From positions 35,776,001 through 35,840,000 of the forward strand of contig NC_086097.1 of the NCBI RefSeq assembly GCF_963921235.1: a stretch of 64,000 nucleotides of DNA. The letters are read 5' to 3'. Numbering within the stretch: position 1 is the first letter of the stretch; each line of letters begins with the position of its first letter. Shown piece by piece: positions 1 to 64,000 of this stretch. Under the pieces are notes generated by a model. That model was not told the DNA's origin. It saw only the letters and a program-made list of their open reading frames with translations, and ran no database searches. Source of the DNA: Mobula hypostoma (lineage: Eukaryota). The position numbers were made by a program, and so were the translations under genes.

Positions 1-74
1 GCTGGATTGTCCAGTCATCTAATTACAGCACAATTGATTCCTGGAGTTTCAAAGAAATTTTCCTCAGGATGCTA

Positions 75-581
75 TAGATGTATGATGGAGAGCATTCTGA
101 CAGGCTGCATCACTGTCTGGTATGGAGGGAGGGGCTAATGCACAGGACCGAAAGAAGCTGCAGAGGGTCATAAATTTATTTGGCTCCATCTTGGGTTGTA
201 GCCTACAAAGTACCCAGGATATCTTCAAGGAGTGGTTTCTCTGAAAGGCAGCATCCGTTATCAAGGTCCTCCAGCACCCAGGGCATGCCCTTTTTTCACA
301 GTTACCATCAGGTAGGAGATACAGAAGCCTGAAGGCACACACTCAGCGATTCAGGAACAGCTTCTTCCCCTCTGCCATCCGATTCCTAAATGGACATTGA
401 ACCCTTGAACATTACCTCACTTTTTTAATACATTGTTTTTGTACATTTTTTAAATCTATTCAAATGTACACTGTAATTGATCTACTTATTTTTTCTTTTG
501 TATTATGTATTGCATTGAACTGCTGCTGCTAAGTTAACAAATTTCACATCACGTCAGTGATAATAAGCCTGATTCTGATTC
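75..581 (+). mobile_element. Rex1/Babar-like LINE, 3' fragment (ORF2 C-terminus, 3'UTR, GATTCT tail)
   Basis: Encodes SILTGCITVWYG...HPGHALFSQLPSGRRYRSL and ends TAATAAGCCTGATTCTGATTC; near-identical to 28320-28570. Confidence 0.8.
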
Positions 582-725
582 CAGTACACTTCTATTTTAG
601 TGTTACTGCATTTTACTTCTCCTACTCATATTTAATCACTATGAGATTACTTAGGCTCTTGTCACTTCTTATGAATGCTTCAGTGTCCCACACAAATATT
701 GGATGAAAGCAGAGATCTGAAGGTG

Positions 726-930
726 CAGATGCTGGAAATCTTGAGCAACACACACAAAATGCAGGGGGAGCTCAGCAGCTCAGAGACCATAAACAGTTAA
801 CATTTTGTGCTAAGGTCTGTCCTCAGTTACTGAAGAAGGGTCTTGTCCCAAAATGTCAACTGTTTACTTCTCTCTATAGATGCTGCCTGACCTGTTGCGT
901 TCCTTGTGCGTTTTTTTTTTGAGTACGTTT
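726..930. mobile_element. Degenerate fold-back mini-PLE (inverted terminal-repeat pair with hammerhead remnants)
   Basis: Minus-strand copy GCAGATGCTGGAAATC..ACACACAAAATG followed by plus-strand CTGAAGAAGGGTCTTGTCCCAAAATGTCAACTG..ATAGATGCTGCCTGACCTG. Confidence 0.75.
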
Positions 931-2884
931 CTCAGAAGGTTCCTATATTTTTTCCTCATACATTACCGCTAAAAACTTCTGACTGAAGCAATTGCATGTT
1001 GTTCTGCTAAACAAGTCTTTGCTTGGAAGACAACTCAAAAAATATTGTCCAAAGCAATGCAGGATTGAAAGTCGCTCTGGAACCAATTTGACCTACAGAA
1101 TAAGAAAGTGCCCTACTTCTCCTCATTGTACTAAAGCCAGGCAGGGATGGTTAGAAGCTCATACTGCTAGCTAGAATTGAGTGATTGGTGATAATAACTG
1201 CATCTAAAATTTCAGCTGCATATTTAACATTCATATACATTACAATCAGTAAAATGATAACACGAGAAGTGGTTTCATAATATGGTTTCATGGAACTATA
1301 TGGATCCTTAAATGTCATGAGCAAATGTGAATGAGGTAATATAATTTGTACAAGACATATAGCTGGTTTTTCATATGCTCTGCAGTTACACAATGAAGCA
1401 GGATCACCATTCCATGAGTAATGATGTGTGCAATGAACCAATTCACTCAATTCATCAACTCTTTGCAATATGATCCTGCACCATCTGCCTTCAAATTTCA
1501 TTTAAAGATAATAGATTTCTACAACTACACCGATCGACTAAAACAAATTTGTTTTTTTTTCCCGTCAATATTTTCATGTTTTTTGCTAGGAAGCAGAGAA
1601 AGGGAAACAGAGTCAGCGGGTTAATAGGAAGCATTGACAATAAATGAACAGCATCCTTCAACACATTTCTGTTCCCCCCCCATATCAATATCACAGATCT
1701 CCATTTACCCATTGCACTCATCTATGTCGCCATTTCCTTTGTTTCACAGCTGATTGACATGGAAGCCCTTGATGACATCTTTCACCTGGGTCCTTTCAGG
1801 ATGTGAGGGGTCTTATGCCACTACTCCTACCCCAAACAGGGATGTAACTGAGAAACTGCATCAAGATTTCTACATCAGTCACTTAAGACAAAACAGGTTA
1901 AAAATATTTTTTAAATATTAGAGCCATTTTCTATCTACACGTGTTTGTCCAAACTAGCTTTGCGTTGTTGGCTAGGAATTTGGGGCAAACATTTATACTA
2001 GGAGAAAATACTTACAGAATTCACTATGGCCAATCCACCCAATACCCCCTCTTTCCCACCCTCATACCCAAGTCCCAAAGCAAGCCAGCAACCCTGGAAA
2101 GTGCCAGGATCTCACTGGTGAGGTGGTGTCATCCCATCACTCAACCATCCATTTGTGCCAGAACTTCTCAGCAGAGTTAAATGACTGGTAATAATGCAAC
2201 AAGCCAGGAGATTTAGTTCCCAGTAGTAGGGCGAGAAATGGGCTTCACCGCCAGAATACTGTCTAGGTTGGTAATCAGCAAGACACTCCTCCAATCCAGA
2301 CAATTTCCATCCGGGAATGAAAATGAGCTACGGCTATAACTCCCATTCAGCAAGTTGGATTCAGAAACGAAACTCTTAAAGTCAACGTTCCTAGTTCCAC
2401 CATTCATTTTAAGTAAACTCCCATCATTTCACTCTGTCTTGTTATTTTTACTATTCTTTTTCATTGTGCATAGTTCTACAGGATTACTGCATCACCCCAT
2501 CATCAATGGAGTTAGCACCGTAGATCTGAAGGAATACAATTTTTATCAAAATGACACTTTATTGGATTCAGATTTTCCTATAGTCCCAGGCGATAAAATG
2601 TGCTGTCACCTTTTACAGCGAGAAATATACAATGGCAGGCATTTCACACATTAGCACATTAAGTTTGCAAGTGGTCTACTAACTACAGAATCCATTTTCA
2701 ATCCCTGGTCACCATTTCAATTGCTAATTATGTTAGTCATCGAGAGATTATTTTAAATCCTTTGTTTATTCCGGGAAACGTAAGAAAACAAACATTTGCT
2801 CTGATATATGGTGTCATTTATCTACCATTCAGTGCAACTGCAAAGGGTTTTACAGCTAGTCAAATTATTCTGAAATGCACTCAC

Positions 2885-3205
2885 TGTCGTCTTCATCTCA
2901 CACTGTCCCTCGGGGCCCAGAATGACTTGCTTCAACTCCACTTCTGTGTGCTCTGCAGTGGCTGATACATCAACATCAGATCTGCAGAGACAGGTGGAGA
3001 AGGAGGACTTGATGGGACAAGCAGGCAGGTAATTTGGGAGATATGTATTTATACCAGGCTTCTGAGTACTCCCAATACTAAGATTCAAGCTTTTCTATTG
3101 CATTGCAGGTACTCCCTTCACCATTTTGAGAAGTCGTGGGCTGGTGATTGTCAATGCTCAGTGGGACATAAAACTTTTGCAAGGAGGCTTTTGGGAGCAT
3201 CCTTA
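2885..3205 (-). mobile_element. Old RTE-like LINE 3' fragment
   Basis: Decayed similarity to an RTE C-terminus (KDA.K.SL region); recognised by eye only. Confidence 0.35.
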
Positions 3206-3214
3206 TGAAGATTT

Positions 3215-3441
3215 TTTAGGAGCAGCTCTTTCCCCTCTGCAATCAGATTTCTGAATAGAAAATGAACAAACCTATGAACACTATCTCAATATTTTTTGCT
3301 CTCTTTTTGCACTATTTAATTTAATTTTTATACAGTATATATTCTTATTAAATTTGAAATCTTTAAAATGTATTGCATGGTACTGCTGCCACAAAACAAC
3401 AAATTTCATGACATGTCAGTGATTTTAAATCTGATTCTGAA
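3215..3441 (+). mobile_element. Rex1/Babar-like LINE 3' tail
   Basis: AGCTCTTTCCCCTCTGCAATCAG..ACTGCTGCCACAAAACAACAAATTTCATGAC..CTGATTCTGA, as in the other copies. Confidence 0.75.
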
Positions 3442-3711
3442 TGTTGATCTGATAACCTCTTGCTGTGATGGAGCCAGAAATGAAAAAGTACTGTTTGGAA
3501 GTTTGTTTGATCGCTGGGCTTGGCAAAATCTTTGCAGGCATTTCTCCTCCGATCAAGAAGCCATCATCAGAGTGCAGCTGAAGGTGTTGTTTCCTCTGAA
3601 TACCGCCTTATATACTCCTCTGGGGTCTGAATGGATATTCATTAGACATCATGATCTGGTTGGCTGGTTCAAAACACTGCAGTAGAAGATTCTGATTGGC
3701 CAGCTTCACAG

Positions 3712-3992
3712 GAGGAGGGTGTCCTTTTATAGTGAAGATGAGGAATTTCTTTAGCCTGAGAGTATTGAATCTGTGGAATTCATTGCCACAGGCAGCTGTG
3801 AAGGCCAAGTCTTTAGGTATATTTAAGGCAGAGTCTGATAGATTCTTGATTGGTCAGGGCATAAAGGAATATGAGGGGGAAAGGCAGGAAATTGGGGCTG
3901 AGAGAAAAAAAAAAATCGATCAGCCATGATTAAATGGCGGAGCAGACTCGATGGGCCAAATGGTCTAATTCTGCTCCTATGTCTTATGGTCT
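3712..3992 (+). mobile_element. CR1 LINE 3' end
   Basis: MRNFFSLRVLNLWNSLPQ..IFKAESDRFL followed by the 3'UTR GCAGACTCGATGGGCC..CTGCTCCTATGTCTTATGGTC. Confidence 0.9.
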
Positions 3993-4021
3993 TTTGGAAG
4001 TGTTTGCTTTGCTGTCCGAGA

Positions 4022-4648
4022 TTACTGGCGATTCATTGATTGTTGAGATCGTAAGGTTTCATATACCAGGTCTAGGTCGATGGGTTTGTTAATGGATCCT
4101 TCTGTAAAGAACCACACTTCAAGAAATTCCTGCTCTTCTCTTGTTCTTGCTTGAATCAAGACTCTGGCTGTCATCCAGCTGAAATGGTGTCCTCCTTCAT
4201 CTTCATGAGCTGATACTATTAAGAGTGGGTCATGCCTTTTGCTCCCTAGCTGATGCTTGTGTGGCCTGGTCGATAGTTTTCTTCCTGTTTGACCAATGTA
4301 GCACTTGTCACAGTACTGGATTTTGTAGATAACATTTGTTCTATCAGTCATATTTTGTTGCACTTTGAGCTTTGATAGTTTTCTCCTCAAAGTTGCAGTC
4401 GTTTTGAGAGCAACTGTGATGCGTTGCTGAAACTTTCTTGCTCTCATTTCCGGGACGTTCTTTATGTATGGCAATACAACTTGCTTATTCATAGTTTGTA
4501 TATTCGGGTTTCTAACCTCGAGGCACCTTTGGATGAAGCTTCTTGAATATCTCTTCTGTTGAATGGTCTTGAAGAGGCTGCTTTCTACTTCCAGTTTTGT
4601 GTCTGTAGTGTTGCAATGGGACTCATACCTCTTGAATAAGATCTCCAC
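4022..4648 (-). pseudogene. PLE GIY-YIG endonuclease domain, 5'-truncated
   Basis: VIY..YIG motifs and R..EFLE.WF helix; no Cys-rich linker. Confidence 0.85.
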
Positions 4649-5704
4649 ATAGTTTTGTTTGTGACACTCCAGGTGATTGCTACTGAAGTTCAGAATTTGA
4701 TCGGTGTGTGCTCCTGTTTTGGAAATCTGAGGTCAGGCATGGAAGTATCATGGCCTGCCAAGCAGAGGGGCCAGTCAGTTCTAGACAATGGTCTGGGTGC
4801 AGTCCGTTTTATTGGATCGCTTATTCTGCCAGAGGATGTGGGAGATTTTTCACAGAAACAACTTTGTTACTCCTCTTGTGCTTTCCCCGGTCATGCTTGT
4901 GATGCGGGAAAGACAGCAGCCGGTTTTGGCGCAGTAGGAATCAAGAAATAGCAATGTATTAACGTCCAAATAATTTGTCTCAAAGACACTGTGGATAATT
5001 CCCCCTGCTCCATTAAAGATGGTGCTCGGGATCTTCCATGATCATCTTCCACCACTCAGCTTAACATCACATATAGGGCAGGCTTTTGTGGACAAGACTT
5101 TGGAATAAGGTTTGAAGCAGCATCCCTTCAATTTAAAGCCACCAGCTTAGTCTCATCTGAGACGTAAACCATCCACGATTTAAGAAGATATTGGAACTGC
5201 CTGTGGTTCCAATCAATGACTTCATTCAAATCAGACACATGCATTCCAGTGGGTTCTAGCTTGATGGCTTTCATCACATCAACTAACTTTTACACATCAC
5301 TGTATACCCATAGTTGCTGGCTCTCTGACATTTGATTTGTGTTCATTCTCAAAGGGTAAAAATCAGTAGTACAGAGAGCAACAAAAAAAACAACAAAACT
5401 GCAGTTTGTGATTTAAATTTTACCTCAAGTACACACTCTTTCTTTCTCCCAAAATAAGTCTAATGTGCCCAGTGGAAACTGTAAGATCTTAGACTGACAG
5501 TGACCTGCCCGGTTACTGGCCATTCATTTATACTTTAACAGATGTCTCTGCACAATTGCTCAGCTGTTCACTCTTACAAAGGAGAACAGGCCTAATTCAA
5601 ATTATGGTTCTGTAAGTGTCAACTATTTACCATTGATTGAAGCTCAAGTTAAGGCCAGCATTCTAGGGAACATTCAATAAAATTATTTAAGAAGGGAAGT
5701 AGGC

Positions 5705-7196
5705 AGAAGAAAGAAAATTATAGGCCACTTAGCCCATCAGAGGTTGGGAAGATGTTAGAATCAATTATTAAGGATGAGGTTTTGGGGTACTTGGAGGTGC
5801 ATGATGAAGTAGGCCAAAGTCACCATGGTTTCCGTAAGGGGAAATATTGCCTGAAACCTGTTGGAATTCTTTGAGGAAATAACAGGCAGAATAGACAAAG
5901 AAGAGTCAGTAGATGCTCTTTACTTAAAATTTCAGAAGGCCTTTGACAAGCTGCCGCACATGAAACGGCTTAACAAGATAAGACCCCATTTTATTACAGG
6001 AAAGATACTAGCATGGATAGAAGATTGGCAGGAAGCAAGGAGTGTGATCAAAGGGGGCCTATTGTTGTTGTTGCTGCCTGTGATAAGTGATGTTCCACAG
6101 GGGTCAGTATTGAGACCACTTCTTTTCAAGTCAATGATTTGGATGACAGAATTGATAGCTTTATGGCCAAGTTTGCAGATGCTACAAAAATAGGTGGAGG
6201 GGCAGGTAGTGTTGAGGAAGCAGGGAGTGCGTAGAGGGACTTTGACAGACTGGGAGAATGGACAAAGATATGTCAGATATAATATTGTGAAGGAAAGTAT
6301 GGTCATGCACTTTGGTAGAAGGAAAAAAGGTATAGACTATTTCTAACAGAGAAAATTCAAAAATCAGAGGTGCAAATGGACTTGGGAGTACTTAAGGTTA
6401 ACTTGCAGGTTAAGTCGGTTTAAGAGACTACTAGACAGGTATATGGAGGAATTTAAGGTGGGGGGTTATATGGGAGGCAGGGTTTGAGGGTCAGCACAAC
6501 ATTGTGGGCTGAAGGGCCTGTACTGTGCTGTACTATTCTATGTTTAAGGAAGGCAAATACAAAGTTAGCATTAAATTTGAGAGGAATAGAATACAAGAGC
6601 AAGTATGTGATGCTGAAGCTTTATAAGACTTTGGTCAGATCACACTTGCAGTATTGTGAACAGTTTTGGGCCCTTTATCTTAGAAGAGATATGCCAGCAT
6701 TGGAGAGGGTTTTTGAGGAGGTTCACGAGAATGATTCTGGGAATGAAAGGGTTAATGTATGAGGAGTGTTTGATACCTCTGGGCCAGTATTTGCTTGAGT
6801 TTAGGAGAATGAGGGGGAATCTCACTGAAACTTATTGAAAGGCTTAGGCAGAGTGGATGTGGAAAGAATGTTTCCGATAGTGGTTGAGTCTAGGACCAGA
6901 GGGCACAGCCTCAGAATAGAGGGACATCAATTGAGTACAGACATGAGGAAGAGGTTCTTTAGCCAGTGGGTGTTTAATCTGTGGAATTCACTGCTATGGA
7001 TGGCTGTGGAGGCCAAGTCATTGAGTATACTCAAAGCAGAGATTGATAGGTTCGTTAGTTGAGGCATCACAGGTTACAGGGAGAAGGAAGGAGAATGGGA
7101 TTGAGGGGGATAATAAACCAGCCATGATGGAATTGCAGGGTAGACTTGATCGGCCGAGTGGCCTAATTCTGCTTTTATGTCTCATGGTCTTGTAGT
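5705..7196 (+). mobile_element. CR1 LINE RT region to 3' end, degraded, with a younger CR1 tail nested at about 6419-6544
   Basis: FQKAFDK, VPQGSVL, KFADA, LYKTLVRSHLQYC, TRGHSLRI, FNLWNSL motifs with frameshifts. Confidence 0.9.
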
Positions 7197-7249
7197 CTAA
7201 AATCATACTTGCGTAGGTCAAAAATTTATGAAATTCAACATAGAAGATA

Positions 7250-7620
7250 GAACATAGTACAGTACACCACAGCACAGGTCTTTTAATCTATTCTAACACC
7301 AAAAGAACCTTCCTCTCCCATTGTGTTCCATTTTTCTTTCATTCATATGAATATCTAAGAATCTTTTAAATGTCCCTGATGTATCCATCTCTACCATCGC
7401 CTCTGGCAACGCCTTCCACGCACTTACCATTCTCTGTGCAAAAAACCTACCTCTGATAACCCCCTATACTTTCTTCCTATCAGCTTAAAAGTATGGCCCC
7501 TCTTATTAGCCTGATCTGCCTCAGGAAAAGTCTCTGGCTGTCCAATTCAAAACATGCCTCATCATCCAGTACGCCTCTACCAAGTCAACTCTCATCCTCC
7601 TTCACTACAAAGAAAAAACA
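7250..7620 (-). mobile_element. CR1 LINE 3' fragment (old)
   Basis: ATAGAACATAG tail; CTTCCACGCACTTACCATTCTCTGTG is the reverse complement of the QRVV.AW motif. Confidence 0.7.
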
Positions 7621-7634
7621 AGTCCTGGCTTGTG

Positions 7635-8792
7635 TATCTGTGTGGATTGGAAATAACATCTCCACCTCACTGACAATCAATGCTGGTGCACCCGAGAGAT
7701 GTGTGCTTAGCCCACTGCCCTACACTCTCTACATCCATGACTGTGTAGCTAGGCTCAGCTCAAAGGCCACCTACTGTATAAATTTGCTGGCAACACAACT
7801 ATTGTTGGCAGGATTTCAGATGGTGAAAGGAGGGCGTACAAGAATGAGATGTATCAGGTAATTGAGTGGCGTCACAGCAACAAAGTGTCAGTAAGTGCAA
7901 AGAACCAATTGTGGGCTTCGGAAAGGGCAAGACAAGGGAACACACACCAGACCTCGTACAAGGATCAGAAGTGGAAAGTGAGCAATTTCAAGTTCTTGGA
8001 TGTTCATACTGCATCTCTAAGGATCTATCCTGGACCCAGCATATTGATGCAGCCACGAAGGCGGCAAGTGGTATCTCCTAATTAAGAAAAAGCTTTTCAG
8101 AATTTTGAACATTACCTTCAGATAATCTCCAATAAAATATGGTTTGGGAATTAAATCACACAAGGCACATCAGCAGCCAGATTTCATTCAGAGTTTGAGG
8201 AGCTTTGGAGTTTCTACAGATGTACCATGGAGAGCAGTCTAACTGGGTGCATCAGCATCTGGTATGCGAGGGGGACACTACTGCACAGGATCGAAAGAAG
8301 CTGCACAGAGCTGTGAACTTAATCAGCTCCATCATGGATACTCTCCTCCCCAGCATCCAGGACATCTTCAAGGAGCAGTGCCTCAGAAAGGAGGCATCCG
8401 TCGTCAAGGACCCCCATCACCAAGGACGTGCCCTGTTCTCGTTGCTGCCATCAGGAATGAGGAGCAGGAGTCTAAAGGTACCCACTCAATGATCAGTGAA
8501 CAGCTTCATTCCCTCTGCCATCCCATTTCTGAATGGACATTGAACCCATGAACACTGCCTCACTACTTTATTTCTATTTTTGCACTACTTCTTTAATTCA
8601 ACTATTATTTTATTTTTACATACACACACACACACACACATATATATACACACACACACACATATATATACACACACACACACTGTAATTCACAGTCTGA
8701 TTCTCTACTATTATATATTGCAATATACTGCTACTGCAGAGACAACAAATTTCCTGACACACGCCGGTGATATTAAACCTGATTCTGATTCT
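7635..8792 (+). mobile_element. Rex1/Babar-like LINE RT fragment to 3' tail
   Basis: GAP..CVLSPL.YTLY.HDC, FKFL, HHQGRALFSLLPSG, GATTCT tail. Confidence 0.85.
8619..8683. repeat. (CA)n/(TA)n compound microsatellite
   Basis: Direct reading. Confidence 0.95.
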
Positions 8793-8998
8793 CATCCTGA
8801 CGCAGTGATCTTGACAAAAGGGAAGTGATATCAAACACGTGCCTGGGTCACGGTGGTAGGAGCCAGTAAAAGAAACTGAGCTTGCTCTTTCTACCCTGAC
8901 CCAGGGTGGGTCAAAGGAATGCAGTGGCAAGGCAGGAACGAGAGTAAATAGTGATGGATGGTGAAGGTGGGTATGATTGCAAGAGCTGGAGGTTCCAG

Positions 8999-10590
8999 CT
9001 GAATCTGAATCAGTTCTAATATCAATGGCATATTATGTTGTGACATCTGTTGTTTTGCAGTAGATTGCAGTACGTAATAAAAGAACTATAAATTACAATA
9101 AGAAATACATTTTATAGGCATCCATTAGTCTCATGAGACCATGGATTTGCACCTTGGAAGGTTTCCAGGGCGCAGGCCTGGGCAAGGTTGTATGGAAGAC
9201 CGGCAGTTGCCCATGCTGCAAGTCTCCCCTCTCCACGCCACCAATGTTGTCCAAGGGAAGGACACTAGGGCCGATACAGCTTGGCACCAGTGTCATCGCA
9301 GAGCAATGTGTGGTTAAGTGCCTTGCTCAAAGACACAACACTGAGGCTCGAACTAGCAACCTTCAGATCACTAGACCGACACTATAGCCACTTGGCCACG
9401 TGTCAACACAATATACTTATTAAAATTAATTTAAATAAGTAGTGCAAAAAAAGAAAAAAGATAAAAATATATTGAAGTAGTGTACTATAAGTGGGTTCAT
9501 TGTCCATTCAGAAATCTGATGGTGGAGAGGAAGAAGCTGTTCCTGAAACATTGGGTATGTGTCTTCAGGCTCCTGTGCTTCCTCCTCGATGGTAGCAATG
9601 AGAAGAGGGCATGTCCTCGGTGATAGTGGTCCCTAATGATGAATGTCGCCTTTTGATGATGTCCTCAGTGTTGGGGAGGCTAGTGCACATGATGGAACTG
9701 GGTTGAGTTTGCTGCTTTCTGTAGCTTTTTCCAATCCTGTGCACTTTGTCCCTCTATACCAGACAGCGATGCAATCAGTTAGGATGCTCTTTACGGTACA
9801 CCTGTAGAAATTTGCAAGCTTCTTGAGTGCCATTCCCAGTCTCCTCAAACTCAGAATCAAATATAGTCACTGCCATACCTTATTTGTAATTGCATCAATA
9901 TGTTGGGCTCAGGATAGATCTTCAGAGTTACCCAGTAACTTGAAACTGCACATCCTTTCCACCACTGACTCCTTGACATGGACTGGTGGGTGTTCCCTCG
10001 ACTTCTCCTTCCAGGTCCACAATCAAGTCCTTGGTCTTACCTGCAATGAGGTCAAGGTTGTTGTAGTAACACTACCCAACCAGCTGATCTACCTCACTCC
10101 TGTATGCCTCATCACCATCTGAAATTTTGCCAACAATGGTTGTGTTGTCAGCAAATCTAGAGATGGTATCTGAGCTGTGCCTAGCCACACAGTCACGTGT
10201 GTAGAAAGACTAGAACAGAGAGCTAAGCACACATCCCTGAGGTGCACCAGTGTTAATTGTCAGTGAGGAAGAGATGTTATTTCCTATCTGTGAGCAAGTC
10301 AAGGATCCAGCTACAGGGAGAAGAACAGGGGGGCCAGGTTTTGGAGCTTGTTAATTAGAACTGAGGATGCAATTGTGTTGAACACTGAGTTGTAATCACT
10401 AAAAAGCAACCTGATGTAAGTATTGCTTTTATCCAGCTGATGTCAGGCCAAGTGGAGAGCCAGTGAGATTGCACCCACTGTAAACCTATTGCAGCAATAG
10501 GCAAATTGCAGAGTGTCCAGGTCCTTGCTTAGGCAGGAGTTGATTCTGACCATGACCAACTTCTCAAAGTACTTCATCAAAGTAGATATG
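8999..10590 (-). mobile_element. Rex1/Babar-like LINE RT fragment, interrupted by a tRNA-SINE
   Basis: CTGAATCTGAATC tail at 8999; NFYRCTVKSILTDCIAVWY; FADNTT and GAPQGCVLS on the minus strand near 10140-10250. Confidence 0.85.
9116..9409 (-). mobile_element. tRNA-derived SINE
   Basis: Minus-strand A box TGGCCAAGTGG, B-box-like AGTTCGAGCC, then TGTGTCTTTGAGCAAGGCACTTAACC; near-identical copy at 19259-19549. Confidence 0.85.
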
Positions 10591-10714
10591 AGTGCAACTG
10601 ACAATTGTCATTGGGACAGCTTATCCTGCTCTTCTTGGGCATCGGTATCTGGAGTTGGTGAGGAGTCGGCACAAGGTACAAGGCTGATCAACTTCTAATC
10701 GAAGCCTCACTAAA

Positions 10715-11150
10715 AGCATTCTGTCTGGATGCATCACAGCTTGGTATAGCGACTGTGACCACAAGAAACTGCAGTGGTGGACGCAGCTGAACACATCATG
10801 GAAACCAGCTTCCCCTCTATGGACTCGTCTATACTTTTCGCTGCCTCAGTAAAGCAGCCAGCGTAATCAAAGACCCCACAACCCCCTGGACATTTTCCAT
10901 TCTCCACAGAATTGGGCTGAAGATACAAAAGCCTGAAAGCACCTACCACCAGGCTCACGGACAGCTTGGATCCCACTGTTATCTGGCTCTTAATGGGACA
11001 TCCTGTATGATAATGTGGACTCTCGATCTCACAATTTCCCTCACTATGATCTTACACTTTATCACTTACCTGCACTGCACTTTTTCAGTAGCTATTACAC
11101 TTTATTCTGCATCGTTATTGTGTTACCTGATTCTACCTCAGTACAGTGTT
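10715..11150 (+). mobile_element. Rex1/Babar-like LINE 3' fragment (different subfamily)
   Basis: SILSGCITAWY..KAASVIKDP..RYKSLK. Confidence 0.75.
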
Positions 11151-12279
11151 CTATAAGTAGTGAGGGGAGAAAGGTTGAACATAACAGACTATTGAAGGTA
11201 TCACTGTCTTGGGAATGACAGAAATGATCACTTCCAGTACAATTTGCAAATACTTCAAAAGGAATTGTGTTGGTTTTACAAGACCTACGGGTTGACATTT
11301 CCCAATGCCTGAGCTTTAAAAATAAATTCTATTTTTATTTTCAAACCAAGATAGTGTTGAACTATGATGTTTTGGATTACCAGAAGGATAGATAGAAATA
11401 ATCTCATACAATCAAGTTGCATGAATCCATCACATCAAATGAAAGTTCAAATACTTCATCTCAGAATGCACCATACTATCCTAATACAAATCATTTCTGT
11501 TCTGTGAAAAAGGGTTGGAAATCTCAATTTCAGGAAAGATCTGATGAGCTGTTTCCTACCAAAGAACAACCTTCCCCTACACAAACACACATAAAACCAT
11601 GTGGCTGCCAGTTAAATAACTGAAGCGTTTTCCTTTAGATTAGCAAGTGAATGAGCTCATAGATAAACACAGAGAGAAGACACGGAACATTGCTCCATCT
11701 TGACAAGGGGCTGTGCTAGGGTTAGGAAGAGGATATAGTTGGGGGGGGTGGAGGGAATCAGTTACATTCCTCTTTCTTATATCCTCATCCTTTCTCCACA
11801 GGATACTCAAATCACGGATTGTAAGAGCAAGCAATTGAATTCCACTATTTCACCTGCATTAGAGTGAAGAAACTTCTCTTCACCACAGATCTAAATGTCC
11901 TAACTGTTATCCTGAAACTTTATGATTAAGTGCAGACAGAAGAGATTTAGTTTAGACTGGTATCATGTTCAGCACAGGTATCGTGAGTGAAAAGGCCTGT
12001 TTCTGTGCTGTACTCTTCTACTTCAGCCAATTTTCAAACAACGTACACTAGCCCCAGTTCCATATCCTTTACACCCTCCAAAGATCCTCTTAAAATCCAA
12101 ATACATCACACCCATTGGTTTTCCCTTTACTTTTCTATTATTATAGTAATGTATAACAAGATACTGTTAAAAAGTTTGTTAGTGGGCAATTTAACCAGTT
12201 CATTCCATGGAGGAGAAGTGGGAAAGACTGGGGTGGCAGGGGTGTTGGCTACTTTTCCAAGGCAGTAGGAAGTGTATTA

Positions 12280-12610
12280 CATCTTCAAAAGAAACTCTAA
12301 TAATTTGACAAACATTCCCTTTCATAAATCCTTTCATGTTCTGCCTGATATTTTCTAAATGCCATGTAATAACATCCTTTATAATAGACCCAGGCATATT
12401 CCCTACCATTAAGGTTAGGTTAACTAATCTGTAGTCCCCGTTTTCTCACTTCCTCCTTCCTTAAATACTTCAGCTCCATTTGTCACCCTCCAACTGACAG
12501 ATATTGTACCATTATCAGTAGAATTTTAATCTGAGGATGGCAATGAATGCAGTCACTATTTCCATGGCTACTTCATAAAGAGCACTGGGCTGCAGATTAT
12601 CAGGGAATTT
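12280..12610 (-). mobile_element. Old CR1 ORF2 fragment
   Basis: GDYRLVNLTLMVGN..SIIKDVIT.HLE..GFMKG on the minus strand. Confidence 0.7.
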
Positions 12611-13181
12611 ATTGGAACTGTTAACTTAGCTGGAACATAATAAGGTGCCTGACTGTGTAAACAAAGTGTGGTAAATCTATGTCTGAGAAATCCAGAAAAA
12701 AGGGCTTTCAAAATTTCCAGTAGGTTCCACTACATGCACATCAACCACTTCTCTCCACAGCCTCTCAGCAGCCTTCATCCAGCCGCCATGCACTGGCACT
12801 TTACACTTACACTCCACACCTCATATCTACACTGACACAGTCACTGTCCTACTGCACTTTCACATGCTGGAGATCTTCTTGCCAAGAGTCACTTTATCAT
12901 TTTCCTGTCAGAGTTATCTAACATTCAGATTCCCCTGCATTGTGTCTTGTCGCATTGCTGTTATATTTAGATTCATTGTGGGTCTTATTTTGATTTTTTT
13001 TTATTGTTCTTTATCCTTATTGTGTTTTTCTTTCCACTTCATCAGATCGGGAGTATCTATCATTTTGTTCTCTTTCACACTTGTACTGAAGAATGACAAT
13101 AACCAAGCTTGAATGTTCAGACAACACATCAAAGTTGCTGGTGAATGCAGCAGGCCAGGCAGCATCTCTAGGAAGAGGTAC

Positions 13182-13217
13182 AGTCGACGTTTCGGGCCGA
13201 GACCCTTCGTCAGGACT
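13182..13217 (-). ncRNA. Minimal type-I hammerhead ribozyme, intact core
   Basis: Reverse complement reads AGUC CUGACGA A GGG UCUCGG CCC GAAA CG UC GACU: stem I AGUC/GACU, stem II GGG/CCC, palindromic ACGU helix III, GUC cleavage triplet. Confidence 0.85.
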
Positions 13218-14401
13218 AACTGAAGGAAGAGCTAGTAAGAGATTTGGAAGCTGGAGGGGGAGGGGGAGATCCAAAATGGTAGGAGAAGACAGGAGGGGGA
13301 GGGATGGAGCCAAGAGCTGGACAGGTGATTGGCAAAGGGGATATGAGAGGATCATGGGACAGGAGGTCCGGGGAGAAAGACAAGGGAGGGGGGGAACCCA
13401 GAGGATGGGCAAGGGGTATAGTCAGAGGGACAGAGGGAGAAAAAGGAGAGTGAGAGAAAGAACGTGTGTATAAAAATAAATAACGGATGGGGTATGAGGG
13501 GGAGGTGGGGCATTAGCAGAAGTTAGAGAAGTTGATGTTCATGCCATCAGGTTGGAGGCTACCCAGACGGAATACAAGGTGTGGCCTTCTATATATTGGC
13601 GAGACCCGAAGCAGACTGGGAGACCGCTTTGCTGTCTCTCTGCTTTCCGCAGGGATCGCTCCTTACGCGACTCCCTTGTCCATTCGTCCCCCCCACCCCT
13701 CTCCACTGATCTCCTTCCTGGCACTTATCCTTGTAAGCGGAACAAATGCTACACATGCCCTTACACCTCCTCCCTCACCACCATTCAGAACCCCAGACAA
13801 TCCTTCCAGGTGAGGCGACACTTCACCTGTGAGTCGGCTGGGGTGATATACTGAGTCCAGTGCTCCCGATGTGGCTTTCTATATATTGGCGAGACCTGAC
13901 GCAGACTGGGAGACCGCTTTGCTGAACATCTACGCTCTGTCCGCCAGAGAAAGCAGGATCTCCCAGTGGCCACACATTTTAATTCCACATCCCATTCTGA
14001 CATGTCTATCCACGGCCTCCTCTACTGTAAAGATGAAGCCACACTCAGGTTGGAGGAACAACACCTTATATTCCATCTGGGTAGCCTCCAACCTGATGGC
14101 ATGAACATCGACTTCTCTAACTTCCGCTAATGCCTCACCTCCCCCTTGTACCCCATCTGTTATTTATTTTTATACACACATTCTTTCTCTCAGTCTGCTT
14201 TTTCTCCCTCTGTCCCTCTGACTATACCCCTTGCCCATCCTCTGGGTTCCCCCCCCTTGTCTTTCTCCCCGGACCACCTGTCCCATGATCCTCTCATATC
14301 CCTTTTGCCTATCACCTGTCCAGCTCTTGGCTCCATCCCTCCCCCTCCTGTTGGATCTCCCCCTCCCACTTTCAAATCTCTTACTAACTCTTCCTTCAGT
14401 T

Positions 14402-14437
14402 AGTCCTGACGAAGGGTCTCGGCCTGAAACGTCAACT
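14402..14437 (+). ncRNA. Minimal type-I hammerhead ribozyme (one stem I mismatch)
   Basis: AGTC CTGACGA AGGGTCTCGGCCT GAAA CGTC AACT. Confidence 0.75.
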
Positions 14438-14535
14438 GTACCTCTTCCTAGAGTTGCTGCCTGGCCTGCTGCGTTCACCAGCAACTTTGATGTGTGTTGC
14501 TTGAACTTCCAGCATCTGCAGAATTCCTGTTGTTC

Positions 14536-14758
14536 GAATGTTCAGAATTAGGGATGGAGCACTCTCTGCAGAGATGAAAGGAATTTTCTTCACCACTTCA
14601 GTAGAAAGTCTTTGGATTTCTCTATCCAAGAGAATTGTGGAGGCTCAGTCAGAGTATATAGAAGACAGCAATCCATAGTTTCTTAGATAATAGTGGAAGC
14701 AAAGAATATATGGTTGGTACAGGAAAGTAGAGCTGAGGTAAAAAAAAACAGCCACAAC
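14536..14758 (+). mobile_element. Old CR1 3' end hosting the PLE and hAT insertions (resumes at 16366-16385)
   Basis: AGAGATGAAAGGAATTTTCTTCAC..GTGGAGGCTCAGTC..CAGCCACAAC|CTTATTGAATG. Confidence 0.7.
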
Positions 14759-14929
14759 CAATGTTCCCTCTAAGTTTTAGTAGTCAGTCTGCGCAAAAAT
14801 ATTATGTTGTGTATGGCACATTTTACGTAGGTTTACAAAATATTTGACATAAAACTGCATAGAACAACAACAAAATAACATACATATTTAAGTCAACAAA
14901 CAACAGGAGTGACATATTTAAGTCACTGT

Positions 14930-16007
14930 TATTTTTTCTCTCTCCTGTCTTTGGCATTTACTCATTCTTTGTAAACTCTATCTAGACTAATAGAACTTCC
15001 ATCTAATTGATAGCTTTTGATTCTCATTAACATATCGAAATGACATTCACCTAAGTCAATGGTTCCCAACCTCCGGGCCATGGACTGATACATTGCTGCA
15101 AAGAACCCAACATTTATGTGCTGGGTGGCATCTAATTAATTAGCTTGTTTATTTTGGCTTTTTTCTTAAAGATGTGCTGGGTGATTTCCGACTACCGCTG
15201 CACCCCTGCATTCTTTGCGGCAATGTATCGGTGCGCGGCCCGGAGGTTGGGGATCACTGAAACCGTTTCTCAGTTTGTTTTTGAGTTGACTCATTAGGCT
15301 AAAACCTCGCTCACAGTCCGCACTAGACGCAAGGTTCCCCCAATGTCCATCAACTGTGCAAAGTTGCAAAACTGTTCATTTTGAAGTACAAATGCCAGCA
15401 TTTGAGCAAGGTTTGAAATTGGTTTGGATTTAATTTTTTCTTGCACGGAAAATTTGAAATCATTAAACTGTCTAACTATTACAATATTTTCAGCTAGAAA
15501 ATCATGATATTTCAGCCATAAGGCATTAACTTGTTCATCACCAAATATGAAGTCACAATCTGCAATTGTGGAAAAATCAAAAGCTGGCCATTCTTGTACT
15601 TCAACTTACACCTCCTCTGGGTTTGATCGTTTTTGCTCTCGCTCATCTGCACTCAACCGTAACATGCGTAGTACTCCTGTAACGGGTAATGACGGGTTCT
15701 GTCACCTGAGCTTTTGTATACAGTCCAAATGCGATTTACTTGCCAAATGACGCTTCAAAAAGTCAAGTTTCCAAATATCATCCCACTTCTTTCCACTAGC
15801 AAATTTTCCAGCAACTTCCACATCATGACAATACAAACAGATAACTCCAGTTTCCGAATCATACATAAATATTTCTCGTAGCTGAACATTCATGACCTCA
15901 TGAGCTTTCGGTGTAGCGGTTTCTACTATTTTGTTAAGCCATTCAACTTTAAACAAATTTGCAGTTCTTTTGCGCTTCACGCCCTTCACTTCTTTTGAAT
16001 TTGACAT
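14930..16007 (-). pseudogene. hAT transposase remnant lacking the catalytic core
   Basis: ORF 15702-16007 (Zn finger) joined near 15606 to the C-terminal part (EVQEWPAFDF..CERGFS..DMLMRIK); stops and a frameshift. Confidence 0.8.
15057..15259. mobile_element. hAT (Charlie-like) MITE nested in the transposase remnant
   Basis: Long imperfect TIRs CAATGGTTCCCAACCTCCGGGCC..GATACATTGC / GCAATGTATC..GGCCCGGAGGTTGGGGATCACTG; no clean TSD. Confidence 0.85.
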
Positions 16008-17144
16008 AGTGAATCAATATCTTTTCCCAATAGAAACTTAGTAAGCTATCTACAGGATTTGAAACAGATCTTTGTAAACTTTACGATATGAACACTGCCC
16101 GCCAAACATAGCTGCCTCGGTGATGCAGCTGTACAAACCCGAACAGGAAAGGTGAGGTGACGTAAATTAGTGACGTGCATTGTGGTATTTGAAAAACTGA
16201 CTAACTAGTTAACAGAAACAGTTAGCTAAAAGATTATTTTCAATGTATAATTATTAATTACTACATTATTTTCGGTAACTAACCTTTTGTGCGCACACTA
16301 ATTTCCTTTGTGCGCTGGTTGAAAAACGTGTGTGCACACACGCCAACAGCTTAGAGGAAACTATGGCCACAACCTTATTGAATGACCCATTTCGCTTCTG
16401 CGTTATAACAGCAAGACCTGTATAGCTTTGTTGATTTCTGGTAGAAGTACACCTTCAAAGAATGAATGTATTTTCTGCTGATCTCTTCAAGAGCTTCACA
16501 TTCCACATCACTTTCTCTGCCATTCCACTCGGACTTGCAGGTGGCTATTTTGCACACAGTTACTGCTGTTGCCTTTCTATGTTGGCAAAGTTTGAAGGAG
16601 GTTTGGCAACTTGTTGAAATGGACTTTGAAGGTGCTACATGGCATCTCTAGTGACAGATAGTGTGAGTATTTAAAGCTGCACGACAAAACACTCAAACTA
16701 GCTGCTTTTCCTCAGAGGGTGTTGTGCTTTGAATGATTTATCTCACAGATTTTACAAAATTATGAGGGCAGACATAGGATAAAAGGAGCCCTTTTCTTAG
16801 TGGCAGAATCTAAAACTAGAAAGCATACCTTTACGGCGAAAGCAGAGAAGTTAAAAGGACTGCTGAGGGGCAAGTTTTTCCCTGCAGAGAATGATGGTTG
16901 AATGGAAAAAGTAGCTAGAGGGGATGTGGTAGAAACAGCTACCAGCAAATAACAGGTTTGTGAAACACAAAGGTCAGAGTTTAATTTCTCTTGAAGGTGA
17001 AATCACGCTATCACTTTCCTTGGGCAAGGATGTCTCAATTTTGTAATTTTGTTTTGGTAACTGCAGATTCACCACGAGGATTTACAGTGGGTGGCATATT
17101 CTAGGCCTGGAGTGATTCGCCACGTTGGAGCCCTAGTCTTAATG

Positions 17145-17611
17145 TAGACATCCCACCCTGCAAAAACTCATTTCAGGGAGGTAGCACCATCAATTTGCAG
17201 GAGACTCCCGGACTTCCAGGAGAGATGGGATGTCTGCAATAGAGCAGCTCCTTAGCAGCTAGCCAGCTAGTTTAAATAATGTTAGCTATGCTAATGAACG
17301 AATGACACCTGTTAAACTCACCTCAACATGTCTTTTACAGTCTTAACCCACTATGGGCAATAGAAAGTCACTGTTGTAAACAGTGCAGCGAGCAACACTG
17401 TCATTATTTTTGACCCCTATTAGGCAGGGGTACATTTTAGTGACATACATTTTATATTTTCTTTTTTTGGAACACTCTGCCATGGCGCTCTCTCTCTCGC
17501 TCTCTCTTGATTTCCAGGATATTACAAACGTATATATAATTTGTGGGCATCAGGGAGCCACTATCAATATGCGGGAGACTCCTGGAACTTCCAGGACAAG
17601 TGGGATGTCTG
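17145..17611. mobile_element. Non-autonomous DNA transposon, 12-bp TIR, 6-bp TSD, duplicated right end
   Basis: TAGACATCCCAC / GTGGGATGTCTG; TTAATG at 17139-17144 and 17612-17617. Confidence 0.8.
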
Positions 17612-17649
17612 TTAATGCAAGGTACGATCACACTGTTTAGACAACGCTG

Positions 17650-18083
17650 GCCCAGACAGACTGGAAAGGCAGGGTGTCAAGAATCGGGCTGATTTCCCTT
17701 GCTCTCCCTCGATGCTTACTCCTCTCTGCACGATGCTGAGGCTGTGAGACTGCCCCCGGTGGCTGCTTTGCTCTGTGTCTGCAAGCTTTGCAGCGATTTG
17801 CCCCGCTAATATGACGAACTGATAACAAGGCTATTCCAGGCTGCTCTGGGGATTTGATTCAAGGACACAATTTGGTTCGGAATGCTGTTAATGTTGCTAG
17901 CTTCAATTATTCACACAATTTGTGTTTTTTTCCCTCTTTCTCTGCACATTGGGGTTTGGTCTCTATTTTGTTTTAATTGGGTTCTTTTGGGTGTCTTGCC
18001 ATGTAGCTGCCTGTAAGCAGACAAATCTCAAGGTTATATAATTTAGGCATCCTTTGATAATAAATGTACACTGAATCGTTGAA
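17650..18083 (+). mobile_element. Non-coding retroelement with a Rex1-like 3' tail
   Basis: Tail AATCTCAAGGTT..CTTTGATAATAAATGTAC..TGAA resembles the LINE tail at 20275-20340. Confidence 0.5.
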
Positions 18084-19014
18084 TGCTTAGTGCTCCAAAA
18101 ATATGTTCCAGGCAATTTGAAGGCATTTGTCCTTAATTTTCTCAAAGTAGACTTCGGACTCTTAAACATACCAAACAAGATTATATCTATTAAAGTGACT
18201 TGTAGAACCTGTGATGGGAGTGAGAAGATACAACAAATACAAGTAATTGCTTGCAACTAGTTAGTAAGCCATTTTTGTTTTTCCCCCAGAAAGAATAGTA
18301 AATGTCAAAAATTCTCAGCAGGTCAAGCAGCATTTGTAGAGATTGAGAAAAAGTTAATACTTCATGTTGATGGTCTTACTGTTTTAGTAAGTCTCATTAC
18401 AACTCATTAAGGGAGCTACAGCACCCTCTTGCTTCTATTGCACTGAAAACATTTTATATCAATGCCTCTGCTTCAGTGTTTCTCTCTGCTGACATTTGCA
18501 TGACTTCTGCATTCCTCAAATTAGGAACATTAGTTCCCATTTGCTCAGATTGCTAGACCAGAATCAGAAATCTTTGTTACTTGTTCAGGTTACACTCCAA
18601 GTATAAGATAAAAATTTATTAATCATCATAAACTCCAAAAGTCACAGCGGGTTAACAGCCCATCTGCACTTGACTGAGACAGCATTTGCTTAACAGGCAC
18701 CTTCAGATGTTTCATGTTTCCATAGTTTCAAACGTGAGATGACTTGCAATAATAAACAAACCAGGCAACCTCAAAGCTCAGGCTCAGCTGGAGTCGAAAT
18801 TGTCTCTCTTGCTGCCAATTATATTTCCTTGAGCCACAAGTCCTTCATCTTCAGAATGTTAAACTGCTGCTATCAAAACAATTACATAGTCAGTGGCAAA
18901 GGAAAGGGGCAGCAGATACAGTGATGTTGGAGTGGTTAAGTCACCAACTAATAAGACTAAGATCATGAGCTCAAATCTTACCATGGCGGATGTGGAATTT
19001 AAATCCATACGAGG

Positions 19015-20340
19015 ATAGCATCTCCCCCAGAGTCACCATCAGGACAGGGGCACCACAAAGCTGTGTGCTTGGCACCCTGTTCTACTCACTTTACACTCAT
19101 CGGTGTGAGGCTAAGTACAGCTCCAATGCCATACTTAAATTTGCTGATAACATGCAATCGGCTGAATCAAAGGTGGTGATGAATCAGCATAGAGGAGAGA
19201 GAATGAAAATGGTGCCACAGCTCAATGTTAGCAAAACTAACCAGCTGATTATTGACTATAGGCATCCGTTAGTCTCATGAGACCATGGATTTGCGCCTTG
19301 GAAGGTTTCCAGGGCGCAGGCCTGGGCAAGGTTGTATGGAAGACCAACAGTTGCCCATGCTGCAAGTCTCCCCTCTCCACGCCACTGATGTTGTCCAAGG
19401 GAAGGGCATTAGGACCGATACAGCTTGGCACCGGTGTCGTCGCAGAGCAATGTGTGGTTAAGTGCCTTGCTCAAGGGCACACACGCTGCCTCAGCTAAGG
19501 CTCGAACTAGCAACCTTCAAATCAGCAGACGAACGCCTTAACCACTTGGAGGAAACTGGAAGTCCATGAGCCAGTCTTCATCAGAGGATCAGAGGTGGAG
19601 AGGGTCAGTAACTTTAAATTTCCTGTCACCATCATTTCAGAGGATCTGTTCTGGGACCAGCACATAAATGCAATTATAAAGAAGACATGGTAGTGCCTCT
19701 GTTTTCTTTGAAATTTGTGCAAACTTCTATAGCTGCAAAGTAAAGGGTGTCCTGGCTGGTTGCATCATGGCCTGGTATGGAAACACCACTGTCCAAGAAT
19801 GGAAAAGCCCACAAAAAGCAGATGGATACAGCTGAATCCATCATGGGTAAAGCCCTCCCCACTACTGAGCACATTTGTAAGGAGCACTGCCACAACAAAG
19901 GAGCATCCATCACCAAGGATCTCCACCACCCAGGCCATGCACTCTTCTCACTACTGCCATTGGGCAAGAGGTAAAGAGCCGGAGGTCCCACACCACACCA
20001 CACCCAGATTCAGAAACAGTTATTACCCTTGATCCATCAGGCTCCTGAGCTAGTGCGGAAAACATCACTCACTGGAACACTGATCAGACTCCACAACCTG
20101 TGGGTGCACTCTCAAGGACTCTACAAATCATCTTCTTGGTATTATTATATTTATTACTTTTCATGCTTGCATAGTTTGTCTTCTTTTGAACACTGGTTGC
20201 TTGTCAGTCTTTGTGTGTAGTTTTTCCATTGATGCTATTGCATTTCCTTGTTCTACTTTGAGAGCCTGAAGGAAATTAAATCTCATGGTAGCATATAGTG
20301 ACAAATACGTACTTTGATAATAAAATTTACTTTGAACTTG
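19015..20340 (+). mobile_element. Rex1/Babar-like LINE RT to 3' tail, interrupted by a SINE
   Basis: TGAPQSCVLG.LFYSLYTH, KFADN, LNVSKT, HHPGHALFSLLP. Confidence 0.85.
19259..19549 (-). mobile_element. tRNA-derived SINE, same family as 9116-9409, 5' head clipped
   Basis: Near-identical body; B-box-like GTTCGAGCC. Confidence 0.85.
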
Positions 20341-21834
20341 TGACTCTTTTCAGCTCTTTCCAGACTTTTTTCAGATGTGCTTCAGCACAGAACACCCTGT
20401 CTTTCTATCATCAGAACTGTGGGACTTGGATAAGGGTGAATCAAATCTTAGAAACTGTTAAAATGATTTGACCATGTTTTTCTCTTCATGTTAAGGATTC
20501 CCTTGAGTTTTCAACAAAGATAGTTCTACAATAATGGATGCCGTTCAGAGCTTTCATTCAGGTGATACGTATTCAGTACCAGAGTTAAACCCCCTGATCC
20601 CTGCCAACTCATCATGCACTGTCACAAATCTGAATAGGGGACTTCACTGAATCACACCTGGAAACAAGGTATGACTGCTCGATTCAGGGGTGTAAGATAG
20701 TTCTTTCTTCAGTAAATCAGTTCTTTCTTGCGGCACATGAGCACATTCCAATGCCTCAGAGTGGACGCAACATCAGTGCCTTTCTTGGATTTGGTTAGGA
20801 TTGCATTGTTCCTCCATTTTGAGGAGAGTGTCAAGTTATCTCCATTTGTTGAATGCAATGGTTACTTGAGCTGAGTGAGATGTATCTAAATGATTGTGAA
20901 TGGATCTGATGTGCAAAATATTTATATATGAAACATCTAAAATTCAATCCCTAATATTCTAGCGCACAGAGAAGAAAAACAAGCACCATTGCAGTGATAA
21001 CATTACTGCAATCATACTGACCTTTATATCTGAATTCGATTTCGTTTCTCTACACTTGGGTAAGAATCATTACTGTTATATCAACCTCACAGTACAACTT
21101 TAAACAGTGCATTAATAATAAATCAACGTCCAGAGTACAGATCCATTCCGACTCACTTTAGCCTCCAACTAGATGTAAAAGTAGAATACTGCAGATGCTA
21201 GAAATCAGAAATAAAAATAGAAAATGCTGGAAATACATAGCAAGTCGGGCAGCATTTGTGGACGGGGGTAAAAAGTGTTAGTACTTCAGGTCAAAGCCTT
21301 TCATGTGAAGACTGGTAGAGGCTTGAGATAAAAGTTTGAGTTAAAGATTGTAGAGAAAGGGAAGGTATGTGGTGGATGGACAATGGTGTGGTGTGTTTGG
21401 AGCCACGAAAGCTGCTGGGTAACAGAAGATTGGTCTGGGGAAGGAGGGAATAGAAGACAAATTAAATCTTAAATTACCAGAACAGGAGAGGAAAAACAAT
21501 AAAAGTGAGAAAGAAGGCAATGACATGAAACTGTTGGATTTAATGTTGAGCCCTGCAGGCTATCATTAGATGAGGTTAAAATGGACATCAGTGGAACAGC
21601 ATAGGCCAAAGGCAAAAGGCAAAGTGGGATCGGGATCAGAGAATGTAAGTGACTTACAAAGAGCAGCAGCATTGAGTAAAATGATTTTTCACTCTGCATT
21701 TGGTTTCCCCAACACAAAAAAGATCATGTCACAGGCACTGAGTGCAATACAGTTGGTGTTGTTGGAGCACAGAAGCGTGATGAGTCAGCTTTCGTTTTCT
21801 TAACATATAATGAACAGAAGTGACAACATTTCTA

Positions 21835-22239
21835 CTCTCCGTGACCACTTTATTAGGGTGCATCCTGTTTGAACCAGCCTCACCATTCTCCTCAGACCTC
21901 TCTCACTAACAAAGCATTTTTGGTCACAGAACTGCTGCTCACTAGATGTTTTTGTTTTTTGCACCATTCTTGGTAAACTCTAGAGAAGGTTGTGCATGAA
22001 AATTCCAGCAGACCTGCAATCTGAGATACTCAAACCACCCCAACTGGCACAAGTAATCATTCCACAGTCATAATCACTTAGATCACGTTTTTTCCCTCAT
22101 TCTGATGTTTGGTCTGCACAGCAATTAAACTTCTTGACCATTTCTGCATGCATTGAGTTGCTGCCACATGATGGGCTGATTAGATATTTGCAGTAACAAG
22201 CTGGAGTTCAGGTGTACTTAAGAGAGTGGCTTCTGAGTG
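21835..22239. mobile_element. Tc1/mariner non-autonomous element, decayed
   Basis: TA|CTCTCCGTGACCACTTTATTAGG ... AGAGTGGCTTCTGAGTG; body homologous to 48730-49047. Confidence 0.75.
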
Positions 22240-22434
22240 GAAAGGAAAAATCAAACAAAAACTGCAGATCTAAAACAAAGCTTCAGTTCTGTGAAAGGGT
22301 CTCTAACCTAAAATGTAATGTCTATTTCTCTTCCCACAGAACAATATTTCCAACTTTTTCTATTTTTGCCTGAGGAATGTTGTTTGTTTATCCTTATGGG
22401 TTACAAGTGACTAAGCTAATTGAGCTACATTGAA

Positions 22435-23254
22435 TTTAAAAACGCAAACACGAGGAATCCTGCAGATGCTGGAAGTTCAAGCAACACACATCAAAGTTGC
22501 TGGTGAACGCAGCAGGCCAGGCAGCATCTCTAGGAAGAGGTACAGTCCACGTTTCGGGCCCAGACTCTTCGTCAGGACTAACTGAAAGAAGAGCTAGTAA
22601 GAGCTTTGGAAGTGGTAGGGGGAGGGGGAGATCCAAAATGATTGAGTCAGAGTCAAAATGTGGTTAAAAAGTCGAAGAGCTGAAGAAATACCACACATTT
22701 TAATTCCACGTCCCATTCCCATTCTGATATGTCTATCCACGCCCTCCTCAACTGCAAAGATGAAGCCACACTCAGGTTGGAGGAACAACACCTTATATTC
22801 CGTCTGGGTAGCCTCCAACCTAATGGCATGAACACTGACTTCTCAAACTTCCACTAATGCCCCACCTCCCACTCGTACCCCATCCGTTATTTATTTATAT
22901 ACACATTCTTTTTCTCTCTCTCTCCTTTTTCCTCTCTCTGGCCCTCTCACTATACCCCTTGCCCATCCTCTGGGTTTTCCCCCCCTCCCCCCTCTCCTTC
23001 TCCCTGGGCCTCCTGTCCCATGATCCTCTCATATCCCTTTTGCCAATCAATTGTCCAGCTCTTGGCTCCATCCCTCCTCCTCCTGTCTTCTCCTATCATT
23101 TCGGATCTCCCCCTGCCCCTCCCACTTTCAAATCTCTTACTCGCTCTTTCAGTTAGTCCTGACGAAGGGTCTCAGCCCGAAACTTCGACTGTACCTCTTC
23201 CTAGAGATGCTGCCTGGCCTGCTGCGTTCACCAGCAACTTTGGATGTGTGTTGC
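22435..23254 (-). mobile_element. Fold-back Neptune-type PLE with two opposed hammerheads, 15-bp TSD
   Basis: TTGAGCTACATTGAA at 22420-22434 and 23255-23269; hammerheads at 22544-22579 (minus, cleavage-site C to G) and 23155-23190 (plus). Confidence 0.92.
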
Positions 23255-23559
23255 TTGAGCTACATTGAACCTCATCACCATTCCTCTGGGATCTGTGGAA
23301 ATGAAGCCCAGGAGTAAAAATTTCCCACTTCTGGGGAACTAGGTCATCTGCTTTCCACCTGAGCGGCCTGCAGAGTTAGTTCCCATTGAAGTGCTAAAAA
23401 TGAAATCACATCTTGCTGATGTGAATAACAAGGAAAGCAAAAAAAAAAAAAAAATTAGAGGATGAACATGAAACAGGTGAAGGTTTCCACGGTCACGATC
23501 TCAGAGGGACTAATCCCTCTAGTTGCTAGGTAAACAATTGTAATGTAGCTTGTAAATCC

Positions 23560-23935
23560 ACAGTGCTGAAGGTCCATTCACTCCAATATCAGTGCACAGT
23601 GACTGCACTGTGTACCCTCCGCAAAGTATGCTTCAGTTATACATTTAAACTACTCGGATGGCAGCCCAGCTTCCCACGACCTCTGTCACCAAGAAGGACA
23701 AGGGTCTGTCACAGGGGAGGACCACCACCAGCACATTCTCTTCCGAGTCGTGATTCCTACTGACTTGGAAATCTATCACCCATCCTTAACATTGCTCAGT
23801 CTAAATCCTGGAAGTCATCCAGCAGCACTAGTGAGTGCCCGTTTACCAGAAGGGCTTCAGCCATTCGAAGTGGAGCTTAATAAAATGTTCTGAAAAGCAG
23901 TTAGGGATGCCAATAAATGTTGGTCTTGACTACGA
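23560..23935 (+). mobile_element. Ancient CR1/L2-like LINE 3' end
   Basis: TGACTTGGAAAT..AAATCCTGGAA..GCAGTTAGGGATGCCAATAAATG pattern; recognised by eye. Confidence 0.5.
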
Positions 23936-25280
23936 TGGTCAGCTGATTTTTTTTTAATACATAAGAAACATTGCCAACGGAATCATTTGGGAGAGCTTTT
24001 AAGCTAGGATCAGAAAAATAATCTACTCAAAAAGAGTATAAAAATGACCCCGATTTGACCATATAAATATTAATGTTAACAGCTATTGAGGTAAATTTGA
24101 ATAGGGCAATAAATACTCTCTTAAGGATCACCTACATGGTTGACTCGTAGCTGCTCTCTGTAATGCTCCAGTATGTCATACAGTTAAGCAGAATTTAGGA
24201 ATGAACACAGTTGCAAGAGTAGCCAACAACACCATGACCTGTGAACGATTAAATAAATAAGTCTTGAAAGGAGGCTTCTAGGCTGTCAACTTGTATGAGA
24301 AGATGGTCGCTCAAGAAACGCTGTAGGAAAGGGAATTAAATACATTGCCAAAACAAATCATTTTGCTCTCAGAACAAAGGAGGATGAATATCCTTTTACC
24401 ACTTTAATGTTTTAAAAATGACTAAATCCCAAAGAAAGACCTATAGATGTAGCTCTGAGGAACAATGGTGAAGTGAAACTATCTCATTTGCTTTTCACTG
24501 ATCTTTTTCAAGTAAAAAAAAGTGTAGAATGATCTTGAAAATATTTTTACTAAAACATGGAAATATTTCATTGAAAAGATGTTCATGAAATATTCTTGAT
24601 ATGTTAGTCTAAACCTGGTATATATTATATACACACACAAAGCAGAGACCAATTTCCATAGTAATTACAACATGTGTGGCTGCAAGATAAATACAACACA
24701 CTCCTCCTCTATTATCTATTGTAGGATCCAATAGATAAATTGAAAGAATACTACACATAGCCAATTCTTCATAAACGTAACAACAAATAAATGTGGGATA
24801 CAGTTATTTAAAAACACACACTGTAGATTCCCACCAGAAATACCACACTATCCAGTAATAAAGGTAAGCCATCAACAAGCAATCTCACTGGCAAATTTCA
24901 CCAAGGAGTTTCTCAGCACAACACCAATTGGCACCTCTTCCCAACCAGTTGGGTCAGCTAAGCGTGAACCATAGCCACAAATAAAGAACAAATAGCTTTT
25001 CTGAGGAAGACCTCTAAGCTTTTCTCTAGAAGGTACAGAACAGGAGCCTGGGATTCCTGAAATTTTATTAAAACCTTAATAAAAAGGTTTTATGCCTTCT
25101 GTAGGGTGCTGAGTCAGACAGTGAGTCCCAACTCTCTCAATCAGGACACTGATAGTGTGTGGAAAAAAAGAATACTTCACATTGGCAGGAAAAATGACAC
25201 AACAGCACAAGCTTTCTATTACCACAAACTTAAAACAACACTAACCTGTCACACTACACAGCCCAGAAGTAATTAAAACA

Positions 25281-25427
25281 GAAATCTCCCAGATCTGATG
25301 AAGGGTCTCGGGCGAGCATGACGACTGTTTAGTCCTTTCCATAGATGCTGCCTGACCTGCTAAGCTCCTCCAGCATTTTGTATCTGTTACTCTGAATTTC
25401 CAACTTATGCAGAATCTCCTGTGTTTA
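25281..25427 (+). mobile_element. Solo mini-PLE terminal repeat with decayed hammerhead
   Basis: CTGATGAAGGGTCTCGG at 25295; TSD TAAYTAAAACA at 25270-25280 and 25428-25438. Confidence 0.8.
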
Positions 25428-26144
25428 TAACTAAAACACCAACAGCCTTGCACAATCTTAAACCAATTTCCTCCATTCTAGAATGCACATGACTATTCAC
25501 TTGCCACCCCTCATTATGGATCTATAAATGGTAGGTTGTGTCTAATGAGCCTAATTAGATTACCCAAGGAGGTAAGTAAAACGAGTAAGCTTTATATTTC
25601 ACATGGGAATTTAATTGCTAATATGCATATCACTGAAGTCAGCTATTGACCTTGACAAGAGTCCAGCTTTTTCAGAGAGCATAGAGCCAGTACCAGTGCC
25701 TGAGTTCCAACTATTAATGTTTAGGAGAATGTCAGGACACAGGAGGACTTGTGAGAGTGGTGGAAGGCTGTTACATAAAGAAGCCACAGTCAACTGATTA
25801 GTCTCTTTGCTGCAGAGATGGTGAGGGGAAAGAACTGATAAGGGGAGCTCTATTTGAGAGCATATAAAGGTGGAATTATTTCTAGAGGCAGATGCATTGA
25901 TAACCAATGGACAGGGATTAAGGCATTTATCAAAAGAACCAGAGTTTACAATAAGGAAGTCATACAATGAGTTATGGTGATCTCAAACACGACTAAAATG
26001 TCTTAAAAGTCTCAACAGTGTCATTATTAAAGGTTAATGTCAAAAGGCTTAGGAAAAAAGCAAGGGTTTAGACAGAGGGACATCAGAGGGGTGCTTAGGC
26101 AAGTACAGAGTCAGAGCCTCAGCAGTTAAATGCACAGCCACTAA

Positions 26145-27260
26145 TGGCAGACTCTATCAAGTTTCTACAGATGTGCCATGGAGAGCATGCTAACCTGTTG
26201 CATCACCCCTTGGAATGGCGGCTGAAATGCACAGGATCGAAAGAGGCTATAGAGGGTTCAGCTACATCACAGGCACAACCCTATCCACCATTGACAACAT
26301 TTTCGAAGGCAGTGCTTCGAGAAGTCTGCATCCATCATTAAGGACCCTCACCATGCAGGGCAAGCCCCCTTCTCATTACTAACGTCAGAGGAGAGATACG
26401 GGATCCTGAAGACATAGAAACATAGAAAACAGGTGCAGGAGTAGGCCATTCAGCCCTTCGAGCCTGCACTGCCATTCAGTACGATCATGGCTGATCATCC
26501 AACTCAGAACCCTGTACCAGCCTTCTCTCCAAACCCCCTGATCCCTTTAGCCACAAGGGCCATATCTAACTCCCTCTTAAATATAGCCAATGAACTGGCC
26601 TCAACTGTTTCCTGTGGCACAGAATTCCACAGATTCACCACTCTCTGTGTGAAGAAGTTTTTCCTAATCTCGGTCCTAAAAGGCTTCCCCTTTATCCTCA
26701 AACTGTGACCCCTCGTTCTGGACTTGCCCAACATCGGGAACAATCTTCCTGCATCTAGCCTGTCCAATCCCTTTAGGATTTCATATGTTTCAATAAGATC
26801 CCCCCTCAATCTTCTAAATTCCAACGAGTATAAGCCCAGTCGATCCAGTCTTTCATCATATGAAAGTCCTGCCATCCCAGGAATCAATCTGGTGAACCTT
26901 CTTTGTACTCCCTCTATGGCAAAGATGTCTTTCCTCAGATTAGGGGACCAAAGCTGCACACAATACTCCAGGTGTGGTCTCACCAAGGTCTTGTACAACT
27001 GCAGTAGTACTTCCCTGCTCCTGTACTCAAATCCTCTTACTATGAATGCTATGAAAGACACACACTCAAAGCTTTAGGAACAGCTTTACACCTTCACCAT
27101 CGGATTTCTGAACTGCCCATGAACCCATGAACCCAACCTCACTATTTCTCTTTGCATTATTTACTTATTTTATTGCAACTTATGGTAGTATTTTTCATCC
27201 TGCACTGTACTGCTGCCACAAGACAACAAATTTCACAGCATATAATAAATCTGATTCTAA
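26145..27260 (+). mobile_element. Rex1/Babar-like 3' fragment split by a CR1 insertion
   Basis: TCCATCATTAAGGACCCTCACC..CTGAAGACA|CACACTCAA..GATTCT tail. Confidence 0.75.
26415..27054 (-). mobile_element. Young 5'-truncated CR1 with an open ORF2 C-terminus
   Basis: Uninterrupted ORF 26504-27061 (LYKTLVRPHLEYCVQLWSP..TRGHSL..FFTQRVVNLWNS); (TTCTATGT)n tail; AAGACA repeat at 26409-26414 and 27055-27060. Confidence 0.95.
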
Positions 27261-27280
27261 GATATTGAAAATCAAATTAG

Positions 27281-27566
27281 GGGTGTCACGGTAGCATAGT
27301 GGTTAGCACAACACTTCACAGTACCTGCAACCTGGGTTCAATTCCCATCGCTGCCTGTAAGGGGTTTGTATGATCTCCCCATGAACTCATGGGTTTCCTC
27401 CGGGTGCTCCAGTGTCCTCCCACAGTCCAAAGACATACCAGTTGGTAGGTTACTTGATCATTGTAAATTGTGTTTAGGCTAGGATTAAATTAGGGGATTG
27501 CTGGTGTATCGTGGCTCAAAGGGCCGGAAGGGTCTAATCTGCACCGTATCCCAATAAATAAATAAA
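27281..27566 (+). mobile_element. HE1-like V-SINE (tRNA head, V domain, CR1-like tail)
   Basis: A box TAGCATAGTGG, B box GGTTCAATTCC, GGGTTTCCTCCGGGTGCTCC..CCTCCCACAGTCCAAAGAC, (TAAA)n tail. Confidence 0.85.
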
Positions 27567-28034
27567 CCTGATTCTGAATTCAATTAGAGTACAAGTCCTC
27601 TCCAGCATTACAAATGGCCAACTTACAGAAATCCTGCACATACAAATGAGTGTTAGGGAGACTGGCAGGACTGTTGGAGGTGGATTTCCAGGGACTGTGG
27701 AACCTTGCAGCAGGAGTGCATATGCCTGTGTGGCTAGGCATAGCTCAAGTACCATCTATAAATTTGCTGACGATACAACCATTGTTGGTAGAATCTCAGG
27801 AGGTGACGAGAGGGCATACAGGAGTGAGATATGCCAACTAGTGGAATGGTGCCACAGCAACAACCAGGCACTCAACGTCAGTAAGACAAAAGAGCTGATT
27901 GTGGACTTCAGGAAGGGTAAGACGAAGGAACACATACCAATCCTCATAGCGGGATCAGAAGTGGAGAGAGTGAGCAGCTTCAAGTTTCTGGGTGTCAAGA
28001 TCTTTGAGGATCTAACCTGGTCCCAACTTATTGA

Positions 28035-28205
28035 GGCAACATACATCAAAGTTGCTGGTGAACTTCAGTTAGTCCTGACGAAGGGTCTCGGCCTGAAACG
28101 TCGACTGCACCTCTTCCTATAGATGCTGCCTGGCCTGCTGCATTCACCAGCAACTTTGATGTATGTTGCTTGAATTTCCAGCATCTGCAGAATTCCTGTT
28201 GTTTG
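28035..28205 (+). mobile_element. 171-bp fold-back mini-PLE with hammerhead, 13-bp TSD
   Basis: CCCAACTTATTGA at 28022-28034 and 28206-28218; 27-bp perfect inverted repeat 28036-28062 / 28143-28169. Confidence 0.95.
28071..28106 (+). ncRNA. Minimal type-I hammerhead ribozyme, intact core
   Basis: AGTC CTGACGA AGG GTCTCGG CCT GAAA CG TC GACT. Confidence 0.85.
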
Positions 28206-29197
28206 CCCAACTTATTGATGCAGCTATAAAGAAGGCAAGACAGCGGCTATACTTTATTAGGAGTTTGAGGAGATTTGGTATTTCAAGAAATACACTCAAA
28301 AACTTCTATAGCTGTACTGTGGAAAGCATTCTGACAGGCTGCATCACTGTCTGGTATGGCAGGGGGAGGTGGGGGCTACTGCACAGGGCTGAAAGAAACA
28401 GCAGAGAGTTGTAAATTTAGTCGGCTCCATCTTGGATACTAGCCTACAAAGTACCCAGGACATCTTCAAGGAGCGGTGTCTCAGAAAGGCAGCGTCCATT
28501 ATTAAGGACCTCCAGCACCCAGGGCATGCCCTTTTCTCACTGTTACCATCAGGTAGGAGGTACAGAAGCCTGATAATAAACTTGATTCTGATTCTGATTC
28601 TGAGAGAACAAGGCAAATCTGAGTGCCTTGTCTCTGTAGACCCAAACCACGACCTCCAGGCCTTGACAATTGAGAGCAGGCTCAGGCCAAACAGAGTTGG
28701 GATTTCTGTGCAGACTCACTCACTGAGTCAGTGAGGCTGGTCAGTGGCCATTCTTCCTGTGTCTGCTCGCACTCCCATCACAGCTGTTTTTGTGAAACTC
28801 CCTCACACGTTTTTGTTCATTTCTTACTGACAAACAGTTTTGAGTTACCAACAGCTTTCAGAAACAGACTGCTGCTATATGCTGGGGACTGGCTGTAATT
28901 ATCTTTGGAGGATGATAGCATTCAGCATTAAAGGTACATAGATATCTCAGGGCTTTATGTTTGGAGGAGATTACAGACAATTGAGAGAGCAGTGAGAGAT
29001 TTGTAAATGCGAATGGGAATTTTAAAGTGCCTTACCAGATTTAGCACAAATCTACCTTGATTTTCTCTTTGACTTACAATAGAATGATCTTTTCAATGTT
29101 GAATCAATTGTACCCATTAAACAAAATATATTTTACAAGGGTGCAACATTCTGATACCATAGATGTTAAAATTAAATGCAGGTCTCATCTAAAATTA

Positions 29198-29423
29198 AAA
29201 ACACACAAGAGATTCACAGATACAGGAAATTCAAGGCAACACACACGAAATGCTGGATGAACTCAACAGGTCAGGTTGCATCGATGGAAATGAATGAAAA
29301 GTCGATGTTTTTGTCTGAGACCCTTCTTTACGACTAAAAGGAAGGGGAAGATGTCAGAAGAAAAAGGTGGGGGAGAGGAAGGACGACAAGCTAGAAGGTG
29401 ATAGGTGAAGCCAGGTGGGTTGG
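29198..29423 (-). mobile_element. Solo PLE terminal repeat, decayed hammerhead near 29300-29335
   Basis: AGTCGATGTTTTTGTCTGAGACCCTTCTTACGACT; ATCTAAAAT on both flanks. Confidence 0.75.
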
Positions 29424-29967
29424 ATCTAAAATAAAAATTAAAATTAAAATCTAAAATTAAAGCTGAAAGAACAAATTTATCTCCTCATTGCTCCTTCAGT
29501 ATTTTCCAAAATCAGCACTCAGCTTTATCTATAAATCTAAGACTTGTTCATCTTCAGAATTTCTTTTTTTTTGCAGCAAAGGAATCGCATAGACTTCAAG
29601 AGGAAAAATTGTAGATTCATAAGGGAAAGAAAAGAGGTCAGTGGACAAATTGGATCATTTCACTGAGTGCTGACATAATCACATCCAATCAAACCGTCTC
29701 ATTTGCTGTTGCAGCATTCAATGATTGTAAATAAATCTCTTGAAAAACACATTTAATATTTTTAATTCATGTATCAAAATGACATGATTTTTCTACTTCA
29801 ATTTTGTAATAGTCAGAGATCAATGAATCAATGGTTTTACTTTGATCTATATTTTATAGAAAGCTAGTTGCTACTCCTGTATGTATTTCAAAGCCCTCAG
29901 TGAGGAAGAAAACATTTCTGAACTATTTTAATATCTAACTTCTCAAATTAAGGTTTACCCTTGTAAG

Positions 29968-31445
29968 TGCATAAGATATAGGTGCAGAATAGGCCATTCA
30001 GCCCATCAACTGCTCTGCCATTCAATCATGTCTGATATTTTTCGTCCCCATTCTTCTGCTTTCTCTCCATAATTCTTAACTTTTTCATCTCTTTTTCTCT
30101 TCGATTGTCCATCGAAATCCGATGACGACGTCCACTCCTTTAACGGTGAGATCTTCGATGACTATACAGTCCTACCCTGGACCCACAAGCTCTATTGCAG
30201 GTGGGACATGTATATGTGGTGGTGGTGGCAGTGGTGACAACCATGGCTGCATTTCTCCTGGCTCTCTTCTGCTGTCTTCTGGTTGTTCTTTCCATCTCCA
30301 GAATATGAACCCCATCCCTACACAGCTGTCGCCACGTGGTACGGTCAGCAGCAACATCCTTCAGGTCCTTGGGTCTGATCTTGTACTTCCTTAAAGCATT
30401 CGTCATCCGATCCTTATAGCATTCGGCCTTCCAGCTGAGCGTCAAACAAGATGTAGCTGGCCGTATAACACTCTGCGGGGTAGCCAACATGGGGGCATCC
30501 TTATCATGTGCCCCAGCCACTGCAGCTGACGCTGGGTGATCATAGCATCAATACTTCTGCAGTTGGTCTTTACAAGTATTTCAGTGTGAGGCACCCGCTC
30601 ATGCTGGGTAATTCCCAGGATGCGCTGGAGGCAGCTTATATGGAAGCGCTCCAAGGACTTGATGTGACGGCTGTAGGTTACCTCAACTTCACAGCTATAA
30701 AGGAGGGCGGTGACACAGGCCGCTTGGTATATGGCAACCTTTGTGGAGGGACGAAGGCTCCTGTTCTGAAAGACTCTACGCCGAAGTCTCCCAAAGGCAG
30801 CTGATGCCTGTCTAATGTGGCTCTGGCTGTCGTCGTCAATGCCGCTATCCTCAGAGAGAATGCTCCCCAGATATTTGAAAGATGGCACTGCTGACAGGTT
30901 TTCATCACCAACAGTGAAGGTAGGTAGAGTGGGTGGGACACTGGTACTCCATTGGCAAAGCACTTCTGTCTTGGTGGTATTGACAGCTCCGTAGAAAGTG
31001 GGTCCTGGAGCTGCAGTATGCAGACGACTGTGCTCTTGTGGCCCATACTCCGGAGGATCTTCAGACTGTCCTTGCTGTGGCGGTGAGAGCGTACAGCAGG
31101 ATGGGGCTGACTGTCAATACTACCTGACGTTTTCATAAGTGAGAACTTAAGAACTTCTACCTTAAACACACGCAAAGATTTGTCCTCAACAGCCTTTGTG
31201 TATCAGATTCCACAGATTCACGGCCTTCTGGCTGATGAAATTGCTTCTCATCTCAGTTTTAAAGGGACATCCCTTTATTCTGAGGTTGTGCCCTTGGATC
31301 CTAGATGTTCCTACTAATGGAAACACACTCTCCACACCTACTCTACTCAGGCCTTTCATTACCAGACAGGTTTCAATGAGATCCCCTCTCACCCTTCTGA
31401 ATTCCACCAAGTACTACTCCAATGACATCAAACGGTCCTCATAGT
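29968..31445 (-). mobile_element. CR1 3' fragment split by an RTE insertion
   Basis: CATAAGATATAGG tail; ORF 31186-31410 EFRRVRGDLIET..GHNLRI..VNLWN. Confidence 0.85.
30081..31124 (-). mobile_element. RTE-clade LINE, 5'-truncated with a 5' inversion
   Basis: Minus strand FKYLGS..ASAAFGRL..LLYSCE..QLQWLGH..CPTC..GLYSHRRSH; plus strand 30987-31124 ELQYADDCALVAH. Confidence 0.92.
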
Positions 31446-31519
31446 TAACACTTTCTACTTAGTATCTCATCAATCTATTTTGATTATGTTGATACTAAGT
31501 ACCCAATGAGAAACTTACA

Positions 31520-31830
31520 TCAGAATCAGGTTTCATATCACTAGCATGTATCATGAAATTCATTAACTTTACAGAAGCAGTACAAGGAAATACATGATAA
31601 ATAAATATAGAGAAAACTGAATTACAGTAATATATAACAGGAATGTGTTTATTAAATAGTAAAGTTAGAATAAGTAGCGCAAAAAAACAAAAATTTTAAA
31701 AAGTCATGAGGTAGTATTCATGGGTTCAATGTCCATTTAGAAACCTGATGGCAGAGAGGAAGAAGCTGTTTCCTGAATTGCTGAGAGTGTGCCTTCAGGC
31801 TTCTGTACCTTCTTCCAGATGGTAACAATG
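31520..31830 (-). mobile_element. Rex1/Babar-like 3' tail
   Basis: CAGAATCAGGTTT..GGAAGAAGCTGTTTCCTGAAT..CAGGCTTCTGTACCT. Confidence 0.75.
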
Positions 31831-32289
31831 ATTCTTTAAGCTGCCTGGTTGAGTTCCCAAAATAATTTTCTTAAAATAACAAATTGCCTGGAATATGTTC
31901 CAAGGATGCTTCTCCACACCCACAGTCGAAGCCACAAGTTTTGCATACCAATTTTAGATCATACCTCTGTAAATTTATTTAGTAATCTTCCTGAAGTTGT
32001 CAGCCAATCTCAGTAGAGATTTCTTCCACTGATTCAGCTTTCAAATGAGTTCATTGACATTTACATTAAAGTCAGCTGGATATTCAATCAAGCCCATCAA
32101 AATTAATTTAAAATCCTTTCTCATGCCTTTTCTTTCGCGTGATAAAATGTGTCCAGTCAAAGCTCAAATGGAAAAATGTACTTCACCATGGGCTTATTAA
32201 AGTCAAATATACTGATGTATTTCCTCTTCAGTTAATCAATATTATTAACATTATAATTTGTCATCACTTGCTTATATTAAGAACAACAC

Positions 32290-32965
32290 TGTCATCAGAG
32301 CATTTGCTAGCTCTGGGCCTGAACTTGCTAGAGTTTAAAAGAATGGGAACGTTGCTCATTGAAACCTACTGAATATCAAAAGGCCTAGAAAGAGTGAACT
32401 TGGAGATGATGTTTCCAATAGCGGGAGAGTCTAGGACCAGAGGGCACAGGCTCAGAATACAAGGACGTCCCTTTAGAACAGGGGTGGAAAGTTCAAGGGG
32501 GATATTAGAGGAAAGTTTTTTACTCAGAGAGTGGTTGGTGCGTGGAATACACTGCCTGAGTCAGACACACTAGTGAAATTTAAGAGACTACTAGACAGGT
32601 ATATGGAGGAATTTAAGTTAGGGGATTATATGGGAGGCAGGGTTTGAGGGTCGGCACAACAATGTGGGCTGAAGGGCCTGTACTGTGCTGTACTATTCTA
32701 TGTTCTAACAGAGATGAGAAGGAATTTCTTTAGCCAGAGGGCAGTGAAACTGTGGAATTCATTACTACAGATGGCTGTGGAGGCCAAGTCATTGGTTATA
32801 TTTAAAGTGGAGATCGGTAGATCCTTGACTAGTAAAGACATCAAATGTTACAGGGAGAGGGCATGAGAGGTTGAAAGGGGTAATAAACCAGCTATGATCA
32901 AATGGCAGAGCACTTTCGATGGACTGAATAGCCTAATTCTGCTCCTGTGTCCTATGGTCTTATAG
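32290..32965 (+). mobile_element. CR1 3' end with a younger CR1 3' end nested at 32482-32706
   Basis: Host CTTTAGAACAG|AGATGAG split; AACAG duplicated at 32477-32481 and 32707-32711. Confidence 0.85.
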
Positions 32966-35055
32966 TCTGGCTCTGCTCTGACGCTGAATACATAAAAGAG
33001 CATGGATCAATGAAAGACACAAGAAAAACAAATTCACGGCCTAGCCTAGTTCTGAAACTGGTGCCTCAATTGTAATTGTAAATCTGAGATTGCTCACCTT
33101 CAGATTCTCTCACCACCTTTGTGTCATTTTTCTTCAGAAAGTAACTTGCATCTGGGCCAGTTATGAGTGAGGCATAAGTCTGGCACTAGTCGAGTAGAAT
33201 CCAACAACTCATTACTCCATTGAAATGAAGGCCACAGCCATGGAATACAGGTCAAAGTGGAGTCAGCTGAATCATATGAAGCTGCATTCTTTAAAAAGCA
33301 GAATTCAAAGGTGGAAGTCCAGTGTAATACAACAGTAAGGCTGATGGCAGAGAAAACGCACAAGTTAAATGACAGGCAATGCTCAGAGAAGTTTAATCAA
33401 CCAATCTGATCACAGAGAGTTGGGGAAAGCACCTTCCATTACAGGATTATGAACCTAGTGTGGATGGCACTTAAAAGATATCTCCCACTCAAGGGCAGTT
33501 CATGACACCGTGTGATAAAATTTGATGACAGCAAGATGGGAACCTATTTTACTTCTCACTGATTTTCATTTCCATTGATGCAGTTGAGGTCAGGATTGTT
33601 ATTTCTCTAGTGCAATGCCAGAGTGAAGTCCTATCTGCCGTCTGGTTGAATGAGAAGAGACCCATTGCCCTTCTGAAAAAGAACAGAGAATTCACTACAT
33701 AGACTGTTCAACATTCTACCCATCCTCAACCTTTCCACCCCCACCCCCAACAAAAAGAAACGCCATCAAAAAATATTGTCTGATCATTGATCTCATTTGC
33801 TGTTTGTACAATCTTTCTACCCATTATATTATCTATAGGATACAGTGACATTTCAAACATAATGAACATGCTGTGTTTTTCTTACTGGATTAAACTTTAA
33901 TTTTGAATTTGAACTGTCTGACACAATTCAAGATTTACTTTGCTCACAGTCCATTTAAAAGCTTACACAGCCTTAGTACAAACCTGTGCAAAAACCACCG
34001 TTTGACTGCAAATTCTTTATTTTAATCAGTATATTAAAAATGCAGCATACATTTTCCAAATCTCTATATACACAAGGGGAGCTGGCAATATCAAGTCATT
34101 ATTCACTCACTTAATCATTATATCTCCTTTGCTAGATGATTGTAGTCAAGTAGCTAAAAGCAGAGTTCCTTAGACACTCACTGAATCAGACTACAGATTT
34201 ATTTATAAATATTTTAGATTTTGTGAGTTATTCAGAGAAGAGAAGCAATATCCCAGAAATAGATATAATTCAGGAAATGGTAGGGAGGGAGAAATTACAA
34301 TAGCCAGGGCAGTGTTACAGAGCAAATAGTTGGAGCTGCAGCCGGACATACTTTCCTCCTTGGCTCTGATTTGTTGATTTTAATTCTCCAAATTTCCATA
34401 GAATTGGGGGTGGTTCTGCTAAATTGGTAACTAGCAACAATCCCTTTTATTAAAACAGGAAGGGAAAGAGAGAGCAGGAAATTATAGACTGGTTAAAACT
34501 TCACATCTGAATCAAGGGAAACGTTAGAAATCATTACTAAAGATATTAAAACAGCCATTAACAAAAATTCAAAGTAACCAAGCAGAGTGTATATGTTGGT
34601 TAGCTCAGATTTGACGGGCTGAAGGCCTTATTTCCACACTGTATGGTTCTATTATTCACATCAAGACAGTTTTATAAAGGGGATATCAGACGTGACCAAC
34701 TTATTGATTCCTCTGAAGAAGTAACATGCCACAGGCTCTGTAATTACATTTCCAGAAGTTTGTGATACAGTAATGCCTCAACAATACACTAGAAAGTAAA
34801 TGTGTATCTTGTCAATACGTAACAAATGGTGTGCAATAGGGTTCAGTGCTGGAACCTTGTATTTTTTGTAACTTGTTCTGAAAAACAGCTGCAGCCCTTC
34901 TGGTAGGTAAGAAATTAAGTTGCAAGGGGGCATAATGGGACAGAAAAGTGAGTGAGCAAAGATATTCCAAATGATGTTTTAATGTGGGAAAACATGAAGA
35001 TGACCATTTTGGCTGGAACAATTATATATATATAATTTTGCAGCCAAAATAAAAG

Positions 35056-36066
35056 GTGACAGGAGAGGTACCAGAGGATTGGAAGATAGCCAATGTTGTT
35101 CCACTGTTTAAAAAAGGCTCTAAAGATAAACCAGGAAATTATAGGCTGGTGAGTCTGACATCAGTTGTGGGAAGGTTATTGGAGGGTATTCTAAGCAACC
35201 CTATACATAAATATTTGGATGGACTTGGACCAATTAAGGGTAGTCAATATGGCTTTGTGCGTGGTAGGCCATGTCTAACCAAACTTATGGAGTTTTTCAA
35301 GGAAGTTACCAGGAAAGTGGATGAAGGCAAGGCAGTGGATGGATTTTAGCAAGGCATTTGACAAGGTCCCTCATGGGAGGCTGGTCAAGGAGGTTCAGTC
35401 ACTCAGCATTTAAGATGAGGTAGGAAATTGGATTAGACATTGGCTTTGTGGGACAAGCCAGAGAGTGGTAGTAGATGGTTGCCTCTCTGACTGGAGGCCC
35501 ATGTCTCGTGGTGTGCCATAGGGAATGCTGCTGGGTCCGTTGATGTTTGTCATCTGTATCAATGATCTGGATGATAATGTGATTAACTAGATCAGCAAGT
35601 TTGCAGATGACACCAAGATTGGGCCTGTAGTGGAATGCAAGGAAGGCTATCATGGTTGCAGAGGAATTTGCATCAAAAATGGCAGATGGAATTTAATGCA
35701 GACAAGACGAGATTTTGCGCTTCAGTAGGACCAACCAGGATTAGTCTTACACAGTGAATGGTAGGGCCACTAAGGAGGGTGGTAGATCAAAGGGATCTGG
35801 GAATATAGGCAAATAACTCATTGAAATTGGTATCACGGGTACATAGGATCATAAAAAAAAGCTTATAGCACATTGGTCTTCATATATCAATGTATTGAGT
35901 ACAGGAGATGGGATGTTATAATGAAGTTGTATAAGATGTTGGTAAGGCCTAATTTGGAGTATTGTGTGCAGTTTTGGTCACCTCCCTGCAGGAAAGATAT
36001 AAATAAGGTCGAAAGAGTGCAGAGAAAATTTACAAGGTTATTACCGGGTCTAGAGGACCTGAGTGA
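35056..36066 (+). mobile_element. CR1 RT fragment (its 3' end appears to resume at 39856-40182)
   Basis: VPEDWKIANVVPLFKKG..PGNYR.VSLTS, SKAFDKVPH, KFADDTK, LVRPNLEYCVQFWSP. Confidence 0.92.
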
Positions 36067-39000
36067 TAAGACCATAAGACCATAAGACATAGGAACAGAA
36101 TTAGGCCATTCAGTCCATCAAGTCTGCTCTGCCATTTCATCATCGCTGATCTAATTTTCCTTTTAGTCCCAATTTTCTGCCTTCTCCCCATATCCCTTCA
36201 TGCCCTACCCAATCAAAAATCTATCAACTTCTACCTTAAATGTACATAAATATTTAGCCTCCAAAACAGCCTGTGGCAAACAATTCCACAGATTCATGAC
36301 ACTCTGGCTCAAGAAATTCCTCCTCATCTCCATTCCGATAGGATACCCCTCTATTCTGAGGCTGTGTCCTCTGTTCTTAGACTCTCCCACCATATGAAAC
36401 ATCATCTCCACATCCATTCTGTCAAGGCCTTTCACCATTTGATAGGTTTCAATTAGGTCACCCCTCATTCTTCTGAATTCTAGTGAATACAAGCCCAGAG
36501 CCATCAAACGCTCTTCATATGACAAGCCGTTCAATCCTGGAATCATTTTAGTGAATCTCCTTTGAACCCTCTTCAGTTTCAAAACATCCTTTCTAAGATA
36601 AGAGGCCCAGAACTGCTCACAATACTCCAAGTGAGGCCTCACCAGAGCTTTATATCCTTGCTTTTAAATTCTAGTCTTCTTGAAATAATGCTAACATCAC
36701 ATTTGTCTCTTCACCACAGACTCAGCCTAAAAATTAACCTTTAGGGAATCCTGCACAAAGACTCCTGAGTCCCTTTGCATCTCAGGTTTTTGTATCTTCT
36801 CTCCATTTAGAAAATAGTCTACACTTTCATTTCTTTTACCAAAGTGCATGACCATGCACTGCCAATACTGTATTCCATCTGCCATTTTTTTGCCATTCTC
36901 CTAATCTGTCAAAGTCCTTCTGTAGCCTCTCTTCTTCCTCAAAACCACCTGCCCCTCCACTGATCTTCATATCGTCTGCAAACTTTACAACAATGCCATC
37001 AATTCCATCATCCAAATCATTGACGTATCATAAAAGAATTGGTCCCAACGCAGACACCTGTGGAACACCACAGGCACCGGCAGCCAACCAGAAAAGGCTC
37101 CCTTTATTTCCACTCTTTGCTTCCTGCCAATCAACCACTGCTTTAGTCATGCTAGAACCTTTCCTGTAATACCATGGTCTTGTAGCCTTCTGTTGGTTTT
37201 TAAAAGCTTCCCAATCTTCTAACTTCCCACTGACTTTTTCTCTATTATATGCCCTCTATTTGGCTATGATGTTGGCCTTGACTTCTCTTGTTAGCCATGG
37301 TTGTGTCATCTTGCCTTCAGAATACTTCTTCTTTGCGATGTATACATCCTGTGCCTTCTGAATTGTTTCCAGAAACTCCGGCCATTGCTGCTCTGCCGTT
37401 ATCCCTGCCAGTGTTCTTTTCCAATCAATTCTGGCCAACTCCTCCCTCATGCCTCTGTAATTCCCTTTACTCCACTGTAATACTGATACATCTGAATTTA
37501 TCTTCTCCTTCTCAAATTTCTGGATAAGCATGATCATATTGTGATCAACTGCCCTGAAGGATTCTTTTACCTTGAGCTCTCTAATCAATTCTGGTTCATT
37601 GCACAACATCCAATCCAGAATAGCTGATCATCTAGTGGGCTCAACCACAAGGTGCTTTAAAATACCATCTTACAGGCACTCTAGAAATTCCTCCTCTTAG
37701 AGTTCTGCACCAACCTAATTTTCCCAATCTACCTGCATATGAAATCCCCCATGACGATTGTAACATTGCCCTTCTTCTTTCTATTTCCTGTTGTAACTTG
37801 TAGACTACATCCTTGCTACTATTTGTGGGTCTGTATACAACTCCTGTCAGGGTCTTTTTACCCTTGCAGTTCCTTAACTCTTTTCACAATGATTCAATAC
37901 CTTCCAACCCTATGTCACCTCCTTCTAATGATCTGATTTCATTTTTTTTTTACCAACTGAGCAATGCCACTCCTCTGCCTTCCTGCCTGTCCTTTCAATA
38001 CAATATGTACCCTTGGACATTAAATTTCCAGCTATAATCTTCTTTTGGTCATGATTCAGTGATGCTAACAACATCATTCCCATCTATCTGCAACTGTGCT
38101 ACAAGTTCATCTACCTTATCCTGTATACTGCACACATTCAAATATAACACCTTCAGTCCTGTTTTCATCCTTTTTGATTTTGTCTGCCTTTACGTTGCAG
38201 CTCATCCTGTTGACTGCAATTCTGCCCTATCGTCTGCCTCTCCTCACTACACATTGGCTCTGTTTGTAAACCAGCTACCCTCATCTTCAGATCTATTATC
38301 TTCCGCCTTTCCTACAATATTTTTTGCACTGAAACATATGCTGCTCAGGACACTAGTTGCACCATGCTCAACATTTTGATTCCCAACTTTGTCTGAGGTC
38401 TTATCAACATCTGCCTCCACAACCTCTTCACTAACTGTTCAGGCATTCTGGTTCCCAACCCCCCGCAACTTGAGCTTAAACCCCACAGTGCAGCATTAAC
38501 AAACCCTCCTGCTAGGATATTAGTCCCCCTCCATTTCAGGTGCAAACCACCCCATCTGTACAGGTCCCATCTTCCTGGAAGAGAGCCCAATGATCCAGAA
38601 ATCTGATACCCACCCTCCTACACCAACACCTTAGCTGTGTGTCAAACTGCATAATCTTCCTAGTTCTTGCCTTATTGGCACGTGGCACAACCCTAGAAAT
38701 CCTGCCCTTTAACTTGGCACCTAACTCCCTGAACTTCCCTTGCAGAACCCTGTAACTCATCATACCCATGTCATTGGTACCTGCATGGACCATGACCTCT
38801 GGCTGTTCACCCTCCCACTTAGAAACGCTGAGGACTTGATCCGAGATATCTCGGACCCTGGCACCCGGGAGGCAACATACCATCCGGGAATCTTGTTCTT
38901 GCCCACAGAACCTCCTGTCATTCCCCTAAGTAATGAATCCCCCATCACTACAGCGTGCTTCGTCTGACACCCCCCTGAACTCTGCGCCAGTGACCTGACT

Positions 39001-39528
39001 CTTTAGTCCCTTCCCCTTCCTGACTGTCACCAAGTCTCCTGTGTCCTGCACTTTGGGTGTAACCCCCTCAGCCTCCTGAATGATTTGGAGTTCATCCAGC
39101 TCCAGCTCCAACTCCTTAACGCGGATTGTTAGAGGCTGCAGCTGGGCGCACTTCTCACAGTTGTAGTCATCAGGAATGCTGAAGGTCTCCTTGCCTTCCC
39201 GCATCCCGCAAGTGGGTCATTTGACAAACCAGCCTGCCATCTCTACTGTCCTAGTTGAGCAGGTACAAAGAAGGGAAGGAAAAAAAAACTTAACCTTGAG
39301 CTTATCTTTCCTTTGCTTTTTCTGACTGAAGCTTCTCTTCATTGAAGCCTCGAAGAGCTAAAGCCTTAAGATCTCCACTCTGACTCTGTGCACGCAGATA
39401 ATGGCCTCTGTGCTTGCCCCTGACTTCCTTTAATTTGCTCTTGCTAATCAATCTCAAATGCCGATTGGTCGCTGGTCAAAGTTCTTTTTTGCTGTAGCAA
39501 CCCGTTGCTGTCTTTTCTACTGAGCAGT
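36067..39528 (-). mobile_element. CR1 retaining both ends (5'UTR, ORF1 Zn-finger/leucine zipper and SGNH esterase, endonuclease, RT C-terminus) with internal deletions
   Basis: CEKC.QL..RVKELELELDEL; CCLPGARVRDI..VHAGTND; DHNMI; RPHLEYCEQFW; (CTTATGGT)n tail; GGACCTGAGTGA at 36055-36066 and 39529-39540. Confidence 0.9.
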
Positions 39529-39855
39529 GGACCTGAGTGAAATCGATATACCAAAGATGCAGCCTAGAGACAAGCATGCCTTCAGGGTTCCGGGATTTTG
39601 TGGCTCTGGAGGCAGGCGAACTCAAGGTTGGTGCCTCTGCAGGAAATTGGTGTGTCGTGGGAGATGGAAGATTGAAAGGAGCAAGCTGGCTGCTGGCTGT
39701 GTGCCCAGAGACCTGAGTTCTTTGGGCACAGAGCTCAGAAAAAGCGACGCAGTAGATTTTTACCACAGTAAATCAGTGAGTTGTTTGTTATGTCTCCCCT
39801 CTCACTGTGAAATAGGGGCACTTCTTTTTCCCTTATTAGGGAGAGAGAGAGCCTA

Positions 39856-40182
39856 TGGTATAAACAGGGTAAATACAAACAGGCTTTTTCCACTGAGATT
39901 CGGTGAGTCTACAACTAGAGGTCATGGGTTAAGGGTGAAATGTGAAATGTTTAAGAGGAACATGAGGGGAAACTTCTTCACTCAGAGGATCATGAGTGTG
40001 TGGAATGATCTGCCAACACAAGTGGTGCATGCAAGCTCAATTTCAACATTTAAGAGAAGTTTGGATTGTTAGTAGGGGTATGGAGGGCTTTGGTCCCAGT
40101 GCAGGTCCAAGAGAGTTTAAATGTGAGCACAGTCTAGATGGGCCAAAGGGCCTGTTTCTGTGTTCTACTTCTCTATGACTCT
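39856..40182 (+). mobile_element. CR1 3' end
   Basis: TTRGHGLRV..RGNFFTQR..WNDLP, GGGCCAAAGGGCCTGTTTCTGTG, CTCTATGA tail. Confidence 0.9.
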
Positions 40183-40594
40183 AAAAATAAATAAATAGAT
40201 AAATAAATTTTATATATTTATATAAATTGTATGTATATATATGTGCTTATCTAAGAGTCTATTAAATGTCCCTAATGTATCTGCCTCTACCACCAGCCCT
40301 GACAGGGTGACCCATTATTATACTATATCTCTATAGGGCTGTATTGTGCTGGTCCCGGTCCTTGCCTTGGATTGACCCACTGTCTCACTCACCCTGCAGC
40401 TGAACATGTGCAGCTGCACAGTTCCTAAAGAACTGCTGGTGTCGCCACTGCAGCCGTTTTGCGGGCTGTGAGGCAGGTCATAGATTACCCTGACAACCTC
40501 TGACATTTTGTGCTGCCAAAGGCCTTTACATAGCTCCAAACATTTCAGATGACCACGTACATGGAAAAATAGTTGGAAAAGAAAGGAATTTTAA

Positions 40595-40980
40595 TTACTG
40601 CCCATCAGCTCCCTCTGATGCCCCTCCTCCTTCCGTTTCTTCAGTGGTCCTTTCCACTCTCCTATCAGATATCTTCTTTTTCGGCCCTTTACCTCTTCCA
40701 CCTACCACTTCCCAACTTCTCACTTAATTTCCCCCTCTTCCATCTAACCACCTTCCTTCTCAGAGGGTTCACCTGTCACCTGCCAGCTTGTCCTCTCCTT
40801 ACCCCACCTTCTTATTCTGGTTTCTTCCCCCTTCCTTTCCAGTCCTGATGAAGGGTCTCAGTCCAAAGCATCAACTCTTTCTTCCTTTCCAGTGAAGCTG
40901 CCTTCTCTTATCTGCTGAGTTCCTCCAACATTCTGTGTGTGCTGCTCTGGATTTCCAGCAACTGCAGAATCTCCTGTGTC
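40595..40980 (+). mobile_element. Solo PLE terminal repeat, hammerhead remnant 40841-40876
   Basis: Pyrimidine-rich tract, AGTCCTGATGAAGGGTCTCAGTCCAAAGCATCAACT, tail GGATTTCCAGCAACTGCAGAATCTC. Confidence 0.8.
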
Positions 40981-41441
40981 AGCAATTTTATTAAATAATT
41001 TATTTACAATTAAGATGATAAGTTTAGTAACTCATGAAATAGCTGTTAATTAATTACATTGGATATAAGGAAAATTAAAAAATAAACTATTTGAACTTAT
41101 GTTTTATGTGAAGACCCCATTCAGATAAATGAGGCTATACTTATCCTACCAAATGGTCTTGGTATTAAGCTACGGATGAGTTCAGAGTCAGAGTGAGAGG
41201 TCAAACAGGTTCCCAGCAACATGTTTCTTACCTTCACCCTATCATCCCAGAATATGTTGATGTGTCCTGGACAAGCAGTCAGTGGTTTTGCCTTCACCCA
41301 TCAGTACAATGCACCCATTGCATCTAGTGGAGACAACAGCATAGTCAATGGTTTCAATAAAAAATGAGTCTGAATAACATTGTAGAAGTAAATAATGAAA
41401 GATGGTTTAGGAGGCAAGTTTGAAACTTACCCTTACAACTT

Positions 41442-41664
41442 AAAGAGTCTGAAGATGCTGGAAACCTTAAACACACTTACACACACACACTCACAAATCT
41501 ATGGAAGGGAAATAGTTGACATTTCATGGCATTTTTCTAGCTCCTGTGCCCTTCCTTTCTAGTCCTGATGAAGGGTCTCGGTCTGAAACATCGACTGATA
41601 ATTCCTCTTCATAGCTGCTGCCTGACCTGCTGAGTTACTTCAGCACTGCGCATGTGTTGTTCCA
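41442..41664. mobile_element. Fold-back mini-PLE with hammerhead near 41561-41597
   Basis: AGTCCTGATGAAGGGTCTCGGTCTGAAACATCGACT; TSD CCTTACARCTT at 41431-41441 and 41665-41675. Confidence 0.8.
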
Positions 41665-41996
41665 CCTTACAGCTTGCAGCTTGCAAATTTTTCAATGCTT
41701 TTTTCAGCCTAGGTGGTCAGCTGAGATCACTAAATCAAATGAATGACAGCAGCAAAGCCAGTGCACATATTTCTGCAAAGCCTCACCAATAACCACAGGC
41801 TGTCACTTAAAGCTTGAAGTACGACAGAGGCTTCCTTTCACTGCTCCAGACCCCCTACCTGTTCTTCACCAGCACACCTAATAGCCTGCCCACCACATTT
41901 CCTTAAATTCTTTTTCATGTAATTCTTTGTTAATATTTCAGATCTTGGTCATTGTCTAACTGACAAACATACTGTCTTCCATCCTTCAATGATATT

Positions 41997-42640
41997 GGAG
42001 GGAGGAGAAGATGGCGACGCGACGCAGCGTGGGCGGCCTTTCTGAATGAATATCGATTATGTGTAACTAGGGTGCCGTGCACAATCCGGATTTGATGGAG
42101 ACAGCCGTGAGAAGTGCAGAGGAACATCTGGAGTAACTTCTGAAATGCCTGCTTCACTGCCGCTGCTACTGTGCGACCGAGAATCTCCGGAGATGAAGGC
42201 CCCAAATCCTCGGCTTTGCATATTGCCTGTTGCCGGGGCCGGGGTCGAAGCGCTCGGCAGAGATGGTGCTCAGTGCTCGGTGTCGAAGAGGTGGTCGGAG
42301 GCTCAGAGTTTTCGGACGGACTCGGAGTCGGACTGTGATCGGATGCTTCCAGGATGCTGCACCGGCAAGTTGGCGGCGCTGGAGGTTTACAGTCTGCGTG
42401 AGATGATGGGACTTTCGAGAGACTTTGAGACTTTTACCGTGCCATGGTCTGTTCTTATCAAATTACAGTATTGCTTTGCACTGTTGTAACTATATGTTAT
42501 AATTATGTCTTTTTTGTTAGTTTTTAAGTCGGTTTGTCATGTGTTTTCGTGATATCGTTCTGGAAAAACATTGCATCATTTCTTAATGCATGCATTACTA
42601 AATGACAATAAAAGGGGACTGCGTGTCCTCATAATCATAA
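41997..42640 (+). mobile_element. CpG-rich non-coding retroelement (LINE-like 5' head plus 3' tail)
   Basis: Starts GGAGGGAGGAGAAGATGGCG (YY1-type motif), CpG-dense to about 42400, ends GACAATAAAA..CATAATCATAAT. Confidence 0.6.
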
Positions 42641-42972
42641 TATTTCAACCCGATTGAAAATATTTTGTGCTTAAAAACTTAAATTATACTTTACTGTGAT
42701 ATCTAAACCTTACTCTTACCACATAAAACAAAATTTGTGAGATCCTTGTGCCAGTCCCAATCCATTCATTCATTCAGCACTATAACAGTTGTGGTGAAAC
42801 ACAAAGTTTGAAAGCTACTTCAGCTGCTGTATGTACATTAATAAATCTTCCTGAAAATGGCTTCATTTTATGGGTCATTAGACCCTCTAAAATCCTCTCT
42901 CGGAATCTGAACAGGTCAGCTGAAATGAATTTTTAGCTTTTTTTCTGCCTTTTTTCTTGCCAAGCTACATGA

Positions 42973-43302
42973 TTTCAGCTGGGTGAACTGGAGCAGTGTG
43001 GGCTTAAGTGCCTTTGCTCAAAGACACAACACACTGCTTTGGTTGAGGGTTCGAGTCTCGGCCGAGGCAGTGTGTTGTGTCTTTGAGCAAGGCACTTAAC
43101 CGCACACTGCTCCAGTCCACCCAGCTGAAAATGGGTACCGGCGAAATGCTGGGCGTTAACCTCACGATAGACTGGCGTCCTATCCTGGGGGTGGGGGTGG
43201 GGGCGGGGGGGAGTCTCATACTCTCAGTCGCTTCACGCTACAGAAACCGGCACAAGCACTGGCCTGACGGGCCACAAGGCTCGGGACAGATTTTAACTTT
43301 TT
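42973..43302 (+). mobile_element. tRNA-derived SINE with an inverted duplication replacing its 5' head
   Basis: B box GGTTCGAGTC, TGTGTCTTTGAGCAAGGCACTTAACC core; inverted arms 42973-43047 / 43057-43130. Confidence 0.85.
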
Positions 43303-43555
43303 TAACATGTTAAATAAGACAAGGCAACTACAATTGCATCTCCAGGTGAAGTCCCTGATCATCAGCTATCTGCTTGGTGGTTAATGTGAAAGCTTCTGTC
43401 CAATACCATTCAGTTTGCCAAAAATAAGCTTACAGGGGCAGTTCCCTCAGTAGCAAATATTAGGATGGGACTCATAGGGTTTCATAGCACTGTAATAAGC
43501 ACAAAAAATTTGTGAAGGTCAAAGGACGAGGTAGTCCACAGATAGAAATATTACA

Positions 43556-43695
43556 AACGTGAGAAAATCTGCAGATGCTGGAAATCCAAGGCAACACACA
43601 CAAGATGCTGGAGAAACTCAGCAGATCAGGTAGCATCTATGGAAATTAATAAACAGTTGACGTTTCAGACCGAGAACCTTCCTCGGGACTTCATT
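43556..43695 (-). mobile_element. 140-bp solo mini-PLE beginning at the hammerhead, 9-bp TSD
   Basis: AATATTACA at 43547-43555 and 43696-43704; hammerhead remnant near 43655-43690. Confidence 0.85.
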
Positions 43696-44210
43696 AATAT
43701 TACATGGCTAAGATCCCACTGAAAAAAAGTTTCAGCATTTGACCATCAGACAGTAAGTGACAGATACCCCACACTATTAATCTTTGAATTGCATTGGTGT
43801 TTAATAAGATCTGACGACCTCACATCATATATACTCTAAAGCCTCTTTCTTAATTGATTGGATATCCCAATTGCCTTTGAAAATAAAATGTTGAAATGGC
43901 AACACTACAGGAAATGCAATGAGTGGATTCCAATTCCACTGTAGAGGAGTGAACCACATCTCCAAAAGACCTTGATTTTGAGAGTAGTGCAGCCACTGCA
44001 ATGAGTTACAGACATTGGTCCTGCAGTGATTAGAATGTGCCCCTTCACCCCAGGAAGTCTGACTGGAGAAGGTTTTTAGTGCTACCATTTTTGCTAAATG
44101 TCTTTACGTACATGGTGCCATGCCTCTTTTTGTAGGATTTCTTCTGGCTCCTCTGGCTCTCTTAAACCACTTGGGATCATGGTGACTGGGATCCAAGTTA
44201 GAATTAATCT

Positions 44211-45416
44211 TCGCAATTCCTCCATCTCTGCCACATCTGCTCTCAGGATGAGGCTTTTCATTCCAGGATGAAGGAGATGTCTTCCTTTTTTAAAGAAAGG
44301 GGCTTCCCTTCCTCCACCATCAACTCTGCTCTCAAATGCATCATATTCATGCACATCTGCTCTCACCCCATCCTCCCGCCACCCCACTAGGGATAGGGTT
44401 CCCCTTGTCCTCACCTACCACCCCACCAGCCTCCGGGTCAAACATATAATTCTCTGTATCTTCTGCCACCTCCAACGGGATCCCACCACCAAGCACATCT
44501 TTCCCTCCCCCCCTCTTTCTGCTTTCCACAGGGATCGCTCCCTACACGACTCCCTTGTCCATTCATCCCCCCCATCCCTTCCCACTGATCTCCCTCCCAG
44601 CACTTATCCTTGTAAGCGGAACAAGTGCTACACATGCCCTTACACTTCCTCCCTCACCACCATTCAGGGCCCCAGACAGTCCTTCCAGGTGAGGCGACAC
44701 TTCAGCTGTGAGTCGGCTGGGGTGATATACTGCATCCGGTGCTCCCGATGTGGCCTTCTATATATTGGCGAGACCCGACGCAGACTAGGAGACCGCTTTG
44801 CTGAACACCTACGCTCTGTCCGCCAGAGAAAGCAGGATCTCCCAGTGGCCACACATTTTAATTCCACGTCCCATTCCCATTCTGATATGTCTATCCACGG
44901 TCTCCTCTACTGTCAAGATGAAGTCACACTCAGGTTGGAGGAACAACACCTTATATTCCATCTGGGTAGCCTCCAACCTGATGGCATGAACACTGACTTC
45001 TCTAACTTCCGTTAATACCCCTCCTCCCCTTCACACCCCATCTATTATTTGTTTATTATTATGTATTTTTTTCCCCTTTCTTTTTCTCTCTCTTTTTTCT
45101 CCCTCTGTCCCTTTCACTATAACTCCTTGCCTGCTCTCCATCTTCCTCTGGTGCTCCTCTCCTCCCATCCCATGATCCTCTCCCTTCTCCAGCCTTGTAT
45201 CCCTTTTGCTAATCAACTGTCCAGCTCTTAGCTCCATCCCTCCTCTTCCTGTCTTCTCCTATCATTTCAGATCTCCCCCCTCCCACTTTCAAATCTCTTA
45301 CTATCTCTTCTTTCAGTTAGTCCTGACAAAGGGTCTCAGCCCGAAACGTCGACTGTACCTCTTCCTATAGATGCTGCCTGACCTGCTGCGTTCACCTGTA
45401 TTTTGTGTGGGTTGCT
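44211..45416 (+). mobile_element. Neptune-type PLE 3' part: RT thumb, Cys linker, open GIY-YIG frame, terminal repeat
   Basis: ORF 44689-45015 GVIYCIRCSRCGLLYIGETRRRLGDRFAEH..RLEEQHLI..L.PDGMN; hammerhead 45319-45354 (core G to A); ATTAATCT at 44203-44210 and 45417-45424. Confidence 0.92.
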
Positions 45417-45936
45417 ATTAATCTGCTTTTGGTTGTTTTATATTGAATTGTTTAACCTTTTCACAATAACAACAAATGAGATATCTCAGTACCTTTATAT
45501 CAAGAGTGTGTTGACATGACAGGCAATTAAAAAATCAACATTCAACAATTATAAAGAATAAGGAATTTTATAAAACATAAAGTTAGAGGTTAAGTTTCAG
45601 ATATGGAATAAAATGTGCATAGAAACAAAAACTAGCATGTATTTACAATGTAAACAACATTGCAAAAAGTGGTTTAAAGTGTTTACAGTGCAGTACAATG
45701 ACTGGGGTGTATGTAGAGAGGGATGGGGGGGGGGGTAACCAGAATAGTTGATCAGATTAACTGCCTCGGGAAAGAAACTTATAAAATGGCATGAAGTTCT
45801 TATTTTAATAGCCCTACAGTGTGTAAACATTCAATAACTTTAAAAGCTGCTATTCTAGGAGATATGATTGTGCATCACTGGGAGCACATAATCATTCCCA
45901 CAAGGGTTCACCAGAAACACATTCTGGGTGATACAC

Positions 45937-46145
45937 ACACAAAATGCTGGAGCAACTTAGCAGGTCCAACAGCAACTATGGAGACGAATAAAGAGCCAAC
46001 TTTTCAGGTCCCGATGAAGGGTCTCAGCCCTAAATATCAATTCTTTATTCCTCTCCATAGATACAGTCTGAGTTCCTCCAAAATTTTCTCTGTGTGTGTA
46101 CTCTGGATTTCCAGCTTCTGTGGAATTTCTTGCATTTATGATTTA
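45937..46145. mobile_element. Fold-back mini-PLE, decayed
   Basis: TSD CTGGGTGWTACAC at 45924-45936 and 46146-46158; CCGATGAAGGGTCTCAGCCC. Confidence 0.75.
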
Positions 46146-47054
46146 CTGGGTGTTACACTAGTATTGACATCATTGGGTTGAGCCACACACTAGAAAAACA
46201 GTAACGGAACTGATGAAAATTTCCTACTAAAGTGTTTATACCCCATTAATAAGTGGTTTTCAATCTCTCAAATCCATGTGCAGAATTGGTTATCATCAGT
46301 TTAATATGATTACTGTTCTTATATATTGTCTTTTCTGGTGTCCCACAACAAAATTTCTCTGCCACTTCCTAGAGGTCCAATTATTTATGATATCTGATTC
46401 AGCATTGTAAATATTATTACATCTGGAAGTGTTCCAAGATAATAGATCAAAACATACAGAAGAAGTGATTTAGTTAGTAAACGGACAGACATAAAAGTCT
46501 TAAATTATAGGGAATGCTGAGTGCACAAATAACCTATGAATTAATCCTCAATGTCTATCTGAGAAATGGGGTCTGAAAGTATTCAATTGTTGGCTCTTGA
46601 AGCCCTCACTGCATCATCAACTTTGTGCAACTAATGTGTTTTCTCTGCTGGATCATTTAGATCAGCAAACTGTTGCAAGCAGGAGAAGCAGTCAATAACT
46701 TCTGCTCACTGCACTTTATATAATCATAAAAAAAAATCAGCTTGAAGAAATGTTTTCCATCTTGCAGCCCATTTTCCCATATTCTCTGCATTAAAGTAGC
46801 TATCACTTGTATACCCATTCATGTTTGGACATAATTTTTTGTTGTATTAGTAGAGAGCAGTGCAATTAGAACTAACTGTCTAAACTGCTGACAGCATCAA
46901 AGTGAGATTGACATGTTCATATCTCTCAAGGCTCCTGAAATAGATTGTGTTCCATCATTAGAGATTCCAAGTTTTAAAACAAAGATTCCATAAGTTCTGT
47001 TAACTCCATTAGAGTCAAAGGTCGGATCACAATATTCAAACCCAACTTTCTTTC

Positions 47055-47500
47055 AGCAGTGCTTTTTCCATACTATGCAGTGATGCAATTTGATAGGATG
47101 CTCTCCACTGAGTATCTGAAGAATGGCATGGGTATTGATGTGCATAGCCCCTTCATAGTCTCTTCAGTCTCCTCAAAAAGCAGACGTGTTGATGATCTTT
47201 GCTGGTTGTCTAGAGTGTGCTCTGGGATCATGAGAGGTTGCACAAAATGGGCCCTCCCACGAGTTTGAAACTGCTGACAGTTTCCACTGCTGTGCTACCC
47301 ACATAAAGAGGGGTGGGAGTGGTGCAAGTTCTCCTAAGTCAATAACCATCTCCTTTGCCTCGATGACGTTAAGGGAGAGGTTATTTACCAGGCACCAGGC
47401 CTCAAACTCTTCCAACTCTTCTCTGTAGGTTGTCTCATCATTGTTGGGGGTTGGCAAACGTGAAAATGTGATTACTAAATTGCTTGGTAATACAGTCATG
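47055..47500 (-). mobile_element. Rex1/Babar-like RT fragment
   Basis: NNDETTYREE..WC..NNLSLNV..KEMVID. Confidence 0.8.
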
Positions 47501-48350
47501 TGTCAATAACATCATAAGGTCAAAAGAAGCCACAGCCACAATAGCTGGAGGTAAAATAGATCCAGCCACACCTCTTCAAATTAGCCAACCGCCAGACTTT
47601 GAAAGCTTCCGATATCTGAAAGCATTCTAAAAGTAATAAAAAATAACTAAACAATTACTTTAAAATGATCAAAAATGCCCGAACACAGTGATTAAACTAT
47701 TTAAAATACTTGAAATAACTTTTAAAAAGAGTTTAAAAATTATATCCATCAATTAATTCAAAAATAGAAAATTATCACATAGACACCCTTCTCACACATA
47801 GACATTCATGCAAGTTAAATGAAAGGTCTGCTGTTCCTGCAGCAGATCTAACCTACTGCAGGTTCAGCAGTTCATTCTCTTAGTGTAATTGCTGGAGAAT
47901 TAAAGCAGGCTTGTGCGTTAAGGCGAAATCCCTGGGACAAGCCTGCTGACACTAGAATCGCCCTATGACATCACACTGCGGTTGCAATTATATGAAGCAT
48001 TTTAACACAGATTAGATGATCCATAACAATGCACTTCAGTCTGTGAGAGGGAACCTGAGCTGTCTAGTCACCTATTACTTTAATCTTCTATCCCATTCTC
48101 ATTCTGACCTGTCTGACTTGGGCCTCCTACACTGTTCCAACAAGGTCTAATATAAGGTCAAGGAATAGCACCTTATCTTCAGTCTGGGTACATTGCTGCC
48201 CTTGGGAACAATGTACTCTCAATAGATGAGGCTGTTCTCTTCTATTTCAGGTTCTTTTTTCTCTTCTGCCAGTTTCTGAAAGAAATTGTTACCTTGACAA
48301 CTTTGGTCTGCACTCTGTCACAGACAATATCCCTCCTGAAACTTAAAATA

Positions 48351-49047
48351 CACTCGGTGGCCACGTTATTAGGTACCTCCTGGGCCTAATTGTTGTGTAG
48401 TTAATATTTCTGCACGAAGAGCAGAATCAAATCGCTGTGATGATTGTATGCTCTAGTATCAATTGTTTGGTGACAATAAAGTATAAAATATTTCAGTGGT
48501 ATTTGAGTAATATTGTAAATATATTGTTTGTGTAAGCATCCTTGTTTCTTTAAGTAATTAATTACGAGTTATATGTATAAATACATGAATTGTATACATC
48601 ATCACGCTACCACGTGATGCATGCTTGCCTCGCTTTAAGTAAACACAAAGTTAGACCTGCATCCTTGGACACCTATGTCTTCTTTTGAATTAGTTTAATG
48701 TTTTGAAATATACAAAATTTAGCACTAACAAAGCAGCCACTGAGTGTATGTTCATGTTCTTTTGCTGCTGTAGTCAATCCACTTCCAGGTTCGACATGTT
48801 GTGTGTTCAGAGATGAGTTTCTGCATATCATTGTCATAAAGCACGATTATTTGACCATGGAATGATACCAACTATCATTCCATGGTCAAAGGCACTTAGA
48901 TCACTTTTTTCCCAATCTGATATTTAGTCTGAACAACAACTGAACCTCTTGACCATGTCTGCATGCTTTTATGCATTGATTGGTTAATTGGATATTTGCA
49001 TTAACAAACAGGTGTATGGCTGTACCTAACAAAGTGGCCACTGAGTG
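48351..49047. mobile_element. Tc1/mariner non-autonomous element with nested insertions
   Basis: TA|CACTCGGTGGCCACGTTATTAGGTAC ... GTACCTAACAAAGTGGCCACTGAGTG; extra internal TIR copy near 48725-48746. Confidence 0.85.
48391..48724. mobile_element. Probable solo LTR (TG...CA) carrying a 76-bp LINE tail
   Basis: CTAAT / CTAAC flanks; inner insert 48411-48486 flanked by AATATTTC. Confidence 0.65.
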
Positions 49048-49496
49048 CATGTTGTCCTCTCACATTTCCAGCTCTGATGGTGTCCTTGAATCAAGTCATC
49101 AGCTCACTTCTTCTCCCCATTGATGATTCTTGACATCCTAAGTGCTTCTAGCAGCCTTCATTTTTGTTTCAGATTTCCAACATCTTCAGTTTATTTTACT
49201 CCCATGATTTTAGTTAACCCGTTCATTGTAGGAGGTCTAATTTACAGGCCTAAAGCTGCCAGGTACAATAGCAAGGCCCCTAGACTGGAAGACACTTTAA
49301 TGGGGCAATGAAGCAATGACCCAGTACCCCCCTCGTATCCTGTGACAGCAAGTAAAGCCAATGGCCGAAACTGACAGAGATTATAAATGATTATAAACTC
49401 CCAAAAGCTATTACAACTGAAATAAGTAATATTCTAAAATTACATTTTAAAATAAGAAGAAAGTAAGGTGAAAATACATGAAGATACTTAGCAATA

Positions 49497-49766
49497 GAGT
49501 CATAGAAAATTACAGCAGAGAAATCAGCCCTTCAGCCCATCTGATCTGTGCCAAAACATCTAAACTACTCAGTCCCAACACCTGCACCAGGACCATAGCC
49601 CTCCATACCCCTCTCATCCACAAACCTATCCGAACTTCTCTTAAACATTGAAATTGAGCTCACATGCAGCACGTGCACTGACAGCTCATTCTACAATCTC
49701 ATCACCTTCTGAGTGAAGAGAATTCCCCTCATGTTCCTCTTCAACTTTTCACCTTTCACCCTTAAC
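49497..49766 (-). mobile_element. CR1 3' end
   Basis: TAGAGTCATAG tail; GGGAATTCTCTTCACTCAGAAGGTG on the minus strand. Confidence 0.75.
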
Positions 49767-49767
49767 C

Positions 49768-49955
49768 ACCTTCTTACTCTGGCAGCTTCCCCCTACCTTT
49801 CCAGTCCTGATGTACGATCTCAGTCCGAAACATCGACTTAGATCTTAGGTCATTGACTTCTTCATCTCCATAGATGTTGCCTGATCTCCAGAGTTCGTCC
49901 AGCATTTTGTGTGTGTGACTCTGGATTTTCAACATCTACAGATTCTCTTGTACTT
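49768..49955 (+). mobile_element. Solo PLE terminal repeat, hammerhead remnant 49803-49838
   Basis: AGTCCTGATGTACGATCTCAGTCCGAAACATCGACT. Confidence 0.75.
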
Positions 49956-51143
49956 ATGAATGGCTAATTAAGTATGCCCAGCTCCCATGTCTGAGCTGAA
50001 AGTAATTTCTAAAGTCTCTGAAACACAGACCTTCCATTCATTGAGGTTATTTCTCACTCAGTTTTTCTACAGAAATTTCACTATATCTACTGTTTCCTTT
50101 GAACTGCTTGTTCAAGCTGTAGCCTGTAGTACCTATCTGCAAGTTAATGCGATCTGTAACCTCCTCGGTGTCTCCCAAACCCACCAAACTGGTGGTCTAT
50201 TCATTTGAGACCAGAACATCCCATAGGTTTCTGAATTTCCTTGCAGCCCATAATTCTTTCAATAACACGTCTCCTCAATCTGATTGAGTTGGCCCAGTCT
50301 GTTCCCAGGGTCACGGGCGCATTCTCAAACAAAGTTACTATGTTAGTTAATTGGATTGACCCAATCCTGCCGGACCCGAAGTAGCCATCCCACTTGTTAC
50401 TCAGGAGTGATAGCAACACTGCCTTAGTCTGCCTCAGTGAACAGTATGGAAATACACATCCTATCCCATCACAGGATCACTCAAAATGGCCTTCCCAGTC
50501 ACCCACTCAATCAACATGATGGCCTATCATGTATCACCTTTATCGCACTCTTTGGATGTGCAATCAGTTCCACTGAATACCCTGCTCGCATTTCGAAGCA
50601 ATGCCCCTAGTGAAGCTGCTCACATTCTCACTCGCCATCTCCTGCACAATCCTCCTCTTTCTGCCCTGCTTCTCTTGAATTCTCTCCAGGGTGTCTGATA
50701 GCGTTGGACTGAAAAGGACTGTGGACACTTGCTTTGGTAGAATCCTTTGTGCCAATAAACTCACCCAAGCCTTGTATGACCCCAGTCCCACTGGAAGAAT
50801 CTTCCACTTCCCCTCTGTAGATAGAAAGAATTCACATGAAGTCTGGTTTACGTTCAGTACAAACATTCTCTTTATTACCAGCTGACATCAACCGGGAAGT
50901 CACTTGTTCCAGAATGAATACTGACAGATCTAAAGTTCTTCTTGTTCCTACAATATCTGCTTTACCCACTGCTTTCTCTACCTCACAGGCACTGGGAATA
51001 CATAGAGTGAGATATGCCTTTTGCCATGTCAAGCTTCAGTACCTATCCTCTGCATGAACTGTGTACAGTTCTAGTTTTACCTTAAATGTACAATGGCAAA
51101 GTTTATGGAGCTGTTGCTAGGCTCATAGCATGAGTTCAATAAA

Positions 51144-51608
51144 TACATACAAAATGCTGGAGGAACTCAGCAGGCCAGGCAGCATTAATGGAAAAGGGTG
51201 AACAGTTGGTGTTTCGGGCCGAGACCCTTCAGCAGAACTGGAGTAAAAAAGATGAGGAGCAGATGGGGGGAAGGGAGAGAGAAACACAAGGTGATAGATG
51301 AAGTCAGGAGAGGGAGGGGTGAAGTAACGAGCTGGGAAGTAGGTGGGTGAAAGAGATAAGGGCTGGAGAAGGAGGGGGGGATCTAATAGGAGAGGACAAA
51401 AGGCCATGGAAGAAAGAAAAGTGAGGAGGAGAACCAGAGGGCAGCCATGGGCAGGTAGGGAGATAAGGTGAGAGAGGACAAAGGGGATGGGGAATGGTGA
51501 AGGCGGGGGGGCATTACCGGAAGTTCGAGAAATCGATGTTCATGCCATCAGGTTGGAGGCTGTGCAGGCGGAATATAAGATGTTGCTCCTCCAACCTGAG
51601 TGTGGCCT
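51144..51608 (-). mobile_element. Neptune-type PLE 3' fragment
   Basis: Endonuclease C-terminus plus terminal repeat; hammerhead near 51204-51239; CATGARTTCARTAAA at 51129-51143 and 51609-51623. Confidence 0.85.
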
Positions 51609-52552
51609 CATGAATTCAGTAAAGTTCACTTTAGCCTACAGTTTGTGGCTGATGCCTCTTAAGCCTTTTATAGACTTTCATTGTCTGGTGCCTGGTAGGG
51701 ACTTGCTTTATCCCTGAACTACATGCTAATCCCCCTACTCTCTCTGTTGTTCCAGAGAGCCAAGAATTCACTATTCCCCACTATGAGCTTACTCTTACTC
51801 CCCCCTCCTCTGGTATAACAGTGCTCCTCTGTCTGTGTCCTTCCTCTGCATCTGGATCATTCAACCAATAGAACAATCCCACTTGTCTCTGAGGACCGAT
51901 GCTTGAGTCAGCTCACTCTGCCGGAGCGTCCCAGTCAATCTCATGTCCATTTCCTGCCCTCCATGCCAAGCATTCTCCTTCTCAGACAATCCAGCTTTCT
52001 AGTTTCACCATCACCTGCTACACTGTCTCATTGCCAATGCAAAGTCTGTGGTTTCTCTAACGTCATTGTAAGTACTGTCACTTGGACTGGGCAGAATTAA
52101 CAATAGAACATCTTTTACTGAAGCCATCCACTTTCAAACTTTTCAGCAGATTCTGGTACAGCAATGTATTAAAATCATGCTGTACATTCTGTACCTACAA
52201 TTGAACACATATATAAATTAATAGAACATAAGAATTTAGAGTAAGTTGAACAGCACTTTAAGCCTGCTTCTTCATTCAACAAGACTGACCTGATCACATT
52301 CAAAGTCCCATACCCCTTTCTTTCACATAGACCAAAAATCTGCTATCTATATCTAGTAATTCTGTCTCCATGGCTCTCCGGAGTAGAGAATACCAAAGAG
52401 TCACAGCCCTCAAAGAAAGTATTCTCTCCATCTCACTTTCAGATAGCTAGTCCCTTTATCCTGGGACCATGATGCTTTGATTTTTGATACTTTCACCAGA
52501 GGAAACCTGCCACAATCCTCTGAACCTTTTGATCTATCATGGCTGAACAACG

Positions 52553-52785
52553 GGAGAGGTGAACTCTGACATGGACAGTCCCAAGCCTGGTTGCGAGAGG
52601 AGGAGGGTTGGCAGTAAAATCCCAGCGCTACAGAAACACCTGCAGAAGTTCAAAAGTCCTTGTCCCTGGGAGAGGAAGGATCTTCGAAGATGGGTTACAC
52701 CCAGAGACAACTAGAAAGATAGAGGATAGAGGACTCTGGTCAGCTGCTGTCAGTGGGCCCCAGTAGCGGTGATGGGCTTAAGGAA
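52553..52785 (+). mobile_element. Short RTE-related non-autonomous element (putative)
   Basis: CCCAAGCCTGG..GAGGAGGAGGGTTGG head and a DRGLW.AAV-like 3' end; recognised by eye. Confidence 0.4.
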
Positions 52786-53156
52786 GGAATGGGAGACACC
52801 TGAACTTCATCCCTTGTCTCACTCAGAGGAACGCAAATGGGATAATAAAGCATATATACATATAGTGTAGAATTTAGTGTGTTACTATATTGTAGTTATT
52901 AAAAACCTAGTTACTGAAACCCTGCAGCATTTTTCCCATTCAAGGAATAGTTCCTGAGAAACAAATGGTGGAGTCACTGGAGTAGAACTGAACAATAGTA
53001 CTGAGAGAAGGTGAAGAGAACATGTTTACTGACCAAATGTATAGCGTGATTGGATTTTTCAGATGATGACCGAATAAACTTCAACATCAATTTAAAAAAA
53101 ACCAAAATAAATGAATTTTTTAATGAAATGTGAGAAAGGTGACTTCAATGGTGATT

Positions 53157-53270
53157 TTATATATATATAGACAGATAGATAGAGAGAGAGAGACACACAC
53201 ACAGAGGTAGGGTTAGGGTTAGGGGTAGGGTTAGAGTTAGAGTTAGAGACAGAGTTGGAGAGAGAAAGAA
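53157..53270. repeat. Compound microsatellite with telomere-like (TTAGGG/TTAGAG)n
   Basis: (TA)(GA)(CA) runs followed by GTAGGGTTAGGGTTAGGGGTAGGGTTAGAGTTAGAGTTAGAG. Confidence 0.9.
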
Positions 53271-54474
53271 AGCTTGTACTACTAGCCTGTTTATTCAGAC
53301 TAACCTGATGTTTGACCATCTAAGCAGAGGCCAAGAACCTCTCAAACTCAAGCTCAATCAACATCAGTGAATGCACTCCATAGGAAACCTGAGTAGATTG
53401 GCCTTAGGCGATCAGGTAACATCTGTAATCTCAAGGTAACCAAGCAGTTGAAACAATGAAATAGCTTGACAATACCCTAAACCCTTGATCATTTGAAAGC
53501 AGCATTTCTTTGGGGAATTTGTTACACACGGCATAGTGAACATCAAGCTGTTGGCTGCAGGTAAGCAAGTCTCAGCCCAGTGTATGAATCAACAATAAAC
53601 TCCTCCAAAACTGACAAGGTGCAGTTTGAAGACATACTCATCACCAAGAATAAACCAACAGGATCTATTGGTCGTTACAACCACTAGCTACTGCAGCTAA
53701 GAAATGAACTGCTATTGATTTAGTTTCTGTAGAAAGATGGTTAATCAGAATGTAGTACACTGCAAATAACTAGCCCAATATATCTGTTCGCCTGAATATA
53801 TATCAGCTCTCTACTGACTGCATGTGGATAAAAAACAGAAATAAAAACATTACGGTAACAAATTGGATTTAAAGGCTTTGGGCTGTTGACATCTGTACTT
53901 CGCAGTAATAAATTACAAAGGTTGATATCAGTACCAACAAGAGCGACATTGTGTAAGATGAAAGGCAGTTTTATTCACAACTGGCTTTAAGCCAGGATGC
54001 AGATGAAATAAATGCCACACCTCTCTTTAAAATTAATTTAAAATGAAAGCAGTTATTCCACAGAACACCATTCATCTCCAGTGAACATCTGTATTATGCA
54101 TTTTCCTCAGAACTTCAGTAAATGATATTCAATGTTCAGGAAAAACCTATCTAGCTTCCCATTTGCCAAAACGTTTCAAACTTCTATTAAATTGTTTCTT
54201 CACTTCACTGCTCCAGTCCAAAACTTAGCTCCCCTTTTGAAGTTAGTATCTCAACTTTGACATCTGCCTTCTAAGCCTCTGCTCCATACCACGTGGCAAT
54301 CAAAACTACACATTGCACTTCAGTTCAACCAAGGCTTTATAATAGCTAATCAGAGTTTTTCTCTTATAGGCATGGTTGGAACACTCTGCTGAATATTGTC
54401 CATTGTAGTAGCTTTATTTACTACTTTCAAGGAAGTTTTTTCTGAGGTGGTCACTCCTAAGATACAGGCAGAAA

Positions 54475-54890
54475 GTAACACACACAAAATGCAGTTCAGG
54501 CAGTATCTATAGGAAGGAGTAAAAATTGGCAGCTTGGGCCACAACCTTTCATCCGGACTGGAAAAGAAGGGGAAAGAAGCTGGAGGAGGAAGGAGAGGAG
54601 GAGAGAAAGGAGAGGAGGAGAGAAGGAGAGGAGGAGAGGAAGAAGAGGAGGAGAGGAACCAGTACAGCTAGCAGGTGATAGGTGAAGCCAGCTGAGATGA
54701 AGTGAGAAGCTGGGAGGTGATAGGTGAAAGTGGTAATGGGCTAAAGAAGAAGGAATCTGTTAGGATAGGATAGTGGATCACAGGAGAAAGGGAATGAGGA
54801 GGGGAACCAGAGAGAAGTGAGGGGCAAGTGAAGTGAAGGATAAGAGGGAAGACAGAAAGTGGAATAGAAAAAGAGAGAAGGGAGAGGGTT
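54475..54890 (-). mobile_element. PLE terminal repeat with expanded (GGAGA) purine repeat at 54581-54657
   Basis: ACACACAAAATG..CTTTCATCCGGACTGG..GGTGATAGGTGAAG. Confidence 0.7.
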
Positions 54891-54929
54891 GCTTCTCCAA
54901 CCTGAGAGCAGAAAGCAGCTGGGTGGCCG

Positions 54930-56330
54930 CCTGTTAAGGCAAAGGGAGAAGGCAGATCGTGCAAGATTCCCCTGTGTAATTCCTCTCAAGTATAGCATTC
55001 TGGATACTGTTGGTGGGGGGTGGTGATTGTTCATGAGAAGGCTGTAGTAGGAAGGTTTGTGGCATCAGGACTGGCTCTAAGGATCAGTGAGGAAGGTTGA
55101 AGGCAGAAAGGACCACATGATGAGGCTCGATAGTTATGGGAGTGGATAGGACATTCTGTGGCCACAAAAGGCCTCCAGAATGCTACGTTACCTCCCCGGT
55201 GCCAGGTTCCTGAACGTCACAGAGTGGCTACAGAACAGCGTCAAGGGGAAGGGTGAGCAGCCCGAAGTCACTGAACATGTTGGCAAAGATGTCTTAATAG
55301 AGTAAGGGATAAGGTCCTGTGGAGTTACTTATAGGGAACTAAGGGAAAAAAGTTAAAAAGCAAGACCTTGAGGGTAGTAATCTCTTGATTATTTCCAAAT
55401 GTTTGGATCATTGGGATCCCTACTGGGCAACATATCCTGGAAGGCATATTAGCCAATGCTACCAAGATGGGTTTAAACTTGATTCCAAGCATCATAAAGG
55501 CAAATGAGCGGCTGGGAAGTGATGCAATTTGAATAGGTATAATAGGCAGGAAAATAGCAGGGAGGGAAGAAACCCCATTGGATTAAATTGTATTTATTTC
55601 AATGCAAGAGATCAGACAAGTAATGTGGATGTCGGGCTTGGGTAACTATTCGAGAATGCAGCATTATAGCCATTATGGAGATATGGCTAAGGAAGGGACA
55701 GGACTGGCCGTTCCATCTTCCGGAGTACAGGTGATTAGAGGCGAAGGAACGTTGGAAAAGCGGGAGCTGATTAAGGGGAATGTCACAGAAGCAGTCAGAT
55801 GAAATAACTAAGGATTACCCAGTGTGGCTTTGTGGGTGAAACTGAGAAGTAAGAAGGGGATGATCACATTGTTGGGATTGTACTATAGGCACTTCCAGGA
55901 CCTGAGGAACTGAGTTATCGGGTTGGACGTGCTTATTCCTGAGAGTATAGGAGACTGAGATGTGGTCTTATCAAGGTGTATAAAATCATGAGGGGCATAG
56001 GAGAATTCATATAGTGAGGTGAATTCACTCAGTCCTTTTTCCCCAGTGTATCAAGAACTAGAAGAAAAATGAGAGGGGAAAGATTTACAAGGTAATTGAA
56101 GGACATTTTACTAAGGGTGCTATCTATGTGGAATCAACTGCCAGAGGAAGTGGCTGTGGCAGGTAAAAGAACAACTTTAAAGGTAGTTGGACAGCTACAT
56201 GAATTGGAAAGATTTGGAAGGTTATGGCCACAATGGCAAATGGAACTAGATTAGATGAGGCAACTTGGTCAGCATCGACCATTTGGCCAAAGGCCTTGTT
56301 TCCATGCTGTATTATGACTTTGACTCTGAT
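54930..56330 (+). mobile_element. Old, heavily deleted CR1 (ORF1 esterase, endonuclease bits, 3' end)
   Basis: LPGAR..V.E.LQN..KGKGEQPEV..HVG; GLYYR; 3'UTR GGCCAAAGGCCTTGTTTCCATGCTGT. Confidence 0.75.
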
Positions 56331-56419
56331 TATAGATTTAAATCCCAACAGAGGATATTTAGTCAAATACTAATACTAATCATATACTATTGTTATTGTT
56401 GTTCATTGGAATCCACTTC

Positions 56420-56650
56420 TGAAATTCACTTATGAGTCACAAGGTTGTCACTCTAAAGATTTGAACACAAAATCTACCCAGGTATCCAGTCCAAAACCAA
56501 GGAAGGCCACACTGCATTTCAGAAGGCCTATCAATGCTCTCAGGTGGATGTAAAATAATCCTATAGTATTATTCTGAAGAGGAAGAGTATAATTATCCCT
56601 GTCATCCTGGAAAAATTTATTTCTCACTCAAAATTTTCTAATGCAGATTC
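56420..56650 (+). mobile_element. Ancient Deu-domain SINE relic
   Basis: CTCTCAGGTGGATGTAAAA..TGAAGAGGAAGAG..TCCTGG..ATTTAT resembles the Deu core as I recall it. Confidence 0.55.
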
Positions 56651-57029
56651 AAATTAGCATTAAGACATGATGCCTTAGTTTCCCAGAGTATCTTCATACT
56701 CATAGTATATTTGGAAAGACTTGCTTTGAAGGAAACATGAAGCATTTTTGCCAGAGTGATTTACAAAATCATGGGGTTGTCCTCTGAGAAAATGTTTGTG
56801 GCATAAGCCTAAACTATTAGATCTAAGCTTTCACTAAAACACAAAAGTTTATCGGAAGGAATAGCAAGAATAGCAGATGCTAAGAGTTACTTTCTCTTGC
56901 TGAAGAGCAGAAATAAGGAGCCCAATCTCAAGGAAAAGGGCTGGCCAGTTTGGATTAAGAAGAGAATTTCTTTTCATAATTCAGAGGTTTGTGAATCTTT
57001 GGAGTTCCCTTTGTCAGAGGACTATAGAC

Positions 57030-58062
57030 GTTGTAGACCCAGCATTCAACACCATTGTTCCCTCAGTACTAATCACCAGGCGTCTAAACCTGGGCCTCTG
57101 TACCTCGCTCTGCAACTGGATCCTTGACTTGCAATTGGGAGGCAACAGTCAGTACGGATTAGTAATAACATCTCCTCCTCATTAACAAAGGCACAAAGCA
57201 AGGATGTGTGCTTAGCCCATTTTTCTAATTTCTCTACACTCATGATTGTGTGATTAAGCATACATTTAAATTCACAGATGACACCAGTGCTGTTGGTAAA
57301 ATCGCAGATGACGACAAGGGGGAGTACAGCAGTGAGATAGATCAGCTGGTTGAGTGGTGTTGCAACAGCACCCTTGGGCTCAATGTCAGCAAAGCCAAAG
57401 AATTGACTATGGACTTCAAGAAGAAGAATTTAGGAGAACACGCACCAGTTTTCATTGAGTAATCAATGGTGGAAAGGATAAGCCTCTTCAAGTTCCGGGT
57501 TGTCAACATCTCAGAGGATATGTCATGGGCTCAACACATTGTAACCACAAAGAATTGACTCAACTTCATTCAGAGTAGAGGAGATTTGGTACGTAACTAA
57601 AGACTCTTCCAAATTTCTACAGATGCACGGTGGAGGCCATTCTGACAGGTTGCATCAGAGCCTGACACAGAGGCTCCAATATGTAGGATTCCAAGGGCTT
57701 CTGAGGGTGGAAGACTCAGCCAGCTCCATCAGGGGCACAACCCTCCCCGCTGTCAGGGGCATCGCCAAGAGGCGGCGCCTCAAGAAGGTGGCATCCATCA
57801 TTAAGGACCCTCGCCACCTGGGACCTGCTCTCCACACATTAATATCAAATGGGAGGAGGTACAGGAGCCTGAAGACCCACACACAATGATTCAGAAACAG
57901 CTTCTTCTCTTCTGCTGTTGGATTTCTGAATTGCCGCATTATTCCTTTTTTTGCATTGTTTATTTTGCAACTTATGGTAATTTTTATATCTTTCCACCTT
58001 ACTGTCTCAGCAAAATAAATTTCATGTTATATAGGACCCTGTTAATAAACCTGATTCCAATT
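57030..58062 (+). mobile_element. Rex1/Babar-like RT fragment to 3' tail
   Basis: AFNTIVPS.L, LCNWILD, KFTDDT, LNVSK.KEL..DF, ASIIKDPRH. Confidence 0.85.
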
Positions 58063-58432
58063 CAGAAGATCAAAAGGCTGCTGGATCAGATACTAAGGGG
58101 CTGGTAAATAAGTTTGAGACACAGCTTTATCCGTGATCTTACTGTGAAGTGAAGCAAATTCAACATAGTTGCTCTATTTCTTAAATCCGAGGAACTCATG
58201 GAACGGCCTTAGTCCAGACTCATGGGACTTCTGACTGAAATCCTCATTCTGAACAATTTTAGATAAATGTGCAAACTTCAGTTGTGAGAATTATTAAGAT
58301 CCTAAACCCTCATTCTAAAAGGGAAATGTCGGCTGATTTTCTGAATAATCATACTGGTTGCTGGAATAAGTGCTTGAGGAAAGGGAATTTACTGGTTTTG
58401 ACACAAAAAGCAGTAACGTGGAGCTAGGCATT

Positions 58433-60291
58433 ACACACAAAATGCTGGAGGAGTTCAGCCTGCCAGGCAGCGTCTATGGAAAAAAAGTACAGTCGACATT
58501 TTGGGCCGAGACCCTTTGGCAGGAGAAAAAAAGGTGAGGAGTAGATTTAAAAGGTGAGGGGAGAGAGAAACACAAGGTGATAGGTGAAACTGGGAGGGGG
58601 AGGGATGAAGTAAAGAGCTGAGAAGTTGATTGGTGAAAGAGATACAGGGCTGAAGGGGGGAGTCTGATACAAGAGGACAGAAGGCCATGGAAGAAAGAAA
58701 AGGTGGGGAGGCGCACCAGAGGGAGGCGATTGGCAGGCAAGGAGATAAGGTGAGAGAGGGAAAAGGGGATGGGGAATGGTTAAGCGGGGGGCCATTACCA
58801 GAAGCTGGAGAAATCGATGTTCATGCCATCAGGTTGAAGGCTAGCCAGAGGGAATATAAGGAGTAGTTCCTCCAATCTGAGTGTGGCCTCACCACAACAG
58901 TAGAGGAGGCTATGGATTGACTTATTGGAATGGGAATGGGAAGTGGAATTAAAATGGGTGGCCACTGGGAGATCCCGCTTTATCTGGTGGATGGAGCGTA
59001 AGTGCTTGTGACGTGGTCTCCCAATTTATGTTGGGTCTCACTGATATACAGGAGGCCACAACTGGAGTACCAGCCCCAGTATGACCCCAACTCAAAGGTG
59101 AAGTGTCACTTCACCTGGAAGGTCTGTTTGGGGCCCTGAATGGTAGTGAGGGAGCAGGTGGAGGTGCAGTTGTAGCATTTGTTCCGCTTGCAAAGATAAG
59201 TGCCAGGAGGGAAGATGTGCTTGGTGGTGGGATCCCGTTGGGGATGGCGTGTTCCAGAGGGTTATGTGCTTCTCATGGAGGCTGGTGGGGTGGTAGGTGA
59301 GGACAGGAGGAACCCTATCCGTGGTAAGGTTGCTGGAGGATGGGGTGAGAACAGACGTGCGTGATATGGAAGAGATGCAGTTGAATGCAGTGTCGATGGT
59401 GGAGGAAGGGAAGCCCCTTTCTTTGAAAAAGGAGGACATCTCCTTCGTTCTGAAATGAAGTCTCATCCTGAGAGCAGATGCGGCAGAAATGGAGGAATTG
59501 AGAGAAGGGAATGGCATTTTTACAAGTAACAGGGTGTGAGGAGGTATATTCCAGGTAACTGTGAGAGTCTGTGGGTTTATAAGACTTCAGTAGATAAGCT
59601 GTCTCCAGAGATAGAGACAGAGAGATCGAGAAAAGTGAGGGAGGTGTCGGAAATGGACCAGATAAATTTGAGGGCAGGGTGTAAGTTGGAGGCAAAGTTG
59701 ATGAAGTCGCTGATCTCCGCATGGATGCAGGAAGTAGTACCAATGCAGTTGTCAATGTCGTGCAGGAAAAGTAGGGGAGTGACACCAGTATAGGCTTGGA
59801 ACATGGACTGTTCTACATAGCCAACATAAAGGCAGGCATAGCTGGGACCCATGTGAGTGCCCATGGCTACACCTTTTGTTTGAAGGAAGTGGGAGGAGCC
59901 AAAGGAGAAATTATCAAGAGTGAGGACACATTCCACTAGATGGAGGAGAGTGGAGGTGGAGGGGAATTGGTTGGGTCTGGTGTCCAGAAAGAAACGGAGA
60001 GCTTTGAGACCTTCCTGGTTGGGGATGGAAATGTATAGGGACTGGACATCCATAGTGAAAATAAGGTGATGGGGGCAGGGAACCTGAAATTATTGAAAAG
60101 ATCCAGAGCGTGTGAAGTTTCACGGATGTAGGTAGGAAGGGAATGAACTCGGGGGGGACAAAACAGAGTCGAGGTATGCAGACATGAGTTCAGTGGGGCA
60201 GGAGGGTCTACCTGGACAAGCGGGTTTGTGGATCTTGGGTAAGGGGTAGAAGTGGGAGGTGCAGGGTGCGGGAACTATGAGGTTGGTGGCA
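58433..60291 (-). mobile_element. Neptune-type PLE with RT core, linker, GIY-YIG and terminal repeat; 15-bp TSD
   Basis: FYPLPKIHKP, MDVQSLYISIP, QTKGVAMGT..GPSYACL, HDIDN (decayed YIDD), YKPTDSHSYL; GTGGAGYTAGGCATT at 58418-58432 and 60292-60306. Confidence 0.93.
59577..60053 (-). pseudogene. PLE reverse transcriptase core with inactivated catalytic motif
   Basis: D..SLY, G.AMG motifs; YIDD read as DIDN. Confidence 0.9.
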
Positions 60292-60774
60292 GTGGAGTTA
60301 GGCATTGCTGTCTTTCCGACCATAAGCAAAAGAGTAAATGGACAGAACACCCTCCTTTTCTATGACGTTTTCATCAATAAATATGTTCTGCTGGAAATCT
60401 GGGTTGTGAACCCACTCTTATTTTGACAGCACTTATTCACTGCTATTTATAATCATTATATCATTCAATAATTTATATGCAAAGTGAGCATAAACTCTAG
60501 GCCAACTCATTTGTCTCCATTTTACTTCCCAGGTTTGAATGTAAAAGGACCCAGGATACCATTTAGAAGAGGAATTCATCTAAGGTCCTGGCCAATAGTA
60601 ATTCCTCAACCAGCTTTATCAGAGCAGGTTTCTGCTGTTATTCGCTGTGCCTAATCTATAATGTTCCTGCAGTGACAACAGTTCAAAATGATTCAGCACA
60701 GAACATCATTGGTCTGAATATGTATAAGGATTATCAGAGAACAAAACTGATTAAGTCGGTAATATGGGAATTCT

Positions 60775-61135
60775 ATTTCCCACTCTCGCCTCTTACCTCT
60801 TCTCCTCACCTGCCTATCACCTCCTTCTGGTGCCCTCCTTCCTTTCCTTTTTCCATGGTCCACTCTCATCTCCTATACGATTCTTTCTTCTCCAGCCTTT
60901 TACCTTTCTCGCCCTCTTGGCTTCACCTATCACCTTGTCGCTGGTCTTCCTTCCCTTTCCCCCACTTTTATATTCTGACATCTTCCCCCTTCCTCATCAG
61001 TCCTGAAGAATGGTCTTGCCCCAAAACATCAAATGTTTATTCAGTTCCATAGATGCTGCCTGAGCTGCTAAGTATCTCCACCATTTTGTGTGGGTTGATC
61101 TGAATTTCCAGCATCTACAGAATCTCTTGTGTAAA
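60775..61135 (+). mobile_element. Solo PLE terminal repeat, hammerhead remnant near 60999-61034
   Basis: AGTCCTGAAGAATGGTCTTGCCCCAAAACATC; tail GAATTTCCAGCATCTACAGAATCTCTTGTG. Confidence 0.75.
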
Positions 61136-61143
61136 CATGTTAT

Positions 61144-61612
61144 TAGACCATAAAACCATAAGCGACAGGAGCAGAATTAGGCATTTCAGCCCATCGAGTC
61201 TGCTCTGCCATTTCATCATGGATGATCCATTTTTCCTCTCAGCCCCTTTCTCCTTCCTTCTCCTTGGAACATTTCAAGACCTGACTAATCAAGAACCTAT
61301 CAACCTCCACCTTAAATACAACCAATGACCTGGCCTCCACAGCCACCTGTGCAAACGAATTCCACAAATTCTGCACCCTTGGGCTAAAGAAATTCCTCCT
61401 CATCTCCGTTCGAAATGGACGACCCTCTATTCTGAAGCTGTGATCTCTGGTCCACTCTCCCACCATAGGAAACATCCTCTCCACGTCCACTTTACCTGGG
61501 TCTTTCAATGCTCAATAGGTATCAATGAGATCCACCTGTCATTCTTCTAAATTCCAGTGAGTACCGGCCCAGAGCCATCAATCGCATCTCAGACAAATAA
61601 CCCCTTCATTCT
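61144..61612 (-). mobile_element. CR1 3' end
   Basis: ORF 61239-61508 EMRRNFFSPRVQNLWNS; GACCATAA tail. Confidence 0.9.
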
Positions 61613-63061
61613 AGGCCAGCGTATTTTTATTTCCATGAAATTCTATCCATTCCTTAGAGCAAAACAAAAATTTGTGTACAAAGAAGATTGGCAGTGAATC
61701 TTATATCGCAAAAGAAAGATAACAAGGTACCTAATGATAATTATAAGCTCATTAGATCAGCAAATCTATAATTATGGCAAATGAGAAATTAATGTACATT
61801 TAAAAATAATGAAGGCAAAAGTAGATGTATTGCTTGAAGCATTTTAATATGCTTTGTTTGAAGTTTTTTAAACTTCAATCCTTTATTTGCTCATGTACAT
61901 CAAGATAATTACATGTGTTAGTTAATTCATAAGATTTGTCATGCCAGAGAGCTTATAGATAGATTATATATTTAGTTTACGTGCCTGATAATTACACTGA
62001 ATTAGTAGAAAGCCAAAGCAGATGCTGCATTCATGTTGTATCAGGGTAGACTCCAGCAACTTCCAATCAGAAAGCCTGACTTTTCAAGATCTCTGACAGA
62101 TCGAATTCAACGGCAAACCAACCTAGAACGAAACCTCATAAGTTCATATCAGGCATTCTATCAAGAAGATGCATTGCTTGGTGAATGCTATTGGCATCTG
62201 CAAAAGATATTGCCAAGTCCAGGAGACAGTCTTTGAAAGGAAGTATAAAGAATGCAATCAATGCATGGTAAGTGCACAGATTATTAATCACTGAATGCTT
62301 AGTGATGCAAGATGTTCCAAAGAATATTGATCTGGCTCAGAACTGTGAAGTAATATTTCATACAAACACCTATTGCATCCATTAAATTCAAACAAGCACA
62401 TTGAACAATTGGGGAAAAAATGCAGTGTGATAGCGGCAGGGTGGAGGAAGTGGGGTGATACTTAGGGAATTGTTATTAAGTAAAAGGCACCTCTTCCTTG
62501 AATATGTAATTAAATGCAAAATGATAAGGCTAATATTGCAATGCCACTTAGATTTGCCAGCTACAGGAGCTTTAAATATAATTATGAGTGGTAACACCTG
62601 TGACCAGTTTTCCTGGTGACAGACAAGGTGCAGCATGCTGTTTCAGGACATTTGCCAAAAGTTCTCCAATAATTCCCTCACCTACAGGTGACAGTTATTC
62701 GCTGTCCTAACCCAACAAGCAGCTGCACCAAATTTATCTCTTCTTTCCAAACCAATTTCAATCCAGGTGCCATGCACAGTAGACAATTTGGGCAATACAA
62801 GTACTTGATTGTAGTAGAGATAGACACACAGCATTTCTTTTCTAGAACATATAACAGTCCAGCCCTTCACCCCACAATGTTGTGCTGAACTAATTAAAAT
62901 AGTAGTTAAAATACCTAAACCTTTCTGCCTACAAAATGTCCATGTCCCTCCATTCTCTGCACATTCACATGCCTACCTGTGTAAAGAAACAGATTTTTGT
63001 GTTCACAGTATTCTCTGTGCCACTCAGCGCATTCAGGCTCTGGATGGGTGGAATTTGTAAA

Positions 63062-63270
63062 AAGCGAGTATGGAATGAGCTGCCAGATGAGGTGGTAAAT
63101 GCGAGTTCTTTTTTAACATTTAAGAATGAATTGGACAGATACATGGATGGGAGGTGTATGGAGGGATATGGTCCGTGTGCAGGTCAGTGGGACTGGACAG
63201 AAAATGGTTCAGCACAGCCAAGAAGGGCCAAAGGGCCTGTTTCTGTGCTGTAGTTTCTATGGTTCTATGG
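63062..63270 (+). mobile_element. CR1 3' end
   Basis: VWNELPDEVV..FKNELDRYM, GGGCCAAAGGGCCTGTTTCTG, (TTCTATGG) tail. Confidence 0.85.
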
Positions 63271-63292
63271 TGTCTAGGAAAGTTTCCTGTCT

Positions 63293-63336
63293 CAAAATAT
63301 AGAGGGATCAAAATATAGAGGGATCAAAATATAGAG
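63293..63336. repeat. 16-bp tandem repeat, about 2.8 copies (CAAAATATAGAGGGAT)
   Basis: Direct reading. Confidence 0.9.
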
Positions 63337-63339
63337 AGC

Positions 63340-64000
63340 TCTACTCAGGAGGGTGCAATACTGGAACTCCTCTTAGGGAACGAGGCAGGGCAACTAACTG
63401 AAGTGGCTGTTGGAGAATTTTGACTCTAGTGACCATAATTCTGTTAGTTTTAATATAGTGTTGGATAGGATAGGGCCACAGGTTAGGGTCCTAACCTGGA
63501 GCAGAGCAGGGCTAATTTTGGGGAATTAGGCAGGAGCCGACAGAGTTTAATTGGGTGAGCCTGTTTGAAGGGGAAGGAATTAACGGCAAGGGAGAGGTTT
63601 TCATTTATCAAGACTCCAGGAAGAGCATGTTCCTGTTAAGGTGAAGGGTAAACCTTACAAGTTTAGGGAAACTTGGCGACAAGAAATATTGAGTATCTGG
63701 TCAAGAAAAAGTAGGAAACATATGTTGTGTTTAGGAGGTCCACAACATGTGAATCACTTCTTGACTATAAAAAGATTAAGAATACACTTGAGGGAAATCA
63801 GGGGGACAAAGAGAGTATGAGTTGGATCAGCCAGGTAAGGATAAGGAAAACCCCAAGAGGTTCTACAGCTATATTAAGAATAAAAGGGTAGCAGGGGAGA
63901 CAGTAAAATGCCTTAAAGATCTGCTGGGCTGCCTATGTCTCAAGCCACAGGAGATCGGAGAGATTTTTAAGGAATATTTCTCCTCATTGGCTGCTCAAAA
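63340..64000 (+). mobile_element. CR1 endonuclease-to-tether fragment running off the window
   Basis: TQEGAIL.LLLGNE.GQ, SSDHNSV.F, IKENPKRFYSYIKNKRV. Confidence 0.85.

What the first reader, a model, noticed from the sequence alone, without database searches (positions are those of the whole stretch)
13182..13217. Hammerhead ribozyme in the terminal repeat of a high-copy Penelope-like family (more than 15 copies in 64 kb)
Seen: the minus strand reads AGUC CUGACGA A GGG UCUCGG CCC GAAA CG UC GACU, i.e. the full CUGAnGA/GAAA/UH core closed by stems I and II. Helix III is only the palindrome ACGU. Homologous motifs lie at about 825, 14402, 22544, 23155, 25292, 28071, 29300, 40841, 41561, 43655, 45319, 46007, 49803, 51204, 54530, 58491 and 60999. 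Established: PLE terminal repeats carry minimal type-I hammerheads thought to cleave as dimers through such palindromes. Inference: at this density the genome would carry very many ribozyme copies, which could cut read-through transcripts if two copies pair.
Basis: partly seen in the sequence, partly recalled or inferred. Interest (0 to 1): 0.85.

Follow-up and report, generated by a model that had tools for sequence, protein, structure and literature searches.

The report
Minimal hammerhead ribozyme in Penelope retrotransposon
The flagged 36 bases are a minimal hammerhead ribozyme motif in a hugely amplified Penelope-like retrotransposon of a cartilaginous fish; this kind of motif is already known, but here it is unusually abundant.

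Summary
All 17 other listed positions are homologous copies. Only 5 window copies keep intact core boxes, and only 2 pass a full minimal-hammerhead descriptor.

The motif belongs to a Penelope-like element that encodes a reverse transcriptase, a CX4CX2C linker and a GIY-YIG endonuclease. It lies about 297 nt after the ORF stop and 66 nt before the next ORF's first ATG. The focal copy sits in the inverted, 5'-truncated arm of one composite insertion (13122-14535) flanked by an 11-bp target duplication.

The held 3.48-Gb genome has 101,032 matches within 2 mismatches of the 33-mer, and 44,925 exact matches to that 33-mer with C or T allowed at 11.1.

This matches the minimal, dimer-dependent hammerheads described by Cervera and De la Pena (2014), so it is a new member of a known kind.

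Cleavage could not be tested. Several results limit what it could do:
- 507 of 516 copies carrying the ORF 5' end keep the upstream hammerhead.
- At most about 1% of tails start at the cut site.
- An older subfamily carries a core A6-to-C change.
- No covariation above shuffles was found.
- No Rfam hammerhead model matches.

The parts
13182..13217 (-). Focal minimal type-I hammerhead motif. Helix I 5' strand, CUGACGA, bulged A, helix II GGGU-CUCG-GCCC, GAAA, ACGU palindrome, C17, helix I 3' strand. Predicted cut between 13186 and 13185.
   Evidence: Sequence read. Passes the full descriptor. Monomer and dimer folds.
13122..13582 (-). Inverted, 5'-truncated arm of the composite insertion. It holds the last ~21 codons of the ORF, the 3' UTR, the hammerhead and an ~84-nt tail that ends at the canonical 3' end.
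   Evidence: Inverted repeats I1-I3, 94-96% complementary to 14061-14495. Self-BLAST. tblastn 13581-13519 minus strand. Boundary.
13574..14127 (+). C-terminal ORF fragment (GIY-YIG endonuclease region) of the forward copy, with a 290-bp internal duplication (13580-13634 repeated at 13870-13924).
   Evidence: tblastn to P0001-P0014, 38-76% identity. Direct repeat D1.
14402..14437 (+). Hammerhead motif of the forward copy. Core boxes are intact, 11.1 is U, and position 1.1 is G-to-A, which breaks the innermost helix-I pair.
14438..14535 (+). Tail of the forward copy plus the 38-nt extension. In full-length copies this extension is the continuation toward the ORF start. It is present at this end only.
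   Evidence: Alignment. Comparison with L017 2210-2317. Boundary.
13111..13121 (.). Left copy of the 11-bp target-site duplication GAATGTTCAGA.
   Evidence: flank print-out.
14536..14546 (.). Right copy of the 11-bp target-site duplication GAATGTTCAGA.
28071..28106 (+). The second fully intact hammerhead motif in the window (11.1 = U, the main genomic form). A short inverted tail fragment (28031-28063) precedes it.
22544..22579 (-). Young-subfamily copy. C17 is changed to G and helix II is altered. It forms an inverted pair with 23155.
23155..23190 (+). Young-subfamily copy. Core boxes are intact, but 16.2 is G-to-U, so the palindrome is lost. An ORF end lies at 22693-22866.
45319..45354 (+). 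Young-subfamily copy with G8-to-A. It lies downstream of ORF fragment 44211-45024, which scores on Pfam GIY-YIG (22.7 bits, cut-off 22.6).
41561..41596 (+). Older-subfamily copy (N7 = U, 16.2 = A). Core boxes are intact and there is no palindrome.
51204..51239 (-). Copy of the subfamily with CUGCUGA (A6-to-C). An ORF end lies at 51505-51612.
58489..58524 (-). Decayed copy of the A6-to-C subfamily, downstream of an RT plus EN ORF remnant with frameshifts (58804-60326).
791..865 (.). Head-to-head (fold-back) pair of decayed motifs, joined at the 5' edge of the hammerhead (826- and 830+).
43655..43690 (-). Decayed older copy (U4-to-C).
60999..61034 (+). Decayed older copy (G12-to-A and other changes).
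25292..25327 (+). Decayed older copy (GAAA box lost).
29300..29335 (-). Decayed older copy.
40841..40876 (+). Decayed older copy.
46008..46043 (+). Decayed older copy with an inverted partial arm just upstream (46011-45931).
49803..49838 (+). Decayed older copy.
54524..54559 (-). Decayed older copy.

Best explanation
The 36 nt are a minimal, helix-III-less type-I hammerhead ribozyme motif (min-HHR). They belong to a Penelope-like retrotransposon (PLE) that looks Neptune-like, because it has a CX4CX2C linker before the GIY-YIG endonuclease.

Shown here:
- The element's repeating unit is about 3.5 kb. Its order is hammerhead, 65-nt leader, 1043-aa RT-EN ORF, about 297-nt 3' UTR, then the next hammerhead.
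- DNA copies end 84 nt after the predicted cut, or 38 nt further on when they carry the tail extension. Most copies are extremely 5'-truncated, so the hammerhead-plus-tail is the most abundant part of the element.
- The focal copy lies in the inverted, 5'-truncated arm of a single insertion with an 11-bp target duplication.

Inferred from published work on PLE min-HHRs:
- A single copy cannot form helix III.
- Two sense copies form a domain-swapped double hammerhead. The 5' part of one copy (helix I 5' strand, core, helix II, A15.1-C15.2) pairs with the 3' part of the other (G16.2-U16.1, C17, helix I 3' strand). Each then cuts after GUC, probably slowly and with help from the element's protein.

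Inferred from the genomic record here:
- Cleavage does not define the 5' end of the RNA that is reverse-transcribed. Templates carry an uncut or religated hammerhead upstream of the ORF.
- The motif's likely job is therefore to process multi-unit transcripts. This may give unit-length RNAs that are circularised and copied more than once round.

Nearly all genomic copies, including most in this window, are dead fossils.

The confidence given is for the identity of the motif and element and for the general mechanism. That this particular RNA cleaves in vivo I would put at roughly even odds.
For: Motif and chance
- exact motif; 2 full-descriptor hits in the window against 0 in 100 shuffles.

PLE context
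- ORF fragments end 267-300 bp upstream on the same strand in five window copies.
- Window ORF 44272-45015 scores 22.7 bits on Pfam GIY-YIG, cut-off 22.6.
- Its best relatives are uncharacterised RT/GIY-YIG proteins of rays and sharks. The top hit is 77% identical.
- Full copy L017 has direct repeats 1095-2283 and 4615-5797 (98.8% identical). Its motifs are at 2178-2213 and 5697-5732, 3519 nt apart. Its ORF is 2272-5400, and the insertion ends at 5797.
- The L017 ORF carries YIDD, CKRNKCYTC and LYIGET.

PLE-type insertion anatomy (passages of PMC8557442)
- An inverted 5'-truncated arm.
- The tail extension at one end only.
- A target-site duplication.

Min-HHR traits named in PMC4209133 are all present in the focal copy.

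Abundance (reversed-pattern control 0 in every genome search)
- 101,032 matches within 2 mismatches.
- 44,925 exact matches, with C or T allowed at 11.1.
- The hammerhead-plus-tail profile gave 32 hits in 120 kb of arbitrarily placed genome and 24 in the 64-kb window.
- 130,839 first-look candidates for the PLE protein. Of the 50 that were scored, 46 had no internal stop, and open frames ran up to 1102 aa.

Conservation
- N7 is the least conserved position in the hammerhead block, as hammerhead rules predict. The alignable block begins at the 5' edge of helix I.

Templates uncut or religated
- 507 of 516 copies that carry the ORF 5' end keep T-Y at positions -2/-1.

Multi-unit or circular templates
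- L017 is 1.34 units long.
- L018 is one insertion of 4.1 tandem 310-bp units, each starting with the motif. It is flanked by a 13-bp duplication and ends at the canonical 3' end.
Against: - No experiment or RNA data: self-cleavage is not shown for this sequence.
- Rfam 15 gives no hammerhead match at gathering score on the whole window, at E up to 10 on 601 nt, or on 71 nt.
- Across 34 copies, helix I, helix II and an alternative helix show no covariation above shuffled controls. 160 of 500 shuffles reach the observed percentage paired.
- The hammerhead block is no better conserved than the 50 nt after it. Mean commonest-base fractions are 0.743 against 0.744 and 0.757 over 47 copies. Its conservation could therefore reflect the whole 3' module.
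- Nearest-neighbour energies favour inactive folds. The monomer MFE pairs G5-A6-C7-G8 with C15.2-G16.2-U16.1-C17 (-13.5 kcal/mol). The extended duplex is -35.3, against -17.9 for the active double hammerhead.
- The main genomic form has G10.1-U11.1 instead of the usual G-C. This holds for 84 of the first 100 exact matches.
- An older subfamily carries A6-to-C. Seven copies in my 184-kb sample share it, and 1,424 genome matches fit a CpG-tolerant pattern. That subfamily still amplified. The statement that A6 changes cripple hammerheads is recalled, not taken from a call.
- Older N7 = U/A copies mostly read ACAUC, with no palindrome.
- In young copies, core and non-core non-CpG sites have diverged alike: 4 changes in 500 cells against 11 in 1000. 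This is a hand tally of the 100 sequences listed.
Confidence: 0.75

Rival explanations
1. The motif is kept as part of a larger conserved 3'/5' terminal RNA module and not for catalysis. That module would serve RT recognition, the internal RT start, the leader and the ORF start. The hammerhead similarity is ancestral, but self-cleavage is dispensable or lost in this lineage. The motif could even be a passenger on the element.
For: - The hammerhead block is no better conserved than the adjacent tail.
- The A6-to-C subfamily amplified.
- Older subfamilies lack the 15.2/16.2 palindrome.
- Predicted folds favour an inactive rod.
- Copies are made from RNAs with an uncut hammerhead.
- Passages of PMC11167929 report that hammerhead mutants do not affect insertion in vitro, and that no RNA-seq reads end at the cut site in Anolis.
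- Passages of PMC8557442 note that Naiad PLEs thrive without hammerheads.
Against: - The youngest and most successful subfamily keeps every core position, the bulged base and the ACGU palindrome.
- N7 is the one free position.
- The Anolis motif does cleave when its protein is added.
Confidence: 0.2
2. The hammerhead defines the 5' end of the linear retrotransposition template, as HDV-like ribozymes do for R2 elements. Full-length copies should then begin at G1.1.
For: - The motif sits just upstream of the ORF, 66 nt before the first ATG.
- The analogy with R2 is described in passages of PMC6765202.
Against: - Only 9 of 516 copies carrying the ORF 5' end lack T at position -2.
- Only 2,228 of about 110,771 young tails have a non-T at -2. 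About half of the first 100 of those still keep C17 (hand tally). So at most about 1% of tails start at the cut.
Confidence: 0.03
3. The match is a chance resemblance to the hammerhead core in a repeat that has nothing to do with ribozymes.
For: No Rfam hit. No covariation.
Against: - Full-descriptor hits: 2 in the window against 0 in 100 shuffles.
- The motif shows all four non-descriptor traits of PLE min-HHRs.
- It sits at the place in a PLE where such motifs are described.
Confidence: 0.02

Closest known systems
Minimal hammerhead ribozymes (min-HHR) of Penelope-like elements (Cervera and De la Pena 2014, PMC4209133). Dimer cleavage by Lunse et al. is known to me only from its citation in PMC6765202.
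   Same: - Type-I topology with no helix III loop, and a palindrome at 15.1-16.1.
- Helix I of 4-5 bp.
- An unpaired base between A9 and 10.1.
- G10.1-C11.1 in the focal copy.
- Location in the terminal repeats of an RT plus GIY-YIG element.
- Frequent inverted pairs 100-700 bp apart, and many solitary truncated copies.
   Different: - Helix II is only 4 bp here; the paper reports 7-8 bp for Schistosoma and 6 bp for D. virilis.
- The dominant genomic form has G10.1-U11.1.
- Copy number is far higher than the paper's figures of about 4,000 (coelacanth) and 9,000 (Xenopus).
- I did not see a cartilaginous-fish example in the text I read. The paper's supplements were not opened.
Poseidon element of Anolis carolinensis (PAc) and its protein-assisted hammerhead (PMC11167929, passages only)
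   Same: - The hammerhead lies at the pLTR-ORF junction.
- DNA copies end at an internal RT start site, leaving a tail signature.
- Cleavage is not needed for copying.
   Different: [quoted passage not shown] Here the first in-frame ATG lies 66 nt after the cut.
- This element has the CX4CX2C linker named for the Neptune and Nematis clades.
Non-LTR retrozymes of animals (PMC7229834 passages; bioRxiv 10.64898/2026.07.22.740005, abstract and part 1 of 2 of the Results)
   Same: Locus L018 elsewhere in this genome is a tandem array of 310-bp units. Each unit has a type-I hammerhead and no full ORF, and the array is flanked by a target duplication longer than 4 bp.
   Different: - The finding itself is an autonomous-element copy, not a retrozyme.
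- The 310-bp unit is a recent deletion derivative of the PLE, found at only two loci.
- Circular RNA was not tested.
Rfam hammerhead families (type I, II, III, HH9, HH10; names recalled)
   Same: Same catalytic core boxes.
   Different: No Rfam model matches, even at E up to 10. The likely reason is that the models expect a helix III.

Membership tests
Hammerhead ribozyme, minimal PLE type (min-HHR) | Core boxes C3-U4-G5-A6-N7-G8-A9, G12-A13-A14 and U16.1-H17 in order and at the right spacing | tested here: met
   (CUGACGA ... GAAA ... UC). Descriptor hit.
Hammerhead ribozyme, minimal PLE type (min-HHR) | Helix I of at least 4 bp flanking the core (type-I topology) | tested here: met
   AGUC/GACU plus a U-G pair.
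Hammerhead ribozyme, minimal PLE type (min-HHR) | Helix II closed by a loop, with a G10.1-C11.1 pair | tested here: met
   The focal copy has GGGU-CUCG-GCCC. In the main genomic form 11.1 is U, giving a G-U pair: 84 of the first 100 exact matches.
Hammerhead ribozyme, minimal PLE type (min-HHR) | One unpaired nucleotide between A9 and 10.1 | tested here: met
   An A at that place. It was unchanged in all 100 listed copies (hand tally).
Hammerhead ribozyme, minimal PLE type (min-HHR) | No helix III loop; palindromic 15.1-15.2/16.2-16.1 that allows a dimer | tested here: met
   ACGU in the focal copy and the young subfamily. Not met in most older N7 = U/A copies, which read ACAU.
Hammerhead ribozyme, minimal PLE type (min-HHR) | Compensatory changes that keep helices I and II | tested here: inconclusive
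   83.2% of cells paired against 82.8% in shuffles. The helices hardly vary other than by decay.
Hammerhead ribozyme, minimal PLE type (min-HHR) | Site-specific self-cleavage after H17 | not testable with these tools
   No RNA run on record. Folding energies do not favour the active dimer.
Rfam hammerhead families | Score at or above the family's gathering threshold | tested here: not met
   No hammerhead family listed.
Penelope-like elements (EN+, C-terminal endonuclease) | C-terminal GIY-YIG endonuclease | tested here: met
   Window ORF 44272-45015 scores 22.7 bits, cut-off 22.6. The L017 ORF scores 21.1 bits, below cut-off, but carries LYIGET...RF.EH.
Penelope-like elements (EN+, C-terminal endonuclease) | Reverse transcriptase domain N-terminal to the endonuclease | tested here: inconclusive
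   RVT_1 scores 24.3 bits, E 3e-5, below the 29.6 cut-off for the L017 ORF. A YIDD motif is present. Relatives P0006 and P0014 reach the cut-off. No PLE-specific RT profile or phylogeny was run.
Penelope-like elements (EN+, C-terminal endonuclease) | Pseudo-LTRs from partial tandem copies, adjacent inverted 5'-truncated copies, and a 30-40-bp tail at one end | tested here: met
   L017 direct repeats. Window inverted arms. The 38-nt extension on one arm only. The features are as described in PMC8557442.
Neptune/Nematis-type PLEs | [quoted passage not shown] | tested here: met
   CKRNKCYTC lies upstream of the GIY-YIG motif in the L017 ORF. The clade was not tested by a tree.
Non-LTR retrozymes | Short tandem units, each with a type-I hammerhead and no ORF, expressed as circular RNA | tested here: inconclusive
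   Not the finding itself. L018 has 4.1 units of 310 bp. Circular RNA cannot be tested here.

The most novel reading that the evidence does not exclude
This genome may preserve a readable record that Penelope-like elements are copied from hammerhead-processed, religated circular RNAs by going round the circle more than once.

Three observations fit that model:
- 98% of copies that reach the ORF start also carry the hammerhead and sequence upstream of it.
- One sampled full-length copy (L017) is longer than one unit, at 1.34 units.
- A 310-nt deletion derivative was inserted as 4.1 tandem units within a single target duplication. Its units alternate GUU and GUC, as a two-unit circle would give.

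With about 10^5 intact motifs and many open 1043-aa ORFs, the species would be a natural system for testing the long-open question of what PLE hammerheads do.
Probability: 0.25. Interest if true: 0.7.

Novelty: new member of a known kind. Interest (0 to 1): 0.38.

Why it matters
What the hammerheads in Penelope-like elements do has been open since 2014. Published in vitro activity is weak. One study finds cleavage dispensable for insertion, and whole PLE clades lack the motif.

This family is young. In copies with exact flanks, non-CpG divergence is about 1%. It has many uninterrupted ORFs and is extremely numerous, so it offers large natural sample sizes.

The counts made here already exclude one simple model, that the ribozyme sets the 5' end of the copied RNA. 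They point instead to multi-unit or circular templates.

For genome annotation, these motifs are invisible to Rfam. About 0.2 hammerhead-derived motifs per kb are therefore going unlabelled in this genome. By extrapolation from 23 in 120 kb, that is several hundred thousand in total.

Tried and rejected
**Rfam.** Searches at the gathering threshold and at E up to 10 found no hammerhead family.

**RNA evidence.** No RNA holder was listed. All 23 runs are Logan contigs of guessed type, so I did not lay reads and have no expression or end data.

**Covariation.** The test over 34 copies was not above shuffles.

**Fold-back junctions at the cut site.** I looked for cDNA fold-backs as a footprint of cleaved templates. 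The pattern was the reverse-complement tail anchor, a 20-50 nt gap, then the tail anchor, and it gave 986 sites. Reading the 50 listed sites by hand, only 2 are perfect palindromes centred on the cut. Three more have one arm starting at +1 or -1, and the rest are scattered from -29 to +2. Recurrent micro-homology joins occur, for example CTAGGAAG|GGTCTCGG. The gap range biases this sample toward the cut site, so I draw no conclusion from it.

**Linkage ratio.** The count of tail plus upstream hammerhead anchor over the count of tail alone was 73,486 / 110,771 = 0.66. Cross-checking the two lists by hand over the first 3 Mb, 59 of 100 tails were linked. At least 8 of the 41 unlinked tails still have an exact hammerhead 33-mer. 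The ratio therefore mixes fold-back junctions, variants and indels, and cannot locate breakpoints.

**Wider unbiased genome sample.** The density estimates rest on 12 stretches of 10 kb.

**Compensatory N7/16.2 pairing.** I considered a compensatory N7/16.2 pairing (C-G in young copies, U-A in older ones) as support for an alternative inactive helix. I rejected it because the N7 = A copies also have A at 16.2.

**Literature.** The Lunse et al. paper is not held, and I know it only from a citation. Supplements of PMC4209133 and of the 2026 preprint were not opened. They may list cartilaginous-fish motifs or counts.

**Earlier notes of this scan.** None were found.
Full report
**Observation**

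One search shows that the minus strand of window 13182-13217 reads AGTCCTGACGAAGGGTCTCGGCCCGAAACGTCGACT. Parsed as RNA, it contains:
- helix I, AGUC/GACU, which becomes 5 bp with the flanking U-G pair;
- the core C3-U4-G5-A6-C7-G8-A9;
- one unpaired A;
- helix II, GGGU/GCCC, closed by CUCG;
- G12-A13-A14;
- A15.1-C15.2-G16.2-U16.1 with no loop;
- C17.

The predicted cut lies between 13186 and 13185.

All 17 were recovered by an nhmmer profile of the hammerhead-plus-tail built from the window's own copies (24 hits in the window). They also align.

The motif is not a chance match:
- The loose pattern gave 16 matches against 4.3 expected.
- My descriptor asks for the core boxes, helix I of at least 4 bp, helix II of at least 3 bp and a 15.2/16.2 pair. 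It found 5 core-intact and 2 fully passing copies. In 100 dinucleotide shuffles the means were 0.59 and 0.

Most listed copies are decayed, chiefly by CpG transitions. The two fully intact copies, 13217(-) and 28071(+), are on opposite strands.

**What the repeat is**

tblastn with relatives of the window's ORF finds RT/endonuclease fragments on the same strand as the motif. They end 267-300 bp upstream of it in five copies: 14402+, 23156+, 45317+, 51238- and 58526-. A sixth ORF fragment at 48034-48207(+) has no motif within about 1.6 kb.

ORF 44272-45015 reaches the Pfam GIY-YIG cut-off, at 22.7 against 22.6 bits. Its nearest database relatives are uncharacterised proteins of a stingray (77% identity) and of sharks, plus longer RT-plus-GIY-YIG proteins.

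The window's own genome is held: 3.476 Gb, with the window on contig C1. A search with a 906-aa relative gave 130,839 first-look candidates. Of the 50 that were scored, 46 had no internal stop, and open frames ran up to 1102 aa.

One such locus, L017, shows the whole architecture:
- direct repeats 1095-2283 and 4615-5797, 98.8% identical;
- the motif at 2178-2213 and again at 5697-5732, 3519 nt apart;
- a 1043-aa open frame at 2272-5400, whose first ATG (2275) is 66 nt after the predicted cut, with a second ATG at 2353;
- about 297 nt between the stop codon and the next motif;
- the 3' end of the insertion 84 nt after the second cut.

The protein carries YIDD, a CKRNKCYTC linker and CGLLYIGETRRRLGDRFAEH. 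Pfam RVT_1 and GIY-YIG score just below their cut-offs for this copy. The linker motif is the one that passages of PMC8557442 name for the Neptune and Nematis clades. I did not build a tree.

**The focal copy**

Window 13122-14535 is a single composite insertion. It is bounded by an 11-bp duplication, GAATGTTCAGA, at 13111-13121 and 14536-14546.

It has two parts:
- A forward, 5'-truncated copy with its ORF end, 3' UTR and motif at 14402. It also has the tail plus a 38-nt extension, and a 290-bp internal duplication.
- Head-to-head with it, an inverted and shorter copy (13122-13582). This arm holds the focal motif and ends at the canonical 3' end, without the extension.

This is the arrangement described for PLEs: an inverted 5'-truncated copy, and a 30-40-bp tail at one end only (PMC8557442 passages). 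In L017 the 38-nt extension is simply the sequence that continues toward the ORF start.

**Abundance**

The reversed-pattern control was 0 in every genome search.

| Pattern | Matches |
|---|---|
| 33-mer, up to 2 mismatches | 101,032 |
| 33-mer exact, C or T at 11.1 | 44,925 |
| Young-subfamily tail 24-mer | 110,771 |

The focal copy's C at 11.1 is the minority form. Of the first 100 exact matches listed, 84 have T there.

In 12 arbitrarily placed 10-kb stretches the hammerhead-plus-tail profile hit 32 times. The window gave 24 hits in 64 kb, so it is not exceptional. Of those 32 hits, 23 include the hammerhead region and 4 pass the full descriptor. Extrapolated roughly, that is about 0.9 million module copies, about 0.7 million hammerhead-derived motifs, and about 10^5 intact ones.

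For scale, the papers I read quote about 4,000 (coelacanth) and 9,000 (Xenopus) min-HHRs. They quote 126,247 type-I hammerheads in the 28-Gb axolotl genome (genome size).

**Does the sequence behave like a hammerhead in evolution?**

Only partly. Across 47 copies of all subfamilies the alignable block starts at the 5' edge of helix I, and upstream sequence differs between subfamilies. N7 is the least conserved position in the hammerhead block. Both points fit a hammerhead.

The hammerhead block as a whole is no better conserved than the next 50 nt, with mean commonest-base fractions of 0.743 against 0.744 and 0.757. Helices I and II show no covariation above shuffled controls.

Among 100 young copies selected only by their flanks (tallied by hand):
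- 41 are identical to the main form, and 5 more differ only by C at 11.1.
- Changes are overwhelmingly CpG transitions.
- Non-CpG core sites have 4 changes in 500 cells. Non-core sites have 11 in 1000.

This is what neutral decay after insertion should look like.

An older subfamily reads CUGCUGA, an A6-to-C change. Seven copies in my 184-kb sample share it, and 1,424 genome matches fit a CpG-tolerant pattern. Older N7 = U/A copies mostly read ACAUC, which is not palindromic.

Rfam has no model that sees any of these motifs.

**How it would work**

In a single copy, 15.2 and 16.2 are adjacent, so helix III cannot form. Two sense copies can form a nested, domain-swapped dimer. The 5' part of one copy pairs with the 3' part of the other through helix I (5 bp each way) and ACGU/ACGU. 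That gives two active sites (structure written out).

Nearest-neighbour energies do not favour this fold:
- active double hammerhead: -17.9 kcal/mol;
- two monomer hairpins: -13.5 each, in which G5-A6-C7-G8 pairs with C15.2-G16.2-U16.1-C17;
- extended duplex: -35.3.

This agrees with published reports of weak in vitro activity. It also agrees with the Anolis Poseidon motif, which cleaves only when its protein is added. Nothing here shows cleavage of this RNA.

**What the DNA copies say about the template**

If cleavage set the 5' end of the copied RNA, copies reaching the ORF start should begin at G1.1. They do not. Using an anchor just inside the ORF, beyond the tail extension, 507 copies keep T-Y at positions -2/-1 and 9 do not.

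Among about 110,771 young tails, 2,228 have a non-T at -2. Of the first 100 of those listed, 52 still keep C17, 19 have T and 29 have A or G at -1 (hand tally). So at most about 1% of tails start at the cut.

The RT therefore reads through an uncut or religated hammerhead. L017 is 1.34 units long.

Locus L018 is one insertion, flanked by a 13-bp duplication and ending at the canonical 3' end. It consists of 4.1 tandem 310-bp units. Each unit is the motif, the leader and the first part of the ORF. The units alternate GTT and GTC at the cut site. The deletion junction of that unit occurs 6 times in the genome, at two loci. Other short spacings (285 and 435 bp) appear in the list.

These facts fit two models:
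- templates that are transcripts of tandem copies;
- unit-length RNAs that are cut, ligated into circles and copied more than once round, as Cervera and De la Pena proposed.

I cannot tell the two apart.

**Verdict**

The motif is a new member (cartilaginous fish, Neptune-like PLE) of a known kind, the PLE min-HHR.

The added value of this case is the scale and youth of the family. The genomic record also excludes a role in defining the 5' end of the copied RNA.

Noticed in passing
L018 (G000:C2:157816301-157817800), and C50:58412482-58412815: A single insertion of 4.1 tandem 310-bp units. Each unit is the hammerhead, the leader and the first part of the PLE ORF. The insertion is flanked by a 13-bp duplication (TTATCTAATTTTA) and ends at the element's canonical 3' end. 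Units alternate GTT and GTC at the cut site. The unit's deletion junction occurs only 6 times in the genome, at two loci. It looks like a nascent retrozyme-like derivative.
   Followed up: partly
window 51204-51239(-), 58489-58524(-); L005 8290, L011 594 and 7043, L003 1388, L007 2530: An older subfamily whose motif reads CUGCUGA (core A6-to-C) and has its own tail signature. A CpG-tolerant pattern gives 1,424 genome matches. It amplified despite a change at a core position.
   Followed up: partly
window 791-865, 45931-46043, 28031-28106; L003 1297-1510, L007 8479-8666, L004 1763-1934: Head-to-head fold-back pairs whose junction lies at or just inside the 5' edge of the hammerhead. In the genome-wide list, close pairs are mostly minus-then-plus, and the same micro-homology join (CTAGGAAG|GGTCTCGG) recurs at 3 of 50 listed sites. 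This suggests snap-back of the cDNA near the ribozyme core.
   Followed up: partly
window 13580-13634 and 13870-13924: A 290-bp tandem duplication inside the endonuclease-coding part of the forward copy. The LYIGET-coding 55-mer is repeated at 95% identity.
   Followed up: no
G000 genome-wide (one search list): The dominant form of the motif has U at 11.1, giving a G10.1-U11.1 wobble where hammerheads usually keep G-C. The copies I read with a long open ORF (L013, L015, L016, L017) carry this form.
   Followed up: partly
window 15056-15105 and 15211-15260: A 50-nt inverted repeat (84% complementary, 105 nt apart) unrelated to the Penelope-like family. It may be a small fold-back element.
   Followed up: no
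window 13182-13217(-) and all young copies: The thermodynamically preferred monomer fold pairs G5-A6-C7-G8 with C15.2-G16.2-U16.1-C17. This would hide both the core and the cut site. GUCGAC around the cut is itself a palindrome.
   Followed up: partly
(coded runs): Half or more of the stretch's sampled 31-mers are held in runs labelled as two coded organisms. Smaller shares are held in several others, so close relatives of this family probably occur in more than one species.
   Followed up: no

Follow-up and report, generated by a model that had tools for sequence, protein, structure and literature searches.

A 171-bp fold-back insertion in Mobula hypostoma, most likely the truncated 3' end of a Penelope-like element joined to an inverted copy

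Within a 64,000-nt stretch of contig NC_086097.1 of Mobula hypostoma (positions 35,776,001 to 35,840,000 of the forward strand; hereafter the window), a 171-bp insertion interrupts an older LINE fragment. The insertion is very probably the truncated 3' end of an endonuclease-bearing (EN+) Penelope-like element (PLE) together with an inverted copy, a dead and one-off product of an integration event primed from both strands. It is thus most likely an ordinary PLE insertion following a known and published pattern, and not a representative of a new mobile class.

Structure of the insertion and its target

The insertion is bounded by a direct repeat of 13 bp whose copies are identical at 13/13 positions, and its two arms are complementary at 27/27 positions, so that the coordinates, the 13-bp target site duplication (TSD) and the perfect 27-bp inverted repeat reported in a first-pass annotation were borne out. 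The locus comprises the following features:

27722-28573, plus strand: older LINE fragment that the insertion splits (C-terminal part of the reverse transcriptase, RT, and region of PF09004)
28022-28034, plus strand: left copy of the 13-bp TSD, host LINE sequence, found once in paralogous LINEs
28035, plus strand: extra G, matching neither the TSD nor the PLE template by sequence comparison
28036-28062, minus strand: inverted, tail-less, 5'-truncated PLE copy of 27 bp, from alignment to sibling copies
28063-28205, plus strand: 5'-truncated forward copy, corresponding to the final 143 bp of the PLE (91.5-95% identity to the 3' ends of four young siblings)
28143-28169, plus strand: stretch of the forward copy to which the left arm is complementary (27/27)
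28170-28205, plus strand: one-sided PLE tail of 36 nt, ending at the common 3' end of the family
28206-28218, plus strand: right copy of the TSD, the first C of which can also be read as the next base of the element

No other 27-bp perfect inverted pair within 300 bp occurs in the window, and none occurred in 30 Markov controls. The arms are also the source of the fold z-score of the insertion (-6.1), since the 80-nt loop alone has a z-score of +1.3. In terms of its composition, the insertion consists of the last 143 bp of a very abundant PLE and a 27-bp inverted, tail-less copy of the same end, arranged head-to-head. The forward part was compared with four young sibling 3' ends, and many older segments in the window match it as well. 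If C28063 is counted, the inverted arm is 28 bp long, as the siblings have G at the equivalent of 28142; the overlap between the two copies at their junction is accordingly 0-1 nt, and a small palindrome, TGAA-C-TTCA, lies across the boundary between arm and forward copy. The arms do not enclose everything: the first-pass annotation rightly placed a hammerhead between them, but the element as a whole extends beyond, with the 36-nt tail outside the right arm and the single extra G before the left one. G28035 may be an untemplated base, a mispaired base or a later mutation.

This layout bears on whether the insertion could be a MITE-like DNA element with the arms as its terminal inverted repeats. 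In MITEs, both ends carry terminal inverted repeats, and the TSD is fixed and characteristic of the superfamily. The insertion is short and non-coding and has a perfect inverted repeat and a TSD, as such an element would, but its arms are not terminal, its whole sequence is that of a PLE 3' end, and the TSDs of its young relatives vary in length (11, 13 and 15 bp); we give this reading next to no credence.

The interrupted LINE, which may be of the Rex1/Babar type, was described by the first-pass annotation as an RT-bearing frame split by the insertion with duplication of the target. This description agrees with the data. Pfam gave a weak RVT_1 match on the left flank (E 0.002) and a PF09004 match on the right (E 4e-8), and the left and right parts of the LINE frame share the same register where codons are duplicated. 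As two paralogous LINE copies in the window contain the 13-mer once, the 13-bp repeat is a true TSD. Three contigs skip the insert (two in run X12 and one in run X15), and these are indistinguishable from paralogous LINEs. A PDB search with the RT fragment gave no relevant match.

Two further repeats were recorded in the window. At 42973-43130 there is an imperfect palindrome of 158 bp that is 85% self-complementary and, according to our searches, not PLE-derived, and a 126-bp repeat pair (6419-6544 and 32579-32704; 96% identity) is younger than most repeats of the window.

Related insertions and the parent element

The window contains four other two-armed insertions, as well as a longer copy of the family:

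13111-14546, no strand assigned: insertion A, 1414 bp with an 11-bp TSD, a tail-less inverted arm of ~460 bp and a forward piece that has the tail and extends into the endonuclease region
22420-23269, no strand assigned: insertion B, 820 bp with a 15-bp TSD, a short tail-bearing piece on the minus strand and a longer tail-less piece of ~570 bp on the plus strand
45924-46158, no strand assigned: older mini fold-back of 209 bp, TSD 12/13, arm ~65 bp, different junction
716-940, no strand assigned: older, decayed mini fold-back of 207 bp, candidate TSD 8/9, the least certain of the five
44272-45015, plus strand: longer copy of the family in which an open GIY-YIG frame, with a CX4CxxC motif upstream, precedes the same hammerhead-bearing 3' end by ~300 bp

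The five two-armed insertions thus range in size (171, 207, 209, 820 and 1414 bp) and have five different junctions, and the TSD is 13 bp in the 171-bp insertion, 11 bp in A and 15 bp in B. In A and B, one piece carries a tail of 35-36 nt, with 10 further nt before the TSD in B, and the tail-less arms of both end at the tail boundary, no more than 1 nt from where the 27-bp arm ends. PLEs typically carry an adjacent inverted 5'-truncated copy and a tail of 30-40 bp at one end (Craig et al. 2021, PMC8557442); the same layout has been described with TSDs of 8-10 bp (Arkhipova et al. 2013, PMC3846280) and is repeated in a curation guide (PMC8969392). The 171-bp insertion likewise has an inverted 5'-truncated copy, a 36-nt tail at one end and a TSD that varies in length among its relatives. 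Since the 820- and 1414-bp siblings share layout and tail boundary with it, including a TSD, an inverted arm and a one-sided tail, and the PLE papers call this layout typical, the data support the first of the two origins considered in the first-pass annotation, in which PLE insertion yielded an extremely truncated product.

The closest described counterparts are Pen2a_Av and Pen2_Av of Adineta vaga, which also consist of head-to-head truncated copies with a one-sided tail of 30-40 bp and a variable TSD (PMC3846280). PLE insertions in Adineta vaga further resemble the present one in having a hammerhead in the terminal repeat and in an insertion into a non-LTR element. Compared with these, the insertion studied here is far shorter and without an ORF, its inverted copy measures 27 bp, and it belongs to a probably Neptune-type family in a cartilaginous fish.

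The parent family is represented in the window by 23 merged PLE-derived segments, which cover ~13% of its bases. Because the 3' end of the insertion is shared with sequence lying behind a GIY-YIG frame (44272-45015; Pfam match, E 1e-4), we regard the insertion as the 3' end of an endonuclease-bearing PLE. Another copy, at 58420-60100, reaches an RT-like frame, with an RVT_1 match (E 0.0025) that is below the curated cut-off. Searches found 14 longer relatives, including cartilaginous-fish proteins at 54-77% identity, and RT and GIY-YIG were present together in one of the three relatives scanned (P0006). A CX2-5CxxC motif preceding GIY-YIG has been defined for Neptune and Nematis (PMC8557442), and the translation of 44272-45015 has CX4CxxC in this place, which points to one of these two types; the family is probably a Neptune-type EN+ PLE. 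Among the papers listed in literature searches for this PLE family and for fold-back PLE minis, none mentions a fold-back. The segments 43554-43690 and 44200-45416 were not counted as one insertion, as no TSD joining them was found. Additionally, on the minus strand at 4022-4732, an open frame of 236 codons looks by eye like the endonuclease end of another PLE family, unrelated to the first; it had no Pfam match at E 0.001.

Hammerhead motif

The forward copy contains one ribozyme-like motif:

28070-28107, plus strand: minimal type I hammerhead, a descriptor match (definition from PMC4209133)

Helix I is formed by 28070-74 and 28103-07, followed by the box CUGACGA (28075-81), an unpaired A (28082), helix II (28083-86 and 28091-94, with a G·U at its base) and the box GAAA (28095-98), while helix III is a loopless palindrome and the predicted cut falls after C28102. 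The descriptor matched twice in the window (28075-28102 and 13186-13213) and never in 100 Markov controls, and within the insertion the motif is present once. The elements defining a minimal hammerhead are found here, namely the CUGANGA and GAAA boxes, a UH site, helices I and II and palindromic positions 15.2-16.2. Where a conserved G10.1-C11.1 pair is expected, there is instead a wobble, G28083·T28094; four of five sibling segments have C, and T28094 is probably the result of CpG decay. The first-pass annotation had called the hammerhead intact, which is correct for the catalytic boxes but not for the whole, given the loopless, dimer-type helix III and the G·U at the conserved pair. Rfam returned no match at gathering score in the window, and the six sub-threshold matches obtained at E up to 10 for 27900-28350 included no hammerhead. 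A microRNA reading was rejected, as the best match, mir-2763 (27 of 50 bits), reflects the long stem only.

Minimal hammerheads with a loopless helix III are described as dimer-dependent (Cervera and De la Pena 2014, PMC4209133); the same source reports that a tested Schistosoma monomer was inactive and that most such motifs occur singly, which it ascribes to truncated PLEs. The motif in the insertion resembles these hammerheads of metazoan PLEs in its core boxes, 5-bp helix I, unpaired nucleotide, loopless palindromic helix III and single occurrence, and differs from them in a helix II of 4 bp instead of 7-8 bp and in the G·U at G10.1-C11.1 (PMC4209133); it is a putative ribozyme. The hammerhead is here a passenger of the PLE 3' end, and since the copy spans the predicted cut site, the template was uncleaved there.

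These features also speak to whether the insertion could be a non-LTR retrozyme monomer giving rise to a self-cleaved circular RNA. Retrozymes of this kind consist of head-to-tail repeats with at least two hammerheads, from which circles are released (PMC7229834; bioRxiv 10.64898/2026.07.22.740005). The insertion shares with them its shortness, the lack of coding sequence, a type I hammerhead, the relation to PLEs and a long TSD; its type I boxes and TSD and a size near 150-450 bp fit the class (PMC7229834), which has been proposed to derive from PLE pLTRs (bioRxiv 10.64898/2026.07.22.740005). Unlike retrozymes, it is a single inverted unit with a single minimal motif: there is no tandem head-to-tail array in 27000-29500, the one hammerhead is of the loopless kind for which a tested Schistosoma monomer was inactive, the pair probability of its helix I in the predicted transcript is 0.03-0.08, and the order of the sequence follows that of the PLE 3' end and not that of a permuted circle. 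We consider this origin extremely improbable. The retrozyme/MITE-like class that the first-pass annotation had offered as its second option is therefore not supported, given the single hammerhead, the missing tandem array, the non-terminal arms, the varying TSD and the five different junctions in the window.

Immediately upstream of helix I (14370-14400, the equivalents in copies B and C, and 28063-28068), copies of the family show a motif resembling a branch point, together with a pyrimidine tract and CAG. By its sequence, this stretch at the 5' edge of the hammerhead is a candidate 3' splice site, of a kind that has been noted for Drosophila virilis Penelope (PMC4209133).

Recurrence of the junction, route of integration and meaning

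Alternatively, the 171-bp unit could belong to a non-autonomous family of fold-back elements whose full-length transcripts are inserted anew in trans by the RT/GIY-YIG protein of the PLE; its junction would then be expected to recur. The unit does retain the tail and the RT start region, which are likely cis signals; pLTRs are enough for trans mobilisation in Adineta (PMC3846280), and Chlamydomonas has derivatives of PLEs that are non-autonomous (PMC8557442). In the window, however, the junction 23-mer has one match at up to three mismatches, against 23 PLE-derived segments, all five two-armed insertions have different junctions, and the arm stops at the tail boundary, like those of insertions made de novo.

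Sequencing contigs were examined for four of 24 listed runs (X1, X5, X12 and X15, the last carrying the organism label of X1), and the junction evidence drawn from them rests on the best 15 of 892 joints and the best 24 of 2800 loose ends. Among the loose ends listed, those at 28063 continue into ordinary upstream PLE sequence (at least 61 in X1, 34 in X5 and 12 in X15), which counts against the family reading. Those behind 28206 have unlike flanks (at least 124 in X1, 129 in X5 and 19 in X15), and this position is therefore the common 3' end of the family. None of the contig pieces listed spans the insertion. The summed depth of the bin 28014-28060 is 15-fold below that of the next bin and stems mostly from the LINE, although at 403,000 in X1 it is too coarse a measure to weigh against some thousands of copies. 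In most bins of the unique flanks there is no contig cover in X15, a presumed RNA run, which is uninformative on transcription. A metagenome scan with the junction 23-mer gave no matches and is likewise uninformative, as the arm 20-mer gave five matches that do not extend into PLE sequence and are thus due to chance; viral contigs gave no matches. Taken together, we judge membership of such a family to be very unlikely.

The starts of the PLE pieces weigh in the other direction. In all three mini fold-backs the hammerhead-bearing piece begins 7-12 nt before the core box, so truncation was not random, and repeated junctions could arise through a hotspot or through propagation. Random truncation alone is insufficient to account for these starts, which weighs against the one-off reading. 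Counting all short PLE pieces, six start within about 15 nt upstream of the core box (28063, ~46002, 820-823, 25289, 43690 and 41549), a cluster that includes all three minis and that could be inflated for old copies by BLAST truncation in the pyrimidine-rich upstream sequence.

A second line of evidence concerns the variant carried by the arms. Both have A at 28163 and at its mirror position (the GTATG variant), where four of five sibling segments have G and the fifth, the arm of A, has a 2-nt deletion. When contig depth is summed at 28163, bases other than G account for 22% in X1 (3,329,512 G of 4,273,818), 15% in X15, 3.4% in X5 and 6.5% in X12; such sums favour the reference and do not represent copy numbers. 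From this contrast between organisms, A at 28163 looks like a subfamily marker and not a private change, and an origin of both arms in the same source subfamily is supported. The first-pass annotation was right that the variant is present in both arms; its further claim that both came from one template is unsupported, because the variant is common among copies of the matching organism.

Our preferred reading, priming on both strands, can be set out as a sequence of steps. The endonuclease would nick the two target strands 13 nt apart. One 3' end would prime at a distal start site on the RNA, so that the tail is included and 143 nt are copied, and the other at a proximal site 36 nt upstream, from which 27-28 nt are copied. 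Both copies would stop early, the two cDNA ends would be joined with an overlap of 0-1 nt, and gap filling would create the TSD. We infer nicking, two-site priming, joining and fill-in by analogy with the protein of Poseidon of Anolis carolinensis (PAc), which in vitro cuts and extends both strands and for which hammerhead cleavage is dispensable (Frangieh et al. 2024, PMC11167929). In that system RT begins at two internal sites whose spacing equals the tail (PMC11167929). The likeness to our insertion thus includes a tail sized by two RT start sites, two-strand extension that would yield two arms and an uncleaved RNA template; the differences are that PAc belongs to the Poseidon clade and showed no difference in start site between the strands, both of which count against the analogy, and that the joining of two cDNAs lies outside the findings reported for it.

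At the tail-less ends of the three young insertions, the adjoining target sequence agrees with the initial 7 nt of the tail at 4/7, 5/7 and 6/7 positions (28029-28035, 13115-13121 and 23255-23261; window background 0.10, 0.015 and 0.002, respectively), a post hoc comparison with n = 3 in which the 4/7 count includes the extra base. PAc priming, in contrast, is described as non-homologous to the target. The matches may represent pairing between primer and RNA at the proximal start site, or a preference of the endonuclease.

The arm could also have been made in a single event by self-priming, with the first cDNA or an antisense template folding back so that both arms come from one molecule. This competes with two-strand priming over mechanism only, as its verdict on the insertion overlaps with ours. 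Identical arms sharing a variant are equally expected of fold-back or of a single template, which counts against the preferred mechanism, and the TGAA-C-TTCA palindrome lies at the junction, where Arkhipova et al. 2013 (PMC3846280) read palindromes in this way. Against self-priming, the junction overlap is just 0-1 nt, the variant is a common subfamily state, and the arrest of all three young arms at the tail boundary is left unexplained. For B it is impossible, since the tail-less piece (571 bp) is longer than the tail-bearing one (196 bp) and so cannot have been copied by fold-back from the cDNA with the tail. The halves of A and B differ at 26/439 and 13/162 sites, and by a hand calculation 27 consecutive matches would be found at such divergence with p ~0.2. 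We therefore hold self-priming to be unlikely, while rating it above the other alternatives. With regard to other joints, a 55-bp internal piece of A is duplicated at its junction (13580-13634 and 13870-13924; 95% identical, ~4 nt overlap), which suggests a template jump, and the two pieces of B are separated by ~48 nt of filler (22643-22690).

Recurrence of the junction at numerous loci would establish a non-autonomous class of fold-back PLEs distinct from tandem retrozymes. There is a small chance that the insertion is the founder or a member of such a self-propagating family, with an RNA forming a 28-bp closed hairpin that carries the hammerhead and the RT start signals. If so, the family would be a vertebrate fold-back equivalent of SINEs for Penelope elements, moved in trans, and might give rise to hairpin small RNAs directed against the parent PLE. 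As a one-off product of two-strand priming, the insertion matters little in itself, being one more dead PLE end where ~13% of the window is PLE-derived. What it offers is a clean observation on the PLE integration reaction, combining a fixed arm end, a one-sided tail, a TSD, an overlap of 0-1 nt and an uncleaved hammerhead.

What the first reader, a model, noticed from the sequence alone, without database searches (positions are those of the whole stretch)
43556..43695. TSD-flanked mini-copies that begin right at the hammerhead
Seen: 43556-43695 (140 bp, TSD AATATTACA) and 25281-25427 (147 bp) start within about 5-15 nt of the ribozyme. The sense arms of fold-back minis at 726, 28035 and 45937 also start there. 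They retain the core upstream of the predicted cut, so their template was not the 3' cleavage product. Inference: the ribozyme fold acts as an RT stop or template-switch hotspot, or a short dedicated RNA of about 150 nt is the mobile unit.
Basis: partly seen in the sequence, partly recalled or inferred. Interest (0 to 1): 0.7.

Follow-up and report, generated by a model that had tools for sequence, protein, structure and literature searches.

The report
Penelope fragments ending at their ribozyme
These are short dead copies of a known kind of retrotransposon, and more of them than expected begin just before its ribozyme, which may mark where the element's RNA starts.

Summary
43556-43695 (minus strand) and 25281-25427 are TSD-flanked, 5'-truncated copies of a Penelope-like retrotransposon with a minimal type I hammerhead. 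The host is probably a ray (closest named protein 77%). In 5 of 17 insertions the longest arm begins 3-14 nt before the ribozyme core; smooth truncation predicts 0.6-0.9 (P 0.008-0.044 after allowing for window choice). Fold-back joints in two organisms land at the same place (only top rows shown).

A dedicated 150-nt mobile unit is unlikely: the five minis are polyphyletic (AU p 2e-15) and one is 94% identical to a long copy. A ribozyme fold blocking RT should stop it at the fold's 3' foot, where 0 of 23 arms end. Priming at the tail on uncut RNA is already published (PMC11167929).

My best reading is that RT primes about 140 nt from the RNA's 5' end and runs off. The rival is a splice acceptor at the same nucleotides. 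The element is ordinary. I did not find the pile-up in print, but the sample is small and the mechanism inferred.

The parts
43556..43695 (-). Solo 5'-truncated Penelope-like copy (hammerhead to tail), older subfamily
   Evidence: profile positions 1-134, E 3e-39
43547..43555 (.). Target site duplication, 9 nt
   Evidence: chance 13 of 5000
43696..43704 (.). Target site duplication, 9 nt, exact partner
43655..43690 (-). Degenerate minimal type I hammerhead: helix I 43690-43687 with 43658-43655, C3 at 43686 (U4 mutated to C), predicted cut between 43659 and 43658
43691..43695 (-). Five extra nucleotides between TSD and helix I; source unexplained
43556..43589 (-). Tail (about 32 nt beyond the second 3' end); boundary approximate
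   Evidence: tail concept from PMC11167929
25281..25427 (+). Second solo mini, starts 14 nt before C3 (25295); TSD 25270-25280 / 25428-25438
724..904 (.). Fold-back insertion; both arms begin at the core (minus arm with tail, plus arm without); no TSD found
28035..28205 (.). Fold-back insertion, young subfamily: 28-nt minus arm plus sense arm from 28063 (-12) with an intact hammerhead; TSD 28022-28034 / 28206-28218
45937..46145 (.). Fold-back insertion: minus arm ending inside helix II (+15), sense arm from 46008 (-3); TSD 45924-45936 / 46146-46158
13635..14534 (+). Long young copy used as the reference for laying contigs; C3 at 14406
14081..14403 (+). Candidate GT-AG intron ending inside helix I; branch-like TACTAAC at 14382-14388 and a pyrimidine tract before it
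   Evidence: joint 14079>14403 in one contig each of two RNA-guess runs; GT..AG reading; sequence
44211..45416 (+). Long copy holding the GIY-YIG endonuclease frame (44272-45015); ties the minis to a Penelope-like element
   Evidence: (PF01541, E 1.2e-4)
58434..60274 (-). Longest copy, with broken reverse-transcriptase frames; 5' boundary approximate
   Evidence: likeness to RT-bearing relatives read by eye; no Pfam hit for these pieces

Best explanation
The minis are recurrent by-products of an ordinary Penelope-like element, not a separate mobile unit. (1) Inferred from PMC11167929: the element's endonuclease nicks A+T-rich DNA on staggered strands, and RT primes inside the RNA at one of two sites about 96 and 128 nt after the hammerhead core. 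Shown here: two 3' ends, 9-15-nt TSDs, and exactly one tailed arm in 6 of 6 fold-backs. (2) Shown: RT copies through the uncut ribozyme almost without loss. (3) Shown in this window, hinted genome-wide: a fraction of cDNAs end 3-14 nt before the core. (4) Inferred, and the step I commit to: this place is the 5' end of a major RNA, a start site at or just before helix I, so RT runs off the template much as in LTR strong-stop synthesis. The ~140-nt cDNA is then joined to the target or to a second cDNA by short matches. Longer copies come from read-through or tandem RNA. (5) Inferred from a different family: the minis lack the sequence beyond the tail that the anole protein needs on its RNA, so they are probably dead ends.
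For: End rate per 100 nt at risk is 0.11 for +68..+28, 0.36 inside the ribozyme, 2.18 at 0..-15 and 0.14-0.42 upstream (23 arms): a step, as run-off predicts. Two of the five minis begin at -4/-3. Direct fold-back joints in DNA contigs land at 14403 (-3) with two different partners in two organisms: 7+2 contigs in X1, 1+3 in X5. Of the 15 DNA-supported joint rows shown, 5 have an end at -15..0 (P 0.0004 uniform, 0.008 with doubled weight). The A at -4 sits in an initiator-like YYANWYY in 11 of 12 long copies (motif recalled; background 1.8 per 100 nt; copies share ancestry). A second Penelope-like family in the window has a TATA box 44 nt before its own core, which by the usual 28-31-nt spacing (recalled) puts its start near -15. 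In the anole element uncut RNA is the main substrate and RNA coverage rises at the pLTR-ORF junction.
Against: No RNA 5' end was measured; only contigs were available. The 28063 arm (-12), the 25281 copy (-14) and one DNA joint (-15) begin upstream of the initiator-like A. This family has no TATA box in the up to 225 nt upstream (0 of 12). In D. virilis Penelope the start lies about 121 nt before helix I (46-nt exon plus 75-nt intron; my sum). 12 of 17 insertions pass the site. The largest 5'-side loose-end peak (14402; 496 contigs in X1, 456 in X5) has the older subfamily's upstream sequence as its consensus (agreement 0.4), so much of it is subfamily divergence, not truncation. Only 15 of 293 and 12 of 264 joint rows were shown, and not all DNA joints were counted. 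One X5 joint (14481>14435) lands at the cut site instead.
Confidence: 0.4

Rival explanations
1. The landmark is a 3' splice site. The ribozyme begins right at a pyrimidine tract plus YAG. RT on the unspliced or half-spliced RNA stalls at factors bound to the tract or at the branch, or a spliced RNA loses homology exactly at the acceptor.
For: YAG with its A at -4 in 8 of 8 long copies, after a pyrimidine-rich stretch. A joint 14079>14403, equal to a GT..AG intron 14081-14403, is in one contig each of RNA-guess runs X15 and X17 (two organisms) and in no DNA row shown (GT makes up 3.4% of positions). Branch-like TACTAAC lies 16 nt before the AG in the young reference. In D. virilis the intron's end maps to the 5' end of helix I (PMC4209133), and a 5'-UTR intron recurs in Chlamys-3 (PMC8557442).
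Against: The joint is flagged 'between: not known', may be one shared locus, and the runs are RNA by guess only. The AG is also part of helix I, and the whole 3' region is pyrimidine-rich. The 28063 arm keeps 8-10 intron-side bases. The finding's extra bases do not match the donor exon's end. No long copy in the window lacks the candidate intron. Stalling by splicing factors is conjecture.
Confidence: 0.2
2. One reading: the ribozyme fold, or self-complementarity around its start, stops RT or makes the cDNA end switch template.
For: 3 of the 5 cases are fold-back junctions with short matches between the arms. A hairpin pairs the upstream pyrimidines with the core in the young copy (z -1.73 for that 145-nt piece). 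Hybrid stability falls from -14.5 to -10.5 kcal/mol per 10 nt at -5..-34. Two arms end at +15 and +20, at helix II. Palindromes at pLTR 5' ends and inverted junctions are reported in rotifer elements (PMC3846280).
Against: No arm of 23 ends at the 3' foot of the fold (+28..+66). cDNA self-pairing is as high at +70..+1 as at -15..0. The hybrid is equally weak at +26..+40 (-10.4), where no arm ends. The isolated 44-nt ribozyme folds no better than shuffles (z -0.08).
Confidence: 0.2
3. There is no real peak: a chance cluster in one window, helped by the loss of homology upstream of the ribozyme between subfamilies.
For: Only 5 of 17-19 events; P up to 0.044 once the window is free. Old and young subfamilies are 64-83% alike at -4..+31 but 47-58% at -40..-5, which alone makes alignments stop at -4.
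Against: 4 of the 5 events have TSDs or direct arm-to-arm junctions that fix the boundary without alignment to another subfamily. Short fragments are detectable (71 of 72). Direct DNA joints at 14403 recur in two organisms.
Confidence: 0.15
4. One reading: a dedicated ~150-nt RNA, SINE-like or retrozyme-like, is the mobile unit.
For: Similar lengths (140, 147 and 143 nt for three tailed arms). Penelope-derived retrozyme monomers exist in vertebrates, including one chondrichthyan (bioRxiv 10.64898/2026.07.22.740005).
Against: Minis are polyphyletic and nest among long copies. They share no 5' end. No head-to-tail array of them is seen in the window. Their ends are not at the cut site, as a retrozyme monomer's would be.
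Confidence: 0.05

Closest known systems
Poseidon element of Anolis carolinensis (PAc; PMC11167929)
   Same: C-terminal GIY-YIG, hammerhead near the 3' end of genomic copies, two 3' ends 30-40 nt apart (tail), A+T-rich targets, copies that keep the uncut ribozyme.
   Different: In PAc the ORF starts in the core's AUG; here the young subfamily has ACG there, and the old one's AUG frame stops early in the four copies with an AUG-type frame read. The parts I read report 3' ends of genomic copies, not a pile-up of 5' ends.
Minimal type I hammerheads of metazoan Penelope-like elements (PMC4209133)
   Same: 4-bp helix I, unpaired base before helix II, G-C closing pair, no stable helix III, mostly single scattered motifs from truncated copies.
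   Different: Helix II is about 4-5 bp here against 7-8 bp in the Schistosoma motifs. Cleavage was not tested here, and the finding's own core is mutated.
Solo and inverted pLTRs of Adineta vaga Penelope (PMC3846280)
   Same: Short pLTR copies, inverted arms, optional tail on one arm, TSDs of 8-10 bp, palindromes at junctions.
   Different: There the solo pLTRs had no TSDs and were put down to deletion; here solo copies carry TSDs and are primary insertions. pLTRs there are 181-218 bp with TATA and Inr-like motifs.
Non-LTR retrozymes (PMC7229834; bioRxiv 10.64898/2026.07.22.740005)
   Same: Short non-coding units with a type I hammerhead, related to pLTRs, with dispersed monomers.
   Different: Retrozymes are tandem arrays processed cut-to-cut into circles. 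These copies are single, are bounded by neither cut site, and derive repeatedly from coding elements.

Membership tests
Endonuclease-bearing Penelope-like element | [quoted passage not shown] | tested here: met
   PF01541 in 44272-45012 (E 1.2e-4, score at the cut-off); the same copy runs on into the hammerhead module
Endonuclease-bearing Penelope-like element | Reverse transcriptase in the same ORF | tested here: inconclusive
   Only broken frames at 59092-60274, no Pfam hit; three relatives of the endonuclease part carry PF00078. No full-length copy in the window
Endonuclease-bearing Penelope-like element | Optional 30-40-nt tail; direct or inverted 5'-truncated arms | tested here: met
   Two 3' ends about 32 nt apart; 6 fold-backs, each with one tailed arm
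Endonuclease-bearing Penelope-like element | Partial tandem (pLTR-ORF-pLTR) of an active copy | not testable with these tools
   No genome held; no such copy in the window
Penelope/Poseidon clade | RT phylogeny groups it with Poseidon | not tested
   No tree against named references was built; the label rests on anatomy only
Minimal type I hammerhead | CUGANGA, GAAA and UH with helices I and II | tested here: met
   3 intact motifs in the window against 0.03 per shuffle; 84% of cells paired, against 15-46% when slid. The finding's own copy fails the core (U4 to C)
Minimal type I hammerhead | Covariation of the helices | tested here: inconclusive
   No excess over shuffles (270 of 500 as high); these are decayed copies
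Minimal type I hammerhead | Self-cleavage | not testable with these tools
   Needs an in vitro assay
Non-LTR retrozyme | Head-to-tail tandem units, each with a hammerhead | tested here: not met
   Self-comparison shows single or inverted copies only; window only
SINE-like dedicated unit | Copies descend from one short master and share its ends | tested here: not met
   Single clade rejected, AU p 1.8e-15; 5' ends differ

The most novel reading that the evidence does not exclude
In Penelope-like elements the RNA's start, an intron's acceptor and the hammerhead's first helix are one landmark. RT primed at the tail makes a ~140-nt 'strong-stop' cDNA that must jump to a second template to build a full element. 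The TSD-flanked minis are captured strong-stop intermediates, and the ray genome holds a very large fossil record of that step.
Probability: 0.25. Interest if true: 0.7.

Novelty: new member of a known kind. Interest (0 to 1): 0.38.

Why it matters
How Penelope-like elements build their tandem and inverted forms, and what their hammerhead is for, are open questions (stated in PMC8557442, and PMC11167929). Published work that I read fixes the 3' ends of copies. A fixed 5' end would supply the other boundary of the first cDNA and say whether RT starts near the RNA's 5' end. The family is very abundant in these animals (202,279 contigs of run X1 and 128,048 of X5 lay on 711 nt), so one genome and one CAGE library can settle it. 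If the peak vanishes genome-wide, these are ordinary truncated copies.

Tried and rejected
Genome-wide histogram: not possible, no genome is held. Pattern scans found 0 loci in metagenome contigs, viral contigs and prokaryote genomes. Rfam: 0 matches. Earlier findings: none. No RNA holder listed on record; X15 and X17 are RNA by guess.

Contig depth on the young copy doubles at the ribozyme (X1 3.7 to 8.2 million, X5 2.5 to 5.6 million), and the RNA/DNA ratio dips between stop codon and ribozyme (0.03 against 0.10-0.15). I do not use either as evidence: contig depth cannot rank parts of a stretch, and older subfamilies map only to the conserved module. The loose-end peak at 14402 was set aside for the same reason. 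A second RNA-guess joint (14105>14402) has no splice signals.

Full-length ORF: a longer-length search and a profile-free scan gave full-length relatives only at about 47% identity or less to the stingray protein; translated module frames matched no N-terminus among 163 proteins, so what follows the tail is unknown. cDNA snap-back and weak RNA:DNA hybrid are not specific to the peak. The 5 extra bases of the finding resemble several places (core, ORF end, an inverted piece); all are after-the-fact matches and none is claimed. Dropped before counting: 6 profile hits with E above 0.1, and two weak remnants, counted only in the 19-event version. In the tree the 46132 row was cut 5 nt too far upstream and three long arms (21184, 54491, the 724 minus arm) were left out.

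Full report
What it is. The 140-nt segment matches about 20 places in the window. Longer copies carry a GIY-YIG frame (44272-45015; PF01541) whose closest named relatives come from a stingray (77%) and sharks (54-62%). So this is a Penelope-like retrotransposon in a cartilaginous fish, probably a ray. The sense strand of 43556-43695 is the minus strand. Near its start lies a minimal type I hammerhead: helix I, CUGANGA, a short helix II, GAAA, and a predicted cut after +27 (C3 = 0). Three copies keep the motif intact, against 0.03 per shuffle; 84% of cells pair. The finding's own core is mutated. Rfam did not detect the motif.

The observation. Both solo copies have real TSDs. A profile of the module gave 30 hits, 24 with E below 0.01. 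Adding one 28-nt arm and setting aside two weak remnants leaves 23 arms in 17 insertions. Four smooth nulls expect 0.57-0.70 (P 0.0003-0.0006 for that window, 0.008-0.014 for any 16-nt window); with the two remnants, 5 of 19 against 0.64-0.92 (0.013-0.044). End rates per 100 nt are 0.11 below the cut, 0.36 inside the ribozyme, 2.18 at 0..-15 and 0.14-0.42 upstream. Short fragments are not hidden: 71 of 72 planted ones were found.

Beyond the window. No genome is held and four collection scans were empty. I laid contigs of four runs on a young copy. Direct fold-back joints fall at 14403 (-3) with two partners, in DNA of two organisms (9 contigs in X1, 4 in X5). Five of the 15 DNA-supported joint rows shown have an end at -15..0 (P 0.0004-0.008). 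Limits are serious: 15 of 293 and 12 of 264 rows were shown, chosen by support, and not all DNA joints were counted. The largest 5'-side loose-end peak (14402) reads as the older subfamily's upstream sequence, so it is confounded; old and young copies are 64-83% alike at -4..+31 and 47-58% just upstream. One X5 joint lands at the cut site.

What is already known. The anole Poseidon protein nicks both strands of A+T-rich DNA, primes at two sites inside the RNA that bound the tail, and uses uncut RNA (PMC11167929). This explains the 3' ends, the retained core and, most simply, why each of the 6 fold-backs here has exactly one tailed arm. Solo, inverted and palindrome-ended pLTRs are described (PMC3846280; PMC8557442). 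Scattered single hammerheads from truncated copies are described (PMC4209133).

A dedicated short RNA fails: the minis need 5 changes on the tree, one clade is rejected (AU p 1.8e-15), and 28063 is 94% identical to long copies (most branches are weak, the young clade is strong). The fold as a stop fits badly: no arm ends at its 3' foot, and the isolated motif folds like shuffles. A template switch remains possible, since three of five cases are inversions with short junction matches, but neither cDNA self-pairing nor hybrid weakness singles out -15..0.

How it most likely works. RT primes at the tail, copies about 140 nt of uncut RNA and leaves the template at a fixed landmark. I judge the RNA's 5' end the likeliest landmark (0.4). 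The rate profile is a step; several ends sit at -4/-3; that A lies in an initiator-like motif in 11 of 12 long copies (motif recalled, low in information, copies related); and a second family in the window has a TATA box 44 nt before its core. Against: some ends lie further upstream, this family has no TATA box, and the fly element starts about 121 nt before helix I. The same bases are a plausible splice acceptor (0.2): YAG at -4 in 8 of 8 long copies, a GT..AG-compatible joint in two RNA-guess runs, and the fly intron ends at helix I. But the 28063 arm keeps intron-side bases and no long copy lacks the intron. Fold or switch gets 0.2, chance 0.15, a dedicated unit 0.05.

Novelty. The element and its minis are a new member of a known kind. 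I found no report of 5' ends piling up at the hammerhead in seven searches; the library lacks most subscription papers, and Repbase and Dfam were not searchable. Papers seen: PMC11167929 parts 1-2 of 4, and a search of its 3 text supplements (no hits; its Figs S1-S2 on copy ends were not visible and may bear on this); PMC4209133 parts 1-2 of 4; the bioRxiv preprint parts 1-3 of 5 (supplements closed); PMC3846280 passages and sections 6 and 11; PMC2377424, PMC8557442 and PMC7229834 passages only.

Verdict. Real sequence feature, probably a real peak, ordinary element, mechanism open and cheap to test. Interest 0.38.

Noticed in passing
window 3500-4732 (minus): A second Penelope-like family (label by eye; no Pfam hit): frame 4022-4732, an inserted repeat at about 3701-3997, then a CCAAT box (3699), a TATA box (3614), a YAG and a CUGAUGA core (3570). 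Its promoter layout predicts a start about 15 nt before the core.
   Followed up: partly
window 724-904, 13107-14534, 22445-23261, 28035-28205, 41444-41662, 45937-46145: Six fold-back insertions; in each exactly one arm carries the tail, as two primings from opposite target strands would give.
   Followed up: partly
window 13580-13634: A 55-nt piece of the element's own ORF (also at 13870-13924 and 44749-44803) sits at the junction of two inverted arms, suggesting an extra template jump.
   Followed up: no
window 22643-22690 and 22435-22444: About 48 nt of non-element sequence between the inverted arms, and several extra A/T bases between TSD and tail.
   Followed up: no
window 25281-25290: The first bases of this mini share a 7-nt match with its own tail end (25283 and 25413); may be a tiny tandem remnant.
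   Followed up: no
reference 14105>14402 and 14032/14415: Joints seen only in the two RNA-guess runs, in both organisms; the first has no splice signals. Possibly deleted or inverted copies in shared transcribed loci.
   Followed up: partly
window 45933-46010, 41444-41525, 49096-49189, 18312-18363: Four arms (two weak) whose match begins at +15 to +23, at helix II and just upstream of the cut; a possible second, smaller stop.
   Followed up: no
window 5855-7206, 7460-10390, 26413-28346, 30442-31831, 36063-37627, 57037-58026, 61137-61611: Many pieces of other LINE-like repeats (self-matches, frames); families not determined, no Pfam hit for the three frames tried.
   Followed up: no
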